From an uncultured Chloroflexota bacterium (GTDB taxonomy: Bacteria > Chloroflexota > Dehalococcoidia > Dehalococcoidales > RBG-16-60-22), in NCBI GenBank assembly GCA_903915565.1, contig CAIWTG010000221.1, positions 1 through 45,300 on the forward strand: a stretch of 45,300 bases of DNA, read 5' to 3'. The notes below the pieces were generated by a model. That model saw nothing but the letters and a program-made list of their open reading frames with translations, was not told where the DNA came from and searched no databases. How positions within the stretch are numbered: the first letter of the stretch is position 1; each line of letters starts with the position of its first letter. This document shows positions 1 through 45,300 of this stretch, piece by piece. The position numbers and the translations under genes are program-made.

Positions 1-67
1 GGCTCCTTGGAGACAAAATTTTATGCACGCGGCTCCATTGCCTTGGGAATTTTTATTTGGCAGCGGC

Positions 68-95
68 TTGATGTAGACATAAAAAACGATATAAT
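68..95 (+). promoter_or_regulatory. Candidate sigma70-type promoter upstream of speH
   Basis: TTGATG (68-73), 16-nt spacer, TATAAT (90-95), about 75 nt upstream of the speH start. Sequence pattern only. Confidence 0.35.
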
Positions 96-170
96 ATTTT
101 AAGAAAGTTGACGCGGTAACCCGTGCCGCTTTTCATAAACGGGAATAATTCTTTAAAGGGGGGCAGGTGA

Positions 171-527
171 TTGAATGCGTTGGGAAGACACATATTGGTA
201 GAGCTGCATGACTGTGACCGGGAGGCTCTAAACGACCTGGACCTCATCCGCGAGGTAATGCTGAAAGCCGCCGTTGACTGCGGGGCGGTGGTATTGGGGG
301 AATCCTTCCACCGGTTCAGCCCGCAGGGAGTGAGCGGGGTGGTGGTCATCGCCGAGAGCCACATCTCCATCCATACCTGGCCGGAGTACGGCTACGCAGC
401 GGCGGACGTTTTTACCTGCGGCACGACCGTGAATCCCGAGATTGCGGCGCAGGTGCTCATCGAAAAGCTGGGGTCCAAGAATCACACAATAACCGAAATA
501 AAGAGGGGGATTCTCGTAACAGTATAG
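171..527 (+). CDS. speH: S-adenosylmethionine decarboxylase proenzyme (small pyruvoyl-dependent type)
   Basis: 118-aa ORF with a TTG start. It has the self-cleavage/pyruvoyl context VVVIAESHISIHTWPE and a later FTCG. Spermidine synthase follows 13 nt downstream. Confidence 0.9.
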   Translation: MNALGRHILVELHDCDREALNDLDLIREVMLKAAVDCGAVVLGESFHRFSPQGVSGVVVIAESHISIHTWPEYGYAAADVFTCGTTVNPEIAAQVLIEKLGSKNHTITEIKRGILVTV

Positions 528-540
528 AATACTGATATTT

Positions 541-1461
541 ATGGATACAGACCCAGATAGATGGTTCCAAGATAAAATAAACGAAGATTTCTTACAGCTG
601 CACCGTATCGACGAGGTGGTTTATCAGGGACGAACGAGGTTCCAAAACGCCCGGGTAATCCGCAGCCCCAGACTGGGCATCTGCCTGATCCTCGATAACA
701 AGATACAGTCCAGCGAGCGGGACGAATTTATCTATCACGAGGGGCTGGTCCAGCCGGCCATGCTGGCGCACCCCAAACCGGAAAGAATATTTATCGCCGG
801 AGGGGGCGAAGGAGCAACCCTGCGCGAAGTCCTCCGCCACAAAACCGTTAAAACAGTGGAGATGGTGGACATTGACGATGTCGTCACCACCCTATCTAAA
901 AAATATCTCCCCGGCCATGCCGGCAAATCATTTGAAGATAAGCGCACCGCGGTTTTCCACGTTGACGCACGCAAGTATTTAGAAGACTCAAAAAGCAAAT
1001 TTGATGTTATCATTTTAGATTTACCCGACCCCATTGAAGAGGGTCCGGCCGCCATGCTTTTCACCGAGGAATTTTATAAGACCGTCCGCAACCACCTTTC
1101 TAGTGAAGGATTAGTTACCGTCCAGGCAGGGTCGGCCAACCCCACCGAGCTTTTAAACTTCAGCGCGGTAAACGGCACGCTTAAAAAAGTTTTCCCAATC
1201 GTCGTGCAGTGCGCCGCCTATGTGCCCTGCTTCGGGGGGCCGTGGGGCTTTTGCGTGGCATCGTTAAAATACAATCCCGCCCTGCTGACGCCGGAAGAAG
1301 TGGATACGCGCATTAAGGCGAGAGGCTTAAAGGGTTTAAAGTTTTACGACGGCGAGACCCACCGCAATATGTTCGCCCTGCCCAAGTATATCCGCGAGGC
1401 CATCACGGCGCAAAAAAGAATCATCACCGATAAAAAGCCGCTATTTTTGTACAAGAACTAG
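541..1461 (+). CDS. speE: Spermidine synthase / polyamine aminopropyltransferase
   Basis: 306 aa. SAM/dcSAM-binding motifs IFIAGGGEGATLREVLRH, VEMVDID and VIILDLPDP. Adjacent to speH. Confidence 0.9.
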   Translation: MDTDPDRWFQDKINEDFLQLHRIDEVVYQGRTRFQNARVIRSPRLGICLILDNKIQSSERDEFIYHEGLVQPAMLAHPKPERIFIAGGGEGATLREVLRHKTVKTVEMVDIDDVVTTLSKKYLPGHAGKSFEDKRTAVFHVDARKYLEDSKSKFDVIILDLPDPIEEGPAAMLFTEEFYKTVRNHLSSEGLVTVQAGSANPTELLNFSAVNGTLKKVFPIVVQCAAYVPCFGGPWGFCVASLKYNPALLTPEEVDTRIKARGLKGLKFYDGETHRNMFALPKYIREAITAQKRIITDKKPLFLYKN

Positions 1462-1524
1462 TTAATCAGTTCAGCTTTTGTTCCATGTTACTATTGTGAG
1501 CCAAGGATAAGTGTTTTATTTTTT

Positions 1525-2274
1525 ATGCAAAACACCAGAGAAATAGAGTTCGAAGGCATACTGAATTTCCGCGACCTGGGGGGATACCAGACGCGAGGAA
1601 ACCGCCATATTGCCTGGCGGCGACTATTCCGTAGCGGCGAACTCCACTGTATGACCGAGGGAGACGTTACTAAACTCAAACAAGAGCTTAAAATTAAAAC
1701 AATCATTGATATGCGAGGGGCAAAGATAATTGAAGGGCTGGGGGTGGGGCTGGTTAAGGAAACAGAAGCGCAGTATTATAACGTGCCCATGACAATAATA
1801 ATAGACCCCAACATGGAAAAAAGGCCAACCCCTAAATTCAATAATCTGCATGAGAATTACTTAGCTCGGGTGAAGAATGATGGATATGGTAAAAGCTTCA
1901 TCGAGGTGTTAAAAATAATCGCCGACCCGGCCAATCATCCTGCAATATTCCATTGTAACGCCGGTGCGGACAGATCCGGCATAATGTCGGCCATCATCCT
2001 TGATATTTTAGGAGTATCGGATAAAGACATTAGAGCGGATTATGGACTAACGGTACACCACCTACCGAAATTTATGGAGCGGTGGAACAACGATGTGAGA
2101 ACAGCAGAAGTGCATAGAAACCTCCCGGAATATCAGCAAGAACTCCATCCGGAAACGATTACGGCATTGTTGGCAACTCTCCGGGTTGAATACGGCTCGG
2201 TGATGGGGTATCTAGAATCGTTCGGGGCGGAAAAGGCTTTGTTTACCCAGCTGGAAAAAGCGCTGCTGGTTTAA
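1525..2274 (+). CDS. Protein-tyrosine phosphatase-like protein (CX5R family)
   Basis: 249 aa with the PTP-loop signature HCNAGADRSG (C-x5-R-S). Confidence 0.75.
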   Translation: MQNTREIEFEGILNFRDLGGYQTRGNRHIAWRRLFRSGELHCMTEGDVTKLKQELKIKTIIDMRGAKIIEGLGVGLVKETEAQYYNVPMTIIIDPNMEKRPTPKFNNLHENYLARVKNDGYGKSFIEVLKIIADPANHPAIFHCNAGADRSGIMSAIILDILGVSDKDIRADYGLTVHHLPKFMERWNNDVRTAEVHRNLPEYQQELHPETITALLATLRVEYGSVMGYLESFGAEKALFTQLEKALLV

Positions 2275-2297
2275 CAACGTCACGTTTGCATAAACAA

Positions 2298-2340
2298 ACA
2301 GGCTGGCAAGAGATAAATCTCACCAGCCTGTAATTATTTC
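2298..2340. terminator. Bidirectional rho-independent terminator between convergent genes
   Basis: Perfect 9-bp stem ACAGGCTGG (2298-2306) / CCAGCCTGT (2323-2331) with T-rich flanks on both strands. It lies between the stop codons at 2274 (+) and 2355 (-). Confidence 0.5.
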
Positions 2341-2354
2341 AGCTAAACGGGTGC

Positions 2355-2657
2355 TTAGTTGCCGCTAGCCCGGTTTTTATTGAAACAATCGCTGCAGTAA
2401 ACCGGTCTGCCTTCACGGGGCTCAAAAGGAACTTCGGTGTCTTTGCCGCATCCAGCGCAAACAGCAGGGTACATCTGGCGGGGTCTCCCACCGCCTCCGC
2501 CACCCATACGTTCGGCTTTCCTGTTTTGCCGGCAAGTGGGGCAACGCTTGGGTTCATTGGTATAGCCCTTGGACTGGAAGAACTCCTGCTCGGCGGCAGT
2601 GAAGGTGAATGAAGCTCCACAATCGGCACATGTAAGTTGTTTATCTTCGAACGCCAC
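2355..2657 (-). CDS. Double zinc-ribbon protein (two CxxC...CxxC modules joined by a poly-Gly linker)
   Basis: 100 aa with a GTG start preceded by AGGAGG. Module 1 is CADC...CPTC, then GGGGGG, then module 2 CAGC...CSDC. Confidence 0.7.
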   Translation of the reverse strand: MAFEDKQLTCADCGASFTFTAAEQEFFQSKGYTNEPKRCPTCRQNRKAERMGGGGGGRPRQMYPAVCAGCGKDTEVPFEPREGRPVYCSDCFNKNRASGN

Positions 2658-2702
2658 GGATGACCTCCTTTCTTAAGTTAGTTGGTTAGAGCTAGGTCAT
2701 CC
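2658..2702 (-). promoter_or_regulatory. Leader hairpin able to occlude the Shine-Dalgarno of the zinc-ribbon gene
   Basis: GGATGACCT (2658-2666) is the exact reverse complement of AGGTCATCC (2694-2702). In the minus-strand mRNA the downstream arm overlaps the AGGAGGT SD directly before the GTG start. Confidence 0.35.
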
Positions 2703-2869
2703 GTAACCATGTCGAGATTAGGTAAAGTTGATTGCATCCGATATCCTAGACTGAAAACCACTAGTCGCTATTATATACCGAACGTGTATGTTTGGCAATA
2801 GGTTGGAAAAAAGAATTTTTAGCTAAGACCGGGCAGTCCGGTAGGCTATTTTGAGGTTAATTTCAGGTA

Positions 2870-2897
2870 TTGACTAATCCATTTTTTGCTATATACT
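2870..2897 (+). promoter_or_regulatory. Candidate promoter of the heliorhodopsin-DegV unit
   Basis: TTGACT (2870-2875), 16-nt spacer, TATACT (2892-2897). A strong AAGGAGG SD at 2927-2933 lies 6 nt before the ATG at 2940. Confidence 0.4.
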
Positions 2898-2939
2898 ATG
2901 AGGTTAAGGAGGGCAAAATAGTTAATAAGGAGGATTGAG

Positions 2940-3707
2940 ATGACTAGCGACCAACAAACCGAACGGAAATTGCACGTCCTTAGAGTCTGGAATATCGTGG
3001 TCGGTCTTATTCTCGCGGTCCAGGCTGTATTGATGGCGGTCCTTACCAACAAATTTTCCCTGCCGGTAACCGCTACGTTTATGGAAGGCCCACCCGGCAG
3101 TTCTTCGAACCTGCACCACCTCTGGGATATACAAACCGGCTGGGGGGTTTTTACCTTCATGGCGATATCGGCCCTAGCCTTACTGCTGATTGCTTCTCCC
3201 TGGGTCTTTCCGTGGTATAAGCGGAACTTGTTACAGAACCGCAACTACGGGCGCTGGATAGAGTATTTCTTTAGCTCTTCAATCATGATAGTGCTCATCG
3301 CTCAGATAACCGGCATCAGCGACATTGCCGCTTTGCTGGGCATCTTCGGCGTCAACGCCTGTATGATACTCTTTGGAGCCTTGCAGGAAAAATATGAGAA
3401 ACCGGGCAAGCCGAACTGGATGCCTTTCTGGTTCGGGAGCTTTGCCGGCATCATCCCCTGGCTAGCAATAGTGATTTACGTTATCGCTCCGGGTGTCAAT
3501 ACATCCCCGCCGGGATTCGTCTATGCCATCATCGTTTCACTTTTTGTCTTCTTCAACTGCTTTGCCGTTAACATGGTCTTGCAGTATAAGAAAATCGGCC
3601 CCTGGAAAGACTACCTTTACGGTGAAAAAGTATACATCATCTTGAGCTTGACGGCTAAATCACTGCTTGCCTGGCTAGTATTCGCCAACATACTGGTTTT
3701 AAAGTAA
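2940..3707 (+). CDS. Heliorhodopsin (7-TM retinal-binding protein with inverted topology)
   Basis: 255 aa with seven hydrophobic segments. Near-colinear match to my recollection of heliorhodopsin 48C12: LPVTATFMEGPPG, GRWIEYFFSSSIMIVLIAQITGISDIAALLGIFGVNACMILFGALQEKY, WFGSFAGIIPWLAIVIYVIAPG, PGFVYAIIVSLFVFFN, YIILSLTAKSLLAW. Schiff-base Lys240 (AAA 3657-3659) sits in TM7 within S-x3-K. The counterion is Glu108 in RWxEY. A basic N-terminus (TERKLHVLR) precedes TM1, consistent with N-in. Confidence 0.9.
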   Translation: MTSDQQTERKLHVLRVWNIVVGLILAVQAVLMAVLTNKFSLPVTATFMEGPPGSSSNLHHLWDIQTGWGVFTFMAISALALLLIASPWVFPWYKRNLLQNRNYGRWIEYFFSSSIMIVLIAQITGISDIAALLGIFGVNACMILFGALQEKYEKPGKPNWMPFWFGSFAGIIPWLAIVIYVIAPGVNTSPPGFVYAIIVSLFVFFNCFAVNMVLQYKKIGPWKDYLYGEKVYIILSLTAKSLLAWLVFANILVLK

Positions 3708-3732
3708 AAAAACGTTTATCCAAGAGGGGAAT

Positions 3733-4578
3733 ATGATGACCATTCAGGTGATAACCGACAGCACATCTGATATCTCGCCGGAAATCTCCAAAGAACTGGG
3801 CATCAGGGTGGTGCCGATATACGTGCGCTTCGGCGACCAGCTTTTCCGCGATGGCGTGGACATCCAGAGCGACGAGCTTTACCGGATGCTAACAGCCTCG
3901 ATGCGGTGGCACCCGGCCACCTCACAACCGACGCCGGATGACTTTAAAGCGGTATACAAGGAATACAGTAAAAAATGCGACGGAATTATCTCGATACATA
4001 TATCGTCAAAGATAAGCGGCACGTGTAATTCGGCGAATATGGCCAAAGACATGGTTGGCGGTAAATGCCCCATCGAAGTAATTGACTCGAAGTTCAATTC
4101 TGGCGGCTTGGCGCTAATCGTAATGCATGCCGCCAAATTGGCAAAGTCGGCTAAAAACATCGCCAAACTTGCCGACGACGTCCGCGAATGCATCAGTCAC
4201 GTGAGTATGTTCGGCTATTTCGACACGATGAAGTACCTCGCCCTCGGCGGGCGGCTGCCCAAGATGATAGCGGCGGCGGCTAATTTTATAAATGTTAAAC
4301 CCTTGCTGACCTTCCGCGATGGCGAAATTACCCGGGCTGGACTGGTGCGTAGCTTTACACGGGGCGCGGAGAAGCTTTTTGATTTTGTGAAGAGTAAACA
4401 AAATATCGCAGATATGGTCATCGTTCACAGCGATATTGCCGAGCAAGCGGAAAAATTCCGTCAGAGTCTGGGTGAATTCTTCCCGGCCAATAAGATAAAT
4501 ATCTTAAAACTCGGCGCCGGACTGGGCGTGCACGGCGGGCTGGGCGTATTGCTGGTGGCATTAAGAGAAAACGCATAA
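3733..4578 (+). CDS. DegV family fatty-acid-binding protein
   Basis: 281 aa. The typical DegV N-terminus is IQVITDSTSDISPEISKELGIRVVPIYVRFGDQLFRDGVDI. SD AGAGGGGA lies upstream. The gene starts 25 nt after the heliorhodopsin stop. Confidence 0.9.
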   Translation: MMTIQVITDSTSDISPEISKELGIRVVPIYVRFGDQLFRDGVDIQSDELYRMLTASMRWHPATSQPTPDDFKAVYKEYSKKCDGIISIHISSKISGTCNSANMAKDMVGGKCPIEVIDSKFNSGGLALIVMHAAKLAKSAKNIAKLADDVRECISHVSMFGYFDTMKYLALGGRLPKMIAAAANFINVKPLLTFRDGEITRAGLVRSFTRGAEKLFDFVKSKQNIADMVIVHSDIAEQAEKFRQSLGEFFPANKINILKLGAGLGVHGGLGVLLVALRENA

Positions 4579-4582
4579 ACGA

Positions 4583-5119
4583 CTAGGCATTGAATAAAGC
4601 CGGCCAGATGAACATATCCATGACCGCCGTCTGCAGGCTGAATGCCGCGGCGCCGCCGATCGCCAACCAGTAAGCGATGTCCGCTCCTCTGGGACTAGTG
4701 ACAATAATTGCCCAGAGCAGCGCCAGCGAACCGATGCCGACCAGAGCCAGCACTAAACGGACGCTAACCCAACCTATGGTAGTCGGGTTATTCAGATAGG
4801 CAAAGGTCAGCGGCATCCATAACGCGGACGAGATAAGTATTACCAGGAAAATCACGTAGTACAGCCAAAAGCCAAACCGTCCGACGATTTGGACCTGGTC
4901 GGGGTTGAGTTGGAAAAACAGCCAGTAGCTGAAGGCAAAGAAACCCAGTGCCGCCAACAGCATGGTGACATAGTTAAGAATGCGCAGTCCGCCGGTAACG
5001 CCGCCCCACAGCGTTGCCGCCCCGCCCGGGTGAGTGGCAAAACCCTGAATATAGCTGCCGATTACCGCGGCGCCGCCTACTGCCATGATAGCGAGCAATA
5101 TCCATTGTTGCGTATGCAT
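4583..5119 (-). CDS. Integral membrane protein of unknown function (about 5-6 TM)
   Basis: Hydrophobic ORF. The track starts it at a TTG (5140). I prefer the ATG at 5117-5119 (MHTQQW...), which lies 10 nt downstream of a GGGAGG SD (5130-5135). The ATG at 5128 is only 1 nt from the SD. Confidence 0.6.
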   Translation of the reverse strand: MHTQQWILLAIMAVGGAAVIGSYIQGFATHPGGAATLWGGVTGGLRILNYVTMLLAALGFFAFSYWLFFQLNPDQVQIVGRFGFWLYYVIFLVILISSALWMPLTFAYLNNPTTIGWVSVRLVLALVGIGSLALLWAIIVTSPRGADIAYWLAIGGAAAFSLQTAVMDMFIWPALFNA

Positions 5120-5229
5120 TTTACTCATACCTCCCGCCAAATTTGCCTGGTTGAAGTATAATTATAATAGCACCTAAATCAGTTAATATCTATGGCAATC
5201 ATCTCACTCTCCTAATAGATAAGTCGGTT

Positions 5230-5258
5230 TTGACATGCGCCAGAACAGAATTTATACT
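5230..5258 (+). promoter_or_regulatory. Candidate promoter of the isochorismatase/GalT-like pair
   Basis: TTGACA (5230-5235), 17-nt spacer, TATACT (5253-5258), 48 nt upstream of the ATG at 5306. Confidence 0.4.
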
Positions 5259-5305
5259 TAAAAGGTTGGCTTTTCTCAAATTCCAGATTAAAGAGGTAAG
5301 AGATT

Positions 5306-5860
5306 ATGAACGTGCCCAAAGCGCTTGATGCCGCCAATACCGTCTTATTATTGATTGATTTTCAGGAGCGGCTTTTCCCCGTGATGCATGATAAAGAAAA
5401 ACTCCTGCAAAATGTTGTTAAACTCACTAAAGGCGCCAGGGTACTGGAGATACCAGTTATCCTGACCGAGCAATACCCCAAGGGTCTGGGGCCGACTATC
5501 CCGGAGATTAAAGAGCTTATCCCCGAGGTTAAACCAGTGGAAAAGGTCTGCTTTAGCTGCACGGACGAACCGGCATTCAACCAGGCGTTAAAATCGCTAA
5601 AGCGCAAACAGGTTCTCATCGCGGGCATAGAATCGCACATCTGCGTCTACCAGACGGCGATGGCGCTGGCACAGGAGGGTTACGAAGTACAGGTAGTCGC
5701 CGATGGCTGCGCTTCCCGCGACCCGGAAAATAAACTGGTGGCATTCACCAGATTCAGGCTGGCGGGCATTCCCCCCACCACCACCGAGATGGCGCTGTTC
5801 GAGTTACTTAAAGTGGCACAGGGTGACAAATTTAAGCAGATAAGCGGTATCGTAAAATAA
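5306..5860 (+). CDS. Isochorismatase-family cysteine hydrolase
   Basis: 184 aa. Motifs LLLIDFQ, LTEQYPKGLG and IAGIESHICVYQTA (catalytic Cys context). Confidence 0.85.
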   Translation: MNVPKALDAANTVLLLIDFQERLFPVMHDKEKLLQNVVKLTKGARVLEIPVILTEQYPKGLGPTIPEIKELIPEVKPVEKVCFSCTDEPAFNQALKSLKRKQVLIAGIESHICVYQTAMALAQEGYEVQVVADGCASRDPENKLVAFTRFRLAGIPPTTTEMALFELLKVAQGDKFKQISGIVK

Positions 5861-6939
5861 TGGTAACTCAAAATCCGTTTTCTAAATATATGAAACATAA
5901 AAAGAAAAGCACTATTGAGTTCCGGCGTGAGGTGCTGTCTTCAAAAATTATGACCCGCAATGGCTCCGGTATCTTTAAAGAGGCGGCCATACCCCTGGAG
6001 TTCCGCACCGACCCGTTGACCGGGCGCACCTGCCGCATCGTGCAGTACTCGACGGAAAGAATCACCCGCCCCAGTCTGACGGCATTGGAAAAGAAATCCA
6101 AAAAGGTCACCTGCCCTTTCTGCAAGCCGCAGATTGACAAGATTACGCCCCGCTTTCCGGCCGACCTTGTCCCGGATGGGATAATCCGCCGGGGCAAAGC
6201 CGTCGCCTTCCCGAACCTGGGCCCTTATGATGTTTACGGGGTGGTCGTGGCAATCTCCGACCGGCACTTTACCCCGCTCAAGGAGTTCGACGCCGAGACG
6301 ATTCAAAACGCCCTGCTGGCGGCGCAGGATTATATTAAAAGCGTCCAGGAATTCGACTCCCGGGCGATTTATCACTTCATCGCCTGGAACCACATGCCCC
6401 CTTCCGGCGGCAGCCTCATCCACCCGCACCTGCAGAGCAACGCCGGCTACTTCCCTACCGACTACCAGGCACAAATCCTCCAGGCTTCCGAAAGATACTA
6501 CCAGGAAAATCAGGCCAACTATTGGAGCGACCTGCTGCAGGCGGAGAAAGAGGGACCGCGGTACATCGGGCAGATAGGGCACACCGAGTGGATGACCAGC
6601 TTTGTGCCCAAGGGGCGGCTATCGGACGTGGTGGCGGTTTTCCCGGGTAAAGCTTCGATTGCCGAGCTAAGCAAACTGGATTTAGAAGAGTTCGCCCAGG
6701 GACTGCTCAAGGTCTTTGGTTATATTGACGGGCTAAACCTCATCAGCTTTAATATGAGCACTTATTCCGGCTTCGATAAAGACCGGTTTTGGGCGCACGC
6801 CCGCATCACCCCGCGGGGTATGCTTCTCTATTCGCCCATAGAAACCAGCGACCAGTTCTACTACCAGATAATGCAGGATGAGAATATCTGCATCCTCCCG
6901 CCCGAAACCGTCGCCCAAGAATTACGGAAGCGGTTTTAA
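5860..6939 (+). CDS. GalT-like HIT-superfamily nucleotidyltransferase/phosphorylase
   Basis: 359 aa. Zinc knuckle CPFC and active-site SGGSLIHPHLQ (HxHxQ). The start overlaps the upstream stop (TAATG). Confidence 0.7.
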   Translation: MVTQNPFSKYMKHKKKSTIEFRREVLSSKIMTRNGSGIFKEAAIPLEFRTDPLTGRTCRIVQYSTERITRPSLTALEKKSKKVTCPFCKPQIDKITPRFPADLVPDGIIRRGKAVAFPNLGPYDVYGVVVAISDRHFTPLKEFDAETIQNALLAAQDYIKSVQEFDSRAIYHFIAWNHMPPSGGSLIHPHLQSNAGYFPTDYQAQILQASERYYQENQANYWSDLLQAEKEGPRYIGQIGHTEWMTSFVPKGRLSDVVAVFPGKASIAELSKLDLEEFAQGLLKVFGYIDGLNLISFNMSTYSGFDKDRFWAHARITPRGMLLYSPIETSDQFYYQIMQDENICILPPETVAQELRKRF

Positions 6940-6960
6940 ATTGTTAGGATTAAATTAGTC

Positions 6961-7884
6961 ATGCTAAAAAAAATAGCGGTGATAATATGTACCTTGACGC
7001 TGGCAGCGATTTTACTATCCTCCTGCCTCCCGGCCCCGCATACTCCATTAACAGGCTTTAAGCCGGGAGATTATAACGAGTCGCTGGACTCCGGAAACCG
7101 GACGCGTACTTACACTGTCCATATTCCACTCACTTACAATACCGATCAGGCAATGCCTTTGGTCGTCGTTCTGCATGGGTCGGGCGGCTCCGCTGATAAT
7201 ATCGCCGAGACAACCGACATGAGCGATAAAGCCGACGCAGCCGGCTTCATCGTTGTTTACCCCAACGGCACAGGTTTGCTCAATGATACGCTTTATTTGA
7301 CATGGAACTGCGGTTTCTGCTGCGGCTATGCATCGGATAACAACATTGATGACGTGGGTTTTATGCGGTCGCTCATTGGAAAGCTGGAAGGGGAACTGAA
7401 TATAGATAAGGCGCGTATCTTTATTACCGGTTTTTCCAATGGCGCCATGTTGGCCTACCGGCTTGGCTGCGAGCTATCGGATATCGTCGCCGCCATTGCG
7501 CCGGTGTCCGGCTCGATGGGCGATTGGGAAACGGCTTCATCAAGCCCGGTGTCGGTTATCATCTTCCACGGTACGGCTGATGCCATCGTGCCATATGAGG
7601 GAGGTACATCAGACGAGCTTGCTACGGAGGGAAGGATAGATAAACCCGTGTCTTACGCCGTAAATTTCTGGGTGACTCATAACGGCTGCTCGACGGCATA
7701 TACCCGGGACGTAAACGGTGATATTGTAAGGGATAGTTATAGCGGCGGACGGGGCGGCTCGGAGGTAGTTCTTTATACCATCGTCGACGGTCAACACGCC
7801 TGGCCGGGCGACAACCCAGCCTACCGAGTAATATCCGCTACCGACCTTATCTGGGAATTCTTTGCCGCCCACCCCAAACTGTAG
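6961..7884 (+). CDS. Secreted lipoprotein esterase of the PHB-depolymerase / feruloyl-esterase (LpqC-like) family
   Basis: 307 aa. Signal peptide with lipobox LLSSC. VVVLHGSGGSA and the nucleophile elbow GFSNGAMLAYRL. Confidence 0.75.
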   Translation: MLKKIAVIICTLTLAAILLSSCLPAPHTPLTGFKPGDYNESLDSGNRTRTYTVHIPLTYNTDQAMPLVVVLHGSGGSADNIAETTDMSDKADAAGFIVVYPNGTGLLNDTLYLTWNCGFCCGYASDNNIDDVGFMRSLIGKLEGELNIDKARIFITGFSNGAMLAYRLGCELSDIVAAIAPVSGSMGDWETASSSPVSVIIFHGTADAIVPYEGGTSDELATEGRIDKPVSYAVNFWVTHNGCSTAYTRDVNGDIVRDSYSGGRGGSEVVLYTIVDGQHAWPGDNPAYRVISATDLIWEFFAAHPKL

Positions 7885-7898
7885 AAGGTCAGCAACAC

Positions 7899-8234
7899 AT
7901 GAAATCTGCAAAGCCCAAGGAAACAACCGCCATAGAGTGCCGGCGTTGCGGCGTCTGCTGCACCAGGCACCAGGCCTTCGTTACGCCAGAGGATGCCGAC
8001 AGAATAATCGCCTACGTGGGTATGACGCCGGCCGAGTGGGACGAAAAGTATGACGACCCGCGCTGGAAGTACTCGGAATGGCGTCTGATACGCCACATAA
8101 ACGGCGCCTGTGCCTTTCTAACGTTTAACGAGGGGTTAGCGACCTGCCGGATACACGCCGTCAAGCCTGCGTGCTGTGCCAAGTGGCAGGCCGGACTAGA
8201 CAAGACGGAGTGTAAAGAGGGGATGTTAACGTAA
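7899..8234 (+). CDS. YkgJ-family cysteine-cluster (Zn/Fe-binding) protein
   Basis: 111 aa with CRRCGVCC (CxxCxxCC) and further conserved Cys residues. Confidence 0.7.
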   Translation: MKSAKPKETTAIECRRCGVCCTRHQAFVTPEDADRIIAYVGMTPAEWDEKYDDPRWKYSEWRLIRHINGACAFLTFNEGLATCRIHAVKPACCAKWQAGLDKTECKEGMLT

Positions 8235-10226
8235 CGTAACCTTTCCCCTCACCCTTATATCCCTTGATGAACTCCCTACCAGTATTTCAAAGTCGCCGGG
8301 TTCTGCCACCCAATCCTTAGTCTTAACGTCGTAAAAAGACAGGGCGTCTTTGGTCAGCGTGAATTCAACCTTTTTCTTCTGTCCGGGTTTAAGGGCGACC
8401 TTGCTAAAGGCTTTCAGCTCTTTTGGCGGGCGCGGCACGCTGGCGGCAATATCGCTTACATAAACCTGCACCACCTCTTTGCCCGCCGCTTTACCCGTGT
8501 TCTTCACATCAACGCTCACATTAAACTTATCTTTCGTTTGCGCCGGGCTGACCTTAAGGTTGCTATATTCAAAGGTGGTGTAAGATAGCCCGTGCCCGAA
8601 GGAGAATAAAGGCTCAACGTTGTTAGCGTCGTAGTGGCGGTAGCCGACGAACATGCCCTCGCCATAGACAACCTTATCGTTCTCGCCGGGGTAATAGGGA
8701 AAGGCGGGGTTATCTTCATAACGGCGCGGGAAGGTATCGGGCAGCTTGCCGGAGGGATTCACCAGGCCAAAGATGATATTCGCTATAGCGTTGCCGCACT
8801 CCTGCCCGGGGAAAAGGGCATCCACCACAGCAGGGACGCTGTCAATCCAGGGCATATTCAATGGCGAACCATTGTTCATTATTACTACCGTTTTGGGATT
8901 GGCTTTAGCCACGCGGCTGACCAGTTCGTTCTGACCCGGCGGCAGGTTCATGTCCTTGCGGTCGACGCCTTCGGTCTCTATCTTCTCGTTGGTGCCCACA
9001 AAGACGAGAGCAACGTCGGCGCCGGCGGCGGCTTTAACCGCTTTCTCTAAAAGGTTAGCGGACGGCGCGTCGGCGCAGCCAGGTTCATATACTATTTGCA
9101 CTTTATCGCCACAGAATTTTTTCAGAGCCTCGAGCGGGGCGACCTTATAATAAGGCGTAACGTAGGCGCTGCCGCCTCCCTGAATGACGGCTGTTGCCGC
9201 GTTAGGGCCGATGACGGCGATGGTCTTTACTTTATTTTTGTCCAGCGACAGGAGGTTGTTATCATTTTTCAGCAGGACAATGGCTTCCTCGGCGACCTCG
9301 CGGGCAAGTTGGCCATGGGCGGGGAATTCCTTATTTTTATCGGCGTCGGTGATATTCTTATCCAGCGCGCCGGTTTTTATCATCACGCCTAAAACGCGGC
9401 GCACCTTATCGTCAATAATTTTTTCATCAACCGCGCCTTCTTTCACCGCTTTAACCAAAGCCTCGTTAAAAAAGCGTGCAGGCCCGGGCATCTCCAAATC
9501 CAGCCCGGCATTGGCGGCGGGGATTGTGCTATGGACGGCATACCAGTCGGACATGACCAGCCCCTCAAAGCCCCACTCATCTTTTAAAACCTCCATCAAA
9601 AGCCAGTGGTTCTCCGAGGCAAATGTGCCGTCAATCTTGTTATAAGAGCACATCACCGACCACGCTCCTGCTTCTTTAATGGCTTTTTCAAAAGACGGTA
9701 AGTAAATTTCCCGCCGGGTGCGCTCATCTACCTCCGAGCTGATGGTCATGCGCTGGTATTCGGAATCGTTGAGGGCGAAGTGCTTGACGCAGGCGCTCAC
9801 TTTTTGGCTCTGGATGCCTTTTATAATAGCCACGGTCATCTGTGACGACAGATACGGGTCTTCTGAATAGCTCTCAAAGTTCCTGCCGCCGAGGGGCGAA
9901 CGGTGGATGTTAATACAGGGGCCTAATAGGACGACGCAGCCCCGCGCCCGCGTCTCTTCCCCTAAAGCGACGCCGACCTTGTTAACCAGGTCGGGATTCC
10001 AGGTCGCCGCCAGACTAACCCCGGTGGGGAAACAGGTGGCGGGGATAGTGCGTTTGGGGTCGGCGTTATCCATCGTTCTGGCGCCATGAGGACCGTCGGT
10101 AACCTTAATCGCCGGTATGCCCAGCCGTTCGATGACGTGTGTATGCCAGAAATCAACGCCGGCTGTCAGAGCGACCTTTTCTTCCAGCGTCAATTGCTTC
10201 AGTAACGACTCAATTCTTTTATTCAT
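8226..10226 (-). CDS. Glycoside hydrolase family 3 beta-glucosidase
   Basis: 666 aa. GH3 motifs KHFALND and GLVMSDW (nucleophile Asp), plus a C-terminal FnIII-like domain. Confidence 0.9.
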   Translation of the reverse strand: MNKRIESLLKQLTLEEKVALTAGVDFWHTHVIERLGIPAIKVTDGPHGARTMDNADPKRTIPATCFPTGVSLAATWNPDLVNKVGVALGEETRARGCVVLLGPCINIHRSPLGGRNFESYSEDPYLSSQMTVAIIKGIQSQKVSACVKHFALNDSEYQRMTISSEVDERTRREIYLPSFEKAIKEAGAWSVMCSYNKIDGTFASENHWLLMEVLKDEWGFEGLVMSDWYAVHSTIPAANAGLDLEMPGPARFFNEALVKAVKEGAVDEKIIDDKVRRVLGVMIKTGALDKNITDADKNKEFPAHGQLAREVAEEAIVLLKNDNNLLSLDKNKVKTIAVIGPNAATAVIQGGGSAYVTPYYKVAPLEALKKFCGDKVQIVYEPGCADAPSANLLEKAVKAAAGADVALVFVGTNEKIETEGVDRKDMNLPPGQNELVSRVAKANPKTVVIMNNGSPLNMPWIDSVPAVVDALFPGQECGNAIANIIFGLVNPSGKLPDTFPRRYEDNPAFPYYPGENDKVVYGEGMFVGYRHYDANNVEPLFSFGHGLSYTTFEYSNLKVSPAQTKDKFNVSVDVKNTGKAAGKEVVQVYVSDIAASVPRPPKELKAFSKVALKPGQKKKVEFTLTKDALSFYDVKTKDWVAEPGDFEILVGSSSRDIRVRGKVTLR

Positions 10227-10243
10227 AATTAATTACTCTTATT

Positions 10244-11050
10244 TTATTCAGGCAGACTGTTCAGGAAGTCTAAAAGGGCTTTTTTATAGTCGGTATAGTT
10301 TTCTCGGCGGATGCTGTGACCGGCGCCTATGATTTGTACCCACTTGAAAGGCGCTTTAGACTTCCACAGTCTGGAGGCTTCTTCCGCCGTGGTTTTGGCA
10401 ACTAGCCCGTTTTCGGCAATAATCAGCAGGGTGGGGCACTTAATTTTCGGCACTTGCTCCTTATAGGAACCCGGGTTAACTACCATGAAGTCGAACAGTC
10501 TTTTATCATACTGCATTTTGGATTCCGCCCAGGGCTCTATTTCCGCTTCCGGCCAGAGAGGATTTGAATTCCGGCATTCCGCCATCAGTTCTTCCAGCGT
10601 CATCTTGCTTAACGAATCCATGTAGCTTTTAATATCGGCTTGGTTAGGCGGAGGCATCGTGTCCTGTTTCAGCCAGGCGGGGTCTTCCAGGATAATCGCC
10701 TTGGGGAGGTCGGGGTAGGCAACGGCTACATTCATCGTGGTGCCCGCGCCCATGGAATGCCCCATGATGATGGGCTTTGTTAAACCCAGTTGTCTTGCCA
10801 AAGCGGCAACCTGCTCGGTATGACTTTGAAAAGTAAATTTTTTATCCAGCTTGTCTGACTTGCCGTGCCCCTGCGCGTCCAGCATGATGACGTCGTACTT
10901 TTCCGCGAGCACCTCCGCTATCGGTGTCCAGCAAAGTCCGTTATCCGTGGCACCGTGGAGGAGAATAAGCGGCGGTTTTTTCCCGCCGGTGAGGTAGTCG
11001 TGGAGCGTGATTCCATTAATGGTTACATCGCCTTCTTTATATTGCAACAT
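10244..11050 (-). CDS. Alpha/beta-fold hydrolase
   Basis: 268 aa. Oxyanion LLHG, nucleophile elbow GHSMGAG, C-terminal GAGHS. Confidence 0.85.
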   Translation of the reverse strand: MLQYKEGDVTINGITLHDYLTGGKKPPLILLHGATDNGLCWTPIAEVLAEKYDVIMLDAQGHGKSDKLDKKFTFQSHTEQVAALARQLGLTKPIIMGHSMGAGTTMNVAVAYPDLPKAIILEDPAWLKQDTMPPPNQADIKSYMDSLSKMTLEELMAECRNSNPLWPEAEIEPWAESKMQYDKRLFDFMVVNPGSYKEQVPKIKCPTLLIIAENGLVAKTTAEEASRLWKSKAPFKWVQIIGAGHSIRRENYTDYKKALLDFLNSLPE

Positions 11051-11148
11051 AGTTGCTCCTTTCAGGGAGAATCAATAGATTGTATTACTCCCGGAGGTTT
11101 TTAGGCAAATAACAAAAAGTCCGGGTTAACATTTTATGATTATTTATA

Positions 11149-11250
11149 CCTTACCCCTGACCCCTCTCCAGCCTACGTGCCCACTAAACCAGACGTTTTC
11201 TGGCTGGAGAGAGGGGTTTAATTGAGAGGGGGATAAAGGGGGTGAGTTAT
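11149..11250. repeat. Intergenic imperfect palindromic (REP/MITE-like) element
   Basis: CCCCTCTCCAGCC (11161-11173) pairs with GGCTGGAGAGAGGGG (11202-11216). The outer CCTTACCCCTGA partly pairs with the downstream GGGGTGAG-rich tract. Confidence 0.5.
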
Positions 11251-11329
11251 GTATTAGACAAATATAAATATTACTGAAAAAGTGATACTATATAGCACAG
11301 AAACTATTTGTATATCAATGGAGGTGCAT

Positions 11330-11722
11330 ATGGCAGGTAAAACGATTAAACAGTCGGTAACGATTAAAGCCAAACCCCACGATGTCTATGAGGCGCTGAT
11401 GGACCCCAAAAAGCATGCCAAATTCACCGGCGGTAAAGCGGTTATCAGCCGGGAGGTGGGGGGCAAGTTCAACGTTTTCGACGGGTACGCGGAGGGAACT
11501 AACCTGGAGCTGGTGCCCGATAAGAAAATCGGCCAGTCCTGGCGCGCCGACGACTGGCTGAAGGGGCATTACTCCAAAGCCGCTTTCGAATTTAAAGAAG
11601 TTGCCGGCGGCACCGCCCTCACCTTTACCCAGACCGATGTACCGGCAGAGTTCGTTGACGACATCGCCCAGGGCTGGCAGGACTATTACTGGAAGCCCAT
11701 GAAAGAGATGCTGGAAAAATAG
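11330..11722 (+). CDS. SRPBCC/AHSA1-like ligand-binding domain protein
   Basis: The track ORF starts at 11282. I prefer the ATG at 11330 (MAGKTIKQSVTIKA...), preceded by GGAGGTG. The sequence pattern is typical of Aha1/START-fold proteins. Confidence 0.75.
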   Translation: MAGKTIKQSVTIKAKPHDVYEALMDPKKHAKFTGGKAVISREVGGKFNVFDGYAEGTNLELVPDKKIGQSWRADDWLKGHYSKAAFEFKEVAGGTALTFTQTDVPAEFVDDIAQGWQDYYWKPMKEMLEK

Positions 11723-11752
11723 TAAACGGACATACCTGGAAAGGAAATAAAC

Positions 11753-13846
11753 ATGGCGAAAATTAAGTTCGAGAAACTGCTCGAGCCGGGGTACATCGGC
11801 AAGGTCAAAACGCGGAACCGGATAGTGAAATCCGGCGCCGGGACGTTCATGTGGCACGAGGACGAAACGCGCATGAATAAAACCATCCTCGCCTATTATG
11901 AGAGTCTGGCGCGGGGCGGGGTGGGGTTATTGATAGTTGAAAGCCCGACCATTGACTATCCGGCCGGGGCGCGGTGGCGGCAGCGCTACCGCATTGACGA
12001 CGATAAATACATCAAAGGCTTGAGCGAGCTTCCTAAAATCATCCACAAATACGGCTGTCCCACCTTTATGCAAATGAACCACGATGGGCCGTGGGAGTCA
12101 CACCCGTTCCCCGACCCCAACCCTCCGTTCAATGGACCGCCGATAGCCGCCTCGTCCACGGTACTGAAAAACACCAATGATTTTCATAATGAGCTGCCGC
12201 ACGCGCTGACGATTTCCGAAATAGAGGTCATCATCGATAAATTCGCCAGCGCCGCCGTCAGGGCGAAAAAGGCCGGCTTTGACGGGGTGGACATCAACGC
12301 CGCCAGCAGCCATTTGCTGCATAACTTCCTCTCGCCTTTCTGGAACCACCGCAAGGACGCTTATGGCGGCAGCCCGGAAAACCGGGCGCGCTTTGTTACC
12401 AACATCATTAAAGAAATCAAAAAGCGATTGGGCCCGGACTTCCCTGTTTCCGTCTGCATCAACAGCATAGAAGTCGGGCAGACGGCGGACATCGCTGATG
12501 ATAGATGTATCACGGTGGAAGACGCGCGGCTGACGGCGCAGCTGTTAGAAGCCGCCGGCGCCGACATGATTCACGTGCGCAGCCACTGGCTGGGATACCA
12601 CGTGGGGGCTTATCTGCCTGACCTAATGTTTTATCCGAACTTCCCCGTCCCCGTAAAAGACATCCCCAAAGTTTACAACGCTCACCTGCGGGGTAAGGCG
12701 TGGAACGTTAACCTGGCGGCGGGGATTAAAGCAGCGGTAAAAATACCGGTGATGGTGGTGGGCAAACTCGACCCGGAACTGGGCGAAAAAGCCCTGGAAG
12801 AGGGCAAGGTGGACTTCATCGCCATGACGCGCCGCCTGCAGGCTGACCCGGAACTACCCAACAAAGTGGCGGCGGGGAGATTGGAAGATATTGCCCCCTG
12901 CACCGCCTGCGAGAACTGTCTGGGTTCGCGGCGTTGCCGTATTAATGCGTTCATGGGCAAGGAATACAACACGGTTGAAAAAGCGGCGAAAAAGAAAAAG
13001 GTCGCCGTTATTGGCGCCGGACCCGCCGGCATGGAAGCTGCTCGCGTGGCGGCTTTAAGGGGACACGACGTAACGCTTTACGACGGCAGCGGCAGCCTGG
13101 GGGGTCTTTTACCTCTGGCGGCCGTGGTCAAAGGCACGGAGCTGGAAGACTTGCCGGCGATAATTAAGTATTTTGAACGCCAACTAAAAAACCTCGGTGT
13201 TACGACGGAGCTGGGAAAAAAGGTAAATACCAAAACCATCGAAAGAACAAAACCGGACGCCGTCATTATCGCCACGGGCGGGATTCCTACGATGCCCAAT
13301 ATAAAAGGCATTGACGGGAAGAACGTAGTGGGCGGAGCTAAACTGCATAAGACCCTTAAGTTCTACCTGAAATTCATCCCGCCGAACCTTTTAAGGTGGC
13401 TGACCAAATTCTACCTCCCCATCGGTAAGCGGGTCGTTATCATCGGGGGGAGTTTGCACGGCTGCGAGCTGGGCGAATTTTTAGTCAGGCGTGGCCGGCA
13501 GGTAACCATCGTGGATAAATCAAAGCAATTGGGACAGGGCATGGTGGACGTTATTCAGGCCTACCTGTTCCAGTGGTTTAGTCACATGGGCGTGAGGCTC
13601 ATCAGCGGGATTGAGGACTATATTGAAATAACGCCGGATGGGCTGTTAATAAGAAATGAAAAGGGCGTTGCAGAAATGCTCCCCGCCGATACGATACTCC
13701 CCACCCTGCCGTTGACGCCGGATATGAAACTTTATGAGAGCCTCAAGGGCAAGGTTAAAGAAATCTACGCCATCGGCGACTGTAAAGAACCGCAACTTAT
13801 CGCCGACGCCGTCAGCCAGGGCATGGAAACCGCCCGCTCAATCTAA
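11753..13846 (+). CDS. Two-domain FMN/FAD oxidoreductase of the enoate reductase / 2,4-dienoyl-CoA reductase type (OYE barrel + Fe-S + FAD/NAD(P) domain)
   Basis: 697 aa. N-terminal OYE-like barrel, Cys cluster CTACENCLGSRRC, then dinucleotide folds VAVIGAGPAGMEAA and VVIIGGSLHGCELG. Confidence 0.85.
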   Translation: MAKIKFEKLLEPGYIGKVKTRNRIVKSGAGTFMWHEDETRMNKTILAYYESLARGGVGLLIVESPTIDYPAGARWRQRYRIDDDKYIKGLSELPKIIHKYGCPTFMQMNHDGPWESHPFPDPNPPFNGPPIAASSTVLKNTNDFHNELPHALTISEIEVIIDKFASAAVRAKKAGFDGVDINAASSHLLHNFLSPFWNHRKDAYGGSPENRARFVTNIIKEIKKRLGPDFPVSVCINSIEVGQTADIADDRCITVEDARLTAQLLEAAGADMIHVRSHWLGYHVGAYLPDLMFYPNFPVPVKDIPKVYNAHLRGKAWNVNLAAGIKAAVKIPVMVVGKLDPELGEKALEEGKVDFIAMTRRLQADPELPNKVAAGRLEDIAPCTACENCLGSRRCRINAFMGKEYNTVEKAAKKKKVAVIGAGPAGMEAARVAALRGHDVTLYDGSGSLGGLLPLAAVVKGTELEDLPAIIKYFERQLKNLGVTTELGKKVNTKTIERTKPDAVIIATGGIPTMPNIKGIDGKNVVGGAKLHKTLKFYLKFIPPNLLRWLTKFYLPIGKRVVIIGGSLHGCELGEFLVRRGRQVTIVDKSKQLGQGMVDVIQAYLFQWFSHMGVRLISGIEDYIEITPDGLLIRNEKGVAEMLPADTILPTLPLTPDMKLYESLKGKVKEIYAIGDCKEPQLIADAVSQGMETARSI

Positions 13847-13860
13847 AGGGAAGTGATTTT

Positions 13861-14325
13861 ATGCCAAAACAAAAATACGCTAAAAACATCCTCACGGAAG
13901 ACCGCATGCCGCCGCCACCCGAGCGCGATGTGAAGAGCATGGCAAAACAGGCCAAGGCGGGGCGGACGTTAGACCGGACGATGCTGCTGGGGATACAGGA
14001 CTCCATCGTTAAGGGAGCATTCTTTGCAGGGTGCGAGTGGCTGTGGCAGCTGACGGGTAACGGGCCGGTGGCAATTGAGACGCCGCACACGCACGACTTT
14101 GATGAAATCATCGGGTTTGCCGGCTCCAATCGGAATCACCCGCGGGAACTGGGCGGGGAAATCGAGTTCTGGATGGACGACGAGCCTTATACCCTCACCA
14201 AGACCTGCTTTATCTTCATCCCCCGGGGCGTCAAGCACTGCCCCGTCGTCCTTAAAAGAATCGACACGCCCATTTTCATGTTCGAGTCCGGCAACAATAC
14301 CGCTTACGAAAAGCTTAAAAAATAG
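13861..14325 (+). CDS. Cupin-fold protein, paralog 1 of 3
   Basis: 154 aa. Cupin motif 1 HTHDFDEIIGFAG and motif 2 IPRGVKHCP. The N-terminus MPKQKY resembles paralog 2. Confidence 0.7.
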   Translation: MPKQKYAKNILTEDRMPPPPERDVKSMAKQAKAGRTLDRTMLLGIQDSIVKGAFFAGCEWLWQLTGNGPVAIETPHTHDFDEIIGFAGSNRNHPRELGGEIEFWMDDEPYTLTKTCFIFIPRGVKHCPVVLKRIDTPIFMFESGNNTAYEKLKK

Positions 14326-14335
14326 GAGCCTGAAT

Positions 14336-14809
14336 ATGCCGAAGAAGGATTATAACAAGTATTTTGTCAGTAAGCCCGCCTACGAGGTCATCCCGGAGGG
14401 TGAAGTTAAGGGACGCCGTCCGGCGATGACCCTGATGTCTAATAACCTGGTGCCGAAAACCAATATGTACATCGAAACCGGCTGGGTGTTCGGCATGCCC
14501 GACCCCAACCCGCATATCTTTGAGCACACGCACGATTATGACGAAATCGTTATCCACATGGGCACCGACCCCGATAACCAGGAGGAGCTGGGCGGAGAAA
14601 TCGAGTTCATGGTGGGCGGCCAGCCGCTGAAAATCAATAAGACCTCGGCGGTGTATGTGCCCAAGGGCGTGCCGCACGGTCCGCTGACCTGGAAGAAATA
14701 TAACAAGCCCCACCTGGAGCTGACGATTATGATAGGCGCCGGTTCTTTGGCCCAGGCCGACCCGGGCGGGCACGAAAAAAGCCGCAAGAATAAAAAGGAG
14801 GAGAAATAA
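14336..14809 (+). CDS. Cupin-fold protein, paralog 2 of 3
   Basis: The track ORF 14075..14809 overlaps paralog 1 in another frame. The ATG at 14336 (MPKKDYNKYF) follows a TAGGAG SD. Motifs HTHDYDEIVIHMG and VPKGVPHGP. Confidence 0.7.
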   Translation: MPKKDYNKYFVSKPAYEVIPEGEVKGRRPAMTLMSNNLVPKTNMYIETGWVFGMPDPNPHIFEHTHDYDEIVIHMGTDPDNQEELGGEIEFMVGGQPLKINKTSAVYVPKGVPHGPLTWKKYNKPHLELTIMIGAGSLAQADPGGHEKSRKNKKEEK

Positions 14810-15255
14810 TGGATAAGATAGACAGGAAATTCTTTGTCACCGAGCTTAATGACGTGGTGGGGGACGCTCCGTGGTCGCCGGTGTTTGCGGACAATGAAGG
14901 GCAGCGCGTTCTTTCCCTCGACGGGGACGTCATCAAGGGGGCTTTCTATATGGAAACGGCGTGGTTCCTGCCGGGCGATTGGCCGAAGAAAACCGGCTCG
15001 CTGAAGGACCGCACCATCGGGGAGCACGTCCACGACTTTGACGAGGTTCTCGCCTGGATAGGGTCGAACCCTAAAGACAAGTACAATCTCAACGGGGAAG
15101 TCGAGCTCTGGATAGACGGCAAACAAAACATCCTGACGAAGAGCTTTTTGGCGTTTATCCCGGCGGGCACCAAGCACGGCCCGATTAACATTAGAAAGAT
15201 AAAGAAGCCGATGTTCCACTTTACCGCCGGCATGGGGAAGAAGTATAGTAAGTAG
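14809..15255 (+). CDS. Cupin-fold protein, paralog 3 of 3
   Basis: 148 aa. The start overlaps the upstream stop (TAATG). Motifs HVHDFDEVLAWIG and IPAGTKHGP. Confidence 0.7.
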   Translation: MDKIDRKFFVTELNDVVGDAPWSPVFADNEGQRVLSLDGDVIKGAFYMETAWFLPGDWPKKTGSLKDRTIGEHVHDFDEVLAWIGSNPKDKYNLNGEVELWIDGKQNILTKSFLAFIPAGTKHGPINIRKIKKPMFHFTAGMGKKYSK

Positions 15256-15282
15256 CATAAACCAATATAGCAAAGAGGTCGT

Positions 15283-16743
15283 ATGTCTGTTGCCAAACTT
15301 AAGTTAGCCGCTTTATTTGCCCTGCTTCTCTTCATAGCGGCAATTGCTATCCCCACCCCCGCTTTTGCCGACGGCGGGCCGATTGTCCCTGCCGACCTCT
15401 GGGATAACCTTAAAGAGGGGCACCAAATAGCCGTGGTTTCTTTAATAAGTCAGGACGAGGCGGTGGTCGACCTTTTCATTTCTATCCAGGACAAAACAAC
15501 GGAGTCCCACGAAGTCATCTTTTTCGTGCCTATAGGTAAAGACGCAACCTTCCACAGCGCTTATGAGCAGAACCTGTCCGACTTCAATGAATTCAATACC
15601 GCGGGGCTGGACCAGATAATCCGAGCCAGTGTAACCACCCGGCAGCATGCCGTCCAGGCGCTTTTCGCCGGGGCGTTACTGACTAACGGTGCGATATTAT
15701 CCCCACTCTGGGCCACGGTGCTGCTTACCGGATGCAGCTCTGGTGCCCAACAGCCGGAGGCCTCTTTCCAGACTGAAAGCTCCGAGATTAATATATTTGG
15801 TATTGATGATAACACGGATTTGAATGCGCTTATCGAGACTACCGGGCTGGCTCCCTCCGTTTATGATACGCTGTCCACACTCAAAGGGCAGCGGGTAGCC
15901 GTCGTCAAGCTGCATACCCAGCCTAAAGTACCTGAATCTGAAAACCCGGTATTCCAAAGCACTCCCACCTCCGAACCCGGGCTGCACCTCAACTGGACCA
16001 CTCCTCTCGTGGATAGTGCGTATACTTATCCCCTGGGAACCGGCGCCGCCTGGTCCAAACCTATCGATCTGACGCGGGTTTATATCAGCGTGCCTAAGGG
16101 CGTCGACTTTGATGTCCAATACCCCGCCCTCGGGACGGAGTATTCCGGCTACGACTATATCAAAGGTCCGAATATCCAAAACTACATCAATACCCCCGCT
16201 TACGCCATTGACGAGGCCAGCGGTGACTTCGGGCGGGTCTGGCGGGCGACATATACGATGAGCAATCCCACCGATAACATCGTCATTACGGTTAAACCGC
16301 AGTCGGCGTTAAGCCAATTCCTCGCCAGCGCCAAGGAGGGTGCGGTAACTTACTCCGTGCTCTTCGCCCTGATTATCGGGGTGTTAATATGGGTTCTCGC
16401 CTGGAAATACCTGATGCCCATTTTCCTCGGCATTAAAGAGAAGCATCCCATGTTAGCCTGGTATTATGCGTTGATTTATCCCGGTTGTAACTTAATCTTT
16501 ATCATCTTCCCGGGAATGGTGTTTTATTTGTTCTTCCTGTTTAATGCGACCCTCATATCATTTATTCTGCTTTTCGTGGTGCTGGGAGGGGCGATAATCG
16601 GTATATTTTCTTTGGCACACGGCGGCCGTCTGGGCGTCAGCCGGGGCAAAGCGATAGGCGCTTTTGTGCTAACTAGTCTTTGCAGCAACGCGGTTTACCT
16701 GCTACTGGCGGCTGGCTTTGCCTGGTTCGTGGGCGCTATCTAG
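15283..16743 (+). CDS. Secreted, membrane-anchored protein of unknown function
   Basis: 486 aa. N-terminal signal peptide (...PTPAFA/DGG), a soluble region of about 330 aa, then about 4-5 C-terminal TM helices. It is the last gene of the plus-strand operon. Confidence 0.65.
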   Translation: MSVAKLKLAALFALLLFIAAIAIPTPAFADGGPIVPADLWDNLKEGHQIAVVSLISQDEAVVDLFISIQDKTTESHEVIFFVPIGKDATFHSAYEQNLSDFNEFNTAGLDQIIRASVTTRQHAVQALFAGALLTNGAILSPLWATVLLTGCSSGAQQPEASFQTESSEINIFGIDDNTDLNALIETTGLAPSVYDTLSTLKGQRVAVVKLHTQPKVPESENPVFQSTPTSEPGLHLNWTTPLVDSAYTYPLGTGAAWSKPIDLTRVYISVPKGVDFDVQYPALGTEYSGYDYIKGPNIQNYINTPAYAIDEASGDFGRVWRATYTMSNPTDNIVITVKPQSALSQFLASAKEGAVTYSVLFALIIGVLIWVLAWKYLMPIFLGIKEKHPMLAWYYALIYPGCNLIFIIFPGMVFYLFFLFNATLISFILLFVVLGGAIIGIFSLAHGGRLGVSRGKAIGAFVLTSLCSNAVYLLLAAGFAWFVGAI

Positions 16744-16746
16744 AAA

Positions 16747-16783
16747 AATCCCCCGACTTTTTAGGGTCGAGGGATTTCTTTTG
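16747..16783. terminator. Bidirectional terminator between convergent genes
   Basis: AATCCCCCGAC (16747-16757) pairs with GTCGAGGGATT (16766-16776) with one mismatch. It is flanked by an A-run upstream and TTCTTTT downstream. Confidence 0.5.
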
Positions 16784-16795
16784 ACTATCTACCGG

Positions 16796-18298
16796 CTAGT
16801 AATTGGGGGTGCTGTTCCCGCTAACACCCGGAGGATTACCACCAGGGAAATATCCGGGGTTATAGTTACCGCTGCCACCGGGTGGGTTTCCGCCGGGATA
16901 ATACCCGGGAGTATTATTGCCGCTAGCGCCGGGAGGTCTAACGCCGTTACCGCCAGGCAAATTGTAACCTCCATCAGACGGCATATCACCACCCCTCCCG
17001 TCAAACCCTCCCCTCCCCGCTCCTCCACCGGTAAGCCAACTGGGTAAGAAATTAAGGTTCAAGACCGACTGCATGTAAAGTAGTGAACCAAACCCTACCA
17101 GAACTGTCGTAATCGGTATCCATATCTTCATCGGTAATCGTGAAAGCACCAGAGCGCTAATTACCGCGACGGGGAATAACCCGGGCAGATAAAAGCGACT
17201 GAAAGTTACCCAGGCGCCGGCACCCTGGAAATCCGCCGTCCATTCGTAAGTCAGATACAAACCAAAGACAAAGACAAACCAACCAATCAGTATCCACAGA
17301 ATATTCCATGGTATCTCCGTGTGCAGACTCGACCACCTTCCCATCGCCTCCCCTCGCTTTTTAATAGCCCTGAATTTGAAGTAAAGGATAGAGATGAAGG
17401 CCGGTATCCCTACCGCCAGGAGAGGGAAAGCCAGCATTAACGCCCGGGGTGCGTTTTGCAGGTTGCCCCAGATTATTTCCCAGGGGACAGATTGCCCGCT
17501 CTGGTTAATCTGCCCGAGGTATTGGAAGGCGAACTTTATCCCGAACTTGGTATAGTGATAGCCATAGTCCAACGCCGAGCCAAAAACAAAATAGTCATAA
17601 AGCAACAAAGCCGCCACCGCCAAACCTATGCCCATAACCACCGGGATTATTTCCCGCCGAATCCTCGCCCGGTCTTTCTTATACCACTGGATAATGCGGG
17701 TAATGATAAAATGCAAAGCAATAACAAAAGCAATGGGGAAGTTGGTATAACGCGAGACAACCGACCACCCAGTTAAGAAGAAAGCCAGGAAAAGTATTAC
17801 ACCGCCCTTTACCTTGCCGAATTTCTCTTTTCCCAGATGGTAGTACATATAAAGGCCGCCGCCCATCACCAGGAAAGCCAGCGACGCATAGGTATCCATG
17901 TAGGCGCGGTTAAGCATCACCAGGCTAAGCGGCGTTAACAGCATCAACAAAGAGCCTATCATCGCCGCCTTTTCGTCTCTCATACGCTTTAGCAGGATAT
18001 AAGTCACAATAATCATACCCAGTGCCAGCAAGACATTGCCCCACCGCGGTATACCCGCTAATTCGAAAGGAATCAGATAAAGGACATAACCCGGCGCTTT
18101 TTCCAGCGCCCAGATATTATCGCCGATGTTGACGTATTGTATCAGTTGCCCGCCTTGCTGCTGGGCTTCACTCACCTGCTGTGAATGAGTGGCACTATCT
18201 ACCGTAAATTGCTCTTGAGCAAAGTTTTGTACTCCATAATAATACGCCCAATCGTCCGGGTCGGCCATATTGACGGGAACCGCCAGCGCTAAAACCAT
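16796..18298 (-). CDS. GT-C-fold membrane glycosyltransferase-like protein (ArnT/PMT family 39-like) with a G/P/N/Y-rich C-terminal tail
   Basis: 500 aa with about 11-12 TM segments. There is an acidic DPDDWAYYY loop near the N-terminus, as in the first-loop Asp motif of GT-C enzymes. The tail is GGNGVRPPGASGNNTPGYYPGGNPPGGSGNYNPGYFPGGNPPGVSGNSTPNY. The 5' end is uncertain (see findings). Confidence 0.55.
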   Translation of the reverse strand: MVLALAVPVNMADPDDWAYYYGVQNFAQEQFTVDSATHSQQVSEAQQQGGQLIQYVNIGDNIWALEKAPGYVLYLIPFELAGIPRWGNVLLALGMIIVTYILLKRMRDEKAAMIGSLLMLLTPLSLVMLNRAYMDTYASLAFLVMGGGLYMYYHLGKEKFGKVKGGVILFLAFFLTGWSVVSRYTNFPIAFVIALHFIITRIIQWYKKDRARIRREIIPVVMGIGLAVAALLLYDYFVFGSALDYGYHYTKFGIKFAFQYLGQINQSGQSVPWEIIWGNLQNAPRALMLAFPLLAVGIPAFISILYFKFRAIKKRGEAMGRWSSLHTEIPWNILWILIGWFVFVFGLYLTYEWTADFQGAGAWVTFSRFYLPGLFPVAVISALVLSRLPMKIWIPITTVLVGFGSLLYMQSVLNLNFLPSWLTGGGAGRGGFDGRGGDMPSDGGYNLPGGNGVRPPGASGNNTPGYYPGGNPPGGSGNYNPGYFPGGNPPGVSGNSTPNY

Positions 18299-18560
18299 GG
18301 CGATAATAAAGCCAACTGCCGTGATAACCCGGTAAACATTGAAGTATTTAGCCCAATCTAGTTTATTGATAAACGTGTTACTCCATCCCTCACCTACTCA
18401 GAATTTCTGCAGGCGTAAATTTTGCTATAATTTCTATTCCATTTTGCCAGAATAATATTAAGAAAATATGAAGCCGCTTAGATAAATATCAGTGCGGTTT
18501 TTATCTTTAAAGCCTAGAGTTGTATAATAAGAACAACTTTTATTTTGATTGGGGGCAAAC

Positions 18561-19439
18561 ATGCGCAAGTTATTAGATGGTCGGGTGGCGGTGGTGACCG
18601 GCTCGGGCAATGGTATCGGTCGGGCACATGCTCTGGGGCTATCCAAACAGGGGGCGAAGGTGGTAGTGAACGACATCGGCACATCCGCTTACGGCCAGGG
18701 CATCTCCCACGACCCGGCGGACGCCGTCGTTAAAGAGATTAAAGCGATGGGCAATAGCGCCGTCGCCTGTTATGACAGCGTTACCACGGAAAAAGGCTGC
18801 GCCAACATCATCCAGACCGCTATCGATAGCTTTGGCCGCATTGATGTTTTAATCAACAATGCCGGGCTGGTCAAGAACCCCCATAACATTGCCGATATCC
18901 CTTCCGAGGACTGGGATATCATTCAAAAGACCCACCTCTATGGCACGTTTTATTGCACCCGCGCCGCCTGCGCCCATATGCGTAAACAAAAATACGGCCG
19001 CATCATTAATACCTCCTCCCATGTGGGGTTGGGCTTTAACAACTTTGTCTCCTATGCCGCCGCCAAGGAAGGCATCGTGGGATTAACACGCGTCGTCGCC
19101 CGCGATATGGCGGAGTTCGGCGTTACCTGTAATGCCATCCGCCCCATTGCCGCCTGGCGCGGCGCCGCGGATATAAACCCCAAGATTGAAGCTAATCGGC
19201 CTGAAGATATCGCCGCTTTGGTAGTCTACCTGGCGAGCGAAGCCGCCGACCATATCAACGGCTGTATCTTTGAAGTGTGGCGGGGACACGTGGGCATCTT
19301 TACCGACCCGCCACCCGTAGAGCAGGTGCTCAAAAAAGACGGCGGCTGGACTACCGAAGAGCTGGCCGAAGCTATCCCGCAGACGTTAACCAAAGGCCGC
19401 TCGCGGGAAAAGTTCCCCAAATTCCTGGAGTTCTTTTAG
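18561..19439 (+). CDS. Short-chain dehydrogenase/reductase (SDR)
   Basis: VTGSGNGIGRAHA (TGxxxGxG), NNAG and SYAAAKEG (YxxxK). I prefer the ATG at 18561 over the TTG at 18549. Confidence 0.85.
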   Translation: MRKLLDGRVAVVTGSGNGIGRAHALGLSKQGAKVVVNDIGTSAYGQGISHDPADAVVKEIKAMGNSAVACYDSVTTEKGCANIIQTAIDSFGRIDVLINNAGLVKNPHNIADIPSEDWDIIQKTHLYGTFYCTRAACAHMRKQKYGRIINTSSHVGLGFNNFVSYAAAKEGIVGLTRVVARDMAEFGVTCNAIRPIAAWRGAADINPKIEANRPEDIAALVVYLASEAADHINGCIFEVWRGHVGIFTDPPPVEQVLKKDGGWTTEELAEAIPQTLTKGRSREKFPKFLEFF

Positions 19440-20065
19440 GAAGCAAAGTCCAGATTCCACTTCCTCTGGGTAAAGCGTCCGGCAAAATACGCTAAAGCGC
19501 CCAGCGCCAACCCGCAAACGACATCCAGGATATTATGCTGCCGCGTGAACAGCGTGGACGCGATTATCAGCGCCGCTATTATTCCCCACACCCACTTGAG
19601 CTTGGGCAGCCACCGACTGACGTAGCAACACGAAATCAGTGTAAAAAACGTGTGCCCGCTCGGGGCGGCGTTATAAGAGCGGTCGGTCTGGTACAAGAGT
19701 TTAATCACCTGCGAGAAAAAGTCGTTGGACGTAACATCGGGGCGGGTGACAAAGGTGGGGAAGATAAGGTACGCCAGGCAGCTTATCACCGCGGCGGTTA
19801 AGATGGAGACGGCGTAGGGCTCGAACTCTTTGGGTTTAACATACAGCGCCGCCAGAACCGGGAACGCAATGAATATCACCGACCCCAGCAGATAAGGCGT
19901 TATTGCCGGCGGAAAGAGCGGTATCTGGCTATCTATGGGCAGGTTTAACTGCACCCCTCCGTGCTGGAATTGATTGATAGGAATATAAAGCAGTATCGCG
20001 ACGAGCAGAATCGCCAGCCACAACAGCCGGCGGCGCGTAAAGTAAGGGAATTTAACCTTTGGCAT
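19436..20065 (-). CDS. PAP2-superfamily membrane phosphatase
   Basis: 209 aa, multi-TM. PSGHT and TRQHNILDV (SRxxxxxHxxxD-like) motifs. Confidence 0.8.
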   Translation of the reverse strand: MPKVKFPYFTRRRLLWLAILLVAILLYIPINQFQHGGVQLNLPIDSQIPLFPPAITPYLLGSVIFIAFPVLAALYVKPKEFEPYAVSILTAAVISCLAYLIFPTFVTRPDVTSNDFFSQVIKLLYQTDRSYNAAPSGHTFFTLISCCYVSRWLPKLKWVWGIIAALIIASTLFTRQHNILDVVCGLALGALAYFAGRFTQRKWNLDFAS

Positions 20066-20197
20066 CCTGGTGTTATAGTAACATTAAGAATTTTTCAATA
20101 TCAAGTAAAAAGGTTTGACGGATTTTGGCGGCTTTGGCATAATATTAGTGTCGAGGGTTTGACCGACACAAAAACACATTAATCTAAAAGGAGAACG

Positions 20198-20368
20198 ATG
20201 ATAAAGCAGGGAACCAGGGTAAAAATTTTAAAGGGCGATTCTGCCGGTAAGATTGGCGTATGCGTGGCTAAAGCGCCCGGCGCTGCAACGGTCTGGAATG
20301 TAGCGCTGCCGGGTAAGGGACAAGTCCGTGTGGACGAGAAGGATATGGAATTAGCCCCCGCCGAATAA
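20198..20368 (+). CDS. Small 56-aa protein, below the ORF-track cutoff
   Basis: ATG at 20198 preceded by AAAGGAGA. The product is MIKQGTRVKILKGDSAGKIGVCVAKAPGAATVWNVALPGKGQVRVDEKDMELAPAE (KOW/SH3-like pattern). A strong terminator follows directly. Confidence 0.45.
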   Translation: MIKQGTRVKILKGDSAGKIGVCVAKAPGAATVWNVALPGKGQVRVDEKDMELAPAE

Positions 20369-20391
20369 CCCATTCAAGAATTTAGAAAACT

Positions 20392-20436
20392 AAAAACCCC
20401 CTGTACTGAACCAATCAAAACAGGGGGTTTCGTTTT
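20392..20436. terminator. Bidirectional rho-independent terminator
   Basis: CCCCCTGT (20397-20404) / ACAGGGGG (20420-20427) with AAAAA upstream and TTTCGTTTT downstream. It could serve both the small plus-strand ORF and the minus-strand tRNA. Confidence 0.65.
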
Positions 20437-20440
20437 ACTT

Positions 20441-20515
<75 letters not shown>

Positions 20516-20531
20516 ATGAGACGCAATTTAA

Positions 20532-20560
20532 AGTATATCTTTTGGTATAAGAGAAGTCAA
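20532..20560 (-). promoter_or_regulatory. Candidate promoter of the initiator tRNA
   Basis: On the minus strand: TTGACT (20560-20555), 17-nt spacer, TATACT (20537-20532), 16 nt before the mature tRNA 5' end. Confidence 0.5.
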
Positions 20561-20597
20561 GCTAAGGGGTGGGACTTAATTGCCCCACCCCTTAGCT
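20560..20597 (-). terminator. Strong hairpin downstream of the methyltransferase operon
   Basis: Perfect 14-bp stem AGCTAAGGGGTGGG (20560-20573) / CCCACCCCTTAGCT (20584-20597) with a 10-nt loop, 22 nt after the MT2 stop. The U-tract on the minus strand is only moderate. Confidence 0.5.
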
Positions 20598-20619
20598 GTT
20601 TTGCTTAAGTTATAACTAA

Positions 20620-21483
20620 CTATTTGTTTGGCTGAATGGCTGCGGCGGCCCGCTTGCGGTGGTCTTCCAGGTAGCGCCGGGCGAACCTATCGCGCCCCAG
20701 AACCAGGTCGGCGGAAAGGACGGCGGGCATGACCTTGGCGGCGTCGGCAATCAGGGCGGTACCGCCGGCGTCAATGACCATCGCTATCCAGGCGTTATTC
20801 AATATCGGCCGGTCCGGCATACCGAAGGAGATGTTGCTGGCGCCCATCGTCATGTTCAGCCCAATCTCGATGCGTATCTGGCGCAAGGCAGCCAGAACGT
20901 CCATGGCGGCTTTTGGCTCGGCGCCGATGGCATAGGCCATCACGTCGATAATGATGTTCTCCTTGGGAACGCCCATTTTGGCGCAAGCCTCAACGATTTT
21001 GTAAGTGATAGCCACGCGGCGTTCGGTGGTCTTGGGAATGCCGTCATCGTCCTGGGCGAGGCCGATAACCGCGGCGCCGTACTCTTTAATTAACGGCAGG
21101 ACGCGCTCCAGCTTGGCTTTTTCGCCGCTGATTGAATTAACCAGCGGTTTGCCCTTGTAAACCTTCAGTCCGGCTTCCAGGGCGGCGGAATTGGGACTGT
21201 CAATGCAGAGCGGTACATCAACCGCGTCCTGGATGACTTTAATCGCCTCGGGGAGGAGTTTTACATCATCCACGCCGGGGGCGTTAACGTTGCAGTCCAG
21301 GATGGTGGCGCCGGCGGCAACCTGCTCCAGGGCTTCTTTCTTGACGATGGAAAGGTCACCGTTCTTAAGCGCTTCCGCCAGCTTTTTCTTGCCGGTGGGG
21401 TTAATGCGCTCGCCGATAATTGTTGTCGGCCGGTCATAAGAGATGATGACTTCTTTAGAGATACCTGATACTTTTGTGTCCAT
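20620..21483 (-). CDS. Pterin-binding methyltetrahydrofolate:corrinoid methyltransferase (MeTr/AcsE/MT2-like)
   Basis: 287 aa. Motifs IGERINPTG, LDCNVN, LCIDS, VNSISG and GASNISFGMPDRPILNNA, typical of the pterin-binding TIM barrel. Confidence 0.85.
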   Translation of the reverse strand: MDTKVSGISKEVIISYDRPTTIIGERINPTGKKKLAEALKNGDLSIVKKEALEQVAAGATILDCNVNAPGVDDVKLLPEAIKVIQDAVDVPLCIDSPNSAALEAGLKVYKGKPLVNSISGEKAKLERVLPLIKEYGAAVIGLAQDDDGIPKTTERRVAITYKIVEACAKMGVPKENIIIDVMAYAIGAEPKAAMDVLAALRQIRIEIGLNMTMGASNISFGMPDRPILNNAWIAMVIDAGGTALIADAAKVMPAVLSADLVLGRDRFARRYLEDHRKRAAAAIQPNK

Positions 21484-21587
21484 AATTTATTACTCCTGTT
21501 TTTATTTATAGGCTAAATACACACTCTATTATGCCCTAAATGCAAAATTCCTGCATCCGCTAAAATACTGAATGAGTTTACGGTTCA

Positions 21588-21626
21588 CAGCTATCAGTTT
21601 TGGGGAGGGGGGAGTACTGATAACTG
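21588..21626 (-). other. Intercistronic hairpin between MT1 paralog 5 and MT2
   Basis: CAGCTATCAGT (21588-21598) pairs with ACTGATAACTG (21616-21626). 11 bp with one mismatch and a G-rich (plus-strand) loop. Confidence 0.4.
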
Positions 21627-21649
21627 TTTACTGTATACTGAAAACTCAA

Positions 21650-22990
21650 CTAATACTTCCCGTACTCTTTGGTGGCATCCATCATAGCGTGGAGGTTTTC
21701 TACCTTGCCCTGGTCCATGCTGGCAGCTGCAGTAAGGATGTAGCCGCCGCCGGGGGCGCAGTCCTCGATAAGCTTGCGGCAGCCTTCTTTAACGTCCTTG
21801 ACAGTGCCGGTAACCATGATGGAAATAGGCAGGTTGCCCATAATGCAGTTCTTCTGACCGACCGTCTGCTTGGCGTGCGCCATATCCATGTACTCAAAGT
21901 ACCAGACGATTGAGCCTTTGGGCATGTCCTGGATAATTTTCAGGCGGGGGATATAATTGCCCTCGGCAAAGGGCATCGGCACCAGTCCTTCGTTGATAAT
22001 GCCCAACAATAGCCGTTTAAAAGTGGGCCAGTAAAACTCGTCGAACTGCTTGGGGGACATGAAGCCTTTTTCGCCCTTGTGCAGGGGCATCATCAACACC
22101 GGCGATATTGAGTTATCGGCGGATTTCACCGCTTCTTCAATCATAATGGGCAGCAGTCTCTCCATGGCTTCATGCATTTTTCCAGGCTGGCGGAAGATAT
22201 CCATGAAAATCCCCTGCGTGCCGCGGCAAAAATCCGTCAGCATGTCGAAGGGGGCGCCGGAAAAGCCGCTGCCGTTAAAGGGCGGGTAGCCTTCCGACAT
22301 CGCGATGGTGCTGACCTCGCGGGCGGTTTTCATCCATTTATTCATTTCGTCGGCGGCCGCCCAGATTGTTTTGAACATTTCCCGCATCTCCGGCGTGGAA
22401 AGGGCTGGGACGGTGCCGATGGGCAGGCCAATCATCGGGTTAAGGTGCATAAAAGTCGCCAGGGGTTTAAATGCTTCCGCCTGGCGGGGCATAAAGACCC
22501 GCAACCAGAAATCGGTGGGGTCCTGGATTAAATGGTCGTATTCGTCTTTTTTCATGTACTCGCCTTCGACGAACTGGTAAGAAGGCACGTCTTTAGCCAG
22601 CCCGTGGCCGGGCCACTTGTGCATTTTGTGTCCCAGGATTTCCAGCGCTTTGGCCGGCAGAACTAAACCGGGCCCGCCGAAGCAGTCCATGTCGCCGAAG
22701 TCATACATGAATTTCAGCCAGGCTTTTTTCTGCTTTTCGTAATCGTACATGACGGTGTGCAGGTCGTAGCCGGCGTAATAAGCCGGGAACCAGCCCACCG
22801 GCAGGTTGCAGGGCACGCGGTCGCCCTCTTCCAGGCTGATGGCTTTAACAAAGCGGGTTACCCGGGCTTTATAGAGCTGTTCGGCTTCTTTGTTCTTGAA
22901 TTTGACGCCGGGTGCATCTAGCCAGCGCTTAAAGCGGGCCTGCCTTTTCTGGTCCGGAGTCAATTCTTTCCAGTTAGCAATACCTTCCAT
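21650..22990 (-). CDS. URO-D-fold corrinoid-dependent methyltransferase, substrate-side MT1 candidate, paralog 5 of 5
   Basis: 446 aa. Shares with the four upstream paralogs the motifs DRVP, WPGHGL, APFD..LRGT.G...D.FRQP, PLHKG..FMS, FYWPTF, CI.GN and CAPGGGYIL. The fold call is more certain than the function. Confidence 0.75.
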   Translation of the reverse strand: MEGIANWKELTPDQKRQARFKRWLDAPGVKFKNKEAEQLYKARVTRFVKAISLEEGDRVPCNLPVGWFPAYYAGYDLHTVMYDYEKQKKAWLKFMYDFGDMDCFGGPGLVLPAKALEILGHKMHKWPGHGLAKDVPSYQFVEGEYMKKDEYDHLIQDPTDFWLRVFMPRQAEAFKPLATFMHLNPMIGLPIGTVPALSTPEMREMFKTIWAAADEMNKWMKTAREVSTIAMSEGYPPFNGSGFSGAPFDMLTDFCRGTQGIFMDIFRQPGKMHEAMERLLPIMIEEAVKSADNSISPVLMMPLHKGEKGFMSPKQFDEFYWPTFKRLLLGIINEGLVPMPFAEGNYIPRLKIIQDMPKGSIVWYFEYMDMAHAKQTVGQKNCIMGNLPISIMVTGTVKDVKEGCRKLIEDCAPGGGYILTAAASMDQGKVENLHAMMDATKEYGKY

Positions 22991-23006
22991 TTTGAGCCTC
23001 CGCTAA

Positions 23007-24341
23007 CTAATATTTCCCGTACTCATTAGCCGCCTCCATCATGGCGCGCAGGTTTTCCGGCTTGGCCATATCAAAAGTGGCGCCGCCGGTGAGAATATAG
23101 CCGCCGCCGGGGGCGCAGGTCTCGATGAGTTTACGGCAAAATTCCTTCATCTCCGCCGCCGTCTTGGTGTAGGCGATGGAAACCGGCACATTGCCGGCGA
23201 TGCAGCTTACCCTGCCGACGGTTTTCTTGGCGTTAGCCATATTCGTCTGGTCGAACATCCAGGCGATAGCGCTCTTGGGCATATCGGAAATATATTCCAA
23301 CCGCCGGTTATAAGCGCCCTCCGCCACCGGGTAAGGCACCAGGCCGTCTTCCACCATCGCCAAAAGTTGGCGGCGGAAGGTAGGCCAGTAAAATACCTCA
23401 AACTGTTTATCGGACATAAAGGTGTCGTCGCCCTTATGCAGGGGCATCATTACCACTGGGCAGTCCGCCATATCGCACATGGCAATAGCGCCGGAGATGA
23501 GCTGGGGCAGCACGAATTCCATCGCCTGGTGGATTTTATCCGGCTGGCGGAACATGTCCATGACAATGCCCTGCGTGCCGCGCAGGTTGTCGGCAAAAAC
23601 GTCGAAAGGAGCCACCGCCAGGCCGCCCCGGAAAACGGGGAAGCCCCGTGCCCGGGCGCCATTGGTGGTTTCCGCAGCGGCTTTATTCCAGGGCTCGGTG
23701 TACTTGCTAGCTTCTTTAATCGCTTTAAATAATTTCTGGAACCTGGGGTCCTGGCACATCGCCATCAAACGGTTGGGCAGACCCTGGTAAGAAGCAAAAG
23801 ATGGCACGTCTTTAAACGGCTCGAAGACGCCCATGGTGCGCGGCAAAAGGTAGCGCAGCTGGAAATCAAAGGGGTCTTTCATAAAAAGGTCGTATTCATC
23901 GGCTTTCATGTAAACGCCCTCGACGTACTGGTAGGAATGGGCGTCGTCCGGCAGGCCGTGGCCGGGCCAGCGCATCGTTTTGGCTTCCATGGCATCGTTA
24001 ACCGACGCGTTAAAGAAAAGCGTTCCGTCAAAGGTATCCGAATCAAAATCATCGACGAAGTTGAGCCAGACCTTCTTCATCAGCGCCGGGTCGTACATGA
24101 CTTTTTTAAGGGGGACTTTGGCGTACATGGCGGGGTACCAGCCGGTGGGGAGCATACAGGGAACGCGGTCGGGAAGTTCCATCTTCACCGCTTTGGCCAG
24201 CCGGGTGGCGCGGGCTTCATAACCCTGCTCCGCCTCTTTGCTGACGAATTTAACGTCCTCGGCTTTTATCCAGTGGTTCAGGCGCAGTTCGCGTTTCTGC
24301 TGCCAGGTAAGGCTTGCCCAGTTATCCGGTCGTACGAACAT
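23007..24341 (-). CDS. URO-D-fold corrinoid-dependent methyltransferase, MT1 candidate, paralog 4 of 5
   Basis: 444 aa with the same motif set. A 16-nt spacer carrying GGAGGC separates it from paralog 5. Confidence 0.75.
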   Translation of the reverse strand: MFVRPDNWASLTWQQKRELRLNHWIKAEDVKFVSKEAEQGYEARATRLAKAVKMELPDRVPCMLPTGWYPAMYAKVPLKKVMYDPALMKKVWLNFVDDFDSDTFDGTLFFNASVNDAMEAKTMRWPGHGLPDDAHSYQYVEGVYMKADEYDLFMKDPFDFQLRYLLPRTMGVFEPFKDVPSFASYQGLPNRLMAMCQDPRFQKLFKAIKEASKYTEPWNKAAAETTNGARARGFPVFRGGLAVAPFDVFADNLRGTQGIVMDMFRQPDKIHQAMEFVLPQLISGAIAMCDMADCPVVMMPLHKGDDTFMSDKQFEVFYWPTFRRQLLAMVEDGLVPYPVAEGAYNRRLEYISDMPKSAIAWMFDQTNMANAKKTVGRVSCIAGNVPVSIAYTKTAAEMKEFCRKLIETCAPGGGYILTGGATFDMAKPENLRAMMEAANEYGKY

Positions 24342-24379
24342 TTTGGTTATGCCTCCGTAACTAATTCCTTAAGTGTTTC

Positions 24380-24475
24380 GTCATTGCGAGGAGCGAAGCG
24401 ACGCGGCAATCCCAATCTACGTTTACTCCAATGCTTGAGATTGCCACGCCCTACTGCGGAAGGGCTCGCAATGAC
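24380..24475. repeat. REP/MITE-like palindromic element in the paralog 3 / paralog 4 spacer
   Basis: The terminal inverted repeats GTCATTGCGAG (24380-24390) and CTCGCAATGAC (24465-24475) are exact complements. The inner arms GGCAATC / GATTGCC also pair. Confidence 0.6.
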
Positions 24476-24481
24476 ACCTCG

Positions 24482-25828
24482 TTATTTTTTATAAACGCCG
24501 AACTCTTTAGCGGCGTTCATCATTGCCTTGAAGTTTTCTATTTTGCCGTTGTCGCAGCTGGCGCCGCCGGCGAGGATATAGCCGCCGCCCGGGGCGCAAT
24601 CCTGGATAAGTTTTTTGCAGTTTTCGGTTACCTGCTGGTCGTTGCCGGTAATCATGACGGAGGTAGGCACATTACCCACGATACAGCTTATACCGCCGAG
24701 GACGCGTTTGGCTTCTTTCATATCCGTCTGGTCGAACCACCAGATAACGCCGCTGGGCGGAGTATCCGTAATCTGCTTCAACCGGCGAGTATATTTACCT
24801 TCGGCAAAAGGCATGGGAACGAGGCCTTCATTAATCATCGCCAGCAGCATCCGGCGGTAGGTAGGCCAGTAAAATTCCGCGAATGCCTTATCGGACATGA
24901 ACACATCATCGCCCTTATGCAGGGGCATAATGCAGACTGGGCTATCGGTCATGGGGAAGTTTTTAATGGTAGATTCAATGGACAGGTTAAGGTACCATTC
25001 CATCGCCTCTTGCAGTTTTTTGGGCTGGCGGAACATATCCCTGACAATGCCCGTAGTGCCGCGTAAAGCATCGGCAAAATGGTCGAACGGAGCGCCCGCC
25101 ATCATGCCAAAGCCCCCGAGCGGGGGATAGCCATGCGCCCTGATGTAATCTCGGATTTCTACCTGGGCGGCCATGTACTTGTTCTGCTCATCTACTTTGG
25201 ATTGCAGCTTGTTAACAATGCCGGCTATTTCCGGGTTAGCCAGCATATTAATAAACATCGACGAGCCAAGCATGCCGCGCATCGGCGGCAGATTTTTGAA
25301 GGGAGCAAAGAAATCCGATGTGCGGGGCATCATGACACGGAGGTTGTAATCGGTCGGGTCCCGCATATACAGGTCATACTCGTCGTCCTTCATATATTCG
25401 CCTTCAACGAACTCGTTCATCCTGGCGGTTACCGGGAGTCCCAGGCCGGGGAGTTTCTGCTGTTTGCTGGGAAAGGCTTCCGCGATGCGGCCGGACGGTA
25501 TGAACGCCGGTCCGCTAAAGGTATCCATATCCCCGAAGGCAGCCATGAACTTCTTCCAGATTTCGTTGCCTTTTTTGTAGTTGTACATCAGCTCGTGGAA
25601 GGAAGAGCCGCCCCAGGTAGCCGGGTAGTTGCCTAGGGGTAGCATGACCGGCACGCGGTCGGGCTCCTCCAGCTTGATGGCTTTAATGAACCGGGTGACG
25701 CGTTTTTTATAAAGCTCTTCCGCCTCATTGTTAACGAACTTAACGTTCGGGGGATTGAGCCACCGGTCAAAGCGCGCTTCCCGCTTTTCCTGCCAGGTCA
25801 TATCTTTCCATTCTTTAGTTTGCGCCAT
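24482..25828 (-). CDS. URO-D-fold corrinoid-dependent methyltransferase, MT1 candidate, paralog 3 of 5
   Basis: 448 aa with the same motif set (EPDRVPV, PLHKGDDVFMS, SCIVGNVP, CAPGGGYIL). Confidence 0.75.
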   Translation of the reverse strand: MAQTKEWKDMTWQEKREARFDRWLNPPNVKFVNNEAEELYKKRVTRFIKAIKLEEPDRVPVMLPLGNYPATWGGSSFHELMYNYKKGNEIWKKFMAAFGDMDTFSGPAFIPSGRIAEAFPSKQQKLPGLGLPVTARMNEFVEGEYMKDDEYDLYMRDPTDYNLRVMMPRTSDFFAPFKNLPPMRGMLGSSMFINMLANPEIAGIVNKLQSKVDEQNKYMAAQVEIRDYIRAHGYPPLGGFGMMAGAPFDHFADALRGTTGIVRDMFRQPKKLQEAMEWYLNLSIESTIKNFPMTDSPVCIMPLHKGDDVFMSDKAFAEFYWPTYRRMLLAMINEGLVPMPFAEGKYTRRLKQITDTPPSGVIWWFDQTDMKEAKRVLGGISCIVGNVPTSVMITGNDQQVTENCKKLIQDCAPGGGYILAGGASCDNGKIENFKAMMNAAKEFGVYKK

Positions 25829-25890
25829 GATTGATTACCCTCCTTTTGTTATTCCAAGGTCGGGTGTTGGGGTGACATTATCAATTTCAT

Positions 25891-25908
25891 TAGCCAAATG
25901 CTTGGCTA
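25891..25908 (-). other. Small hairpin directly after the paralog 2 stop
   Basis: TAGCCAA (25891-25897) / TTGGCTA (25902-25908) with a 4-nt loop. Confidence 0.35.
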
Positions 25909-25911
25909 TAT

Positions 25912-27237
25912 TTAGTATTTACCGTATTCCAGGCCGGCTTCAACAACGGCGTGCAGGTTGGCGGGGTTACATTTATCAATACCGGAACCCAGCGCCAGAA
26001 TGTAGCCGCCACCCGGGGCGCAGGTCTCGATGAGTTTGCGTGAGTATTCTTTAATCTGCTGGGGGGTCTGGGTGTAAAGCATGGCGGCGGTAACGTTGCC
26101 GGCAATGCAGGCCGAGTTGCCCAGTATTTTTTTGGCCAGGGCCATATCTGTTTTCTCCATCGTCCAGATGACGCAGGATTTCGGCAATTCGCTTATAATC
26201 TTCAGGCGCGCTTCGTTATAAGAGCCGTCGATAATCATCATTGGCACACAGCCCTCGTTAACCACGCCCATGATTAGCTTGCGGAAGGTGGGCCAGTAAA
26301 ACTTTTCAAACTGCGGGACGGACATAAAGCTATCGGCACCCTTATGCATGGGGACAAAGACAATGGGGCTGGTAGCCATATTGACCATGCCTACCGTGGA
26401 CTTAATACTGTTATCAGCAATAATTTCTAAAGACTCAAGGAGCTTTTGCGGCTGGCGGAACATGTCTTTAACCACGCCCGAGGTGCCGCGGAGCATATCT
26501 GCCACTGTATCGAAAGGCGCCAGCATCACGCCGCCCATCAATGGCGGGAAGCCGCGCTTTAATGACTCCTGCGCGCACTCCATCATCACCTTCTGGTGCT
26601 TGACGTTTTCATCGCTGGCTTCCATGATGGTTTTAAAAAGCTTTTTGAAATTGGGGTCCTGGCACATCATCATCAGTCGTTCGGGGAGGCCGGAATACGA
26701 GGAAAAGGAAGGAACGCCGGTGAAAGGCTCAAAGGCGCCCCAGGTGCGTGGGGTAAACTTCCGCAGACTGAAGTTGAAGGGGTCTTTCATCAAAAGGTCG
26801 TATTCATCTGCCTGCATATATTCTTTTTCCACAAAGTTAGGCAGCGTGGAGGTCTTGGGGAGGCCATGGCCGGGCCAGGCGTTGACTTTGTAATCTAAAA
26901 TTTCATAGACCCTGGCGGCAAAAAATCCGGGTGCATCGGCGGAGTCCTGCTCAAATTCTTCCAGGAACTTTATCCAGGAAGGTTTAATTTTGGAATAATC
27001 ATAGAGGACATCATACAGGGTGTAACCATTGTTGTAAGCGACGAAAGAGTTGGCGGCGAGGTGCATGGGGACGCGGTCCGGAATTTCCATCTTGATGGCT
27101 TTAATCATCCGCGTCAGACGCTCTTTATAAAGCTTTTCCATCGCGGGGTTGGGGAGTTTAGCGGGGGGATTGAGCCATTTCTTGAATCTTTCTTCGCGCC
27201 GTTCCTGCCAGGTCATTTCCGACCATTGTTTTTCCAT
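25912..27237 (-). CDS. URO-D-fold corrinoid-dependent methyltransferase, MT1 candidate, paralog 2 of 5
   Basis: 441 aa with the same motif set (IPDRVPM, PMHKGADSFMS, ACIAGNVT, CAPGGGYIL). Confidence 0.75.
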   Translation of the reverse strand: MEKQWSEMTWQERREERFKKWLNPPAKLPNPAMEKLYKERLTRMIKAIKMEIPDRVPMHLAANSFVAYNNGYTLYDVLYDYSKIKPSWIKFLEEFEQDSADAPGFFAARVYEILDYKVNAWPGHGLPKTSTLPNFVEKEYMQADEYDLLMKDPFNFSLRKFTPRTWGAFEPFTGVPSFSSYSGLPERLMMMCQDPNFKKLFKTIMEASDENVKHQKVMMECAQESLKRGFPPLMGGVMLAPFDTVADMLRGTSGVVKDMFRQPQKLLESLEIIADNSIKSTVGMVNMATSPIVFVPMHKGADSFMSVPQFEKFYWPTFRKLIMGVVNEGCVPMMIIDGSYNEARLKIISELPKSCVIWTMEKTDMALAKKILGNSACIAGNVTAAMLYTQTPQQIKEYSRKLIETCAPGGGYILALGSGIDKCNPANLHAVVEAGLEYGKY

Positions 27238-27269
27238 CCTGAACCTCCAAAAAAGCTATTTCTAACCGA

Positions 27270-27311
27270 CAGGCATTTCCTCACCACCATGGAATGGCGC
27301 GGAAATGCCTG
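27270..27311 (-). other. Intercistronic hairpin between MT1 paralogs 1 and 2
   Basis: Perfect 11-bp stem CAGGCATTTCC (27270-27280) / GGAAATGCCTG (27301-27311) with a 20-nt loop. No U-tract is adjacent on the minus strand. Confidence 0.45.
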
Positions 27312-27349
27312 ATGCCGGTTAAAACGCTTATATTATTTTATCTAAAGCT

Positions 27350-28684
27350 TTATTTGTAAACGCCGTACTCTTTAGCCGCCGCCATCATGGCGCGCAGGTT
27401 TTCTGGATTGCCCTCATCAACGTTGGCGCCGCCGGCCAGGACGTAGCCGCCGTCTTTACCGCAAACCTCGATGAGTTTTTTGCAGTGTTCTTTAACCTGC
27501 TGCGGTGTGCCCGTCATAATGAGCGATGTGGGCACGTTGCCGACGATACAGCACCTGTCGCCGATTTTCTTCTTAGCCTCAAAGATATCCGTCTGGTCGA
27601 AGTACCAGGCGACCGAACCTTTGGGGAAATCGCCGATGATGTCCAGGCGCTTGTTATAGCTGCCCTCGGCGAACAGCATGGGATAGATGCCTTCATTAAC
27701 CATCGCCATGACCACCTTTTTAAAGGTCGGCCAGTAGAAGGTTTCGTATTGCTTAGGGGACATGAAGCTGTCGGCGCCTTTATGGAGCGGCATGATAACA
27801 ATCGGCGATGCGGCATTAGCCACGGCCGCTACCGCGCCCTCGATGATGATGGGCACTAATCTTTCCATCGCTTCGTGGACTTTTTGCGGGCGCTGGAACA
27901 TATCCATCATCACGCCCTGCGTGCCGCGCAGCGTGTCGCCCAGGGTATCGAACGGAGCTTTGGCCAATCCGCTCATCACCCCGGGGAAGCCCATCGCCAG
28001 CGATTCGCCGGCTACTTCGCCGACCGCCGCTATCCACTTCAGGCTCTCGGTGCCGGCTTTCATGATGGCGTTAAAGCCTGCCTGCACCTCCGGATTCCCG
28101 AAGGGTATAAACGGCGTCGTCGCAATTTCTTCAAAGCTGGTCCAGGGGTTCAAGGTGTTGAAAGCTTTAAACACCCCGAAAATCCTGGGAAGATAAATGC
28201 GCAGCCAGAAATCAGACGGGTCGCGGATAAGGGCGTCGTACTCATTGGGCTTCATCCACTCGCCCTCTACTGCCTGGTAAGAAGGCGTCGTCTTGGGAAG
28301 CCCGTGTCCCGGCCATTTATAAAGCTTATAGTCTACTGCCTCCAGAGACCGTCCGGGGGGAACGAGGGCGGGGGGCATATAAGTATCCGCATCGCTGAAG
28401 TCATGCATCATCTTCCGCCAGGCGGACTTCATCTTGTCATAGTCGTACATGACCTCGCCCAGATTAGTGCCGGCATAAGACGCGGCATAAAACCCGGTGG
28501 GCAGGATGCAGGGTACCCGGTCAGGCTTTTGTAGCGTAAAAGCCTTAATGAATCTGGTTACTCTCTCTTTATAGACTTTCTCTGCCTGTGGGCTGGCAAA
28601 TTTGACACCTGGCGGAGAAAGCCATCGTTTGAAGCGTTCTTCCCGTTTTTCTTCTGGAGATAACTCCGCCCATGGTTTAGCCAT
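27350..28684 (-). CDS. URO-D-fold corrinoid-dependent methyltransferase, MT1 candidate, paralog 1 of 5
   Basis: The track starts at the GTG at 28696. The ATG at 28684 (MAKPWAELSPEEKREERFKRWL) aligns best with the other four N-termini and lies 1 nt after the corrinoid-protein stop. This is the most divergent copy (CGKDGGYVL instead of CAPGGGYIL). Confidence 0.75.
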   Translation of the reverse strand: MAKPWAELSPEEKREERFKRWLSPPGVKFASPQAEKVYKERVTRFIKAFTLQKPDRVPCILPTGFYAASYAGTNLGEVMYDYDKMKSAWRKMMHDFSDADTYMPPALVPPGRSLEAVDYKLYKWPGHGLPKTTPSYQAVEGEWMKPNEYDALIRDPSDFWLRIYLPRIFGVFKAFNTLNPWTSFEEIATTPFIPFGNPEVQAGFNAIMKAGTESLKWIAAVGEVAGESLAMGFPGVMSGLAKAPFDTLGDTLRGTQGVMMDMFQRPQKVHEAMERLVPIIIEGAVAAVANAASPIVIMPLHKGADSFMSPKQYETFYWPTFKKVVMAMVNEGIYPMLFAEGSYNKRLDIIGDFPKGSVAWYFDQTDIFEAKKKIGDRCCIVGNVPTSLIMTGTPQQVKEHCKKLIEVCGKDGGYVLAGGANVDEGNPENLRAMMAAAKEYGVYK

Positions 28685-28685
28685 A

Positions 28686-29321
28686 TTACTTAACACCGTA
28701 CCACTGTTTGGTCAGCGTCACTGCGGCCATGGCGTCCTTGCCGAAGGCATCGGCTTTGGCATACTTGCGGACCTCATCGTCCATCTGGCCGCCGCCAATC
28801 ATGATTTTAAGGTTCTTGCGCAGTCCGGCTTTCTCCAGCGCTTCGACGGTTTCTTTCATGGCATCGAAGGCAGGGGTAAGGAAACCGCTTAAGCCCAGCA
28901 CCGGCGCCCCGGTTTCCTTCACAGCTTTGACGATCTTTTCAATGGGTACGTCGACGCCGAGGTTGGTGACCTCAAAGCCGTTAACATCAAGCATGAAATC
29001 TACGATGTTGAGGCCGATATCATGGATATCGCCGGCGACTGTAGCGATGACGACCTTGCCGATTTTCTTTTGCTGTACGCCCGCACCGGTTAGGTGGGGT
29101 TTTACAATATTGGTGACCTGCGCGAGCAGCTCGCCGGAAAAGACGAGCTCGGGGAGGAAATATTCGCCGCCGGCAAAGCGCTTACCGACGATTTCCATAC
29201 CCTTACGGGCATCTTCAAGGATTTTGAGAGGGTCCTCTTTGGAATCAAGCCGCTGTTGGGTCAGCTTGAGTACCTCTTCTTCCTTAAGATCCGCTAACAA
29301 GTTCACAAAATCTCCGGACAT
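28686..29321 (-). CDS. Cobalamin-binding corrinoid protein (B12-binding cap + Rossmann domain)
   Basis: DxHxxG signature in VAGDIHDIGLNIV and an N-terminal helical cap domain. I prefer the ATG at 29321 (MSGDFVNLL), 8 nt after the AAGGAGG SD, over the TTG at 29369. Confidence 0.9.
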   Translation of the reverse strand: MSGDFVNLLADLKEEEVLKLTQQRLDSKEDPLKILEDARKGMEIVGKRFAGGEYFLPELVFSGELLAQVTNIVKPHLTGAGVQQKKIGKVVIATVAGDIHDIGLNIVDFMLDVNGFEVTNLGVDVPIEKIVKAVKETGAPVLGLSGFLTPAFDAMKETVEALEKAGLRKNLKIMIGGGQMDDEVRKYAKADAFGKDAMAAVTLTKQWYGVK

Positions 29322-29408
29322 ACCTTCATCCTCCTTAGTATTTTTTTGGTATCCCTGAAATTGAAACAATCCGACCGGTTATTTTCCGAATTCAAATCGT
29401 TCATGGCG

Positions 29409-29437
29409 AGTATAACAATGCGCTCAAAAAAAGTCAA
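29409..29437 (-). promoter_or_regulatory. Candidate promoter of the corrinoid methyltransferase operon
   Basis: On the minus strand: TTGACT (29437-29432), 17-nt spacer, TATACT (29414-29409). This leaves a leader of about 80 nt. Confidence 0.45.
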
Positions 29438-29544
29438 ATGTTACACTTAGTATACTATTTATTTTATATACCTCCTGGTGTACGGCTCAATCGGCTGTAT
29501 CAACTATTTTTTTTGAGTATTTGTACCTATTTAATAAAGGAATC

Positions 29545-29573
29545 TTTACAACCCCTTGTTTTTGAACTAAAAT
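29545..29573 (+). promoter_or_regulatory. Candidate promoter of tRNA-Gly
   Basis: TTTACA (29545-29550), 17-nt spacer, TAAAAT (29568-29573), 15 nt before the tRNA 5' end. Confidence 0.45.
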
Positions 29574-29588
29574 ATTAAAGCTTTAGGG

Positions 29589-29663
29589 GCGGGAGTAATT
29601 CAGTGGTAGAATGTTTGCTTCCCAAGCAAAAAGTCGCGGGTTCGAATCCCGTCTCCCGCTCCA
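29589..29663 (+). tRNA. tRNA-Gly (CCC), CCA encoded
   Basis: GCGGGAG-TA-ATTC-AGTGGTA-GAAT-G-TTTGC-TTCCCAA-GCAAA-AAGTC-GCGGG-TTCGAAT-CCCGT-CTCCCGC-T-CCA. Complete cloverleaf with anticodon CCC and discriminator U. Confidence 0.9.
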
Positions 29664-29768
29664 AACGAGGTGTGGATGTTGAAACAAGTCAGAGAAACCA
29701 ACCATAGCGCTGTCACGTTCCGGTAGGCAACCGGCCCAACAGTTTTACCCAACGTTAGCTTAAAACTG

Positions 29769-29802
29769 GCCGCTCCTCCCGGGAGCGGCTTTGTCTTTTC
29801 TT
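29769..29802 (+). terminator. Rho-independent terminator
   Basis: GCCGCTCC (29769-29776) / GGAGCGGC (29782-29789), followed by TTTGTCTTTTCTT. Confidence 0.6.
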
Positions 29803-29900
29803 GGTGTAAAAAATCCCCCGAAGTATTCTATGGCACCGGCCGCGGACGTGATAGACGCTGTTTTGTGTTTCCAGGAAAATCTTAATCGAGGATTTTTTAC

Positions 29901-30248
29901 ATGCACGATAAATTCAATAAAGAACAGTCGTTCACGTGTCTTCATTGCGGGCGTGGCGTTAGTTTAGTCGCCCCGGGCACCGGACATCGCAATCACTGCC
30001 CCTTTTGCCTGCGCAGCGTCCACCTGGATAAACAACCCGGCGACCGCGCCGCTAATTGCGGCGCTATCATGGAGCCGATTGCCATCTCCGTCCGGCACGA
30101 TAAGGAGTGGGTCATAATCCACCGCTGCAGCGGCTGCGGAGCTCTTAAAGAAAACCGTATTGCCGGGGATGATAATGAGATGGCGTTGTTATCGCTGGCG
30201 GTGCGCCCGGTCGCCCAGCCACCCTTCCCGCTTGACGGGCTGGTTTAA
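29901..30248 (+). CDS. RNHCP-domain zinc-ribbon protein
   Basis: 115 aa with CLHCGR, the eponymous GHRNHCPFC motif, and CSGCG. Confidence 0.75.
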   Translation: MHDKFNKEQSFTCLHCGRGVSLVAPGTGHRNHCPFCLRSVHLDKQPGDRAANCGAIMEPIAISVRHDKEWVIIHRCSGCGALKENRIAGDDNEMALLSLAVRPVAQPPFPLDGLV

Positions 30249-30269
30249 AATATACAAAAGGAGTATCAA

Positions 30270-31052
30270 ATGAAAATATCTAAAAATAAATTACAGGAAT
30301 TACTTAAAAACGATAAATACCCCCGCTCCGCCAAATATGACCCGGAGTGGGTAGTCAAGGGGTGGATGGGGCCTAACGTCCTCTGGCTGACGGAGTGGCT
30401 CTGCGAAAAAATGGAGCTCAAGCCGGGGATGCGCGTGCTGGATATGGGGTGCGGCAAGGCGTTAAGCTCTATCTTCCTGGCCAAAGAGTATGGTGCGCAG
30501 GTCTGGGCCAACGACCTCTGGATTCCGGCCGCCGAAAACTGGCAGCGCATTAAAGAGGCGGGGCTGGAAAACCAGATTTTCCCCGTCCACGCCGAAGCGC
30601 ATGCCCTGCCCTATGCCGATGAGTTCTTTGACGCGATAGTGTCACTCGATTCTTACCAGTACTACGGCACAGACGACCTTTACCTGCCTTCATTCATCAA
30701 GCTTTTAAAGCCGGGCGGGCAAATCGGGATTGTGGTGCCGGGGCTGATGCAGGATATTGACGGGCCGGTGCCGGAACACCTGATGGCGCCGCGTCAGAAT
30801 CGTAGTACTTTCTGGGTAGACGAGTGCTGGGGCTTCCATACCGCCGCCTGGTGGCAGCGTCACTGGAGTAAGCTGGCCTGCATTAAAGATGTAGCGGCGG
30901 ATATGTTGCCGGATGGGTGGAAGGATTGGGTGCAGTATGAAGACGCCTGTGAAGAGGCTGGGACGTTAATCTTCGCCACTGAAGCGGACGTGCTCAAGGC
31001 GGATGCCGGGCGATATATGGGGCTGGTAAGGGTGGTGGGACGGCGTCAATAA
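30270..31052 (+). CDS. Class I SAM-dependent methyltransferase
   Basis: 260 aa. Motif I is VLDMGCGKA. Post-I acidic residue and the motif DAIVSLDS are present. Confidence 0.8.
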   Translation: MKISKNKLQELLKNDKYPRSAKYDPEWVVKGWMGPNVLWLTEWLCEKMELKPGMRVLDMGCGKALSSIFLAKEYGAQVWANDLWIPAAENWQRIKEAGLENQIFPVHAEAHALPYADEFFDAIVSLDSYQYYGTDDLYLPSFIKLLKPGGQIGIVVPGLMQDIDGPVPEHLMAPRQNRSTFWVDECWGFHTAAWWQRHWSKLACIKDVAADMLPDGWKDWVQYEDACEEAGTLIFATEADVLKADAGRYMGLVRVVGRRQ

Positions 31053-31107
31053 TATATCCCCTGGGGTATCTGGACGCGGCGGCAAAAGAGCGATATCATT
31101 AAACCAG

Positions 31108-31503
31108 ATGGAACTTACCGGGGAAATACTTAAAAACAGCCGTGTCATTGCGGTAGTCGGGCTTTCGGCTAATCCGGAACGTCCGAGCAATATCGTCGCG
31201 GCCTATCTCAAAGGCAAGGGCTATAAAATAATCCCCGTTAACCCCGGCGAAAAGATGATACTGGGAGAGACCAGCTACGCCGACCTTGCATCAATCGCCG
31301 AAAAAGTGGATGTCGTGGATATTTTCCGTAAATCGGAAGATGTCCCGCCCATTGTTGAACAGGCTATTAGTATCGGCGCCAAAACCGTCTGGATGCAGGA
31401 AGGCGTGGTCAACCCGAGCTCGGCTGCCGCGGCGGAAAAAGCCGGTCTTAAGGTGGTCATGGATAAGTGCATGCGCAAGGAACATATGAGGCTTAATCTT
31501 TAA
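31108..31503 (+). CDS. CoA-binding domain protein (YccU/YneT-like)
   Basis: 131 aa. IAVVGLSANPERPSN...GYKIIPVNP, typical of CoA_binding_2 proteins. Confidence 0.85.
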   Translation: MELTGEILKNSRVIAVVGLSANPERPSNIVAAYLKGKGYKIIPVNPGEKMILGETSYADLASIAEKVDVVDIFRKSEDVPPIVEQAISIGAKTVWMQEGVVNPSSAAAAEKAGLKVVMDKCMRKEHMRLNL

Positions 31504-31505
31504 CG

Positions 31506-32321
31506 ATGTATAGCTTTAAACGATTCAGGATTCTTTTGCTGCTGCCCGTTGCTGTAGTAATTATCGGCACCTTTGGGATGATGGGTATCGAGCACCTGTC
31601 TTTTATTAACGCTCTCTACTACACCATCGTTACCATTGCCACGGTCGGCTACGGCGACATCACTCCGGTTACCACCAGCGGCAAGATATTCGCCATCTTC
31701 CTCATCATCGTCGGCATCGGCAGCTTCGTGACCCTGTTGACCAACCTTATCGAGTGGTTCTCGCAGCGTCGGCAATACGGCCTGCATAAACGCCGTCTTA
31801 ACATGCTCATCGGCGTGTTTTTTACCGAGGTCGGCAATCAGCTGCTGCACATCTTCACCAGCTATGATGCTAATATCAACAGCGTGCGGCACGAGTTTAT
31901 CGTTACGGCACAGTGGTCTACCAAAGATTTCGAGCAGCTCCAGAAGAAACTGTCTAGTTATAAGTACACCATTGTTCCAAAACTCCTCGACCTGGAAATG
32001 CTGTCCCGCAGTCTTAAGGATAAGGGCGACCTGCTCGTCAGGCAGCTGGAAAACGCCGATTTTATTGAAAATGAGTCTTATGCCGAGCTCCTCTGGGCGG
32101 TGGTGCACCTGCGTGATGAGCTGGCGGCGCGGCCATCTTTTTACAACCTGCCGGAAAACGATATCGCCCATATCGTTGTTGATGCCCAGCGTGTTTACAC
32201 CCTGCTCGCCAAACAGTGGCTGGACTACATGATGTTCTTGAAAGCCCACTATCCTTTCCTGTTTTCTTTTGCCTCGCGTACCAATCCCTTCGTGGAAAAC
32301 CCCATTGCCACTATCAGCTGA
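31506..32321 (+). CDS. Two-TM potassium channel with an uncharacterised cytoplasmic C-terminal domain
   Basis: 271 aa. Selectivity filter TVGYGD sits between two TM helices. The C-terminal region of about 180 aa is helical-looking with no Rossmann GxGxxG. Confidence 0.8.
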   Translation: MYSFKRFRILLLLPVAVVIIGTFGMMGIEHLSFINALYYTIVTIATVGYGDITPVTTSGKIFAIFLIIVGIGSFVTLLTNLIEWFSQRRQYGLHKRRLNMLIGVFFTEVGNQLLHIFTSYDANINSVRHEFIVTAQWSTKDFEQLQKKLSSYKYTIVPKLLDLEMLSRSLKDKGDLLVRQLENADFIENESYAELLWAVVHLRDELAARPSFYNLPENDIAHIVVDAQRVYTLLAKQWLDYMMFLKAHYPFLFSFASRTNPFVENPIATIS

Positions 32322-32365
32322 CATTCGGCTGGTATCGCTTTCCCAGAGATGTTATCATAAAACCA

Positions 32366-33772
32366 ATGGATATTCGTCTGACCTTTATGGGGGCTGCCCG
32401 CGGCGTAACCGGCTCCCGCTACCTGATAGAAACCAACGACACCATGATTCTCGTGGACTGCGGACTATACCAGGAAAGACAATTCCTGTACCGCAACTGG
32501 GAAAAATTCCGTTGTTCGCCTAAAAAACTGCAGGCTGTTTTTTTAACCCACGCCCACCTCGACCATAGCGGCCTGCTGCCCAAACTGGTGCGGGAGGGAT
32601 TCCAGGGCAAAGTTTATTGCACACCCGCTACCGCTGACCTCACGAAAATCATGCTGTTGGATGCGGGGCATTTGCAGGAAGAAGACGCCGCTTATAAGAA
32701 AAAGCGCCACCAGCGGGAAGGCCGGCAGGGGCCTTACCCCGAAGTCCCGCTCTATACCGCTGCGGACGCCGAAAAGACATTTCCATTGTTCTCGCCTGTG
32801 GAATATAATCAGACCCTGGACATCGGCCACGGCATTGAGGCAACCTTTTATGACGCCGGCCACGTGCTCGGCTCCGCGATGATTAAGCTGCAGATAAGCC
32901 AGAATGGAGAGAAGCGGAGCATCGTTTTCTCCGGCGACATTGGTCGCAAAGACCGCCCCATCCTCCATGACCCATCCGTTTTTCAAAAACTGGACTACGT
33001 GGTGATGGAATCAACCTACGGCGACCGCGTTCATGAGGGCACCGATGAAATCGGCGACGACCTGGTGGAAATCGTCAACAGCACTAAAGCCGCGGGGGGT
33101 AACATCATCGTCCCCAGCTTTGCGTTGCAGCGCGCCCAGGAAATCCTCTATTACCTGGACCTCCTGCTGATGCAAAAACGCATCCCCCCGATTGATGTAT
33201 ATTTAGACAGCCCGATGGCGGCTAAAATCACCGAAGTATATAAGCGCTACGCCAACCTGTTCGATAGCGACATGACCGAGTTAATGAACGAGCATCATTC
33301 GCCTTTTGACTTCCCGGGTTTGAAAGCGGTAGAAACGGTGGAAGAATCAAAATCCTTGAACAGTATCAAAGGCACTATTATGATAATCGCCGGCTCCGGC
33401 ATGTGCAACGGCGGCAGGATTAAACATCACCTGGCCAACAACATATCGCGTCCCGAATGCACGATAGTGTTCGTCGGCTATCAGGCGGCGGGTACATTAG
33501 GACGGCAGATACTCGACGGCGCCAAGACCGTGAGAATCCATGGCCAGCAGTACCCCGTCCGCGCTCGGATTACCCAGGTTAAAGGCTTTTCCGCCCACGC
33601 CGACCAGGACGAATTGCTGAAATGGCTTTCCAGCCTGTCGGTCAATCCCCGACGCATTTTCATCACCCATGGTGAAGTCGAATCCGCCGAGCAGTTCAGC
33701 CAGCTATTGCGCAGTAAAAACGGGTATAATACTATGGTGCCGGAATACGGCGCCACGGTTAATCTGGATTAA
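32366..33772 (+). CDS. Metallo-beta-lactamase / beta-CASP family ribonuclease-like protein
   Basis: The track ORF starts at 32216. The ATG at 32366 (MDIRLTFMGAARGVTGS) gives the canonical N-terminus. HAHLDHSG motif and a C-terminal RNA-specificity-type region. Confidence 0.85.
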   Translation: MDIRLTFMGAARGVTGSRYLIETNDTMILVDCGLYQERQFLYRNWEKFRCSPKKLQAVFLTHAHLDHSGLLPKLVREGFQGKVYCTPATADLTKIMLLDAGHLQEEDAAYKKKRHQREGRQGPYPEVPLYTAADAEKTFPLFSPVEYNQTLDIGHGIEATFYDAGHVLGSAMIKLQISQNGEKRSIVFSGDIGRKDRPILHDPSVFQKLDYVVMESTYGDRVHEGTDEIGDDLVEIVNSTKAAGGNIIVPSFALQRAQEILYYLDLLLMQKRIPPIDVYLDSPMAAKITEVYKRYANLFDSDMTELMNEHHSPFDFPGLKAVETVEESKSLNSIKGTIMIIAGSGMCNGGRIKHHLANNISRPECTIVFVGYQAAGTLGRQILDGAKTVRIHGQQYPVRARITQVKGFSAHADQDELLKWLSSLSVNPRRIFITHGEVESAEQFSQLLRSKNGYNTMVPEYGATVNLD

Positions 33773-33800
33773 ACCTTAACAACCTCTTTCAGGAGGGACG

Positions 33801-34484
33801 ATGAGCAAAGAATATGAAATCAACCAAATGGCCAAAGAAGACTCGTGGCGGATGTTCCGTATCATGGGAGAATTTGTCGAAGGCTTTGACGGCCTGGCCG
33901 ATCTCGTCCCGGCGGTAACAATTTACGGCTCCGCCCGCACCAAACCCGACGATGCGCTTTATAAGCAGACCGAAGAAATAGCCTACTTACTGGGTAAAGA
34001 CGGCTTTAATATTATGACCGGCGGCGGCCCTGGTGTGATGGAAGCCGCCAACATGGGGGCGCACCGCGCCGGAGTGATATCCGCTGGCCTCAACATCAAG
34101 CTGCCGGAAGAACAGAAATGCAATATCTACGCTGAAAGGACCATCACCTTCCATTACTTCTTTGTCCGCAAGGTGATGCTGGTAAAATACGCTACCGCCT
34201 TCGTTATCATGCCGGGCGGGCTGGGCACCATGGACGAGCTGACCGAGGTGCTCAACCTTATCCAGACGCAAAAGATGAAGCCCTTCCCGGTACTATTGTT
34301 TTCCACACCGTTCTGGGCGCCTTTACTGGATTGGCTGAAAAACGTGGTGCTGCCACAGGGCTACATTTCTACGGAGGACTTAGACCTTCTAAGGGTATTC
34401 GATGAGCCTAAAGAGCTGGCCGACGCGGTGAAAACCTGGTACACCAAACAGAAATTCTCCGGCCGGAAGGCTCTGGAATATTAG
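33801..34484 (+). CDS. LOG-family (TIGR00730-type) nucleotide 5'-monophosphate nucleosidase
   Basis: 227 aa. GGGPGVMEA and MPGGLGTMDELTE (PGGxGTxxE) motifs. Confidence 0.85.
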   Translation: MSKEYEINQMAKEDSWRMFRIMGEFVEGFDGLADLVPAVTIYGSARTKPDDALYKQTEEIAYLLGKDGFNIMTGGGPGVMEAANMGAHRAGVISAGLNIKLPEEQKCNIYAERTITFHYFFVRKVMLVKYATAFVIMPGGLGTMDELTEVLNLIQTQKMKPFPVLLFSTPFWAPLLDWLKNVVLPQGYISTEDLDLLRVFDEPKELADAVKTWYTKQKFSGRKALEY

Positions 34485-34503
34485 TTATAACGACAGCCAC
34501 GCC

Positions 34504-36258
34504 CTAATCTTTTGGCGAGTCCTTTTTCCACGCCTCGGCTTTGGCGATGAGCTCCCGTGCCGCCTGCAAAGCGCTCTCCGTATAGCTGGCACCGCCAATC
34601 ATCATTGCCAGCTCTTTTTCCCGCCCCTCACCCTTTAAAGGCTCGATGGTACTGACGGTTCTATCGCGCGCCGTCTGCTTGGTGACGCGGTACTGGGCGT
34701 CGGCGAAGGCGGCAATCTGCGGCAAATGCGTCACGCAAATCACCTGGTGGTTTTGCGCGAGCTTCCAGAGCTTGCGGCCAATGACCTCGCCGCTGCGCCC
34801 GCCGATGCCGATGTCTATTTCGTCGAAAATTAAAACCGGAATCGTGTCCGCTTCTGCCAGCGCGCTTTTCAGCGCAAGCATGAACCGCGATATCTCGCCG
34901 GTAGAGGCAATCTTGTCCAAAGCTTTAGCCGGCTCGCCGGGATTGGTGGACGCCAGAAAAGCGACGTCGTCCACGCCGTTGCTGTTGAATTTATAAGTCT
35001 TGCCATCGGGGAGGGGAATCCCTTCCGCCGATTCTTCCTGCGCTATAGAGACGATAAAGTCCACCCGCCCCATACTCAACTCGGCGAGCTCTTTTTTCAC
35101 CGCCGCAGCAATTTTCTGCGCCGCTTTGGTCCTATCCTGCGTCAGTTTGGCGGCTAAAGTCCCCATTTCTTTTTTAAGCGCCTCGCGTTCTTTTTGCAAC
35201 TCTTCCCGCCGCTCACCGGATGATGTTAGTCCCGTCAGCTCTTTTTCCGATTTAGCGAGGTAATCCAGCACCTCATTAATTGATGCGCCGTATTTACGTT
35301 TTAAGGTTTTTATCAATTCAAGCCTACCCTGAACCTCTTCCAGTCTGGCCGAGTCGAAGTTAAGGTTATCGCCATAGGCGTGTATTTCCCGCGCCAGCTC
35401 TTCTAGTCCGTTAACGATTTCCTCAAGGTTCGCCAACTTGGGTTTTAGCGAGGCATCGGTCTCGGCCAGCTGTTTCATCAACGGCAGGGTTTCATTTACT
35501 TTATCCAGCGCCGAATCGGCCGTCATAGTGTTTTCTTCTCCGTAGAGGATGCCGTAGATTTCAAATGACGCCGCCTTTAATTTTTCCGCGGACGTTAATA
35601 GGACCGATTCTTTTTGCAGAGATTCTTCCTCGCCGTCTTGCAGTTCGGCTTTTTTAATTTCATCTACCTGGAAGTTGAGCAACTCGATGTGCCGCGCCAG
35701 TTCGCGCTCATCGCGGGAGAGCAAGTCGATTTCCTTTTCCATCTGGTGCAGCTCCTGGACTTTTGCCCCAAAGGTCTGCCGCTTTTCCAACGTATGCGCA
35801 TAGGCGTCCAGGTAATCCAGGTGGTGGCTTTTGTTGAGGAGGGAAAGGTGCTCGCTTTGTCCGTGAATGTCTACCAATGCCATGCCGATGACTTTCAGCA
35901 GTGCTTTAGATACCGCCTGCCGGTTCACCCGCGGCGTAGTGCGGCCCTGACGCTTAATCTCACACGCCAATAAAATCGTGCCGTCGCCGGAATCAAGTCC
36001 TTTTGCTTCCAGCAATTCCTTCAGCGCCTGATAATCCTCCCCGTCGGCCTGATGAAAAACGCCTTCCACCCGCGCTTCATCGGCGCCGTGGCGGATATCT
36101 TCCTCTTTAGCCTGGCCGGAGAGCAATGCTTCGACGGCGTCAACCACCAGCGACTTGCCGGCGCCGGTCTCTCCGGTGATAACGTTCATCCCCGCCGAAG
36201 GCTTCCAGTTGACCTCTTCTATAATGCCGAAGTTTTTTACCGATAATTCGTCGAGCAT
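34504..36258 (-). CDS. recN: DNA repair protein RecN (SMC-like ATPase)
   Basis: 584 aa. N-terminal Walker A ITGETGAGKS, long coiled-coil, C-terminal signature/Walker B LIFDEIDIGIGG. Confidence 0.9.
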   Translation of the reverse strand: MLDELSVKNFGIIEEVNWKPSAGMNVITGETGAGKSLVVDAVEALLSGQAKEEDIRHGADEARVEGVFHQADGEDYQALKELLEAKGLDSGDGTILLACEIKRQGRTTPRVNRQAVSKALLKVIGMALVDIHGQSEHLSLLNKSHHLDYLDAYAHTLEKRQTFGAKVQELHQMEKEIDLLSRDERELARHIELLNFQVDEIKKAELQDGEEESLQKESVLLTSAEKLKAASFEIYGILYGEENTMTADSALDKVNETLPLMKQLAETDASLKPKLANLEEIVNGLEELAREIHAYGDNLNFDSARLEEVQGRLELIKTLKRKYGASINEVLDYLAKSEKELTGLTSSGERREELQKEREALKKEMGTLAAKLTQDRTKAAQKIAAAVKKELAELSMGRVDFIVSIAQEESAEGIPLPDGKTYKFNSNGVDDVAFLASTNPGEPAKALDKIASTGEISRFMLALKSALAEADTIPVLIFDEIDIGIGGRSGEVIGRKLWKLAQNHQVICVTHLPQIAAFADAQYRVTKQTARDRTVSTIEPLKGEGREKELAMMIGGASYTESALQAARELIAKAEAWKKDSPKD

Positions 36259-36261
36259 ACC

Positions 36262-37152
36262 TTAAGACTTTCCCTTTTTAGTATCGCCGTTATCCGGCGC
36301 AAATTCAAGGTTGAGCGGCAGCTGTTCATAGGGCAGCTTTAACGCCTTTTTCAAATCGTTGGCGTTGCGCGGCGCGTAAGCCTGCCAGTGGTTGTTGAAG
36401 AAAGCGAAGAGTAATTTGGTTTTTTCGGCGGCGGCTTTAACGCGTTCCGCCAGCTCACCGATTTCCCCCTCCGGGTAGAGGTATTTATAGCGCGTTTCCG
36501 CATCGCCGGTCCACCAGTCTTTAGCGTTACGGCCGTGAAAGCGGAAATAGGCGATATCCGAGGTTATCGGAGTTTCTACAGCGATAGAGGTGCTGAACTT
36601 GGGTTCGTCAATCTGCACCCACGCCATGTGGTTTTCTCTTAAAAACTCGGCGGTGTTTTTATCGTCGCTCCAGGAGCGCTGCCTTAACTCCACCGCCAGT
36701 TTATACTCCCTAAACGCTTTAGCGATAGCTCCCAGCCTTTGCTGCTCGTAAGCCTCGTTTTTAAAGCTGGGCGGGAACTGTACCAGCAGCGCGCCAAGTT
36801 TGCCGGCTTTAGCTAAAGGCTCCAGACTTTTTTTAAACAGGTCGACGTCGCTCTGGGCAATGACGGCTTCCTCGCCGGTGGCTTCCTGGTACATTTTGGG
36901 ATGGGTGAACTTCTGCCATAGCTTAACCGCGAAGAGGAAATTTTTGGGCGTCTTTTTCACCCAGTTATAGACAAAACCGGGGTTGGGGGGACGGTAAAAA
37001 GAGGAGTTAAGCTCGACGGTGTTGAAGAACTGGCTGTAAAATTCCAGCTCGTTAATCTTGCCGGGGGGATAGAAAAAGCCATTCCAAGTCCCCTCCCCTT
37101 TGGGGTAAGACCAGCCGGACGTGCCGATGTAAATTGATGCCTCGGAAGCCAT
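36262..37152 (-). CDS. DUF72 (YecE/UPF0759) family protein
   Basis: 296 aa. The characteristic N-terminus is IYIGTSGWSYPKGEGTWNGFFYP, and NSSFY follows. Confidence 0.85.
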   Translation of the reverse strand: MASEASIYIGTSGWSYPKGEGTWNGFFYPPGKINELEFYSQFFNTVELNSSFYRPPNPGFVYNWVKKTPKNFLFAVKLWQKFTHPKMYQEATGEEAVIAQSDVDLFKKSLEPLAKAGKLGALLVQFPPSFKNEAYEQQRLGAIAKAFREYKLAVELRQRSWSDDKNTAEFLRENHMAWVQIDEPKFSTSIAVETPITSDIAYFRFHGRNAKDWWTGDAETRYKYLYPEGEIGELAERVKAAAEKTKLLFAFFNNHWQAYAPRNANDLKKALKLPYEQLPLNLEFAPDNGDTKKGKS

Positions 37153-37224
37153 AAAGTTTTCCCTTGAGGTAATTATAAGGTAAGAGGGAAGAAGATGAAA
37201 GGGAGAGCAAGAGGAAAAGGTCGG

Positions 37225-37258
37225 GTAAACAAAAGAGGGGGCTTTTTACACCCCCTCT
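37225..37258 (-). terminator. Rho-independent terminator after the oxidoreductase beta subunit
   Basis: AGAGGGGG (37234-37241) / CCCCCTCT (37251-37258). On the minus strand the hairpin is followed by TTTTGTTT. Confidence 0.6.
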
Positions 37259-37288
37259 TTGAACTAACACTTAGGCGTTAAACTATCC

Positions 37289-38224
37289 TTAGGTTTGTTT
37301 CGCCGCAGCATCAACCAATGTTTTCAAAAGTGCGTATCGCTCATCAATCTCTCTTTGTAACTCGGCCAGCCCGTCCTCTTTTAGGTGCGAGAATTTACGC
37401 ATCAGTTTGGTAAATTCCGTAATCGGCTTGGGAGCGGCAACCTCCACCGTTAGTCGCGGTTTGCCGTTTTCCGCCTCCCACAGCGGGAACCAGTTGGTGC
37501 GGGTAGCGGTGCGGCAAACTTCAATCACGGAGTTGGAATCAATGCGCCAGCCAACCGGACACGGCGAGAACACGTGCAGATAGACAAATCCTTCTTTACA
37601 TAGTTCTTTGGCTTTCTGGAGCTTTTTAGCGAAGTCCTCCATATAAGCCGGGTTAGCGGTAGCCATATAACGCGGTTTATGCATCAGCATAATCATCGTC
37701 ATGTTTTTCTGGGCGGTTGGTTTGCCCTTGCCTACCTTACCCACCGGTGTCGTGGTGGTGGCGGCGCCCTTTTGCGTCGAACTGGAGCGCTGGTTGCCGG
37801 TGTTCATGTAGCCTTCGTTATCGTAAGCCAGGTAGATAAAGCGCTCGTTTCTTTCCGCCGCGCCGCTCAACGTCTGGAAGCCGATATCCGTGGCGCAACC
37901 GTCGCCGGTGAAAGCGACGACTGTAGCTTCCTGGTTGGTTCGGTGGAAATAGCGCGATAGACCCGTAGCGCTGGAGGCTACGCCCGTCATTACACAGGCG
38001 AGATACGAACACTTATGCCACGCGCCGATGTTCTGTCCGTGTAAAACCGGCGCTGAACAGGACGGCGTGCCCACGAATACTACTTTATTGCCCATTACTT
38101 TGGGCACCGTGCGGGCGATTAATTCCAGCGGACAGCCGGCGCACCAGGCTACGCCGCCGGAAAACTGATCTTCGGTGGTGAAATAATCAAAAATCTTGTT
38201 TCTTTTCTTTGTTGCTTCTACCAT
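37289..38224 (-). CDS. 2-oxoacid:ferredoxin oxidoreductase, beta (TPP-binding) subunit
   Basis: 311 aa. Cys-rich N-terminal region (WCAGCPL) and the TPP-binding GDG motif (FTGDGCATDIG). Substrate cannot be deduced (POR/VOR type). Confidence 0.85.
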   Translation of the reverse strand: MVEATKKRNKIFDYFTTEDQFSGGVAWCAGCPLELIARTVPKVMGNKVVFVGTPSCSAPVLHGQNIGAWHKCSYLACVMTGVASSATGLSRYFHRTNQEATVVAFTGDGCATDIGFQTLSGAAERNERFIYLAYDNEGYMNTGNQRSSSTQKGAATTTTPVGKVGKGKPTAQKNMTMIMLMHKPRYMATANPAYMEDFAKKLQKAKELCKEGFVYLHVFSPCPVGWRIDSNSVIEVCRTATRTNWFPLWEAENGKPRLTVEVAAPKPITEFTKLMRKFSHLKEDGLAELQREIDERYALLKTLVDAAAKQT

Positions 38225-38237
38225 TTTCTTTACCTCA

Positions 38238-39431
38238 TTACTCCATCGGAATCCAGGTCACGGCCTGGTAAGCATTGCCTTTGGCGGCAGCGTTAACTTC
38301 ATCGACCACTCTGCCGATATGCGGAATCGTTATATCCAGGTTCGCTAACCCGTCAATGTAGCTCAAGATTGGCACGTTGCCAATGGACGGCGCGATGGCT
38401 TTAAGCTCGGTGCACATGGGTCCGTACTTCCAACCGAAGCCAACACTGCGGTCAATGACGCCCACGGCTTTTTTACCTTTGAGCGCAGCGATTAATCTTT
38501 CTTCGGGGAAGGGACGGAATAGTCTTTGCTTAACCAGCCCCACCTTAATCCCCTCTTCCCGCTTGGTATCAACGACGGTTTTGGCCGTTCCGGCCGCGCT
38601 GCCGGATGCCAAGATGGCGATTTCGGCGTCATTCATGCGGTATTCTTCAATCTGGCCGCCGTAACTCCTCCCGAAGTAGTCGGCGAATTGCTGGTCAATT
38701 TCGTCAACCTTCTTCTTGGCTCTGTCCATCGCCGCCCAGTGCTTGTAGCGCGCTTCCACATAGCCCATCTCCATCCCGTGCGTGCCGCAGCCGGTGGCCG
38801 CGCCGGGAATAATGCGAGGCCGCTGGGGCTGATTCTTTAAGGGCGCGAGGAAAGCATCAACATCGCTTTGCTCCGGAATCTCCACCTCTTCATTGAGGTA
38901 GGAAAGATAATAGCCGTCGTAGTTGAGCATGACGGGGAGTTGAATATCGTAATCCTCCGCCAGCCGGTAGCACATGATTAGCTGGTCGGCGATTTCCTGG
39001 TTATTTTCTACGATTATCTGGACCCAGCCGGCGTCGCGGGTGGCTATCATATCCTGCTGCCCGGATGATACCGCATGGATGCCGGGGGTCTCGCGGTTGA
39101 CGTTAATCATCACGACCGGCGCGCGATAGCCCGATGCTTGCATGATAGCGTCATACATATAAACCAATCCGTAGGATGAAGTCGCCGTGAATGTCCTTGC
39201 CCCGGCCACACTGGCCGCCAGGCAGACGTTCATCGCCGAGTTTTCGCCTTCTACTTCCACAATTTCCGCATCCAGCGATCCATCGGCTACAAAGCCGGAC
39301 ATGGTTTCTGCTACTTCGCTCTGGGGGGTGATGGGGTAGCACGCCACAACTTCAGGACGGCACAGCCTTGCCACGTTGGCGGCGACGACGTTGCCCATCA
39401 TAACGCTAATTTTTCCTTTTTTAGCCTTCAT
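38238..39431 (-). CDS. 2-oxoacid:ferredoxin oxidoreductase, alpha subunit
   Basis: 397 aa. Typical N-terminus GNVVAANVARLCRPEVVACYPITPQSE. Confidence 0.85.
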   Translation of the reverse strand: MKAKKGKISVMMGNVVAANVARLCRPEVVACYPITPQSEVAETMSGFVADGSLDAEIVEVEGENSAMNVCLAASVAGARTFTATSSYGLVYMYDAIMQASGYRAPVVMINVNRETPGIHAVSSGQQDMIATRDAGWVQIIVENNQEIADQLIMCYRLAEDYDIQLPVMLNYDGYYLSYLNEEVEIPEQSDVDAFLAPLKNQPQRPRIIPGAATGCGTHGMEMGYVEARYKHWAAMDRAKKKVDEIDQQFADYFGRSYGGQIEEYRMNDAEIAILASGSAAGTAKTVVDTKREEGIKVGLVKQRLFRPFPEERLIAALKGKKAVGVIDRSVGFGWKYGPMCTELKAIAPSIGNVPILSYIDGLANLDITIPHIGRVVDEVNAAAKGNAYQAVTWIPME

Positions 39432-39717
39432 TGGTAAATTCTCCTTCCGGCTTCATGGTTAAAGCCTTCTTCGGGCACTCATGGGCACAGATGCCGCAGC
39501 CCTTGCAGAAGGCCAGGTCAACCTCGTAATGGTCGCCCTTGTCTCTCATGCACTGCGGCGGACAGTATAAAGAGCAGAGCCCGCAGTAATTGCATAAAGA
39601 CTTATCAAGTACCGGGCGTTCGGTGCGCCAGCCGCCGGTGTCCAGCACCAGCATTTTCTGGTTGGCGTCCGACCAAGGGCTCTCCGTTTTAAAAATCCAT
39701 TGATGTTTGATTACCAT
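39421..39717 (-). CDS. 2-oxoacid:ferredoxin oxidoreductase, delta (2x[4Fe-4S] ferredoxin) subunit
   Basis: 98 aa. CNYCGLCSLYCP and CKGCGICAHECP. It overlaps both neighbouring genes. Confidence 0.85.
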   Translation of the reverse strand: MVIKHQWIFKTESPWSDANQKMLVLDTGGWRTERPVLDKSLCNYCGLCSLYCPPQCMRDKGDHYEVDLAFCKGCGICAHECPKKALTMKPEGEFTNEG

Positions 39718-40262
39718 TTGATTACCTCTACTTCCTTGTAGCCACGTTCTGCGCTCTTGATGTTCTTCTGCAGAATGTCGGCGCCGCTAAGGTATTCCGG
39801 CAAGCTCTTGAGCACCGCATCCAGCGACAGCCAGCCGGTAGCCGCGGCAAATGCCCCGAGCAGACAGGTGTTGGGGATATCCCGCCCGATTTCCTGCACC
39901 GCGATGCCGGTGGCATTGACCAGGCCGCAGGTCTTCAGCGCCGGATTAGGCTGTATGTATTCTTTCTTAGCGGTGTTCAGGATGAAAATGCTGTTTGGCT
40001 TCAACCCCGTAAATAGTGTCGGCAGGGTGAGTAGCCCGGGGTCAATGACGATGATGCAGTCTGGGTTGTAAACCTGTGTCTTTTCCCGTATCGGCTTATC
40101 GTCAAAACGGGTAAAAGCTACGACCGGCGCGCCGCGTCTTTCAAACCCATACATGGGAAAACTGGCTACATGTTTACCTTCGACCAGTAAGGCGCTGGCG
40201 AGCATTTTGGCCGCCATAACCGCCCCCTGGCCGCCGCGTCCGTGGAACCTAATCTCTTTCAC
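39711..40262 (-). CDS. 2-oxoacid:ferredoxin oxidoreductase, gamma subunit
   Basis: 183 aa. IRFHGRGGQGAVMAAKMLA, typical of POR gamma. Confidence 0.85.
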   Translation of the reverse strand: MKEIRFHGRGGQGAVMAAKMLASALLVEGKHVASFPMYGFERRGAPVVAFTRFDDKPIREKTQVYNPDCIIVIDPGLLTLPTLFTGLKPNSIFILNTAKKEYIQPNPALKTCGLVNATGIAVQEIGRDIPNTCLLGAFAAATGWLSLDAVLKSLPEYLSGADILQKNIKSAERGYKEVEVIKW

Positions 40263-40303
40263 AGTTACATATTCCCCTCTTTATTATTATTCAGCGAAGT
40301 TGT

Positions 40304-40822
40304 CTACCGGTTCCGCTGTGAAACCTCTTTTTCCTGACGTTTGCCGTTGGCAGAAGTTTTCGCCACCCTGGGCAAAAGATTTTCCCGGAGGGTGCGCATC
40401 GTTTCCACCAGTTCTTCGACGTTTTGTTTTTCGAGGCAGGATAACGCCTCGCGGCTTAACTCCTGGACGACAGGGCTAAGGCGATTGGCTTCGTTCCAGC
40501 CTTTTTCGGTTATGACCACCTTCACCGACCGCCGGTCGTTAGTGGAGGGCTCGCGGCGCACTACCCCTTGTTCTTCCATGGTATTGATGCAGGCCGTTAT
40601 CGTGTTCTTTTCGCGAAATACCGCCTCGGCTATTTCCGAAGGCGTCATCTCGCCGCCGTTCTTAAACAGGGCGCTCATGATGTTGAAGCGAATCAGGCTT
40701 ACCTGGTTTCGTTTCAGCTCTAGTTCCAGGTACCGCGCCAGCACCTCGAACGACATGAGCATGGAAAGCAACGTCCCCAGCGGCGTTTTATCAGTCCTTT
40801 TATTTACTTCATTTACAGTCAT
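40304..40822 (-). CDS. MarR-family transcriptional regulator
   Basis: 172 aa. Winged-HTH pattern ...MTPSEIAEAVFREKNTITACINTMEEQGVVRREPSTNDRRSVKVVITEKG. Confidence 0.85.
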   Translation of the reverse strand: MTVNEVNKRTDKTPLGTLLSMLMSFEVLARYLELELKRNQVSLIRFNIMSALFKNGGEMTPSEIAEAVFREKNTITACINTMEEQGVVRREPSTNDRRSVKVVITEKGWNEANRLSPVVQELSREALSCLEKQNVEELVETMRTLRENLLPRVAKTSANGKRQEKEVSQRNR

Positions 40823-40862
40823 AGTCTAATCCCAAAAAGAATCCGGGGAGTGGTTCAGAAAT

Positions 40863-40876
40863 GTTCTATCTAGAAC
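40863..40876. promoter_or_regulatory. Candidate MarR operator 1
   Basis: Perfect inverted repeat GTTCTA-TC-TAGAAC in the AT-rich divergent intergenic region. Confidence 0.4.
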
Positions 40877-40968
40877 TATATTATAACGCTTCAGAATCGT
40901 TGTCAATAAGTGCTTACACTCAAAAACCCTCAAAAGTACGATGATTACATATATGTTAAGGTATATAT

Positions 40969-40986
40969 TTGTTCCATATAGAACAA
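40969..40986. promoter_or_regulatory. Candidate MarR operator 2
   Basis: Perfect inverted repeat TTGTTC-CATATA-GAACAA. It shares the GTTC/GAAC core with operator 1. Confidence 0.4.
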
Positions 40987-41067
40987 TTTTAGCTTCAAGA
41001 TTTCGTATATTGCTATTCTCGTCCGGTTTTGAGTATATTAAAGTCAGTAGCAAAACAGGAGTGCGGG

Positions 41068-42279
41068 ATGACCCCACAGGCGCTTTCTAACGTTAAGGTT
41101 ATCGAGTTCAGTGACTTTATCAGCGGGCCCTATTGCGGGAAGCTGCTCTCCAACATGGGGGCGCAGGTCATTAAGGTAGAAAAGCCCGGCCTCGGTGATA
41201 AAGCCCGCAGCTATGGTCCCTTCCCCCAGCACATCCCCCACCCTGAAAAAAGCGGACTCTTCCTGTTTTTAAATACTAATAAGTCCGGCATAACCCTCGA
41301 TGTTGCGTCCGCTGACGGCTTGAAAATTTTCCAAGAGTTGATTAAGTGGGCGGACATTTTGATTGAAGACCATTCCGTCAAAGAAATTGAGCGGCTCGGC
41401 TTAACCTACGCCGCATTGAAAAAGATAAACCCATCCCTGATAATGACCTCCATCACGCCCTTCGGGCAGACTGGGCCTTTTAAAGACTATAAAGGCAACG
41501 ACCTTATCGCCGCCCACGCCGGCACCGAGGGTTTCGGCAACCCCGATGAAGGCGTTAAAGACCCCGCCTCGATGCCGCCCCTCAAAGTGCCCAACCATGC
41601 CGCGGACTTCATGTGCGGCCTGACGGCAGCCGCCTGCACTTTAGGGGCTTTACTGGGACGAAAAAACGGGGGCCAGGGCCAGCATATCGACCTTTCCAAA
41701 CAGGAAGCCGTCGCCTCCATTACCCGCCAGCAGCTCGCCTACTATAGCGTCATGGAGGAGACCCCCTCCCGCGAATGGGGCAGAAAAAAATTCGGCGGGT
41801 TTCTCTATCCCTGCCGGGACGGCTACGTCGTTATCTGGATTGGCCCCCACTACCACCTCGTAGTTAAAATGATGGGCGACCCCGACTGGTCTAAAGAGGA
41901 AATGTTCGCCAACCCCTTAATGCGCAATAACTATATCGTTGAGCTCAACCAGCTCATCACCGCCTGGACGTTAGAGCATACGGCGGTGGAGATTAATAAC
42001 CTCGCTCTGGAATATGGCGTCCCCTGCTCTTTAGTCCGTTCCGTCAAAGACCTGATCGCTGATGAGCAGCTGGCTTACCGTAATTTCTGGCAGGAAATTG
42101 ACCACCCTGTTGCTGGTAAACTTAAATACCCCGGCGCGCCATTCAAACTCTCCACCACCCCGGGCATTATCAATCGCCCCGCGCCGCTTTTAGGTGAGCA
42201 TAACGACATAGTCTATGGCGAAATACTAAAATACAGCCAAGAACAGTTAACTAAGATGAAACAGGCTGGTATTATTTGA
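41068..42279 (+). CDS. Family III CoA-transferase (CaiB/BaiF/Frc-like), copy 1
   Basis: I prefer the ATG at 41068 (MTPQALSNVKVIEF), 7 nt after AGGAG, over the TTG at 41029. Motifs VIEFSDFISGPYCGKLLSNMGAQVIKVE and a GEHND-containing C-terminus. Confidence 0.85.
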   Translation: MTPQALSNVKVIEFSDFISGPYCGKLLSNMGAQVIKVEKPGLGDKARSYGPFPQHIPHPEKSGLFLFLNTNKSGITLDVASADGLKIFQELIKWADILIEDHSVKEIERLGLTYAALKKINPSLIMTSITPFGQTGPFKDYKGNDLIAAHAGTEGFGNPDEGVKDPASMPPLKVPNHAADFMCGLTAAACTLGALLGRKNGGQGQHIDLSKQEAVASITRQQLAYYSVMEETPSREWGRKKFGGFLYPCRDGYVVIWIGPHYHLVVKMMGDPDWSKEEMFANPLMRNNYIVELNQLITAWTLEHTAVEINNLALEYGVPCSLVRSVKDLIADEQLAYRNFWQEIDHPVAGKLKYPGAPFKLSTTPGIINRPAPLLGEHNDIVYGEILKYSQEQLTKMKQAGII

Positions 42280-42280
42280 T

Positions 42281-43519
42281 ATGAATAAAAAATTAAGCCT
42301 GCCGTTGGAGGGAATAAGGGTCCTCGACTTCTGCCAGATGTGGGCGGGACCCCATGCCACCGAATGGCTCTCCGTCATGGGCGCGGAGGTCATTAAGGTT
42401 GAAACCTCCAGCCGCATTGACTACATGCGTACCGTTGGTGCGCCGCCCGGCATGGCCGGGAAGGGTCCCAACGTCGGCAGCGCTTTCGCGTCGCTTAACT
42501 GGGGCAAGAAAAGCATCACCCTCAATATGACCACGCCCAAAGGACAGGAGCTGGCGAAAAAGCTGATTAAGCTCTGCGACGTGGTGGCGGAAAATTTCGG
42601 GGGCGGTGTATTGGAGCGCTGGGGCTTAAGCTACGAAGAAATGAAAAAAATCAAACCGGATATTATCTATTACGCCGGTTCGGGTTACGGCCGGAGCGGA
42701 CCGCATAAAGAACGCCCGGCTTATGCTGAAATCGTTGACGCCTTTTCGGGAGCCACCTTCTCCAACGGCTACCCCGGCGGCGAGCCGAACGTCATCGGCG
42801 TCTCGCCCTGGACGGACGGCGCACAGGCCATCCACGGCGCGGTGGCGATGATGACCGCGCTCTACTATAAACAAAATACCGGCGATGGGCAGTATATTGA
42901 CGCCGCCATGATTGAGGGGCACGCCAACTTCCTGGGGGAAATGGTGATGGGCTACATCATTAACGGCGCCGTCGGTCAACCCGTCGGCAACCGCGATGCA
43001 TTTATGGCGCCCCACGGCTGTTACCCCTGCAAAAAAACCGGCGACGAGGATGAATGGATTGCCCTGGCGGTAGCCGACCAAAAGGAATGGGAAGCCCTCT
43101 GTAAGTCAATGGGCAACCCCGACTGGACGAAAAACGACGCCTTTCGTGATGAGCCGGGCCGCTGGGAAAACCAGGAAGAGCTGGATAAATATTTATCTGA
43201 ATGGACGCGACAGTACGGCGCTTATGAGTTAACCGAACGTCTGCAAAAAGCCGGCATCGCCGCGACGCCTTCCTTCAGCACCAGACAGCTTACCCATGAT
43301 ACACACATCAGTGCGCGGGGCTTCTTTAAAAAACCCCTTCACCCGGTGTTGGGCGATAAAGTCCTAGCCGGCTTGCCCATTAAGTTCAGCGACTATGCCG
43401 AGGGCAATTATCAGACCCCGCCCCTCCTCGGTGAGCATAATGACTATGTTTTCGGCCAACTCCTCGGTCTATCCCAAGATGAAATCCGCCGCCTCACCGA
43501 GGAAAAGGTTTTAAGTTAA
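42281..43519 (+). CDS. Family III CoA-transferase (CaiB/BaiF/Frc-like), copy 2
   Basis: 412 aa. VLDFCQMWAGPHATEWLSVMGAEVIKVE, AYAEIVDAFSG (catalytic Asp context) and GEHND. It starts 1 nt after the copy 1 stop. Confidence 0.85.
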   Translation: MNKKLSLPLEGIRVLDFCQMWAGPHATEWLSVMGAEVIKVETSSRIDYMRTVGAPPGMAGKGPNVGSAFASLNWGKKSITLNMTTPKGQELAKKLIKLCDVVAENFGGGVLERWGLSYEEMKKIKPDIIYYAGSGYGRSGPHKERPAYAEIVDAFSGATFSNGYPGGEPNVIGVSPWTDGAQAIHGAVAMMTALYYKQNTGDGQYIDAAMIEGHANFLGEMVMGYIINGAVGQPVGNRDAFMAPHGCYPCKKTGDEDEWIALAVADQKEWEALCKSMGNPDWTKNDAFRDEPGRWENQEELDKYLSEWTRQYGAYELTERLQKAGIAATPSFSTRQLTHDTHISARGFFKKPLHPVLGDKVLAGLPIKFSDYAEGNYQTPPLLGEHNDYVFGQLLGLSQDEIRRLTEEKVLS

Positions 43520-43523
43520 CCTA

Positions 43524-43552
43524 TTGACTTAAATTTTTTTTTACGATAAGAT
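43524..43552 (+). promoter_or_regulatory. Candidate promoter of the small membrane protein gene
   Basis: TTGACT (43524-43529), 17-nt spacer, TAAGAT (43547-43552). AGGAGG SD before the ATG at 43591. Confidence 0.4.
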
Positions 43553-43590
43553 AGGTTTCTGGTGCCTGTTTTAGGCCAGGAGGTGCGTAC

Positions 43591-43794
43591 ATGGTAATTG
43601 GGGCAATAATAATCGCCGTTGGCATTATCGCTTTGCTGGTAACGACGGGTACAGTATCCGGTTCGATTTGGCAATATACCTGGCCGACCGTTTTAATCAT
43701 ACTCGGTTTATCTTTTATCCTTGGCAGATTCCGCCGCTGGTGGTGGTTCAGCGGACCGCCCTGGGACCATAAGGATAAAGATAAACATGAGTAA
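43591..43794 (+). CDS. Small two-TM membrane protein with a basic/aromatic tail
   Basis: 67 aa. Two hydrophobic helices, then RFRRWWWFSGPPWDHKDKDKHE. Good SD. Confidence 0.55.
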   Translation: MVIGAIIIAVGIIALLVTTGTVSGSIWQYTWPTVLIILGLSFILGRFRRWWWFSGPPWDHKDKDKHE

Positions 43795-44001
43795 TACCGA
43801 CGTATTTTATACTTACACTCTCATGTAATTTGGTGCCGGTAAAAGTCGCAAGTTCTGCAACGAGGCCAAGCTATTAGCTATCCCGGCGTCAGTTTGCGTT
43901 CTCACATGTCTGCGCTCCCACTGCTAGCTTAAAGGCGATTTACTCCGCCGTTATTAACGTATTATTCTGCCGTTTTTTCGGCATTACTTTATTGGAGTTT
44001 T

Positions 44002-45300
44002 ATGCAGGAATACACTAAAAAATTAGGTGAAGCTCCGCTCGGCAAGCTGCTTATCGCTTTAAGTCTGCCCGGTATTGCCTCCACTATTACGACGAGCCTT
44101 TATAATATCGTGGATACCCTCTGGGTAGCCAGGATAGGCCATGAGGCCATCGCCGCATTGACGATTAGCTTCCCTTACCAGATTCTCTTTTATGCCGTCG
44201 GCGGCGGTACGGGCATCGGCATCAGCGCGCTGGTTTCGCGGCATTTTGGCGAGAAAAATGTTAATGCGACAAACCAGGTAGCCGGTCAAATTTTCTTTCT
44301 CGCCGCCTTCTGGGGTTTGCTTTTCATGTTGATATCCGTCTTCTTTGCCGACAGACTGCTGCCTCTAATGGGCGCCACGCCCGATATCATAGAGTACAGC
44401 CGGGTTTTCTTCGTCATTATTTCTTACGGGGCGCCGCTGATTATTCTGGCAATCATCATGAGCAGCCTTATCCGCGGCTCCGGTGATGCTGTCAAGCCGA
44501 TGATTATCATGGTGACTGGTACAGTTGTCAACATCATCCTTGACCCCTTCCTTATATTTGGCATTGGACCCTTCCCGGAAATGGGCGTCGCCGGGGCTGC
44601 CTGGTCAACTTTTACCGCTCAAGGCTGTGCTGCAGCATTGGGTTTATATTTCTTCTTCGCCCGTAAAACCGCTTTCCATGTTAAACCGGCTCACCTCCGC
44701 CCGAACTGGACGATTATCAAAGACATCTACCACGTCGGCGCGCCGACGGCGGTGTTCCAGGTTGCCGAAAGCATGGTTTTCTTATTGCTTAATACCATGA
44801 TCTCCATGTTCGGCTCGGTGGCACTGGCTGCCCTTGGTATCGTGATGCGCATTTCCGACTTTGCCTATATGCCGATTATGGGCGTATCTTACGGACTGCT
44901 GCCTATTGTTGGTTATTGCTTCGGGGCGGGCAACTATAAACGACTGTGGGATGCGTTAAAGAAGGCGACTTGGGGCATAACTATATTATTACTCGTGGTT
45001 ACGGTTTTGATCGAGATATTCGCCCCGTGGCTTATCGGAATCTTTACCCAGGAACCCTCACTGCTCGGCACCGCCGTTACCGCGATGCGGATATCCATGA
45101 TTTCCATGGTTTTGATTGGTTTTAATATCCTGGTTACAACTACGCTGCAGGGGCTTTCTAAGGGCGTTACGGCGCTGGTGCTGTCGCTCATCAAACAGTT
45201 TGTGGTGTTTGTCCCCATACTTTACCTCTGCCGTTATCTGTGGGACCTAACCGGGGTATGGATTTCCTGGCCTATTGCGGACGCCATCAGTACGGCGGTA
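44002..45300 (+). CDS. MATE-family efflux transporter (3' end outside the window)
   Basis: The frame opening at the ATG at 44002 appeared open where I translated it. It was checked by eye for the first ~135 codons only. The absence of a track ORF in this frame is consistent with it running off the window. The N-terminus MQEYTKKLGEAPLGKLLIALSLPGIASTITTSLYNIVDTLWVARIGHEAIAALTISFPYQ is typical of MATE proteins. It is not in the ORF track because no stop lies in the window. Confidence 0.8.
   Translation, partial: MQEYTKKLGEAPLGKLLIALSLPGIASTITTSLYNIVDTLWVARIGHEAIAALTISFPYQILFYAVGGGTGIGISALVSRHFGEKNVNATNQVAGQIFFLAAFWGLLFMLISVFFADRLLPLMGATPDIIEYSRVFFVIISYGAPLIILAIIMSSLIRGSGDAVKPMIIMVTGTVVNIILDPFLIFGIGPFPEMGVAGAAWSTFTAQGCAAALGLYFFFARKTAFHVKPAHLRPNWTIIKDIYHVGAPTAVFQVAESMVFLLLNTMISMFGSVALAALGIVMRISDFAYMPIMGVSYGLLPIVGYCFGAGNYKRLWDALKKATWGITILLLVVTVLIEIFAPWLIGIFTQEPSLLGTAVTAMRISMISMVLIGFNILVTTTLQGLSKGVTALVLSLIKQFVVFVPILYLCRYLWDLTGVWISWPIADAISTAV

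Follow-up and report, generated by a model that had tools for sequence, protein, structure and literature searches.

The window, by which we mean the whole 45,300-nucleotide stretch of DNA analysed here, carries a gene that almost certainly encodes a genuine heliorhodopsin (HeR), judging by its sequence. Its product is likely to be a functional light-sensing HeR, with the product of an adjacent DegV gene, a neighbouring 178-aa membrane protein, or both, as the foremost candidate partners. The physiological role of heliorhodopsins is partly solved, and partners are known for a few of them. The window provides no new kind of rhodopsin; it adds what is probably a further clean HeR–DegV operon in a subtype of the family that lacks two cavity histidines. 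The only new element is the family of the 178-aa protein, as a candidate third member alongside HeR and DegV. The features of the region are listed in Table 1.

Table 1. Positions of the HeR gene, its sequence signals, key codons and adjoining genes in the window
Feature	Position	Strand	Remarks
Double CxxC treble-clef zinc-finger protein, 100 aa	2355..2657	-	Pfam zf_Tbcl and zf_Tbcl_2; divergent from HeR
Promoter-like site TTGACT-16 nt-TATACT	2870..2897	+	Consensus scan, 10/12 match; ~43 nt 5' of the HeR start codon
Shine–Dalgarno sequence AAGGAGGA	2927..2934	+	Sequence inspection; 5 nt 5' of the HeR ATG
Heliorhodopsin gene	2940..3707	+	ATG start, 255 aa; group A / subfamily 1, histidine-less (Leu/Leu) subtype
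Leu25 codon	3012..3014	+	48C12 His23 position; MAFFT alignment with 48C12 and 75 relatives
Leu81 codon	3180..3182	+	48C12 His80 position; MAFFT alignment with relatives
Glu108 codon, Schiff-base counterion (48C12 Glu107)	3261..3263	+	Alignment; invariant 76/76
S-L-T-A-K motif, Ser236 (48C12 Ser237) to Lys240 (Schiff-base Lys241)	3645..3659	+	Both residues invariant 76/76
DegV-family fatty-acid-binding protein, 281 aa	3733..4578	+	Pfam DegV PF02645, 238 bits; TIGR00762; PDB
178-aa membrane protein, five predicted TM helices	4583..5119	-	Convergent with DegV; 4 nt between stop codons

Identification of the heliorhodopsin

A preliminary description of the window had called the 255-aa product a heliorhodopsin rather than a type-1 rhodopsin, and database comparisons bear out this identification. 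The HMM search that it had proposed gave strong, full-length matches to the Pfam family Heliorhodopsin (PF18761; 326.3 bits against a cutoff of 26.7, E=1.3e-97, model positions 1–242 of 242) and to the NCBIfam HeR equivalog NF038020 (321.8 bits; cutoff 100). No family other than heliorhodopsin was matched at E≤1 in the profile search of the protein, and no type-1 rhodopsin family or structure was returned at E≤1 by profile and PDB sequence searches. The best matches to solved structures, obtained with phmmer against the PDB, were to 48C12 (6SU3, 6UH3 and 9LJJ; E about 2e-72), with further matches to TaHeR (6IS6; E=1e-52) and 9VFC (E=2e-35). The Pfam, NCBIfam and 48C12 scores place the heliorhodopsin call far beyond chance.

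More than 7,800 relatives came up in a family search; the nearest is 93 % identical, and NCBI names several of them ‘heliorhodopsin HeR’. An identical protein in the same five-gene context is present in the ENA assemblies ERZ1426817 and ERZ1426815. The closest genomes belong to Dehalococcoidales and were binned in projects on peat, fen, soil, sediment and groundwater. The habitats represented by the peat, sediment and groundwater bins are light-limited, an observation that runs counter to a light-sensor model.

Individual residues were compared in a MAFFT alignment of the window protein and 75 relatives (76 sequences) with 48C12. Lys240 lies opposite the Schiff-base Lys241 of 48C12 in both this and the phmmer alignment, as had been anticipated; Glu108 lies opposite the 48C12 counterion Glu107, and Ser236 opposite Ser237. 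All three residues are invariant (76 of 76 sequences), as are approximately 20 other key positions among these relatives (53–93 % identity). The two motifs on which the earlier identification relied were both found: RWIEYFFSSS in TM3 at residues 105–114, containing Glu108, and SLTAK in TM7 at residues 236–240, with an AAA codon for Lys240 at 3657–3659. The motif context, R105-W106-I107-E108-Y109 and S236-x3-K240, is that of an HeR. In type-1 pumps, the Asp of DxxxK occupies the position of Ser236 (Ser237 in 48C12). The protein lacks the motifs of a type-1 microbial rhodopsin, with RWIEY and SLTAK standing in place of RYxDW and DxxxK.

Two details of the preliminary description stand only in part. 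A long conserved core is indeed present (38 aa at residues 115–152), but with 31 of 38 residues (82 %) shared with 48C12, in a protein that is 49 % identical as a whole, it is not ‘almost identical’ to that reference. The N-in orientation agrees with the positive-inside count, in which K+R total 11 on the N-terminal side versus two on the opposite side (helix boundaries transferred from 48C12), but the N-terminus itself is not markedly basic, residues 1–13 being net neutral (two K/R and two D/E). Seven TM helices in the inverted N-in topology are supported by homology to 48C12 over all helices and by this count.

Upstream of the start codon there is a promoter-like site and a strong Shine–Dalgarno sequence, AAGGAGGA (Table 1). 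A Dehalococcoidia HeR has been expressed in E. coli from its native signals (Chazan et al., bioRxiv 10.1101/2021.02.16.431466). Three minus-strand ORFs that overlap the HeR gene (2846–3244, 2922–3134 and 3302–3454) and one out-of-frame ORF on the same strand (3493–3645) were taken as spurious because the HeR frame has strong homology.

Loss of both cavity histidines

In 48C12 the water-filled Schiff-base cavity is lined by two histidines, His23 and His80, which are highly conserved among heliorhodopsins and important for proton transfer (Kovalev et al.). His80 has been proposed as the Schiff-base proton acceptor, starting a relay via His23, Gln26 and Trp246 (Tsujimura et al., PMC9726877). Both positions are leucine in the window HeR (Leu25 and Leu81), and the polar cavity residues N18, N102, R105, Y109 and E229 are kept. 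The preliminary description had not mentioned this double loss. The two positions covary strictly among the 76 sequences, with 56 Leu/Leu, 20 His/His and no mixed pairs, and Leu/Leu is found in every sequence at least 64 % identical to the window HeR. Sources of the Leu/Leu sequences are Dehalococcoidia, Thermoleophilia and some other Actinomycetota.

The same replacement is known from HULAa30F3, an HeR whose gene lies on a Dehalococcoidia fosmid isolated from Lake Ha'Hula, a peat lake, and which was expressed (Chazan et al., bioRxiv 10.1101/2021.02.16.431466, later Environ Microbiol 2022). In this protein leucine replaces ‘H25 and H81’, the absorption maximum is at 562 nm and little M intermediate accumulates, as in the H23F/H82F mutant of TaHeR (Chazan et al., bioRxiv 10.1101/2021.02.16.431466). 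A member of this clade formed pigment once retinal was supplied; the GenBank range of the paper is MW122873–MW122884 (Chazan et al.). Since this characterised protein has the same state, the missing histidines do not bar the window protein from the heliorhodopsins.

For sequence comparison, Chloroflexi HeRs from Dataset S2 of the same study stood in for HULAa30F3. This dataset includes Leu/Leu HeRs with the RWIEYFFSSS motif from complete Chloroflexi genomes (Chazan et al.), and the Chloroflexi HeR catalogued there as APV44794.1 is 75 % identical to the window HeR. Histidine loss marks a subtype, and the Leu/Leu state, the group A sequence, the Dehalococcoidales nearest genomes and the identity to APV44794.1 assign the window protein to it, as a Dehalococcoidia histidine-less group A HeR of the HULAa30F3 type. 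The heliorhodopsin call is correct but largely ordinary, because the Dehalococcoidia subtype has already been expressed and measured.

Genomic context and the DegV gene

Genes for a spermidine synthase, a Y_phosphatase3 protein and a zinc-finger protein lie 5' of the HeR gene, and those for DegV, the 178-aa membrane protein and an isochorismatase lie 3' of it. The zinc-finger gene adjoins HeR in three related loci (L001, L004 and L084) and lies about 4 kb away in another (L003), all of which are among the closest relatives. This is probably local synteny, with no wider association seen. Elsewhere the window contains a corrinoid methyltransferase cluster with five URO-D paralogues, a 2-oxoacid:ferredoxin oxidoreductase and CoA-transferases, and in gene content it looks like an anaerobic Dehalococcoidales chromosome. 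No retinal-synthesis (blh) or carotenoid genes were found among the approximately 40 scanned proteins of the 45-kb window. This agrees with the rarity of blh in HeR genomes (Chazan et al., bioRxiv 10.1101/2021.02.16.431466). Recent acquisition of the HeR–DegV segment was considered and rejected, as positions 1–9000 have no compositional anomaly and an unremarkable GC content.

The DegV protein fits its family models over their full length, scored 266.8 bits against TIGR00762 (cutoff 99.7) and matched DegV and FakB structures with E values from 1.8e-36 (PDB 2dt8) to 1e-21. Its score with the FakB1 equivalog model was 120.9 bits against a cutoff of 350, and a profile scan of the window proteins found no FakA/Dak2-type kinase gene in the 45 kb. 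The HeR stop and the DegV start are separated by 25 nt on the same strand, DegV has its own ribosome-binding site, and a terminator scan of the gap found no terminator-like site. The short same-strand gap and the lack of a terminator-like site indicate that DegV is probably co-transcribed with HeR.

HeR neighbourhoods were highly variable among 80 related genome loci, and no neighbour was universal among them. Recurrent neighbours included response regulators, histidine kinases, ABC ATPases, DJ-1/PfpI, MFS and SOUL proteins and small membrane or lipoproteins, none of them in more than 11 of the 80 loci. In this set, DegV was found directly 3' of HeR on the same strand as an intact gene in L001, L010, L017, L021 and L037 and as a fragment in L029, and it lies close by, on the opposite strand, in L027, L031 and L056; L084 likewise has DegV directly 3' of HeR on the same strand. 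Two otherwise syntenic loci (L003 and L004) keep HeR and the isochorismatase and have neither DegV nor the 178-aa gene. In L004, HeR is separated from the conserved promoter of the isochorismatase by a different, shorter insert.

DegV is the strongest published neighbour association of HeR, reported for thousands of genomes, and the HULAa30F3 gene itself adjoins a DegV gene (Chazan et al., bioRxiv 10.1101/2021.02.16.431466). This linkage gave rise to a hypothesis of membrane-lipid remodelling, and a HeR–DegV–DUF2177–DUF1295 neighbourhood has been described mostly in Chloroflexi and Firmicutes (Chazan et al.). The preliminary description had treated the genomic context as new; the downstream DegV gene is already the leading HeR neighbour in print. 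We know of no experimental follow-up of the DegV signal.

Counting the window, 12 of 56 Leu/Leu sequences had a DegV or 178-aa gene within 6 kb, against none of the 20 His/His loci, so that all 12 linked genome loci are Leu/Leu. A specific tie between the His-to-Leu change and the DegV or membrane-protein neighbour was nevertheless rejected, as the split follows phylogeny. The link to the membrane protein is also not specific to Leu/Leu proteins, because three distant His/His HeRs (41–44 % identity) adjoin it as well.

The 178-aa membrane protein

The start of the 178-aa gene was set at the ATG at 5119, which is used by relatives and gene callers; the mechanical ORF reaches a TTG at 5140. The protein had no match in Pfam, even at E≤10, none in NCBIfam, and none among PDB sequences in a family profile search. 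None of its 719 homologues has an annotated domain. An exhaustive profile search gave 677 representative clusters, nearly all of about 175–180 aa, and the invariant positions of the family include Ser22, Tyr23, Trp38, Ser98, Trp101, Pro103, Arg121, Thr164, Asp168 and Trp172. The confident AlphaFold2 model (pLDDT 92, pTM 0.88) predicts five long helices and one short one, for which a Foldseek search of the PDB found no solved fold relative (best E~1, TM<0.45). Identity with DUF2177 (PF09945) or DUF1295 (PF06966) was rejected, as the protein has no Pfam (E≤10) or NCBIfam match. Forty distant members of the family also gave no match to either domain at E≤0.1 and no consistent Pfam match.

For an assessment of linkage, the family was used as the seed to collect 80 independent metagenome loci; 27 of them, with 1.9 kb or more on each side, were evaluable. 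DegV directly adjoined the 178-aa gene in 13 of these 27 and HeR lay within 1.1 kb in seven, both being raw counts that ignore kinship; HeR and DegV were both beside the gene in six. The three genes occurred in at least eight orders or orientations. The 178-aa gene was found with HeR and no DegV in L005, L054, L101, L133, L144 and L162, and with DegV and no HeR in L081–83 and L086–88. Adjacency that outlasts so much rearrangement suggests that the 178-aa protein, HeR and DegV are functionally related, in a facultative manner.

The 178-aa gene of the window is convergent and lies outside the HeR transcript, an arrangement that speaks against coupling. Being in no named family, its product would escape earlier neighbour surveys. 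The family is a concrete third candidate for binding and lipid assays. Related HeRs are encoded in the complete Chloroflexi genomes CP011392.1 and CP018258.1, which we take to be those of cultured Dehalogenimonas strains, so that such assays should be feasible in a real organism.

Proposed mechanism and alternative explanations

The window protein is predicted to be a seven-helix HeR with a cytoplasmic N-terminus, in which Lys240 would hold all-trans-retinal as a Schiff base and Glu108 would serve as the counterion. Within group A it falls in the histidine-less (Leu25/Leu81) branch, which is found in Dehalococcoidia and Thermoleophilia. By analogy with HULAa30F3, it would absorb yellow-green light near 560 nm; the expected behaviour is a maximum at about 562 nm and low M accumulation, rather than a generic 48C12-like photocycle with a maximum at ~550 nm. 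By analogy with this relative and with other HeRs, the photocycle would be slow, the O state would be long-lived, little M would build up, and no ions would be pumped. As there is no retinal-synthesis gene in the window, retinal would have to come from elsewhere. The HeR would probably act as a light sensor that alters a partner protein by direct contact, a form of regulation demonstrated for HeRs with glutamine synthetase, photolyase and the OmrDE ABC transporter as partners. The likeliest partners would be the probably co-transcribed DegV and the adjacent 178-aa membrane protein, and the outcome may be a light-responsive module for membrane-lipid handling.

Coupling of the HeR to DegV, the 178-aa protein or both is a serious candidate that falls somewhat short of an even chance. 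It would be facultative at best, because most close relatives do not have these neighbours, L003 and L004 lack both, and the DegV and 178-aa pair also occurs without HeR. More tentatively, and with the odds against it, the 178-aa protein may be the missing membrane member of a three-part light-responsive lipid module with HeR and DegV. The HeR would sense light and, through contact in the membrane, would control how the 178-aa protein exchanges fatty acids or another lipid with the soluble DegV carrier.

A different reading is that the partner of the HeR is encoded elsewhere, or is no neighbour product at all, and that DegV and the 178-aa gene form an incidental mobile two-gene cassette. The great variety of neighbours in the 80 related loci (two-component systems, ABC ATPase, DJ-1/PfpI, MFS and SOUL), the occurrence of HeR without the cassette in L003 and L004 and of the cassette without HeR, and the use of unrelated partners by other HeRs are all consistent with this. 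However, the adjacency recurs in many orders and orientations, even with HeRs that are only 41–44 % identical, for which inherited synteny is a poor explanation; the 25-nt same-strand spacing suggests co-transcription; and in a separate large-scale survey DegV emerged as the neighbour most characteristic of HeRs. An incidental cassette is rather unlikely, although it deserves to be taken seriously. Much less probable is light-dependent catalysis by the HeR itself, with a lipid or small molecule bound in the cytoplasmic cavity or the lateral fenestration as its substrate and DegV bringing in or taking away the fatty acid. Both Kovalev et al. and Chazan et al. have put forward such an enzymatic role; monoolein and alkanes are bound at the fenestration near the retinal ring in HeR crystals (Chazan et al.), and the other polar cavity residues are kept in the window protein. 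No HeR is known to be catalytic, however, and the functions that have been demonstrated are regulatory. Both cavity histidines are lost in this subtype, which leaves the cavity less polar and an active site less plausible.

The two other readings have very little probability. An opsin surviving as a non-functional relic in an anaerobe that lives in the dark and cannot make retinal would fit the lack of blh and carotenoid genes in the 45-kb window, the anaerobic appearance of the remainder and the peat, sediment and groundwater origin of the relatives. It is countered by the intact reading frame, the invariance of Lys, Glu, Ser and about 20 further positions over the 76 relatives, the thousands of full-length relatives, the pigment formed with retinal by a member of the clade, and the fact that HeR genomes typically have no blh. 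The least probable is an ion transporter, either a proton conductor like the HeRs of giant viruses or a misclassified type-1 pump; some viral HeRs do transport protons. The 48C12 protein, by contrast, reportedly gave no ion transport in the original 2018 report. The window protein has neither RYxDW nor DxxxK, carries HeR motifs and matches only HeR models, and the loss of the histidine at the His80 position takes away part of the internal proton path. It belongs with the group of 48C12 (49 % identity), a protein whose internal extracellular half is completely hydrophobic (Kovalev et al.).

Comparison with characterised heliorhodopsins

As a probable light-sensing HeR, the window protein can be set beside several known systems. 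The actinobacterial reference 48C12 (PDB 6SU3/6SU4/6UH3) has the same length and helix layout and is 49 % identical over 247 aligned residues. The residues of 48C12 that are kept include the Lys, Glu, Ser and Arg, Asn16/101, Glu149/230, Tyr226, Pro172 and Trp173, whereas the changes from 48C12 to the window HeR are H23L, H80L, S109F, W146A and Q213M. TaHeR (PDB 6IS6) is of the same family but is a more distant, archaeal group B protein, and its wild type keeps both histidines. The natural Leu/Leu state of the window HeR mimics the TaHeR H23F/H82F mutant, which has reduced M accumulation.

HULAa30F3 is alike, as compared by its published description, in being a Dehalococcoidia group A HeR with Leu at positions 25 and 81 and an adjacent DegV gene. 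The paper on HULAa30F3, whose analysis of neighbours relied on named protein families, makes no mention of the 178-aa membrane protein. The HeR–DegV–DUF2177–DUF1295 neighbourhood of Chazan et al. likewise has HeR beside DegV and a small membrane protein, but the membrane protein of the window differs by sequence. HeRs that regulate partners are likewise in an operon-like arrangement with the candidate partner, at intergenic distances of -20 to 30 bp. Their partners are known, whereas for the window HeR the candidate partner is DegV and/or the 178-aa membrane protein.

Membrane protein family adjoining DegV and heliorhodopsin genes

The 178-aa membrane protein encoded convergently with DegV belongs to a family of 677 representative clusters, for which no relatives were found in Pfam, NCBIfam or the PDB; its AF2 model is confident. 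Among evaluable loci, family members are adjoined by DegV in approximately half and by heliorhodopsin in approximately one quarter. The association with heliorhodopsin crosses subtypes, because distant heliorhodopsins (loci L091, L158 and L162; only 41–44 % identity to the window protein) that keep both Schiff-base-cavity histidines, as opposed to its Leu/Leu pair, also adjoin family members. The DegV and 178-aa protein pair occurs without heliorhodopsin in L086–L088, where it is flanked on one side by two large genes with no Pfam matches (495 and 664 aa; 334–3812, minus strand) and on the other by a multi-PAS hybrid histidine kinase.

Both DegV and the membrane protein are absent from two otherwise syntenic Dehalococcoidales loci, L003 (6766–7127) and L004 (6766–7432), which retain heliorhodopsin and isochorismatase. 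A different insert of approximately 670 nt takes their place in L004, and the promoter-like sequence of isochorismatase (TTGACATGC...TTTATACTTAAAA) is conserved in both L004 and the window. On the other side of heliorhodopsin lies a divergent zinc-finger gene, whose position is kept in L001, L004 and L084; in L003 it is approximately 4 kb away.

Features of the window
Feature	Position	Strand	Remarks
100-aa protein	2355–2657	-	zf_Tbcl and zf_Tbcl_2 domains, both CxxC treble-clef zinc fingers
178-aa-type membrane protein	4583–5119	-	five helices; discrete family, members also in L081–L168
359-aa protein	5860–6939	+	
Flavoenzyme, 697 aa	11753–13846		Oxidored_FMN + Pyr_redox_2; adjoins 486/500-aa ORFs
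Two small cupin paralogues	13861–14325, 14809–15255		adjoin 486/500-aa ORFs
486-aa ORF	15283–16743	+	
500-aa ORF	16796–18298	-	
Pterin-binding MtrH-like protein	20620–21483	-	flanks URO-D array
URO-D-family paralogue	21650–22990	-	tandem array
URO-D-family paralogue	23007–24341	-	tandem array
URO-D-family paralogue	24482–25828	-	tandem array
URO-D-family paralogue	25912–27237	-	tandem array
URO-D-family paralogue	27350–28696	-	tandem array
B12-binding corrinoid protein	28686–29369	-	flanks URO-D array
2-oxoacid:ferredoxin oxidoreductase, three subunits	37289–40262	-	POR_N/PFOR_II, TPP_enzyme_C, POR gamma
Two family III CoA-transferases in tandem, with MarR regulator	41029–43519	+	

Other genes of the window

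Neither the 486-aa nor the 500-aa ORF matched Pfam at E<=1e-4. The 359-aa protein, whose gene shares 1 nt with the isochorismatase stop codon, likewise had no significant Pfam match (best DUF4931_N, E=0.02); its L001 counterpart is 85 % conserved.

The 2-oxoacid:ferredoxin oxidoreductase genes are followed by the MarR regulator and tandem CoA-transferases, and these oxidoreductase and CoA-transferase genes are consistent with an anaerobic lifestyle of the host. With five tandem URO-D-family paralogues of approximately 441–448 aa each, the minus-strand region at 20620–29369 looks like an expanded cluster for a corrinoid-dependent methyltransferase or O-demethylase.

Follow-up and report, generated by a model that had tools for sequence, protein, structure and literature searches.

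The window, as we call the whole 45,300-nt stretch of DNA analyzed here, carries a heliorhodopsin (HeR) gene, a gene for a DegV/FakB-type protein directly behind it, and a convergent gene for a membrane protein that we call X. HeRs have no pump function and form a long-lived photointermediate. The HeR ORF (2940..3707, + strand) encodes 255 amino acids (aa) and matches Pfam PF18761 over the whole protein (E=1.3e-97; 326.3 bits versus a curated cutoff of 26.7); it also passes the NCBIfam HeR equivalog NF038020 (321.8 bits versus a cutoff of 100). The 48C12 HeR in the PDB matches with 1.9e-72, and residue mapping assigns K240 (aligned to K241 of 48C12) as the retinal Schiff-base lysine and E108 (aligned to E107) as the counterion. 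The conserved histidine pair H23/H80 of 48C12 is replaced by L25/L81, which defines the "LL" subtype in our residue table of 90 loci. The same substitution (H25L/H81L) occurs in the HeR of HULAa30F3, a Dehalococcoidia fosmid clone in which DegV is likewise adjacent (Chazan et al., bioRxiv 10.1101/2021.02.16.431466). Since the HULAa30F3 protein is a functional, 562-nm HeR that has been expressed and characterized spectroscopically, L25/L81 marks a subtype within the HeRs and does not take the protein out of the family.

Upstream of HeR lies a putative promoter, TTGACT-16-TATACT (2870..2897, + strand), with 10 matches out of 12. In five of six syntenic relatives (L001, L003, L008, and L094 among them), a TTGACT box is followed 16 to 17 nt on by a −10-like hexamer, and the sequence around the box is poorly conserved. 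The HeR Shine-Dalgarno (SD) site, AAGGAGGA (2927..2934, + strand), stands 6 nt ahead of the ATG, and GGAGG or GAGG is found in all six aligned relatives. Rfam gave no match in the HeR-DegV region, nor in the conserved zf_Tbcl leader.

The spacer between HeR and DegV (3708..3732, + strand) is 25 nt long, AAAAACGTTTATCCAAGAGGGGAAT, and contains AGAGGGG (3723-3729) as a purine-rich SD of DegV. Because homologs use the second ATG (3736) as their start, the true spacer probably measures 28 nt, with an SD spacing of 6 nt. No terminator-like site was detected between the two genes by a site scan, and folding likewise gave no hairpin with a T-run. The original prediction had described a bicistronic unit of two genes on the same strand with a 25-nt gap, an SD and no terminator in the gap, a promoter-like element upstream, and a convergent gene downstream (now placed at 4583..5140 on the minus strand); every one of these elements is present where it was predicted. 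The bicistronic reading also gains from other genomes: spacers of 12 to 65 nt with an SD and without a terminator occur in seven loci (the window and six others), and the pairing is kept across different flanks and HeR subtypes. Judged from these sequence features, DegV is very probably co-transcribed with HeR.

The DegV gene (3733..4578, + strand) encodes 281 aa, or 280 aa from the probable start at 3736. As predicted, the product belongs to the fatty-acid-binding DegV/FakB family, passing both Pfam PF02645 (E=1.3e-70; 238.3 bits versus 27) and TIGR00762 (266.8 bits versus 99.7). It matches 25 DegV/FakB sequences in the PDB, the best being 2dt8 (1.8e-36); Staphylococcus aureus FakB2 (4x9x) matches with 2.7e-29 at about 29% identity. 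Residues T63, S95, and H267 correspond to Thr62, Ser95, and His270 of the FakB1 carboxylate network, and R174 corresponds to the catalytic Arg173, the residue roles being those given in the FakB1 paper (PMC8892158). This set of four is kept in 13 to 14 of 14 HeR- or X-linked DegV proteins. In 4x9x, the counterpart of R206 in the alignment is the Arg at chain position 222, and the tentative equation of R206 with FakB1 Arg205, the FakA/membrane-binding Arg, is based on a numbering offset and not on direct alignment. We considered whether the protein is an ortholog of staphylococcal FakB1, and rejected this: it scores 120.9 bits against the cutoff of 350 of the NCBIfam FakB1 equivalog NF038249 and is best called a DegV-family member. 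Genes for FakA/Dak2, PlsX/PlsY, or retinal synthesis were not found within the 45-kb window.

Gene X (4583..5140, − strand) has a probable start at 5119, giving a protein of 178 aa with five long helices that belongs to an unnamed family. X and DegV are convergent, their stop codons lying 4 nt apart, so X cannot share the HeR-DegV transcript in the window. The X upstream region (5141..5228, − strand), which contains a weak promoter-like site (5192..5164, − strand; 9 of 12 matches, TG ahead of the −10), ends the DegV-X segment that is absent from L001 and L003 according to blastn and the junction sequences. The AF2 model of X has a pLDDT of 91.4, and a PDB fold search with it returned no match. 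The window protein has no match in Pfam at E<=10 and none in NCBIfam. The sole recurring weak Pfam match among X members is DUF6768, an uninformative one (12 of 39 members, best E=7e-4, the window protein not among them). A profile search with the X alignment retrieved 1,915 sequence clusters, nearly all of which come from uncultured Chloroflexota, and the 120 best of them bear no Pfam domain or name. Seventeen X loci, many of them truncated, were confirmed in a metagenome scan; loci found through X are biased toward containing X.

The possibility that X is DUF2177 (PF09945), a small membrane protein known from HeR neighborhoods, was rejected. At E<=10, hmmscan found no match for X or for 38 homologs, the X profile aligned to a bona fide DUF2177 by hhalign had a probability of 0.6%, and both genes are present within one locus (L019). 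X is also longer, with five long helices in 178 aa versus about 125 aa in DUF2177. DUF2177 is found alongside all three genes (X, DegV, and HeR) in L019 and alongside X and DegV in L107.

In other loci, X adjoins further carriers of hydrophobic ligands and enzymes of lipid metabolism. In L089 they include a CHI-like Chalcone_3 protein, CMAS, a PlsC-type acyltransferase, SRPBCC, and lipocalin; SOUL adjoins X in L009 and L019; and in L098 X stands beside an LprG-like lipoprotein and an MFS transporter. Oxidative-stress genes (catalase, MsrA/B, AhpC, DsbD) are frequent around both X and HeR.

Among Dehalococcoidia relatives, DegV stands 3′ of HeR at 12 to 65 nt in no fewer than six contexts whose flanks are unrelated, and the HeR-DegV-X trio is found in the window-type context and in L010, L019, L020, L113, and L116. 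We counted adjacency in 23 close-clade loci chosen via HeR alone, where DegV is the immediate co-directional 3′ neighbor of HeR in five. The window, L005, and L008 are syntenic and were counted as one event, leaving three independent events; at an assumed density of 2 DegV genes in 1500, the binomial probability of this adjacency is ~4e-6. The HeR-DegV pairing is not due to chance. Among GTDB species representatives, a search with a 12-sequence HeR alignment gave at least 597 HeR loci, of which the best 80 were surveyed, with Firmicutes and archaeal HeRs outside this sample. Within these best 80, DegV lies within 8 kb of HeR in 4 of 18 close-clade representatives and in none of 62 Actinomycetota or other Chloroflexota loci. 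Iterative HMM searching of every collected locus added no DegV or X members.

The trio has also been reassembled, and not merely inherited. DegV and X follow both the LL subtype of the window and the HH subtype (L094, L096, L116; 43 to 44% identical), with L094 and L096 occupying the syntenic slot of the window. Each HeR subtype was found with each X subtype (four combinations), and HeR distances track neither those of DegV (Mantel r=−0.18) nor those of X (r=−0.02). At the same time, DegV and X are both absent from the two closest syntenic relatives, whose HeRs are 93% and 86% identical. In these two, L001 and L003, both genes were lost together, with blastn boundaries at 3708-5228, while DegV-X pairs without a nearby HeR exist in L090, L092, and L098. 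X co-varies with DegV and is a part of the module, not its boundary. The link between HeR and DegV is facultative, given that the closest relatives are without DegV. The expectation that the adjacency would be conserved in related genomes was therefore borne out by half: it is missing in the nearest relatives and persists in six or more contexts with unrelated flanks. Nothing in the GC profile marks the DegV-X cassette as foreign. The region also contains other indels of gene size.

The pairing itself has been reported. Chazan et al. (bioRxiv 10.1101/2021.02.16.431466) found DegV to be the strongest HeR-specific neighbor family across several phyla, including occurrences in Firmicutes and archaea, and proposed light-dependent membrane lipid remodeling via HeR and DegV. 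HeRs of Geodermatophilaceae do not adjoin DegV. The published neighborhood, with both genes on the same strand and a short gap, is what the window has, and it recurs in its relatives. The original prediction had taken light-dependent lipid handling to be a link not made before. This was wrong, the idea being the same as the published hypothesis, but it was right that no mechanism has been established, and the mechanism outlined below is likewise one that we infer. Searchable literature contains no transcript, binding, or ligand experiment on any HeR-DegV pair, and in the literature from 2022 onward we found no experimental work on HeR and fatty acids. With the HeR-DegV pairing and the lipid hypothesis already published, the third gene, X, is the new point.

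Comparison with known systems places the window close to HULAa30F3, which by its published description shares the two His-to-Leu changes and the adjacent DegV. The DUF2177/DegV/DUF1295 trio of Chazan et al. resembles the trio described here in having a small membrane protein and DegV beside HeR. However, both DUF2177 and DUF1295 are absent from the window (phmmer found no DUF2177 homolog among any window ORF, and Pfam scans of the main ORFs gave neither family), and the X family is unmentioned in that study. The FakA/FakB systems of Firmicutes (S. aureus FakB1/FakB2, S. pneumoniae FakB1-3) have in common with the window DegV the fold, the Thr-Ser-His network, and the catalytic Arg, but here DegV is accompanied by genes for a rhodopsin and a membrane protein instead of fak, pls, or FASII genes. 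HeR is reported to regulate operon-encoded enzymes in two further cases, namely, glutamine synthetase (Cho et al. 2022) and class 2 CPD photolyase (Shim et al. 2022). As in the window, a soluble protein is encoded with HeR in these operons, although it acts in nitrogen or DNA metabolism, whereas the window partner is a lipid-binding protein.

We propose that HeR, DegV, and X constitute a three-gene module for light-linked membrane fatty-acid handling, the likeliest of the readings considered, although we regard its prospects as evenly balanced. HeR of the LL subtype would be the photosensor. DegV is expected to behave as FakB proteins do, docking on the membrane to take up a free fatty acid or release one there, and presenting the fatty-acid carboxylate for phosphorylation to a FakA kinase encoded elsewhere. 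X may act as the membrane-side partner of soluble hydrophobic-ligand carriers. By direct contact, modeled on the glutamine synthetase and photolyase cases, HeR might render fatty-acid exchange or activation light-dependent, so that membrane acyl chains would be adjusted or repaired under illumination, when photo-oxidative damage is likely. More tentatively, the undescribed five-helix X family could be the membrane-embedded partner of DegV, SOUL, CHI-like, SRPBCC, and LprG-like carriers in general, with HeR, DegV, and X forming a light-regulated mover of fatty acids between membrane and cytosol in Dehalococcoidia; this broader proposal is possible but somewhat against our expectation.

The three genes might instead be co-regulated only, as members of one light or photo-oxidative stress response that share a promoter or neighborhood for timing while the proteins never touch; DegV-X would then be a self-contained lipid-homeostasis pair, with HeR signaling elsewhere. 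Such an arrangement would fit the DegV-X pairs without HeR, the HeRs of the closest relatives without DegV-X, and the oxidative-stress genes around X and HeR, stress genes near HeRs having also been reported by Chazan et al. (bioRxiv 10.1101/2021.02.16.431466). We regard it as a serious but doubtful candidate: it does not lead one to expect coupling as tight as 12 to 65 nt directly 3′ of HeR or a trio put together repeatedly from different HeR and X subtypes, and, in the published cases, HeR is reported to bind the products of its operon neighbors directly. A neutral origin, with the DegV-X cassette merely hitch-hiking at a recombination-prone spot after HeR, was already disfavored and appears very improbable. 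While the clean presence or absence of 3708-5228 between close relatives and the further indels nearby would agree with it, the recurrence of the trio with either HeR subtype and in no fewer than six unrelated contexts, the binomial probability of ~4e-6, the published DegV enrichment across several phyla (Chazan et al., bioRxiv 10.1101/2021.02.16.431466), and the lack of a GC anomaly in the cassette speak against it.

Two other readings differ in what passes between HeR and DegV. In the form given by Chazan et al., HeR itself would be a light-dependent lipid-modifying enzyme or fatty-acid gate, and DegV would remove or supply the fatty acid via the lateral fenestration. HeR crystal structures, as described by Chazan et al., have a lipid or monoolein in the fenestration beside the retinal ring, and DegV is known as a fatty-acid extractor (PMC8892158). 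Yet HeR has no known catalytic residues, the LL subtype has lost the pair of polar histidines close to the Schiff base, and no enzymatic activity is reported in the literature found, which makes this reading unlikely. Less likely again is that the cargo of DegV, brought to HeR or taken from it, is the chromophore or an isoprenoid related to it (retinal, retinoic acid, or carotenoid), a delivery role that the original prediction had also entertained. DegV does have a long hydrophobic tunnel, and with no retinal-synthesis gene in the window the chromophore must be acquired somehow. However, the full carboxylate-binding and kinase-related set (T63, S95, R174, H267) is kept, and retinal is without a carboxylate. 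DegV proteins of the same orthogroup also stand beside X in loci with no HeR nearby.

The broader proposal of a light-regulated fatty-acid mover, if true, would give HeR a concrete output that can be reconstituted from three small proteins with a measurable lipid flux. DegV is the best-supported genomic lead to the role of heliorhodopsin, a question that dates from 2018. The window adds nothing to the pairing itself but sharpens this lead: the pairing survives a swap to a 43%-identical HeR subtype and to a second X subtype, DegV seems to retain every residue for fatty-acid binding and kinase hand-off, and a third, unnamed membrane protein, X, comes and goes with DegV. Taken together, these points offer a compact three-protein system for the study of binding and lipid transfer. 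For such work, a close relative of the window HeR subtype, HULAa30F3, is already characterized spectroscopically.

The heliorhodopsin (HeR) gene at 2940-3707 (+) encodes a 255-aa protein that matches Pfam PF18761 (E=1.3e-97) and passes the NCBIfam HeR equivalog model (321.8 bits against a cut-off of 100); its closest solved structure is HeR 48C12 (E=1.9e-72). The DegV/FakB-type fatty-acid-binding gene downstream (3733-4578, +; 281 aa) matches PF02645 (E=1.3e-70), passes TIGR00762 and is closest among solved structures to Thermus DegV 2dt8 (1.8e-36) and S. aureus FakB2 4x9x (2.7e-29). Within the 25-nt spacer, AGAGGGG occupies 3723-3729, and the true start of DegV is probably the second ATG, at 3736, because homologues begin there. 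A consensus scan detected no terminator-like site between the genes, folding of the junction gave no hairpin followed by a T-run, and the scan placed a promoter-like TTGACT-16-TATACT upstream of HeR (2870-2897). A further ORF (4583-5140, -), here called X, converges on DegV with 4 nt between the two stops. The original prediction had thus described the unit correctly: a HeR/DegV pair with a short, SD-bearing spacer, no terminator, an upstream promoter-like site and a convergent next gene.

This pairing is a further instance of an already published neighborhood. Chazan et al. (bioRxiv 10.1101/2021.02.16.431466) analyzed the neighbors of thousands of prokaryotic HeRs and found DegV and DUF2177 to be the families that most distinguish HeR neighborhoods, mainly in Firmicutes and Chloroflexi. 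Their fosmid clone HULAa30F3, from a Dehalococcoidia bacterium, adjoins a DegV gene and encodes a HeR that has leucine instead of H25 and H81, shows its absorption at 562 nm and forms little M intermediate; like the window, it is a Dehalococcoidia locus with a leucine-type HeR beside DegV. Light-dependent lipid handling, proposed in the original prediction, is partly supported but not new, as it repeats the hypothesis of light-dependent membrane lipid remodeling put forward by the same authors. Later papers restate the HeR-DegV idea, adding that the link is not universal, and our literature search found no experimental test of it.

Metagenome-assembled genomes of Dehalococcoidia and Dehalococcoidales supply the closest HeR proteins, at 81-93% identity, and the other genes of the window agree with this (a corrinoid-dependent methyltransferase cluster that includes five URO-D-like paralogues, together with CoA-transferases and subunits of pyruvate:ferredoxin oxidoreductase). 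The window HeR retains both the Schiff-base lysine K240 and the counterion glutamate E108, and has L25 and L81 at the conserved histidine pair (H23 and H80 of 48C12). Every sampled HeR at least 65% identical to it is of this LL type, while nearly all more distant ones are of the HH type with the canonical histidines.

HeR was the sole basis for choosing related loci; four long contigs with close homologues and the best 80 of at least 597 GTDB species-representative loci were then scanned with profiles of DegV and X. In 5 of 23 close-clade loci, the gene immediately after HeR on the same strand is DegV, or 3 independent events when syntenic loci are counted once (binomial probability ~4e-6, assuming 2 DegV genes among 1500); the spacers span 12-65 nt, each with a purine-rich SD and none with a T-run terminator. 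In the relatives syntenic with the window, HeR lies between an opposite-strand zf_Tbcl and a downstream isochorismatase gene. Two of them, L005 and L008, carry HeR-DegV-X, while L001 (HeR 93% identical) and L003 (86%) lack DegV and X and have ~64 bp in place of window 3708-5228. Of the 18 close-clade species representatives, two (L010, L020) have co-directional HeR, DegV and X in flanks unrelated to those of the window, L019 has a convergent gene string containing X and DegV after HeR, L023 has a convergent DegV farther from HeR, and L009 has co-directional HeR, X and SOUL genes without DegV. In the 62 loci of Actinomycetota and other Chloroflexota among the best 80, neither DegV nor X was found within 8 kb. 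The adjacency thus exceeds chance, although it is absent from the closest relatives, L001 and L003.

At the position of the window's DegV spacer, immediately past the HeR stop codon, the DegV-less relatives bear a GC-rich inverted repeat, e.g., GGATTGGGGAATTCCCCAATCC (about 6800-6825 in L003, 10800-10825 in L001), that might terminate a monocistronic HeR transcript. The window and L001, its closest relative (~88% nucleotide identity), show three gene-sized presence/absence differences: a Y_phosphatase3 gene (1460-2289), the DegV-X cassette (3708-5228) and an esterase gene (6939-7931). L003 lacks DegV-X at a junction like that of L001 despite its less similar HeR, which suggests that the cassette was exchanged by recombination.

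The product of X is a membrane protein (178 aa from a probable start at 5119) that matches nothing in Pfam up to E=10 and nothing in NCBIfam. Searches of 5.8 billion proteins returned 378 clusters with the single sequence and 1,915 with a profile; among the matches listed, all relatives are about 177-179 aa, domainless and unnamed, and mostly from Dehalococcoidales and Chloroflexota. The confident AlphaFold model (pLDDT 91.4, pTM 0.88) predicts five long helices, and a PDB fold search with it gave nothing significant (best E=0.8, TM <0.5). X is therefore an unnamed, predicted five-helix family without a Pfam, NCBIfam or PDB relative. Identity with DUF2177 was rejected, as both genes co-occur in L019 and L107 and the hhalign probability is 0.6%.

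Homologues of X occur in loci L005, L008-L010, L019, L020 and L089-L117. In the syntenic set, X and DegV are present together or absent together; elsewhere X adjoins HeR-DegV (L094, L096, L111, L113, L116) or DegV with no HeR within reach (L090, L092, L098). Without DegV, its neighbors are other hydrophobic-ligand-handling proteins. Neighbors include a CHI-like Chalcone_3 protein, a CMAS-type methyltransferase, a PlsC-type acyltransferase, SRPBCC and lipocalin (complete genome labelled Deltaproteobacteria), SOUL (e.g., L009), and elsewhere an LprG-like lipoprotein with an MFS transporter, or Staygreen. Oxidative-stress genes (catalase, MsrA/B, AhpC, DsbD, CMD) recur nearby. In two unrelated contexts (L098 4352-4870; L114 5602-6063), X is directly followed by a bacterial Staygreen gene (Mg-dechelatase family), once with MsrB and MsrA. 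The richest neighborhood, L019 7537-12745, has co-directional DUF2177 and HeR, then convergent X, SDR, SOUL, DegV and a BD-FAE esterase; in L107, DegV and DUF2177 are divergent from X. X, by its behavior a third module component, is the part worth pursuing, and a Pfam-based neighbor analysis would have overlooked it.

X falls into two subtypes that match gene orientation, convergent (window, L008, L094, L096, L090, L092) and co-directional (L005, L010, L020, L113, L116, L098, L099). HH and LL HeRs, 43-44% identical, both precede DegV and X, the HH examples being L094 7420-8193, L096 4951-5730 and L116 3344-4117 (window, 2940-3707). L094 and L096 share the syntenic slot of the window (zf_Tbcl, SpeE, AdoMetDC, isochorismatase); their HeR is 43% identical to that of the window, DegV 65% and X 70-73%. 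Their DegV and X are ordinary orthologues, and the HH HeR suggests that the photoreceptor was replaced in place. HeR and X subtypes occur in all four combinations, and HeR distances are uncorrelated with those of DegV or X (Mantel r=-0.18 and -0.02), whereas the correlation between DegV and X distances is weak (r=0.33, p=0.015). The parts have therefore been swapped many times without loss of the combination. This exchange of parts speaks for selection acting on the trio, and neutral hitch-hiking of DegV-X beside HeR seems to us highly improbable.

Window DegV residues T63, S95 and H267 correspond to FakB1 Thr62, Ser95 and His270, which hold the fatty-acid carboxylate, and R174 to Arg173, needed for kinase catalysis (PMC8892158); nearly all HeR- or X-linked DegVs keep this set. 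An Arg also aligns with the FakA- and membrane-binding Arg, a putative equivalence. The NCBIfam test rejected orthology with staphylococcal FakB1, and the window holds no FakA gene. These residues fit a fatty-acid carrier handing cargo to a kinase. They suit a retinal carrier poorly, so that retinal delivery, the other proposal of the original prediction, loses ground, and a chromophore-carrying DegV is very unlikely.

That a functional link exists is well supported. We give an about even chance to a facultative module for light-linked membrane fatty-acid handling in which HeR would act on DegV, perhaps also on X, through direct contact, by analogy with its other operon partners, for which such action is reportedly known; we infer the contact, the function of X and the purpose in the cell. 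Co-regulation of the three genes without contact is a tentative alternative that we consider rather unlikely. That HeR is itself a light-dependent lipid enzyme or gate appears improbable; Chazan et al. (10.1101/2021.02.16.431466) noted a lipid bound in a fenestration by the retinal ring in HeR crystal structures.

The small zinc-ribbon gene zf_Tbcl (2355-2657) is divergent from HeR, and its leader (2658-2800, -), more conserved than coding DNA, contains a TTGCCA-17-TATAAT promoter and an invariant 46-nt element, GGAUGACC...AAGGAGGUCAUCC, whose 8-bp stem covers some of the SD. Six relatives, among them one whose HeR is 43% identical, carry this element unchanged; the leader has no Rfam match and offers no covariation for judging the stem. 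Farther along, 20620-29369 (-) encodes a pterin-binding methyltransferase, the URO-D-like paralogues (MtaA/MtbA-type, five in tandem, 441-448 aa) and a B12-binding corrinoid protein, and looks like a methyl-transfer or O-demethylase cluster grown by duplication. Three large ORFs without a Pfam family lie at 15283-16743 (+; 486 aa), 16796-18298 (-; 500 aa) and 5860-6939 (+; 359 aa), the last of which is kept beside the isochorismatase gene in relatives.

Follow-up and report, generated by a model that had tools for sequence, protein, structure and literature searches.

A predicted multi-substrate corrinoid methyl-transfer operon with five MtvB-like paralogs in an uncultured Dehalococcoidales bacterium

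The described systems closest to the locus analysed here move methyl groups by way of a corrinoid protein (CP), which a substrate-side methyltransferase (MT1) loads and a second methyltransferase (MT2) unloads. In the MtoCB1B2AD operon of Methermicoccus shengliensis and Archaeoglobus fulgidus the CP gene (RS03260) comes first, followed by tandem MT1 genes (RS03255/50) and then by MT2 (RS03240), as in our locus (PMC8630106). The hosts of Mto are archaea, however, and their operon has two MT1 genes against five to eight in Dehalococcoidales arrays; its MT2 is MtrH-like and methylates tetrahydromethanopterin, whereas ours is a predicted Pterin_bind tetrahydrofolate (THF) enzyme, and it includes an activase, MtoD, which our locus lacks. 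OdmABD/VdmB of Acetobacterium dehalogenans and Desulfitobacterium hafniense are three-component systems as well. The structure 4jgi, which we take to be the corrinoid protein of a D. hafniense O-demethylase, is the best solved-structure match of our CP (E 1e-43), and the MT2 of that organism (4o0q) is a close relative of ours; OdmB and VdmB, on the other hand, are short-form zinc-containing MT1 enzymes: their matches are weak and confined to the C-terminus (E ~1e-5 to 1e-9), and in the tree they fall outside the long-form group to which our paralogs are assigned. MtvABC, the vanillate O-demethylase of Moorella thermoacetica, provides in MtvB the best characterised match of our paralogs. MtvB is zinc-independent, as our paralogs are predicted to be, and like them it has D, H and E at the three catalytic-type positions and an EYGxY motif near its C-terminus; MtvA is 37 % identical to our MT2. 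MtvABC has a single MT1, however, and our paralogs form a separate clade with an extra conserved N-terminal segment of ~33 residues. CdmBCA, the chloromethane dehalogenase/methyltransferase of A. dehalogenans (structure 9rui), employs CP and MT2 partners of the types found here, but in the order MT1-CP-MT2 rather than CP-MT1-MT2. CdmB acts on haloalkanes, not on methoxylated aromatics, and its N-terminal insertions form the dimer interface and substrate tunnels (PMC13222342).

The window, a 45-kb stretch (45,300 nucleotides) of contig CAIWTG010000221.1 from an uncultured Dehalococcoidales bacterium, had been described in an earlier note as carrying a 1:5:1 corrinoid methyl-transfer block. This description is borne out by seven minus-strand open reading frames, which run from a promoter-like site through CP, five URO-D paralogs and MT2 to a 14-bp hairpin. 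In the direction of transcription, the features are as follows.

29449..29456, minus strand: palindrome AGTATACT just upstream of the -35 box, a candidate operator by its conservation
29409..29437, minus strand: sigma-70-like promoter TTGACT-17-TATACT with extended -10 TG (10/12 matches plus TG)
29322..29408, minus strand: 5' leader of ~85 nt, ending in an AGGAGG ribosome-binding site, conserved in relatives
28686..29321, minus strand: corrinoid protein (CP) of the MtvC/MtoC/CdmC type, 211 aa, Pfam B12-binding_2 and B12-binding
27350..28684, minus strand: MT1 paralog 1, orthogroup A, 444 aa, URO-D domain, 37 % identical to MtvB
27270..27311, minus strand: A-D spacer hairpin CAGGCATTTCC...GGAAATGCCTG, inverted repeat I3
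25912..27237, minus strand: MT1 paralog 2, orthogroup D, 441 aa, URO-D domain
24482..25828, minus strand: MT1 paralog 3, orthogroup E, 448 aa, URO-D domain
24380..24475, no strand assigned: REP/MITE-like nested palindrome GTCATTGCGAG...CTCGCAATGAC in the E-C spacer
23007..24341, minus strand: MT1 paralog 4, orthogroup C, 444 aa, URO-D domain
21650..22990, minus strand: MT1 paralog 5, orthogroup F, 446 aa, URO-D domain
20620..21483, minus strand: MT2, predicted methylcobamide:tetrahydrofolate methyltransferase of the MtvA/CdmA/acetogen-MtaA type, 287 aa, Pterin_bind domain
20560..20597, minus strand: perfect 14-bp hairpin closing the block (arms 20560-20573 and 20584-20597)

The five consecutive URO-D-fold paralogs of 441-448 aa are thus present as described, and their pairwise identity, put at 40-50 % by eye, computes to 44-53 %. 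The ATG of paralog 1 lies 1 nt downstream of the CP stop codon; an alternative start at 28696 would give 448 aa. Other genes of the window code for a GH3 glycosidase and esterases, and Pfam scans of the 45 kb found no Wood-Ljungdahl genes and no aromatic transporter.

The CP, whose ATG sits behind the AGGAGG site, combines a B12-binding_2 cap and a Rossmann B12-binding domain with the expected DxHxxG motif, which reads D-I-H-D-I-G, i.e. His-on. The last gene, proposed to encode a methyl-THF:corrinoid methyltransferase, is best read as a methylcobamide:THF enzyme, a pterin-binding TIM barrel predicted to methylate THF: Pfam assigns it a Pterin_bind domain, its NF005719 score of 288 bits exceeds the cut-off of 259, its identity is ~37 % with acetogen MtaA, MtvA and CdmA and 33 % with AcsE, and its closest PDB entries are 2yci and 4o0q. 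Its motifs IGERIN, CIDS, NSI, IID and SNISFG align with conserved AcsE/MtvA motifs. Assignment to the AcsE/MeTr enzyme of the CODH/ACS complex was rejected at 141 bits against a cut-off of 370 (NF040758), and Pfam scans of the window found no CODH/ACS genes around MT2. With a CP, MT1 candidates and an MT2 all recognisable, the three-component O-demethylase logic put forward earlier gains support from the protein families, and we consider it very probable that the locus is a CP/MT1/MT2 methyl-transfer system.

What kind of methyltransferase do the five paralogs represent? The best characterised match of every one is Moorella MtvB (28-37 % identity over ~410 residues, E 5e-54 to 3e-76; paralog 1 marks the upper end with 37 % and E 3e-76), in alignments spanning MtvB residues 4-389. 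The archaeal O-demethylase MtoB follows with 25-30 % identity, and CdmB is third with 23-26 %. A profile of the five paralogs matches the CdmB structure 9rui almost over its full length, barrel and N-terminal insertions included (E 6e-54; query positions 32-103, 114-172 and 222-445), and the same profile reaches E 0.012 with UroD. In Foldseek comparisons the modelled paralog barrel attains a TMq of only 0.55-0.57 with UroD, which would be consistent with extra elements (the AlphaFold2 model of paralog 1 has a pLDDT of 93.6). A neighbour-joining tree with UroD as outgroup places the paralogs in a clade of their own beside MtvB, MtoB and CdmB and apart from OdmB, VdmB, MecE, CmuA and UroD, the monophyly of the clade having a bootstrap of 70 % in this simple tree. 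Having the ~390-450 aa and the CdmB-homologous insertions between the first barrel strands by which we define the long form, the five paralogs belong, as judged from their sequences, to the long-form, zinc-independent MT1 group of MtvB, MtoB and CdmB. Within it they would constitute a separate, uncharacterised clade, at most 37 % identical to any characterised MT1; at E <= 1e-30 this branch is matched by ~800 clusters (50 % identity level).

The earlier note had held that clustering with true uroporphyrinogen decarboxylases or with CoM-methylating MT2 enzymes would speak against its reading. The phylogeny gives no such clustering, and the paralogs escape that outcome by virtue of HMM scores far under the cut-offs and of a missing HxC...C zinc motif. 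Identification as UroD/HemE was rejected because the three paralogs that match TIGR01464 reach only 21-32 bits where the cut-off is 303. MtaA/MtbA/CmuA-type CoM methyltransferases were rejected in the same manner: four of the five paralogs match TIGR01463 at 25-59 bits (cut-off 235), those matching NF040654 score 27-53 bits (cut-off 400), and over the MtaA, MtbA and CmuA models together the scores are 19-69 bits against cut-offs of 235-600.

These scores also bear on the direction of transfer. In a split methionine-synthase-like or biosynthetic methylation system, CP would receive its methyl group from methyl-THF by way of MT2, to be passed on by the URO-D proteins to five different acceptors. 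Transfer from methyl-THF to Co(I) is the natural reaction of MeTr-type enzymes, URO-D enzymes of the MtaA type take the methyl group of methyl-Co(III) to an acceptor, and the best NCBIfam matches of the paralogs, weak as they are, are MtaA-type models. Those very models are missed by a wide distance, however, the thiol-activating zinc site is missing, and the closest characterised relatives all work as MT1. Such reverse flow is therefore very unlikely in our estimation, and we take the paralogs to act on the substrate side.

The zinc motif is replaced: HxC...C was not found in the multiple alignment of the five paralogs, where the HMC and PGC of MecE align to FAE and GGA; the zinc motifs of CmuA fall in gaps or outside the aligned blocks shown. 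CdmB and MtvB are likewise zinc-free (PMC13222342). Three catalytic-type residues, D250, H301 and E340(D), positions in a multiple alignment rather than in a ligand-bound structure, recur in 259-260 of the 260 members of the clade, as well as in MtvB and MtoB. In CdmB these positions carry S, W and Q, which set it and its 16 close homologues apart; this signature is a reading of the present alignments and not a published criterion. Assignment of the paralogs to the CdmB type was rejected, S/W/Q being absent and identity to CdmB 23-26 % against a required >=40 %.

The same comparison speaks to the nature of the methyl donor. The paralogs might be CdmB-like methyltransferases that dehalogenate haloalkanes (chloromethane, dichloromethane, iodomethane) and feed the methyl group to THF. 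CdmB is a clear homologue from the same long-form group, of which it is the sole solved structure, and it demonstrates that the group is able to switch to non-ether substrates; chloromethane forms naturally in peat and soil, and Dehalococcoidia are associated with organohalogens. Against this, CdmB is but the third-best characterised match, at the three signature positions every window paralog agrees with the O-demethylases MtvB and MtoB (D, H and E/D), and the few natural halomethanes could hardly fill five to eight conserved specificities, so that we regard haloalkanes as improbable donors. Somewhat less improbable, though still unlikely, are methyl thioethers and thiols (DMS, MMPA, methanethiol), aliphatic or sugar methyl ethers such as 4-O-methyl-glucuronate, or N-methyl compounds. 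An uncharacterised clade no closer than 37 % to MtvB leaves space for them, MtsA and other thiol-linked methyltransferases belong to the UroD superfamily, and the GH3 glycosidase and esterases of the window suggest substrates derived from plant polymers. The thioether and thiol methyltransferases of the superfamily need the HxC...C zinc site, however, which the paralogs lack; the N-methyl and methanol MT1 enzymes known to us (MttB, MtbB, MtmB, MtaB) have other folds; and the characterised long-form enzymes all act on aryl methyl ethers or halomethanes. We thus favour aryl methyl ethers as the probable substrates, with appreciable room for doubt.

Operons of the form CP-(MT1)n-MT2 are widespread and collinear in Dehalococcoidales MAG contigs, with n from 1 to at least 8; arrays range from 1:1:1 to at least 1:8, and to 1:7:1 among complete operons. 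Chance does not account for the gene arrangement, dozens of independent MAG contigs having the identical order. Orthogroup A directly follows CP in every case; the window array reads A-D-E-C-F and that of the closest relatives A-D-E-C-F-H-G. Each window paralog represents an old orthogroup retained across 24-41 loci and is 65-92 % identical to its orthologues versus 44-53 % to its array neighbours. Bootstrap values are at least 93 % for orthogroups A, D, E, F, B, H and G and only 40 % for C. Strong purifying selection acts on each of the seven genes, with dN/dS of 0.05-0.15 (0.05-0.09 for CP).

Are the five paralogs then simply isoenzymes for one substrate, kept as dosage or condition-specific variants? 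Their catalytic-type residues are identical in all five, and M. shengliensis also has two MtoB copies, of which only MtoB2 is mentioned where the genes with strong induction in strain AmaM are named (PMC8630106). The age and fixed order of the orthogroups, the greater identity to orthologues than to neighbours and the purifying selection on every paralog all argue against this. Moreover, arrays gain and lose particular orthogroups, not random copies, and orthogroup-specific residues, conserved within groups, gather next to the invariant APFDxxxD motif and where the barrel strands end. Redundancy of this kind therefore has little probability in our view. The suggestion that the five paralogs serve five substrates is strengthened by the retention of old orthogroups in 24-41 loci and by group-specific residues beside the catalytic-type ones, and from these patterns it appears likely that the paralogs differ in substrate.

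The predicted promoter at 29409-29437 holds up as the top-scoring site of its region. Its -35 hexamer is invariant in all five aligned relatives and its -10 hexamer in the four whose sequence extends there; the same hexamer pair precedes the tRNA-Met at 20560-20532. The block around AGTATACT is conserved in most of four related loci (L001, L002, L006, L008) between diverging flanks, with one substitution in the 8-mer in some of them. The 5' leader matches no Rfam family. Within the array, the A-D spacer folds at -44 kcal/mol and its motif lies at the equal position in L004, L008, L009, L014, L017 and L058; in relatives, copies of the REP/MITE-like element occupy several MT1-MT1 spacers as well as sites beyond the arrays. 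The closing hairpin is real, its 14-nt arms being 100 % complementary, and it overlaps the -35 box of the tRNA-Met promoter; as no T-run follows, the terminator scan did not call it, and for that reason its role as terminator is conjectural. The strong spacer hairpins and a promoter-like site within the array (27360-27332) mean that the genes, though presumably co-transcribed, may not form one uniform transcript.

As the earlier note remarked, the window contains no gene for a RACo/RamA-type activase (tblastn and Pfam scans). RACo activases do lie inside operons of more distant Dehalococcoidia relatives (L060, L063, L065, L072, L078, L079), which represent a second operon type, and one MAG holds both an activase operon (L072) and an activase-less array (L064).

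What might such an operon do? We hypothesize, with moderate confidence, that it is a multi-substrate corrinoid-dependent methyl-transfer operon, most likely for O-demethylation, that feeds methyl-THF. Each of the MtvB-like, putatively zinc-independent MT1 enzymes (A, D, E, C, F) would bind its own methyl donor, most probably different methoxylated aromatics from lignin or peat, and present it to Co(I) of the single, shared His-on CP, giving CH3-Co(III). The single pterin-binding MT2 would then pass the methyl group to THF, and methyl-THF would enter C1 metabolism through oxidation or Wood-Ljungdahl acetyl-CoA synthesis. An ATP-dependent RACo-type activase, with its gene at another genomic site, would re-reduce CP that has become oxidised by accident.

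Anoxic soils and sediments contain a large C1 pool in the methoxy groups of lignin and of peat phenolics. The anaerobes known to us so far to consume it comprise acetogens, Desulfitobacterium, a few archaea and Bathyarchaeia. The Dehalococcoidales lineage is better known for organohalide respiration; the MAG labels of the relatives (SPRUCE, 'fen', MFD, PPR, RBG) presumably denote peat, fen, soil, wetland and aquifer samples. We know of no mechanism given so far for the response of uncultured Dehalococcoidia to lignin. Lignin amendment specifically enriched such bacteria, and their MAGs have a full Wood-Ljungdahl pathway (PMC10116835).

A broader reading, which we offer tentatively and with more doubt than confidence, joins these elements. 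Peat, wetland and sediment Dehalococcoidales would have a modular 'methoxy-harvesting' locus in which a collinear MT1 array supplies one CP and one THF methyltransferase, a presence/absence array of at least eight orthogroups in the pan-order A-D-B-E-C-F-H-G, whose cassettes, each comprising a gene and its spacer, are gained or lost between REP-like palindromes. The locus would then be the unrecognised basis of lignin-stimulated Dehalococcoidia growth, and the lineage a major anaerobic methoxydotroph. Should the substrates prove otherwise, the MT1 clade remains a large uncharacterised branch. The array would also be a natural panel of specificity variants for substrate selection and activation by the zinc-free MT1 fold, and a conserved operon with four to eight distinct MtvB-like enzymes per carrier is a clonable candidate for the lignin response of Dehalococcoidia.

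The earlier note read the stretch 20620-29437 as a corrinoid methyl-transfer system with a 1:5:1 architecture, and between 29437 and 20560 the block is indeed made of seven consecutive minus-strand ORFs in the ORF listing. Pfam assigns B12-binding_2 and B12-binding domains to the first product (the corrinoid protein, CP), URO-D to the next five (the substrate-side methyltransferases, MT1) and Pterin_bind to the last (the methylcobamide:THF methyltransferase, MT2), as had been proposed. The DxHxxG motif attributed to CP reads DIHDIG, the pairwise identity of the five paralogs, put at roughly 40-50 % by eye, computes to 44-53 %, and the arms of the closing hairpin, 14 nt each, match perfectly. 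The promoter-like element is TTGACT-17-TATACT with an extended -10 TG, the top site of the region. The block is delimited by the following features.

Boundaries of the operon
29321, minus strand: ATG of CP behind AGGAGG, the most likely start
1 base past the CP stop codon, minus strand: ATG of the first URO-D gene, a 444-aa protein in public databases
29589-29663, plus strand: tRNA-Gly, flanking the block on one side
20441-20515, minus strand: tRNA-Met, flanking the block on the other side

The tRNA-Met promoter (20532-20560) has the same hexamer pair, TTGACT-17-TATACT, as the operon promoter, and its -35 box and the foot of the hairpin that ends the operon overlap.

Which family do the five paralogs belong to? 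Two identities, true uroporphyrinogen decarboxylase and CoM-methylating MT2, were named in the earlier note as grounds for rejecting its reading. Neither applies: HMM scores lie far under the cut-offs, with 21-32 bits against 303 for HemE and 25-59 bits against 235 for MtaA/CmuA. A profile of the five paralogs has one strong match among solved structures, CdmB of Acetobacterium dehalogenans (9rui, E 6e-54), which spans the barrel together with the N-terminal insertions; UroD matches the same profile at E 0.012. According to its May 2026 description, CdmB serves as MT1 in a chloromethane system and is a zinc-free TIM barrel, with extensions that build up the dimer and the hydrophobic tunnels for the substrate (PMC13222342). 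Comparison with characterised sequences, taken from Supplementary Data 3 of the same paper, ranks the long-form zinc-independent MT1 enzymes first.

Matches of the five paralogs to characterised MT1 enzymes
MtvB (Moorella): 28-37 % identity, best match for every paralog, E 5e-54 to 3e-76
MtoB (archaeal): 24-30 % identity (25-30 % elsewhere), second
CdmB: 23-26 % identity, third
OdmB, VdmB, MecE, CmuA (short forms): weak matches, C-terminal only

In a neighbour-joining tree the Dehalococcoidia-type sequences form a clade of their own (70 % bootstrap) that adjoins the MtvB/MtoB/CdmB group and stands apart from UroD and the short forms, and an N-terminal segment of about 33 residues is conserved in, and specific to, this clade. 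The AlphaFold2 model of paralog 1 is a confident one (pLDDT 93.6) and has a UroD-type barrel with extra elements (TMq 0.55-0.57). Foldseek against PDB entries up to April 2026, a set without 9rui, gave barrels of UroD and M. mazei MtaA and nothing else (TMq 0.52-0.57), a result which, for the predicted model, confirms the fold and adds nothing on the subfamily.

The active-site residues bear on the chemistry of these enzymes. Where MecE has the HxC...C zinc motif, the window paralogs have F-A-E and G-G-A in the family alignment, which fits the zinc absence reported for MtvB and CdmB (PMC13222342). A zinc site built instead from H301, C379 and C408 was considered as another candidate; MtvB and CdmB, as said, are reported to be zinc-free. 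Three polar residues, D250, H301 and E340 (E or D; paralog-1 numbering), are kept in 259-260 of the 260 clade members, in MtvB and in all four MtoB sequences. The corresponding residues of CdmB are S, W and Q, and the W and Q recur, by eye, in 16 close CdmB homologues. Judged from the aligned sequences, CdmB is unique among long-form MT1 enzymes in replacing these otherwise invariant residues, a substitution on which its source paper is silent (PMC13222342). It is possible that D/H/E versus S/W/Q constitutes a signature dividing ether demethylases from halomethane enzymes. To cleave an aryl methyl ether, we infer, an enzyme would need to protonate the departing phenolate, and a halide would leave without such aid; given this need and the retention of D/H/E in the alignment, the window enzymes look like ether demethylases and not like halomethane enzymes.

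Positions conserved within orthogroups and different between them (241, 247-249 inside APFDxxxD, 305, 342, 344, 364 and 386) adjoin the invariant residues and lie at or just past strand ends in the model's secondary structure. Divergence between orthogroups peaks in the insertion regions 101-120 and 181-240, and the corresponding extensions of CdmB form its tunnels (PMC13222342). Such a residue pattern is as expected for different substrates handled on a common catalytic and CP-docking scaffold.

The partner proteins are of the kinds the proposed system calls for. The nearest solved structure to CP is 4jgi, which we take to be the CP of a D. hafniense O-demethylase. MT2 is nearest to C. hydrogenoformans MeTr and D. 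hafniense MT2 (4o0q). Of the characterised sequences, the THF-type MtaA, MtvA and CdmA share about 37 % identity with it and AcsE 33 %, and it retains motifs aligning with the conserved ones of AcsE, MtvA and other THF-type MT2 enzymes. Assignment as the CODH/ACS-specific MT2 was rejected at 141 bits against a cut-off of 370.

The operon is not an isolated arrangement. Its nearest database proteins come from Dehalococcoidales MAGs, and species-representative genomes, when scanned, yielded at least 544 related stretches; the 75 top-ranking loci are almost all from Dehalococcoidales or Dehalococcoidia MAGs, with a few from Desulfobacterota, Acidobacteriota and Syntrophus. Record titles of the MAGs (SPRUCE, 'fen' isolate, MFD, PPR, RBG) presumably denote peat, fen, soil, wetland and aquifer samples. 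Mapping of the window proteins onto all loci reveals a recurring operon CP-(MT1)n-MT2, always with CP first and MT2 last and with one to at least eight MT1 genes. In a neighbour-joining tree that takes in 260 clade members the MT1 genes fall into orthogroups, with bootstrap values of at least 93 % for A, D, E, F, B, H and G and only 40 % for C (reduced set).

Order of MT1 orthogroups in representative arrays
Window: A-D-E-C-F
L008 (related locus): A-D-E-C-F
L001, L002, L004 (closest relatives): A-D-E-C-F-H-G
L019 (related locus): A-D-B-E-C-F-H-G

The order is collinear at every locus and variation is confined to presence or absence. Against four relatives, dN/dS is 0.05-0.15 for all seven genes (dS about 0.5-1.8). 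The single promoter ahead of CP has been kept in L001, L002, L006 and L008, amid flanking DNA that is not conserved. The 1:5:1 composition is therefore one state of a lineage-wide, selectively maintained and variable array. No flanking gene is constant across 77 loci; those that recur (SDRs, MFS/MATE/ABC/TRAP transporters, OYE-type reductases, AOR, DUF169) are suggestive of aromatic or aldehyde metabolism.

How might such an array be expressed and rearranged? Several elements lie inside the operon.

Elements inside the operon
27360-27332: second promoter-like site, inside the operon
27270-27311, minus strand: strong hairpin in the A-D spacer, with a T-run some bases later; six related loci have its arm motif at this spacer position
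24380-24475: nested palindrome in the E-C spacer; its repeat family also has copies in many MT1 spacers of relatives and in other places

No intrinsic-terminator pattern was found between genes on the coding strand, and co-transcription of the seven genes appears likely from the sequence. The A-D hairpin may serve in attenuation or mark a processing site, and spacer hairpins in general may tune segment stability. Upstream of the -35 box, the palindrome AGTATACT (29449-29456) is kept in four relatives, in some with a substitution; a leader of about 85 nt (29322-29408) is likewise kept in four relatives amid diverging DNA. The two may represent an operator and a regulatory leader. No regulator gene is adjacent to them, and an Rfam scan of the window returned two tRNAs only; the leader matched no riboswitch, be it for cobalamin or another ligand.

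The nested palindromes, with outer arms GTCATTGCGAG/CTCGCAATGAC and inner arms GCGYGGCAATCTC/GAGATTGCCRCG, occupy several MT1-MT1 spacers in related arrays. Besides the window copy, they were located in L020 (8131-8215) and L001 (14275-14394, 15771-15880, 17247-17364 and 18724-18734). An integron-like cassette array was considered as a reading of the palindromic spacers and seems less likely, as no integrase lies nearby and the element occurs outside the arrays too. Those outside copies make the element look REP/MITE-like; it may help to stabilise parts of the mRNA or provide the homology by which cassettes are gained and lost. The F-MT2 spacer of the window has homologues in the H-G spacer of the seven-gene arrays and in the spacer between H and MT2 of L006, which suggests that genes are gained and lost as gene-plus-junction units.

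The reductive activase, said in the earlier note to be missing from the window, was found neither there nor, in close relatives, at distances up to 10 kb from their arrays. A more distant Dehalococcoidia operon has the order CP, an ORF of about 230 aa, the ATP-dependent activase RACo (Fer2 with RACo linker, middle and C-terminal domains), MT1 of orthogroups I and J, and MT2. It occurs in L060, L063, L065 and L072, the last with two shorter ORFs instead of the single one, and similar layouts are present in L078 (a closed 2.3-Mb genome) and L079. The intervening ORF (about 230-235 aa; L060 7432-8124, L063 6042-6752, L078 9281-9988) is conserved, has no Pfam match and may form a further part of the system. 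In the MAG CAZCMK01 an activase operon (L072) coexists with an array that has no activase (L064), and RACo homologues are abundant in Dehalococcoidia, although for homologues of the L060 RACo no contig agreed in length with an array-bearing one; on these genomic grounds an activase encoded in trans is plausible for the window genome.

Upstream of the operon lie three genes that hint at phenylpropanoid processing.

Genes upstream of the operon
6961-7884: esterase with a weak BD-FAE (feruloyl/acetyl-xylan esterase) match
8226-10226: GH3 glycosidase
11753-13846: OYE-plus-Pyr_redox flavoenzyme

OYE-type and AOR genes recur near the related arrays L053, L067 and L078, and the window further encodes esterases, an SDR, 2-oxoacid:ferredoxin oxidoreductase subunits and two family-III CoA-transferases. 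This gene content fits a plant-phenolic lifestyle and does not prove it. Lignin has been found to specifically enrich uncultured Dehalococcoidia, with MAGs encoding the full Wood-Ljungdahl pathway, in a study that makes no mention of methyltransferases (PMC10116835). Two ORFs, 15283-16743 (plus strand, 486 aa) and 16796-18298 (minus strand, 500 aa), have no Pfam match at E 0.1 and sit beside small, weakly cupin-like ORFs (13861-14325 and 14809-15255). A heliorhodopsin gene (2940-3707; PF18761, E 1e-97) shares the contig with this anaerobic-type corrinoid system.

The operon is thus real and its interpretation in the earlier note is supported; its substrates, the direction of transfer, the sharing of CP and the source of the activase are what we infer. 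An incomplete literature search (O-demethylase, MtvB, MtoB, methoxydotrophy, closed genome CP070842) found no description of such arrays in Dehalococcoidia. The nearest system in logic is the archaeal mtoC-B1-B2-A-D operon, and the nearest in sequence is MtvB. The operon is an uncharacterised new member of the corrinoid-dependent O-demethylase-type systems, and it stands out by the number of MT1 specificities on one carrier and by its host lineage.
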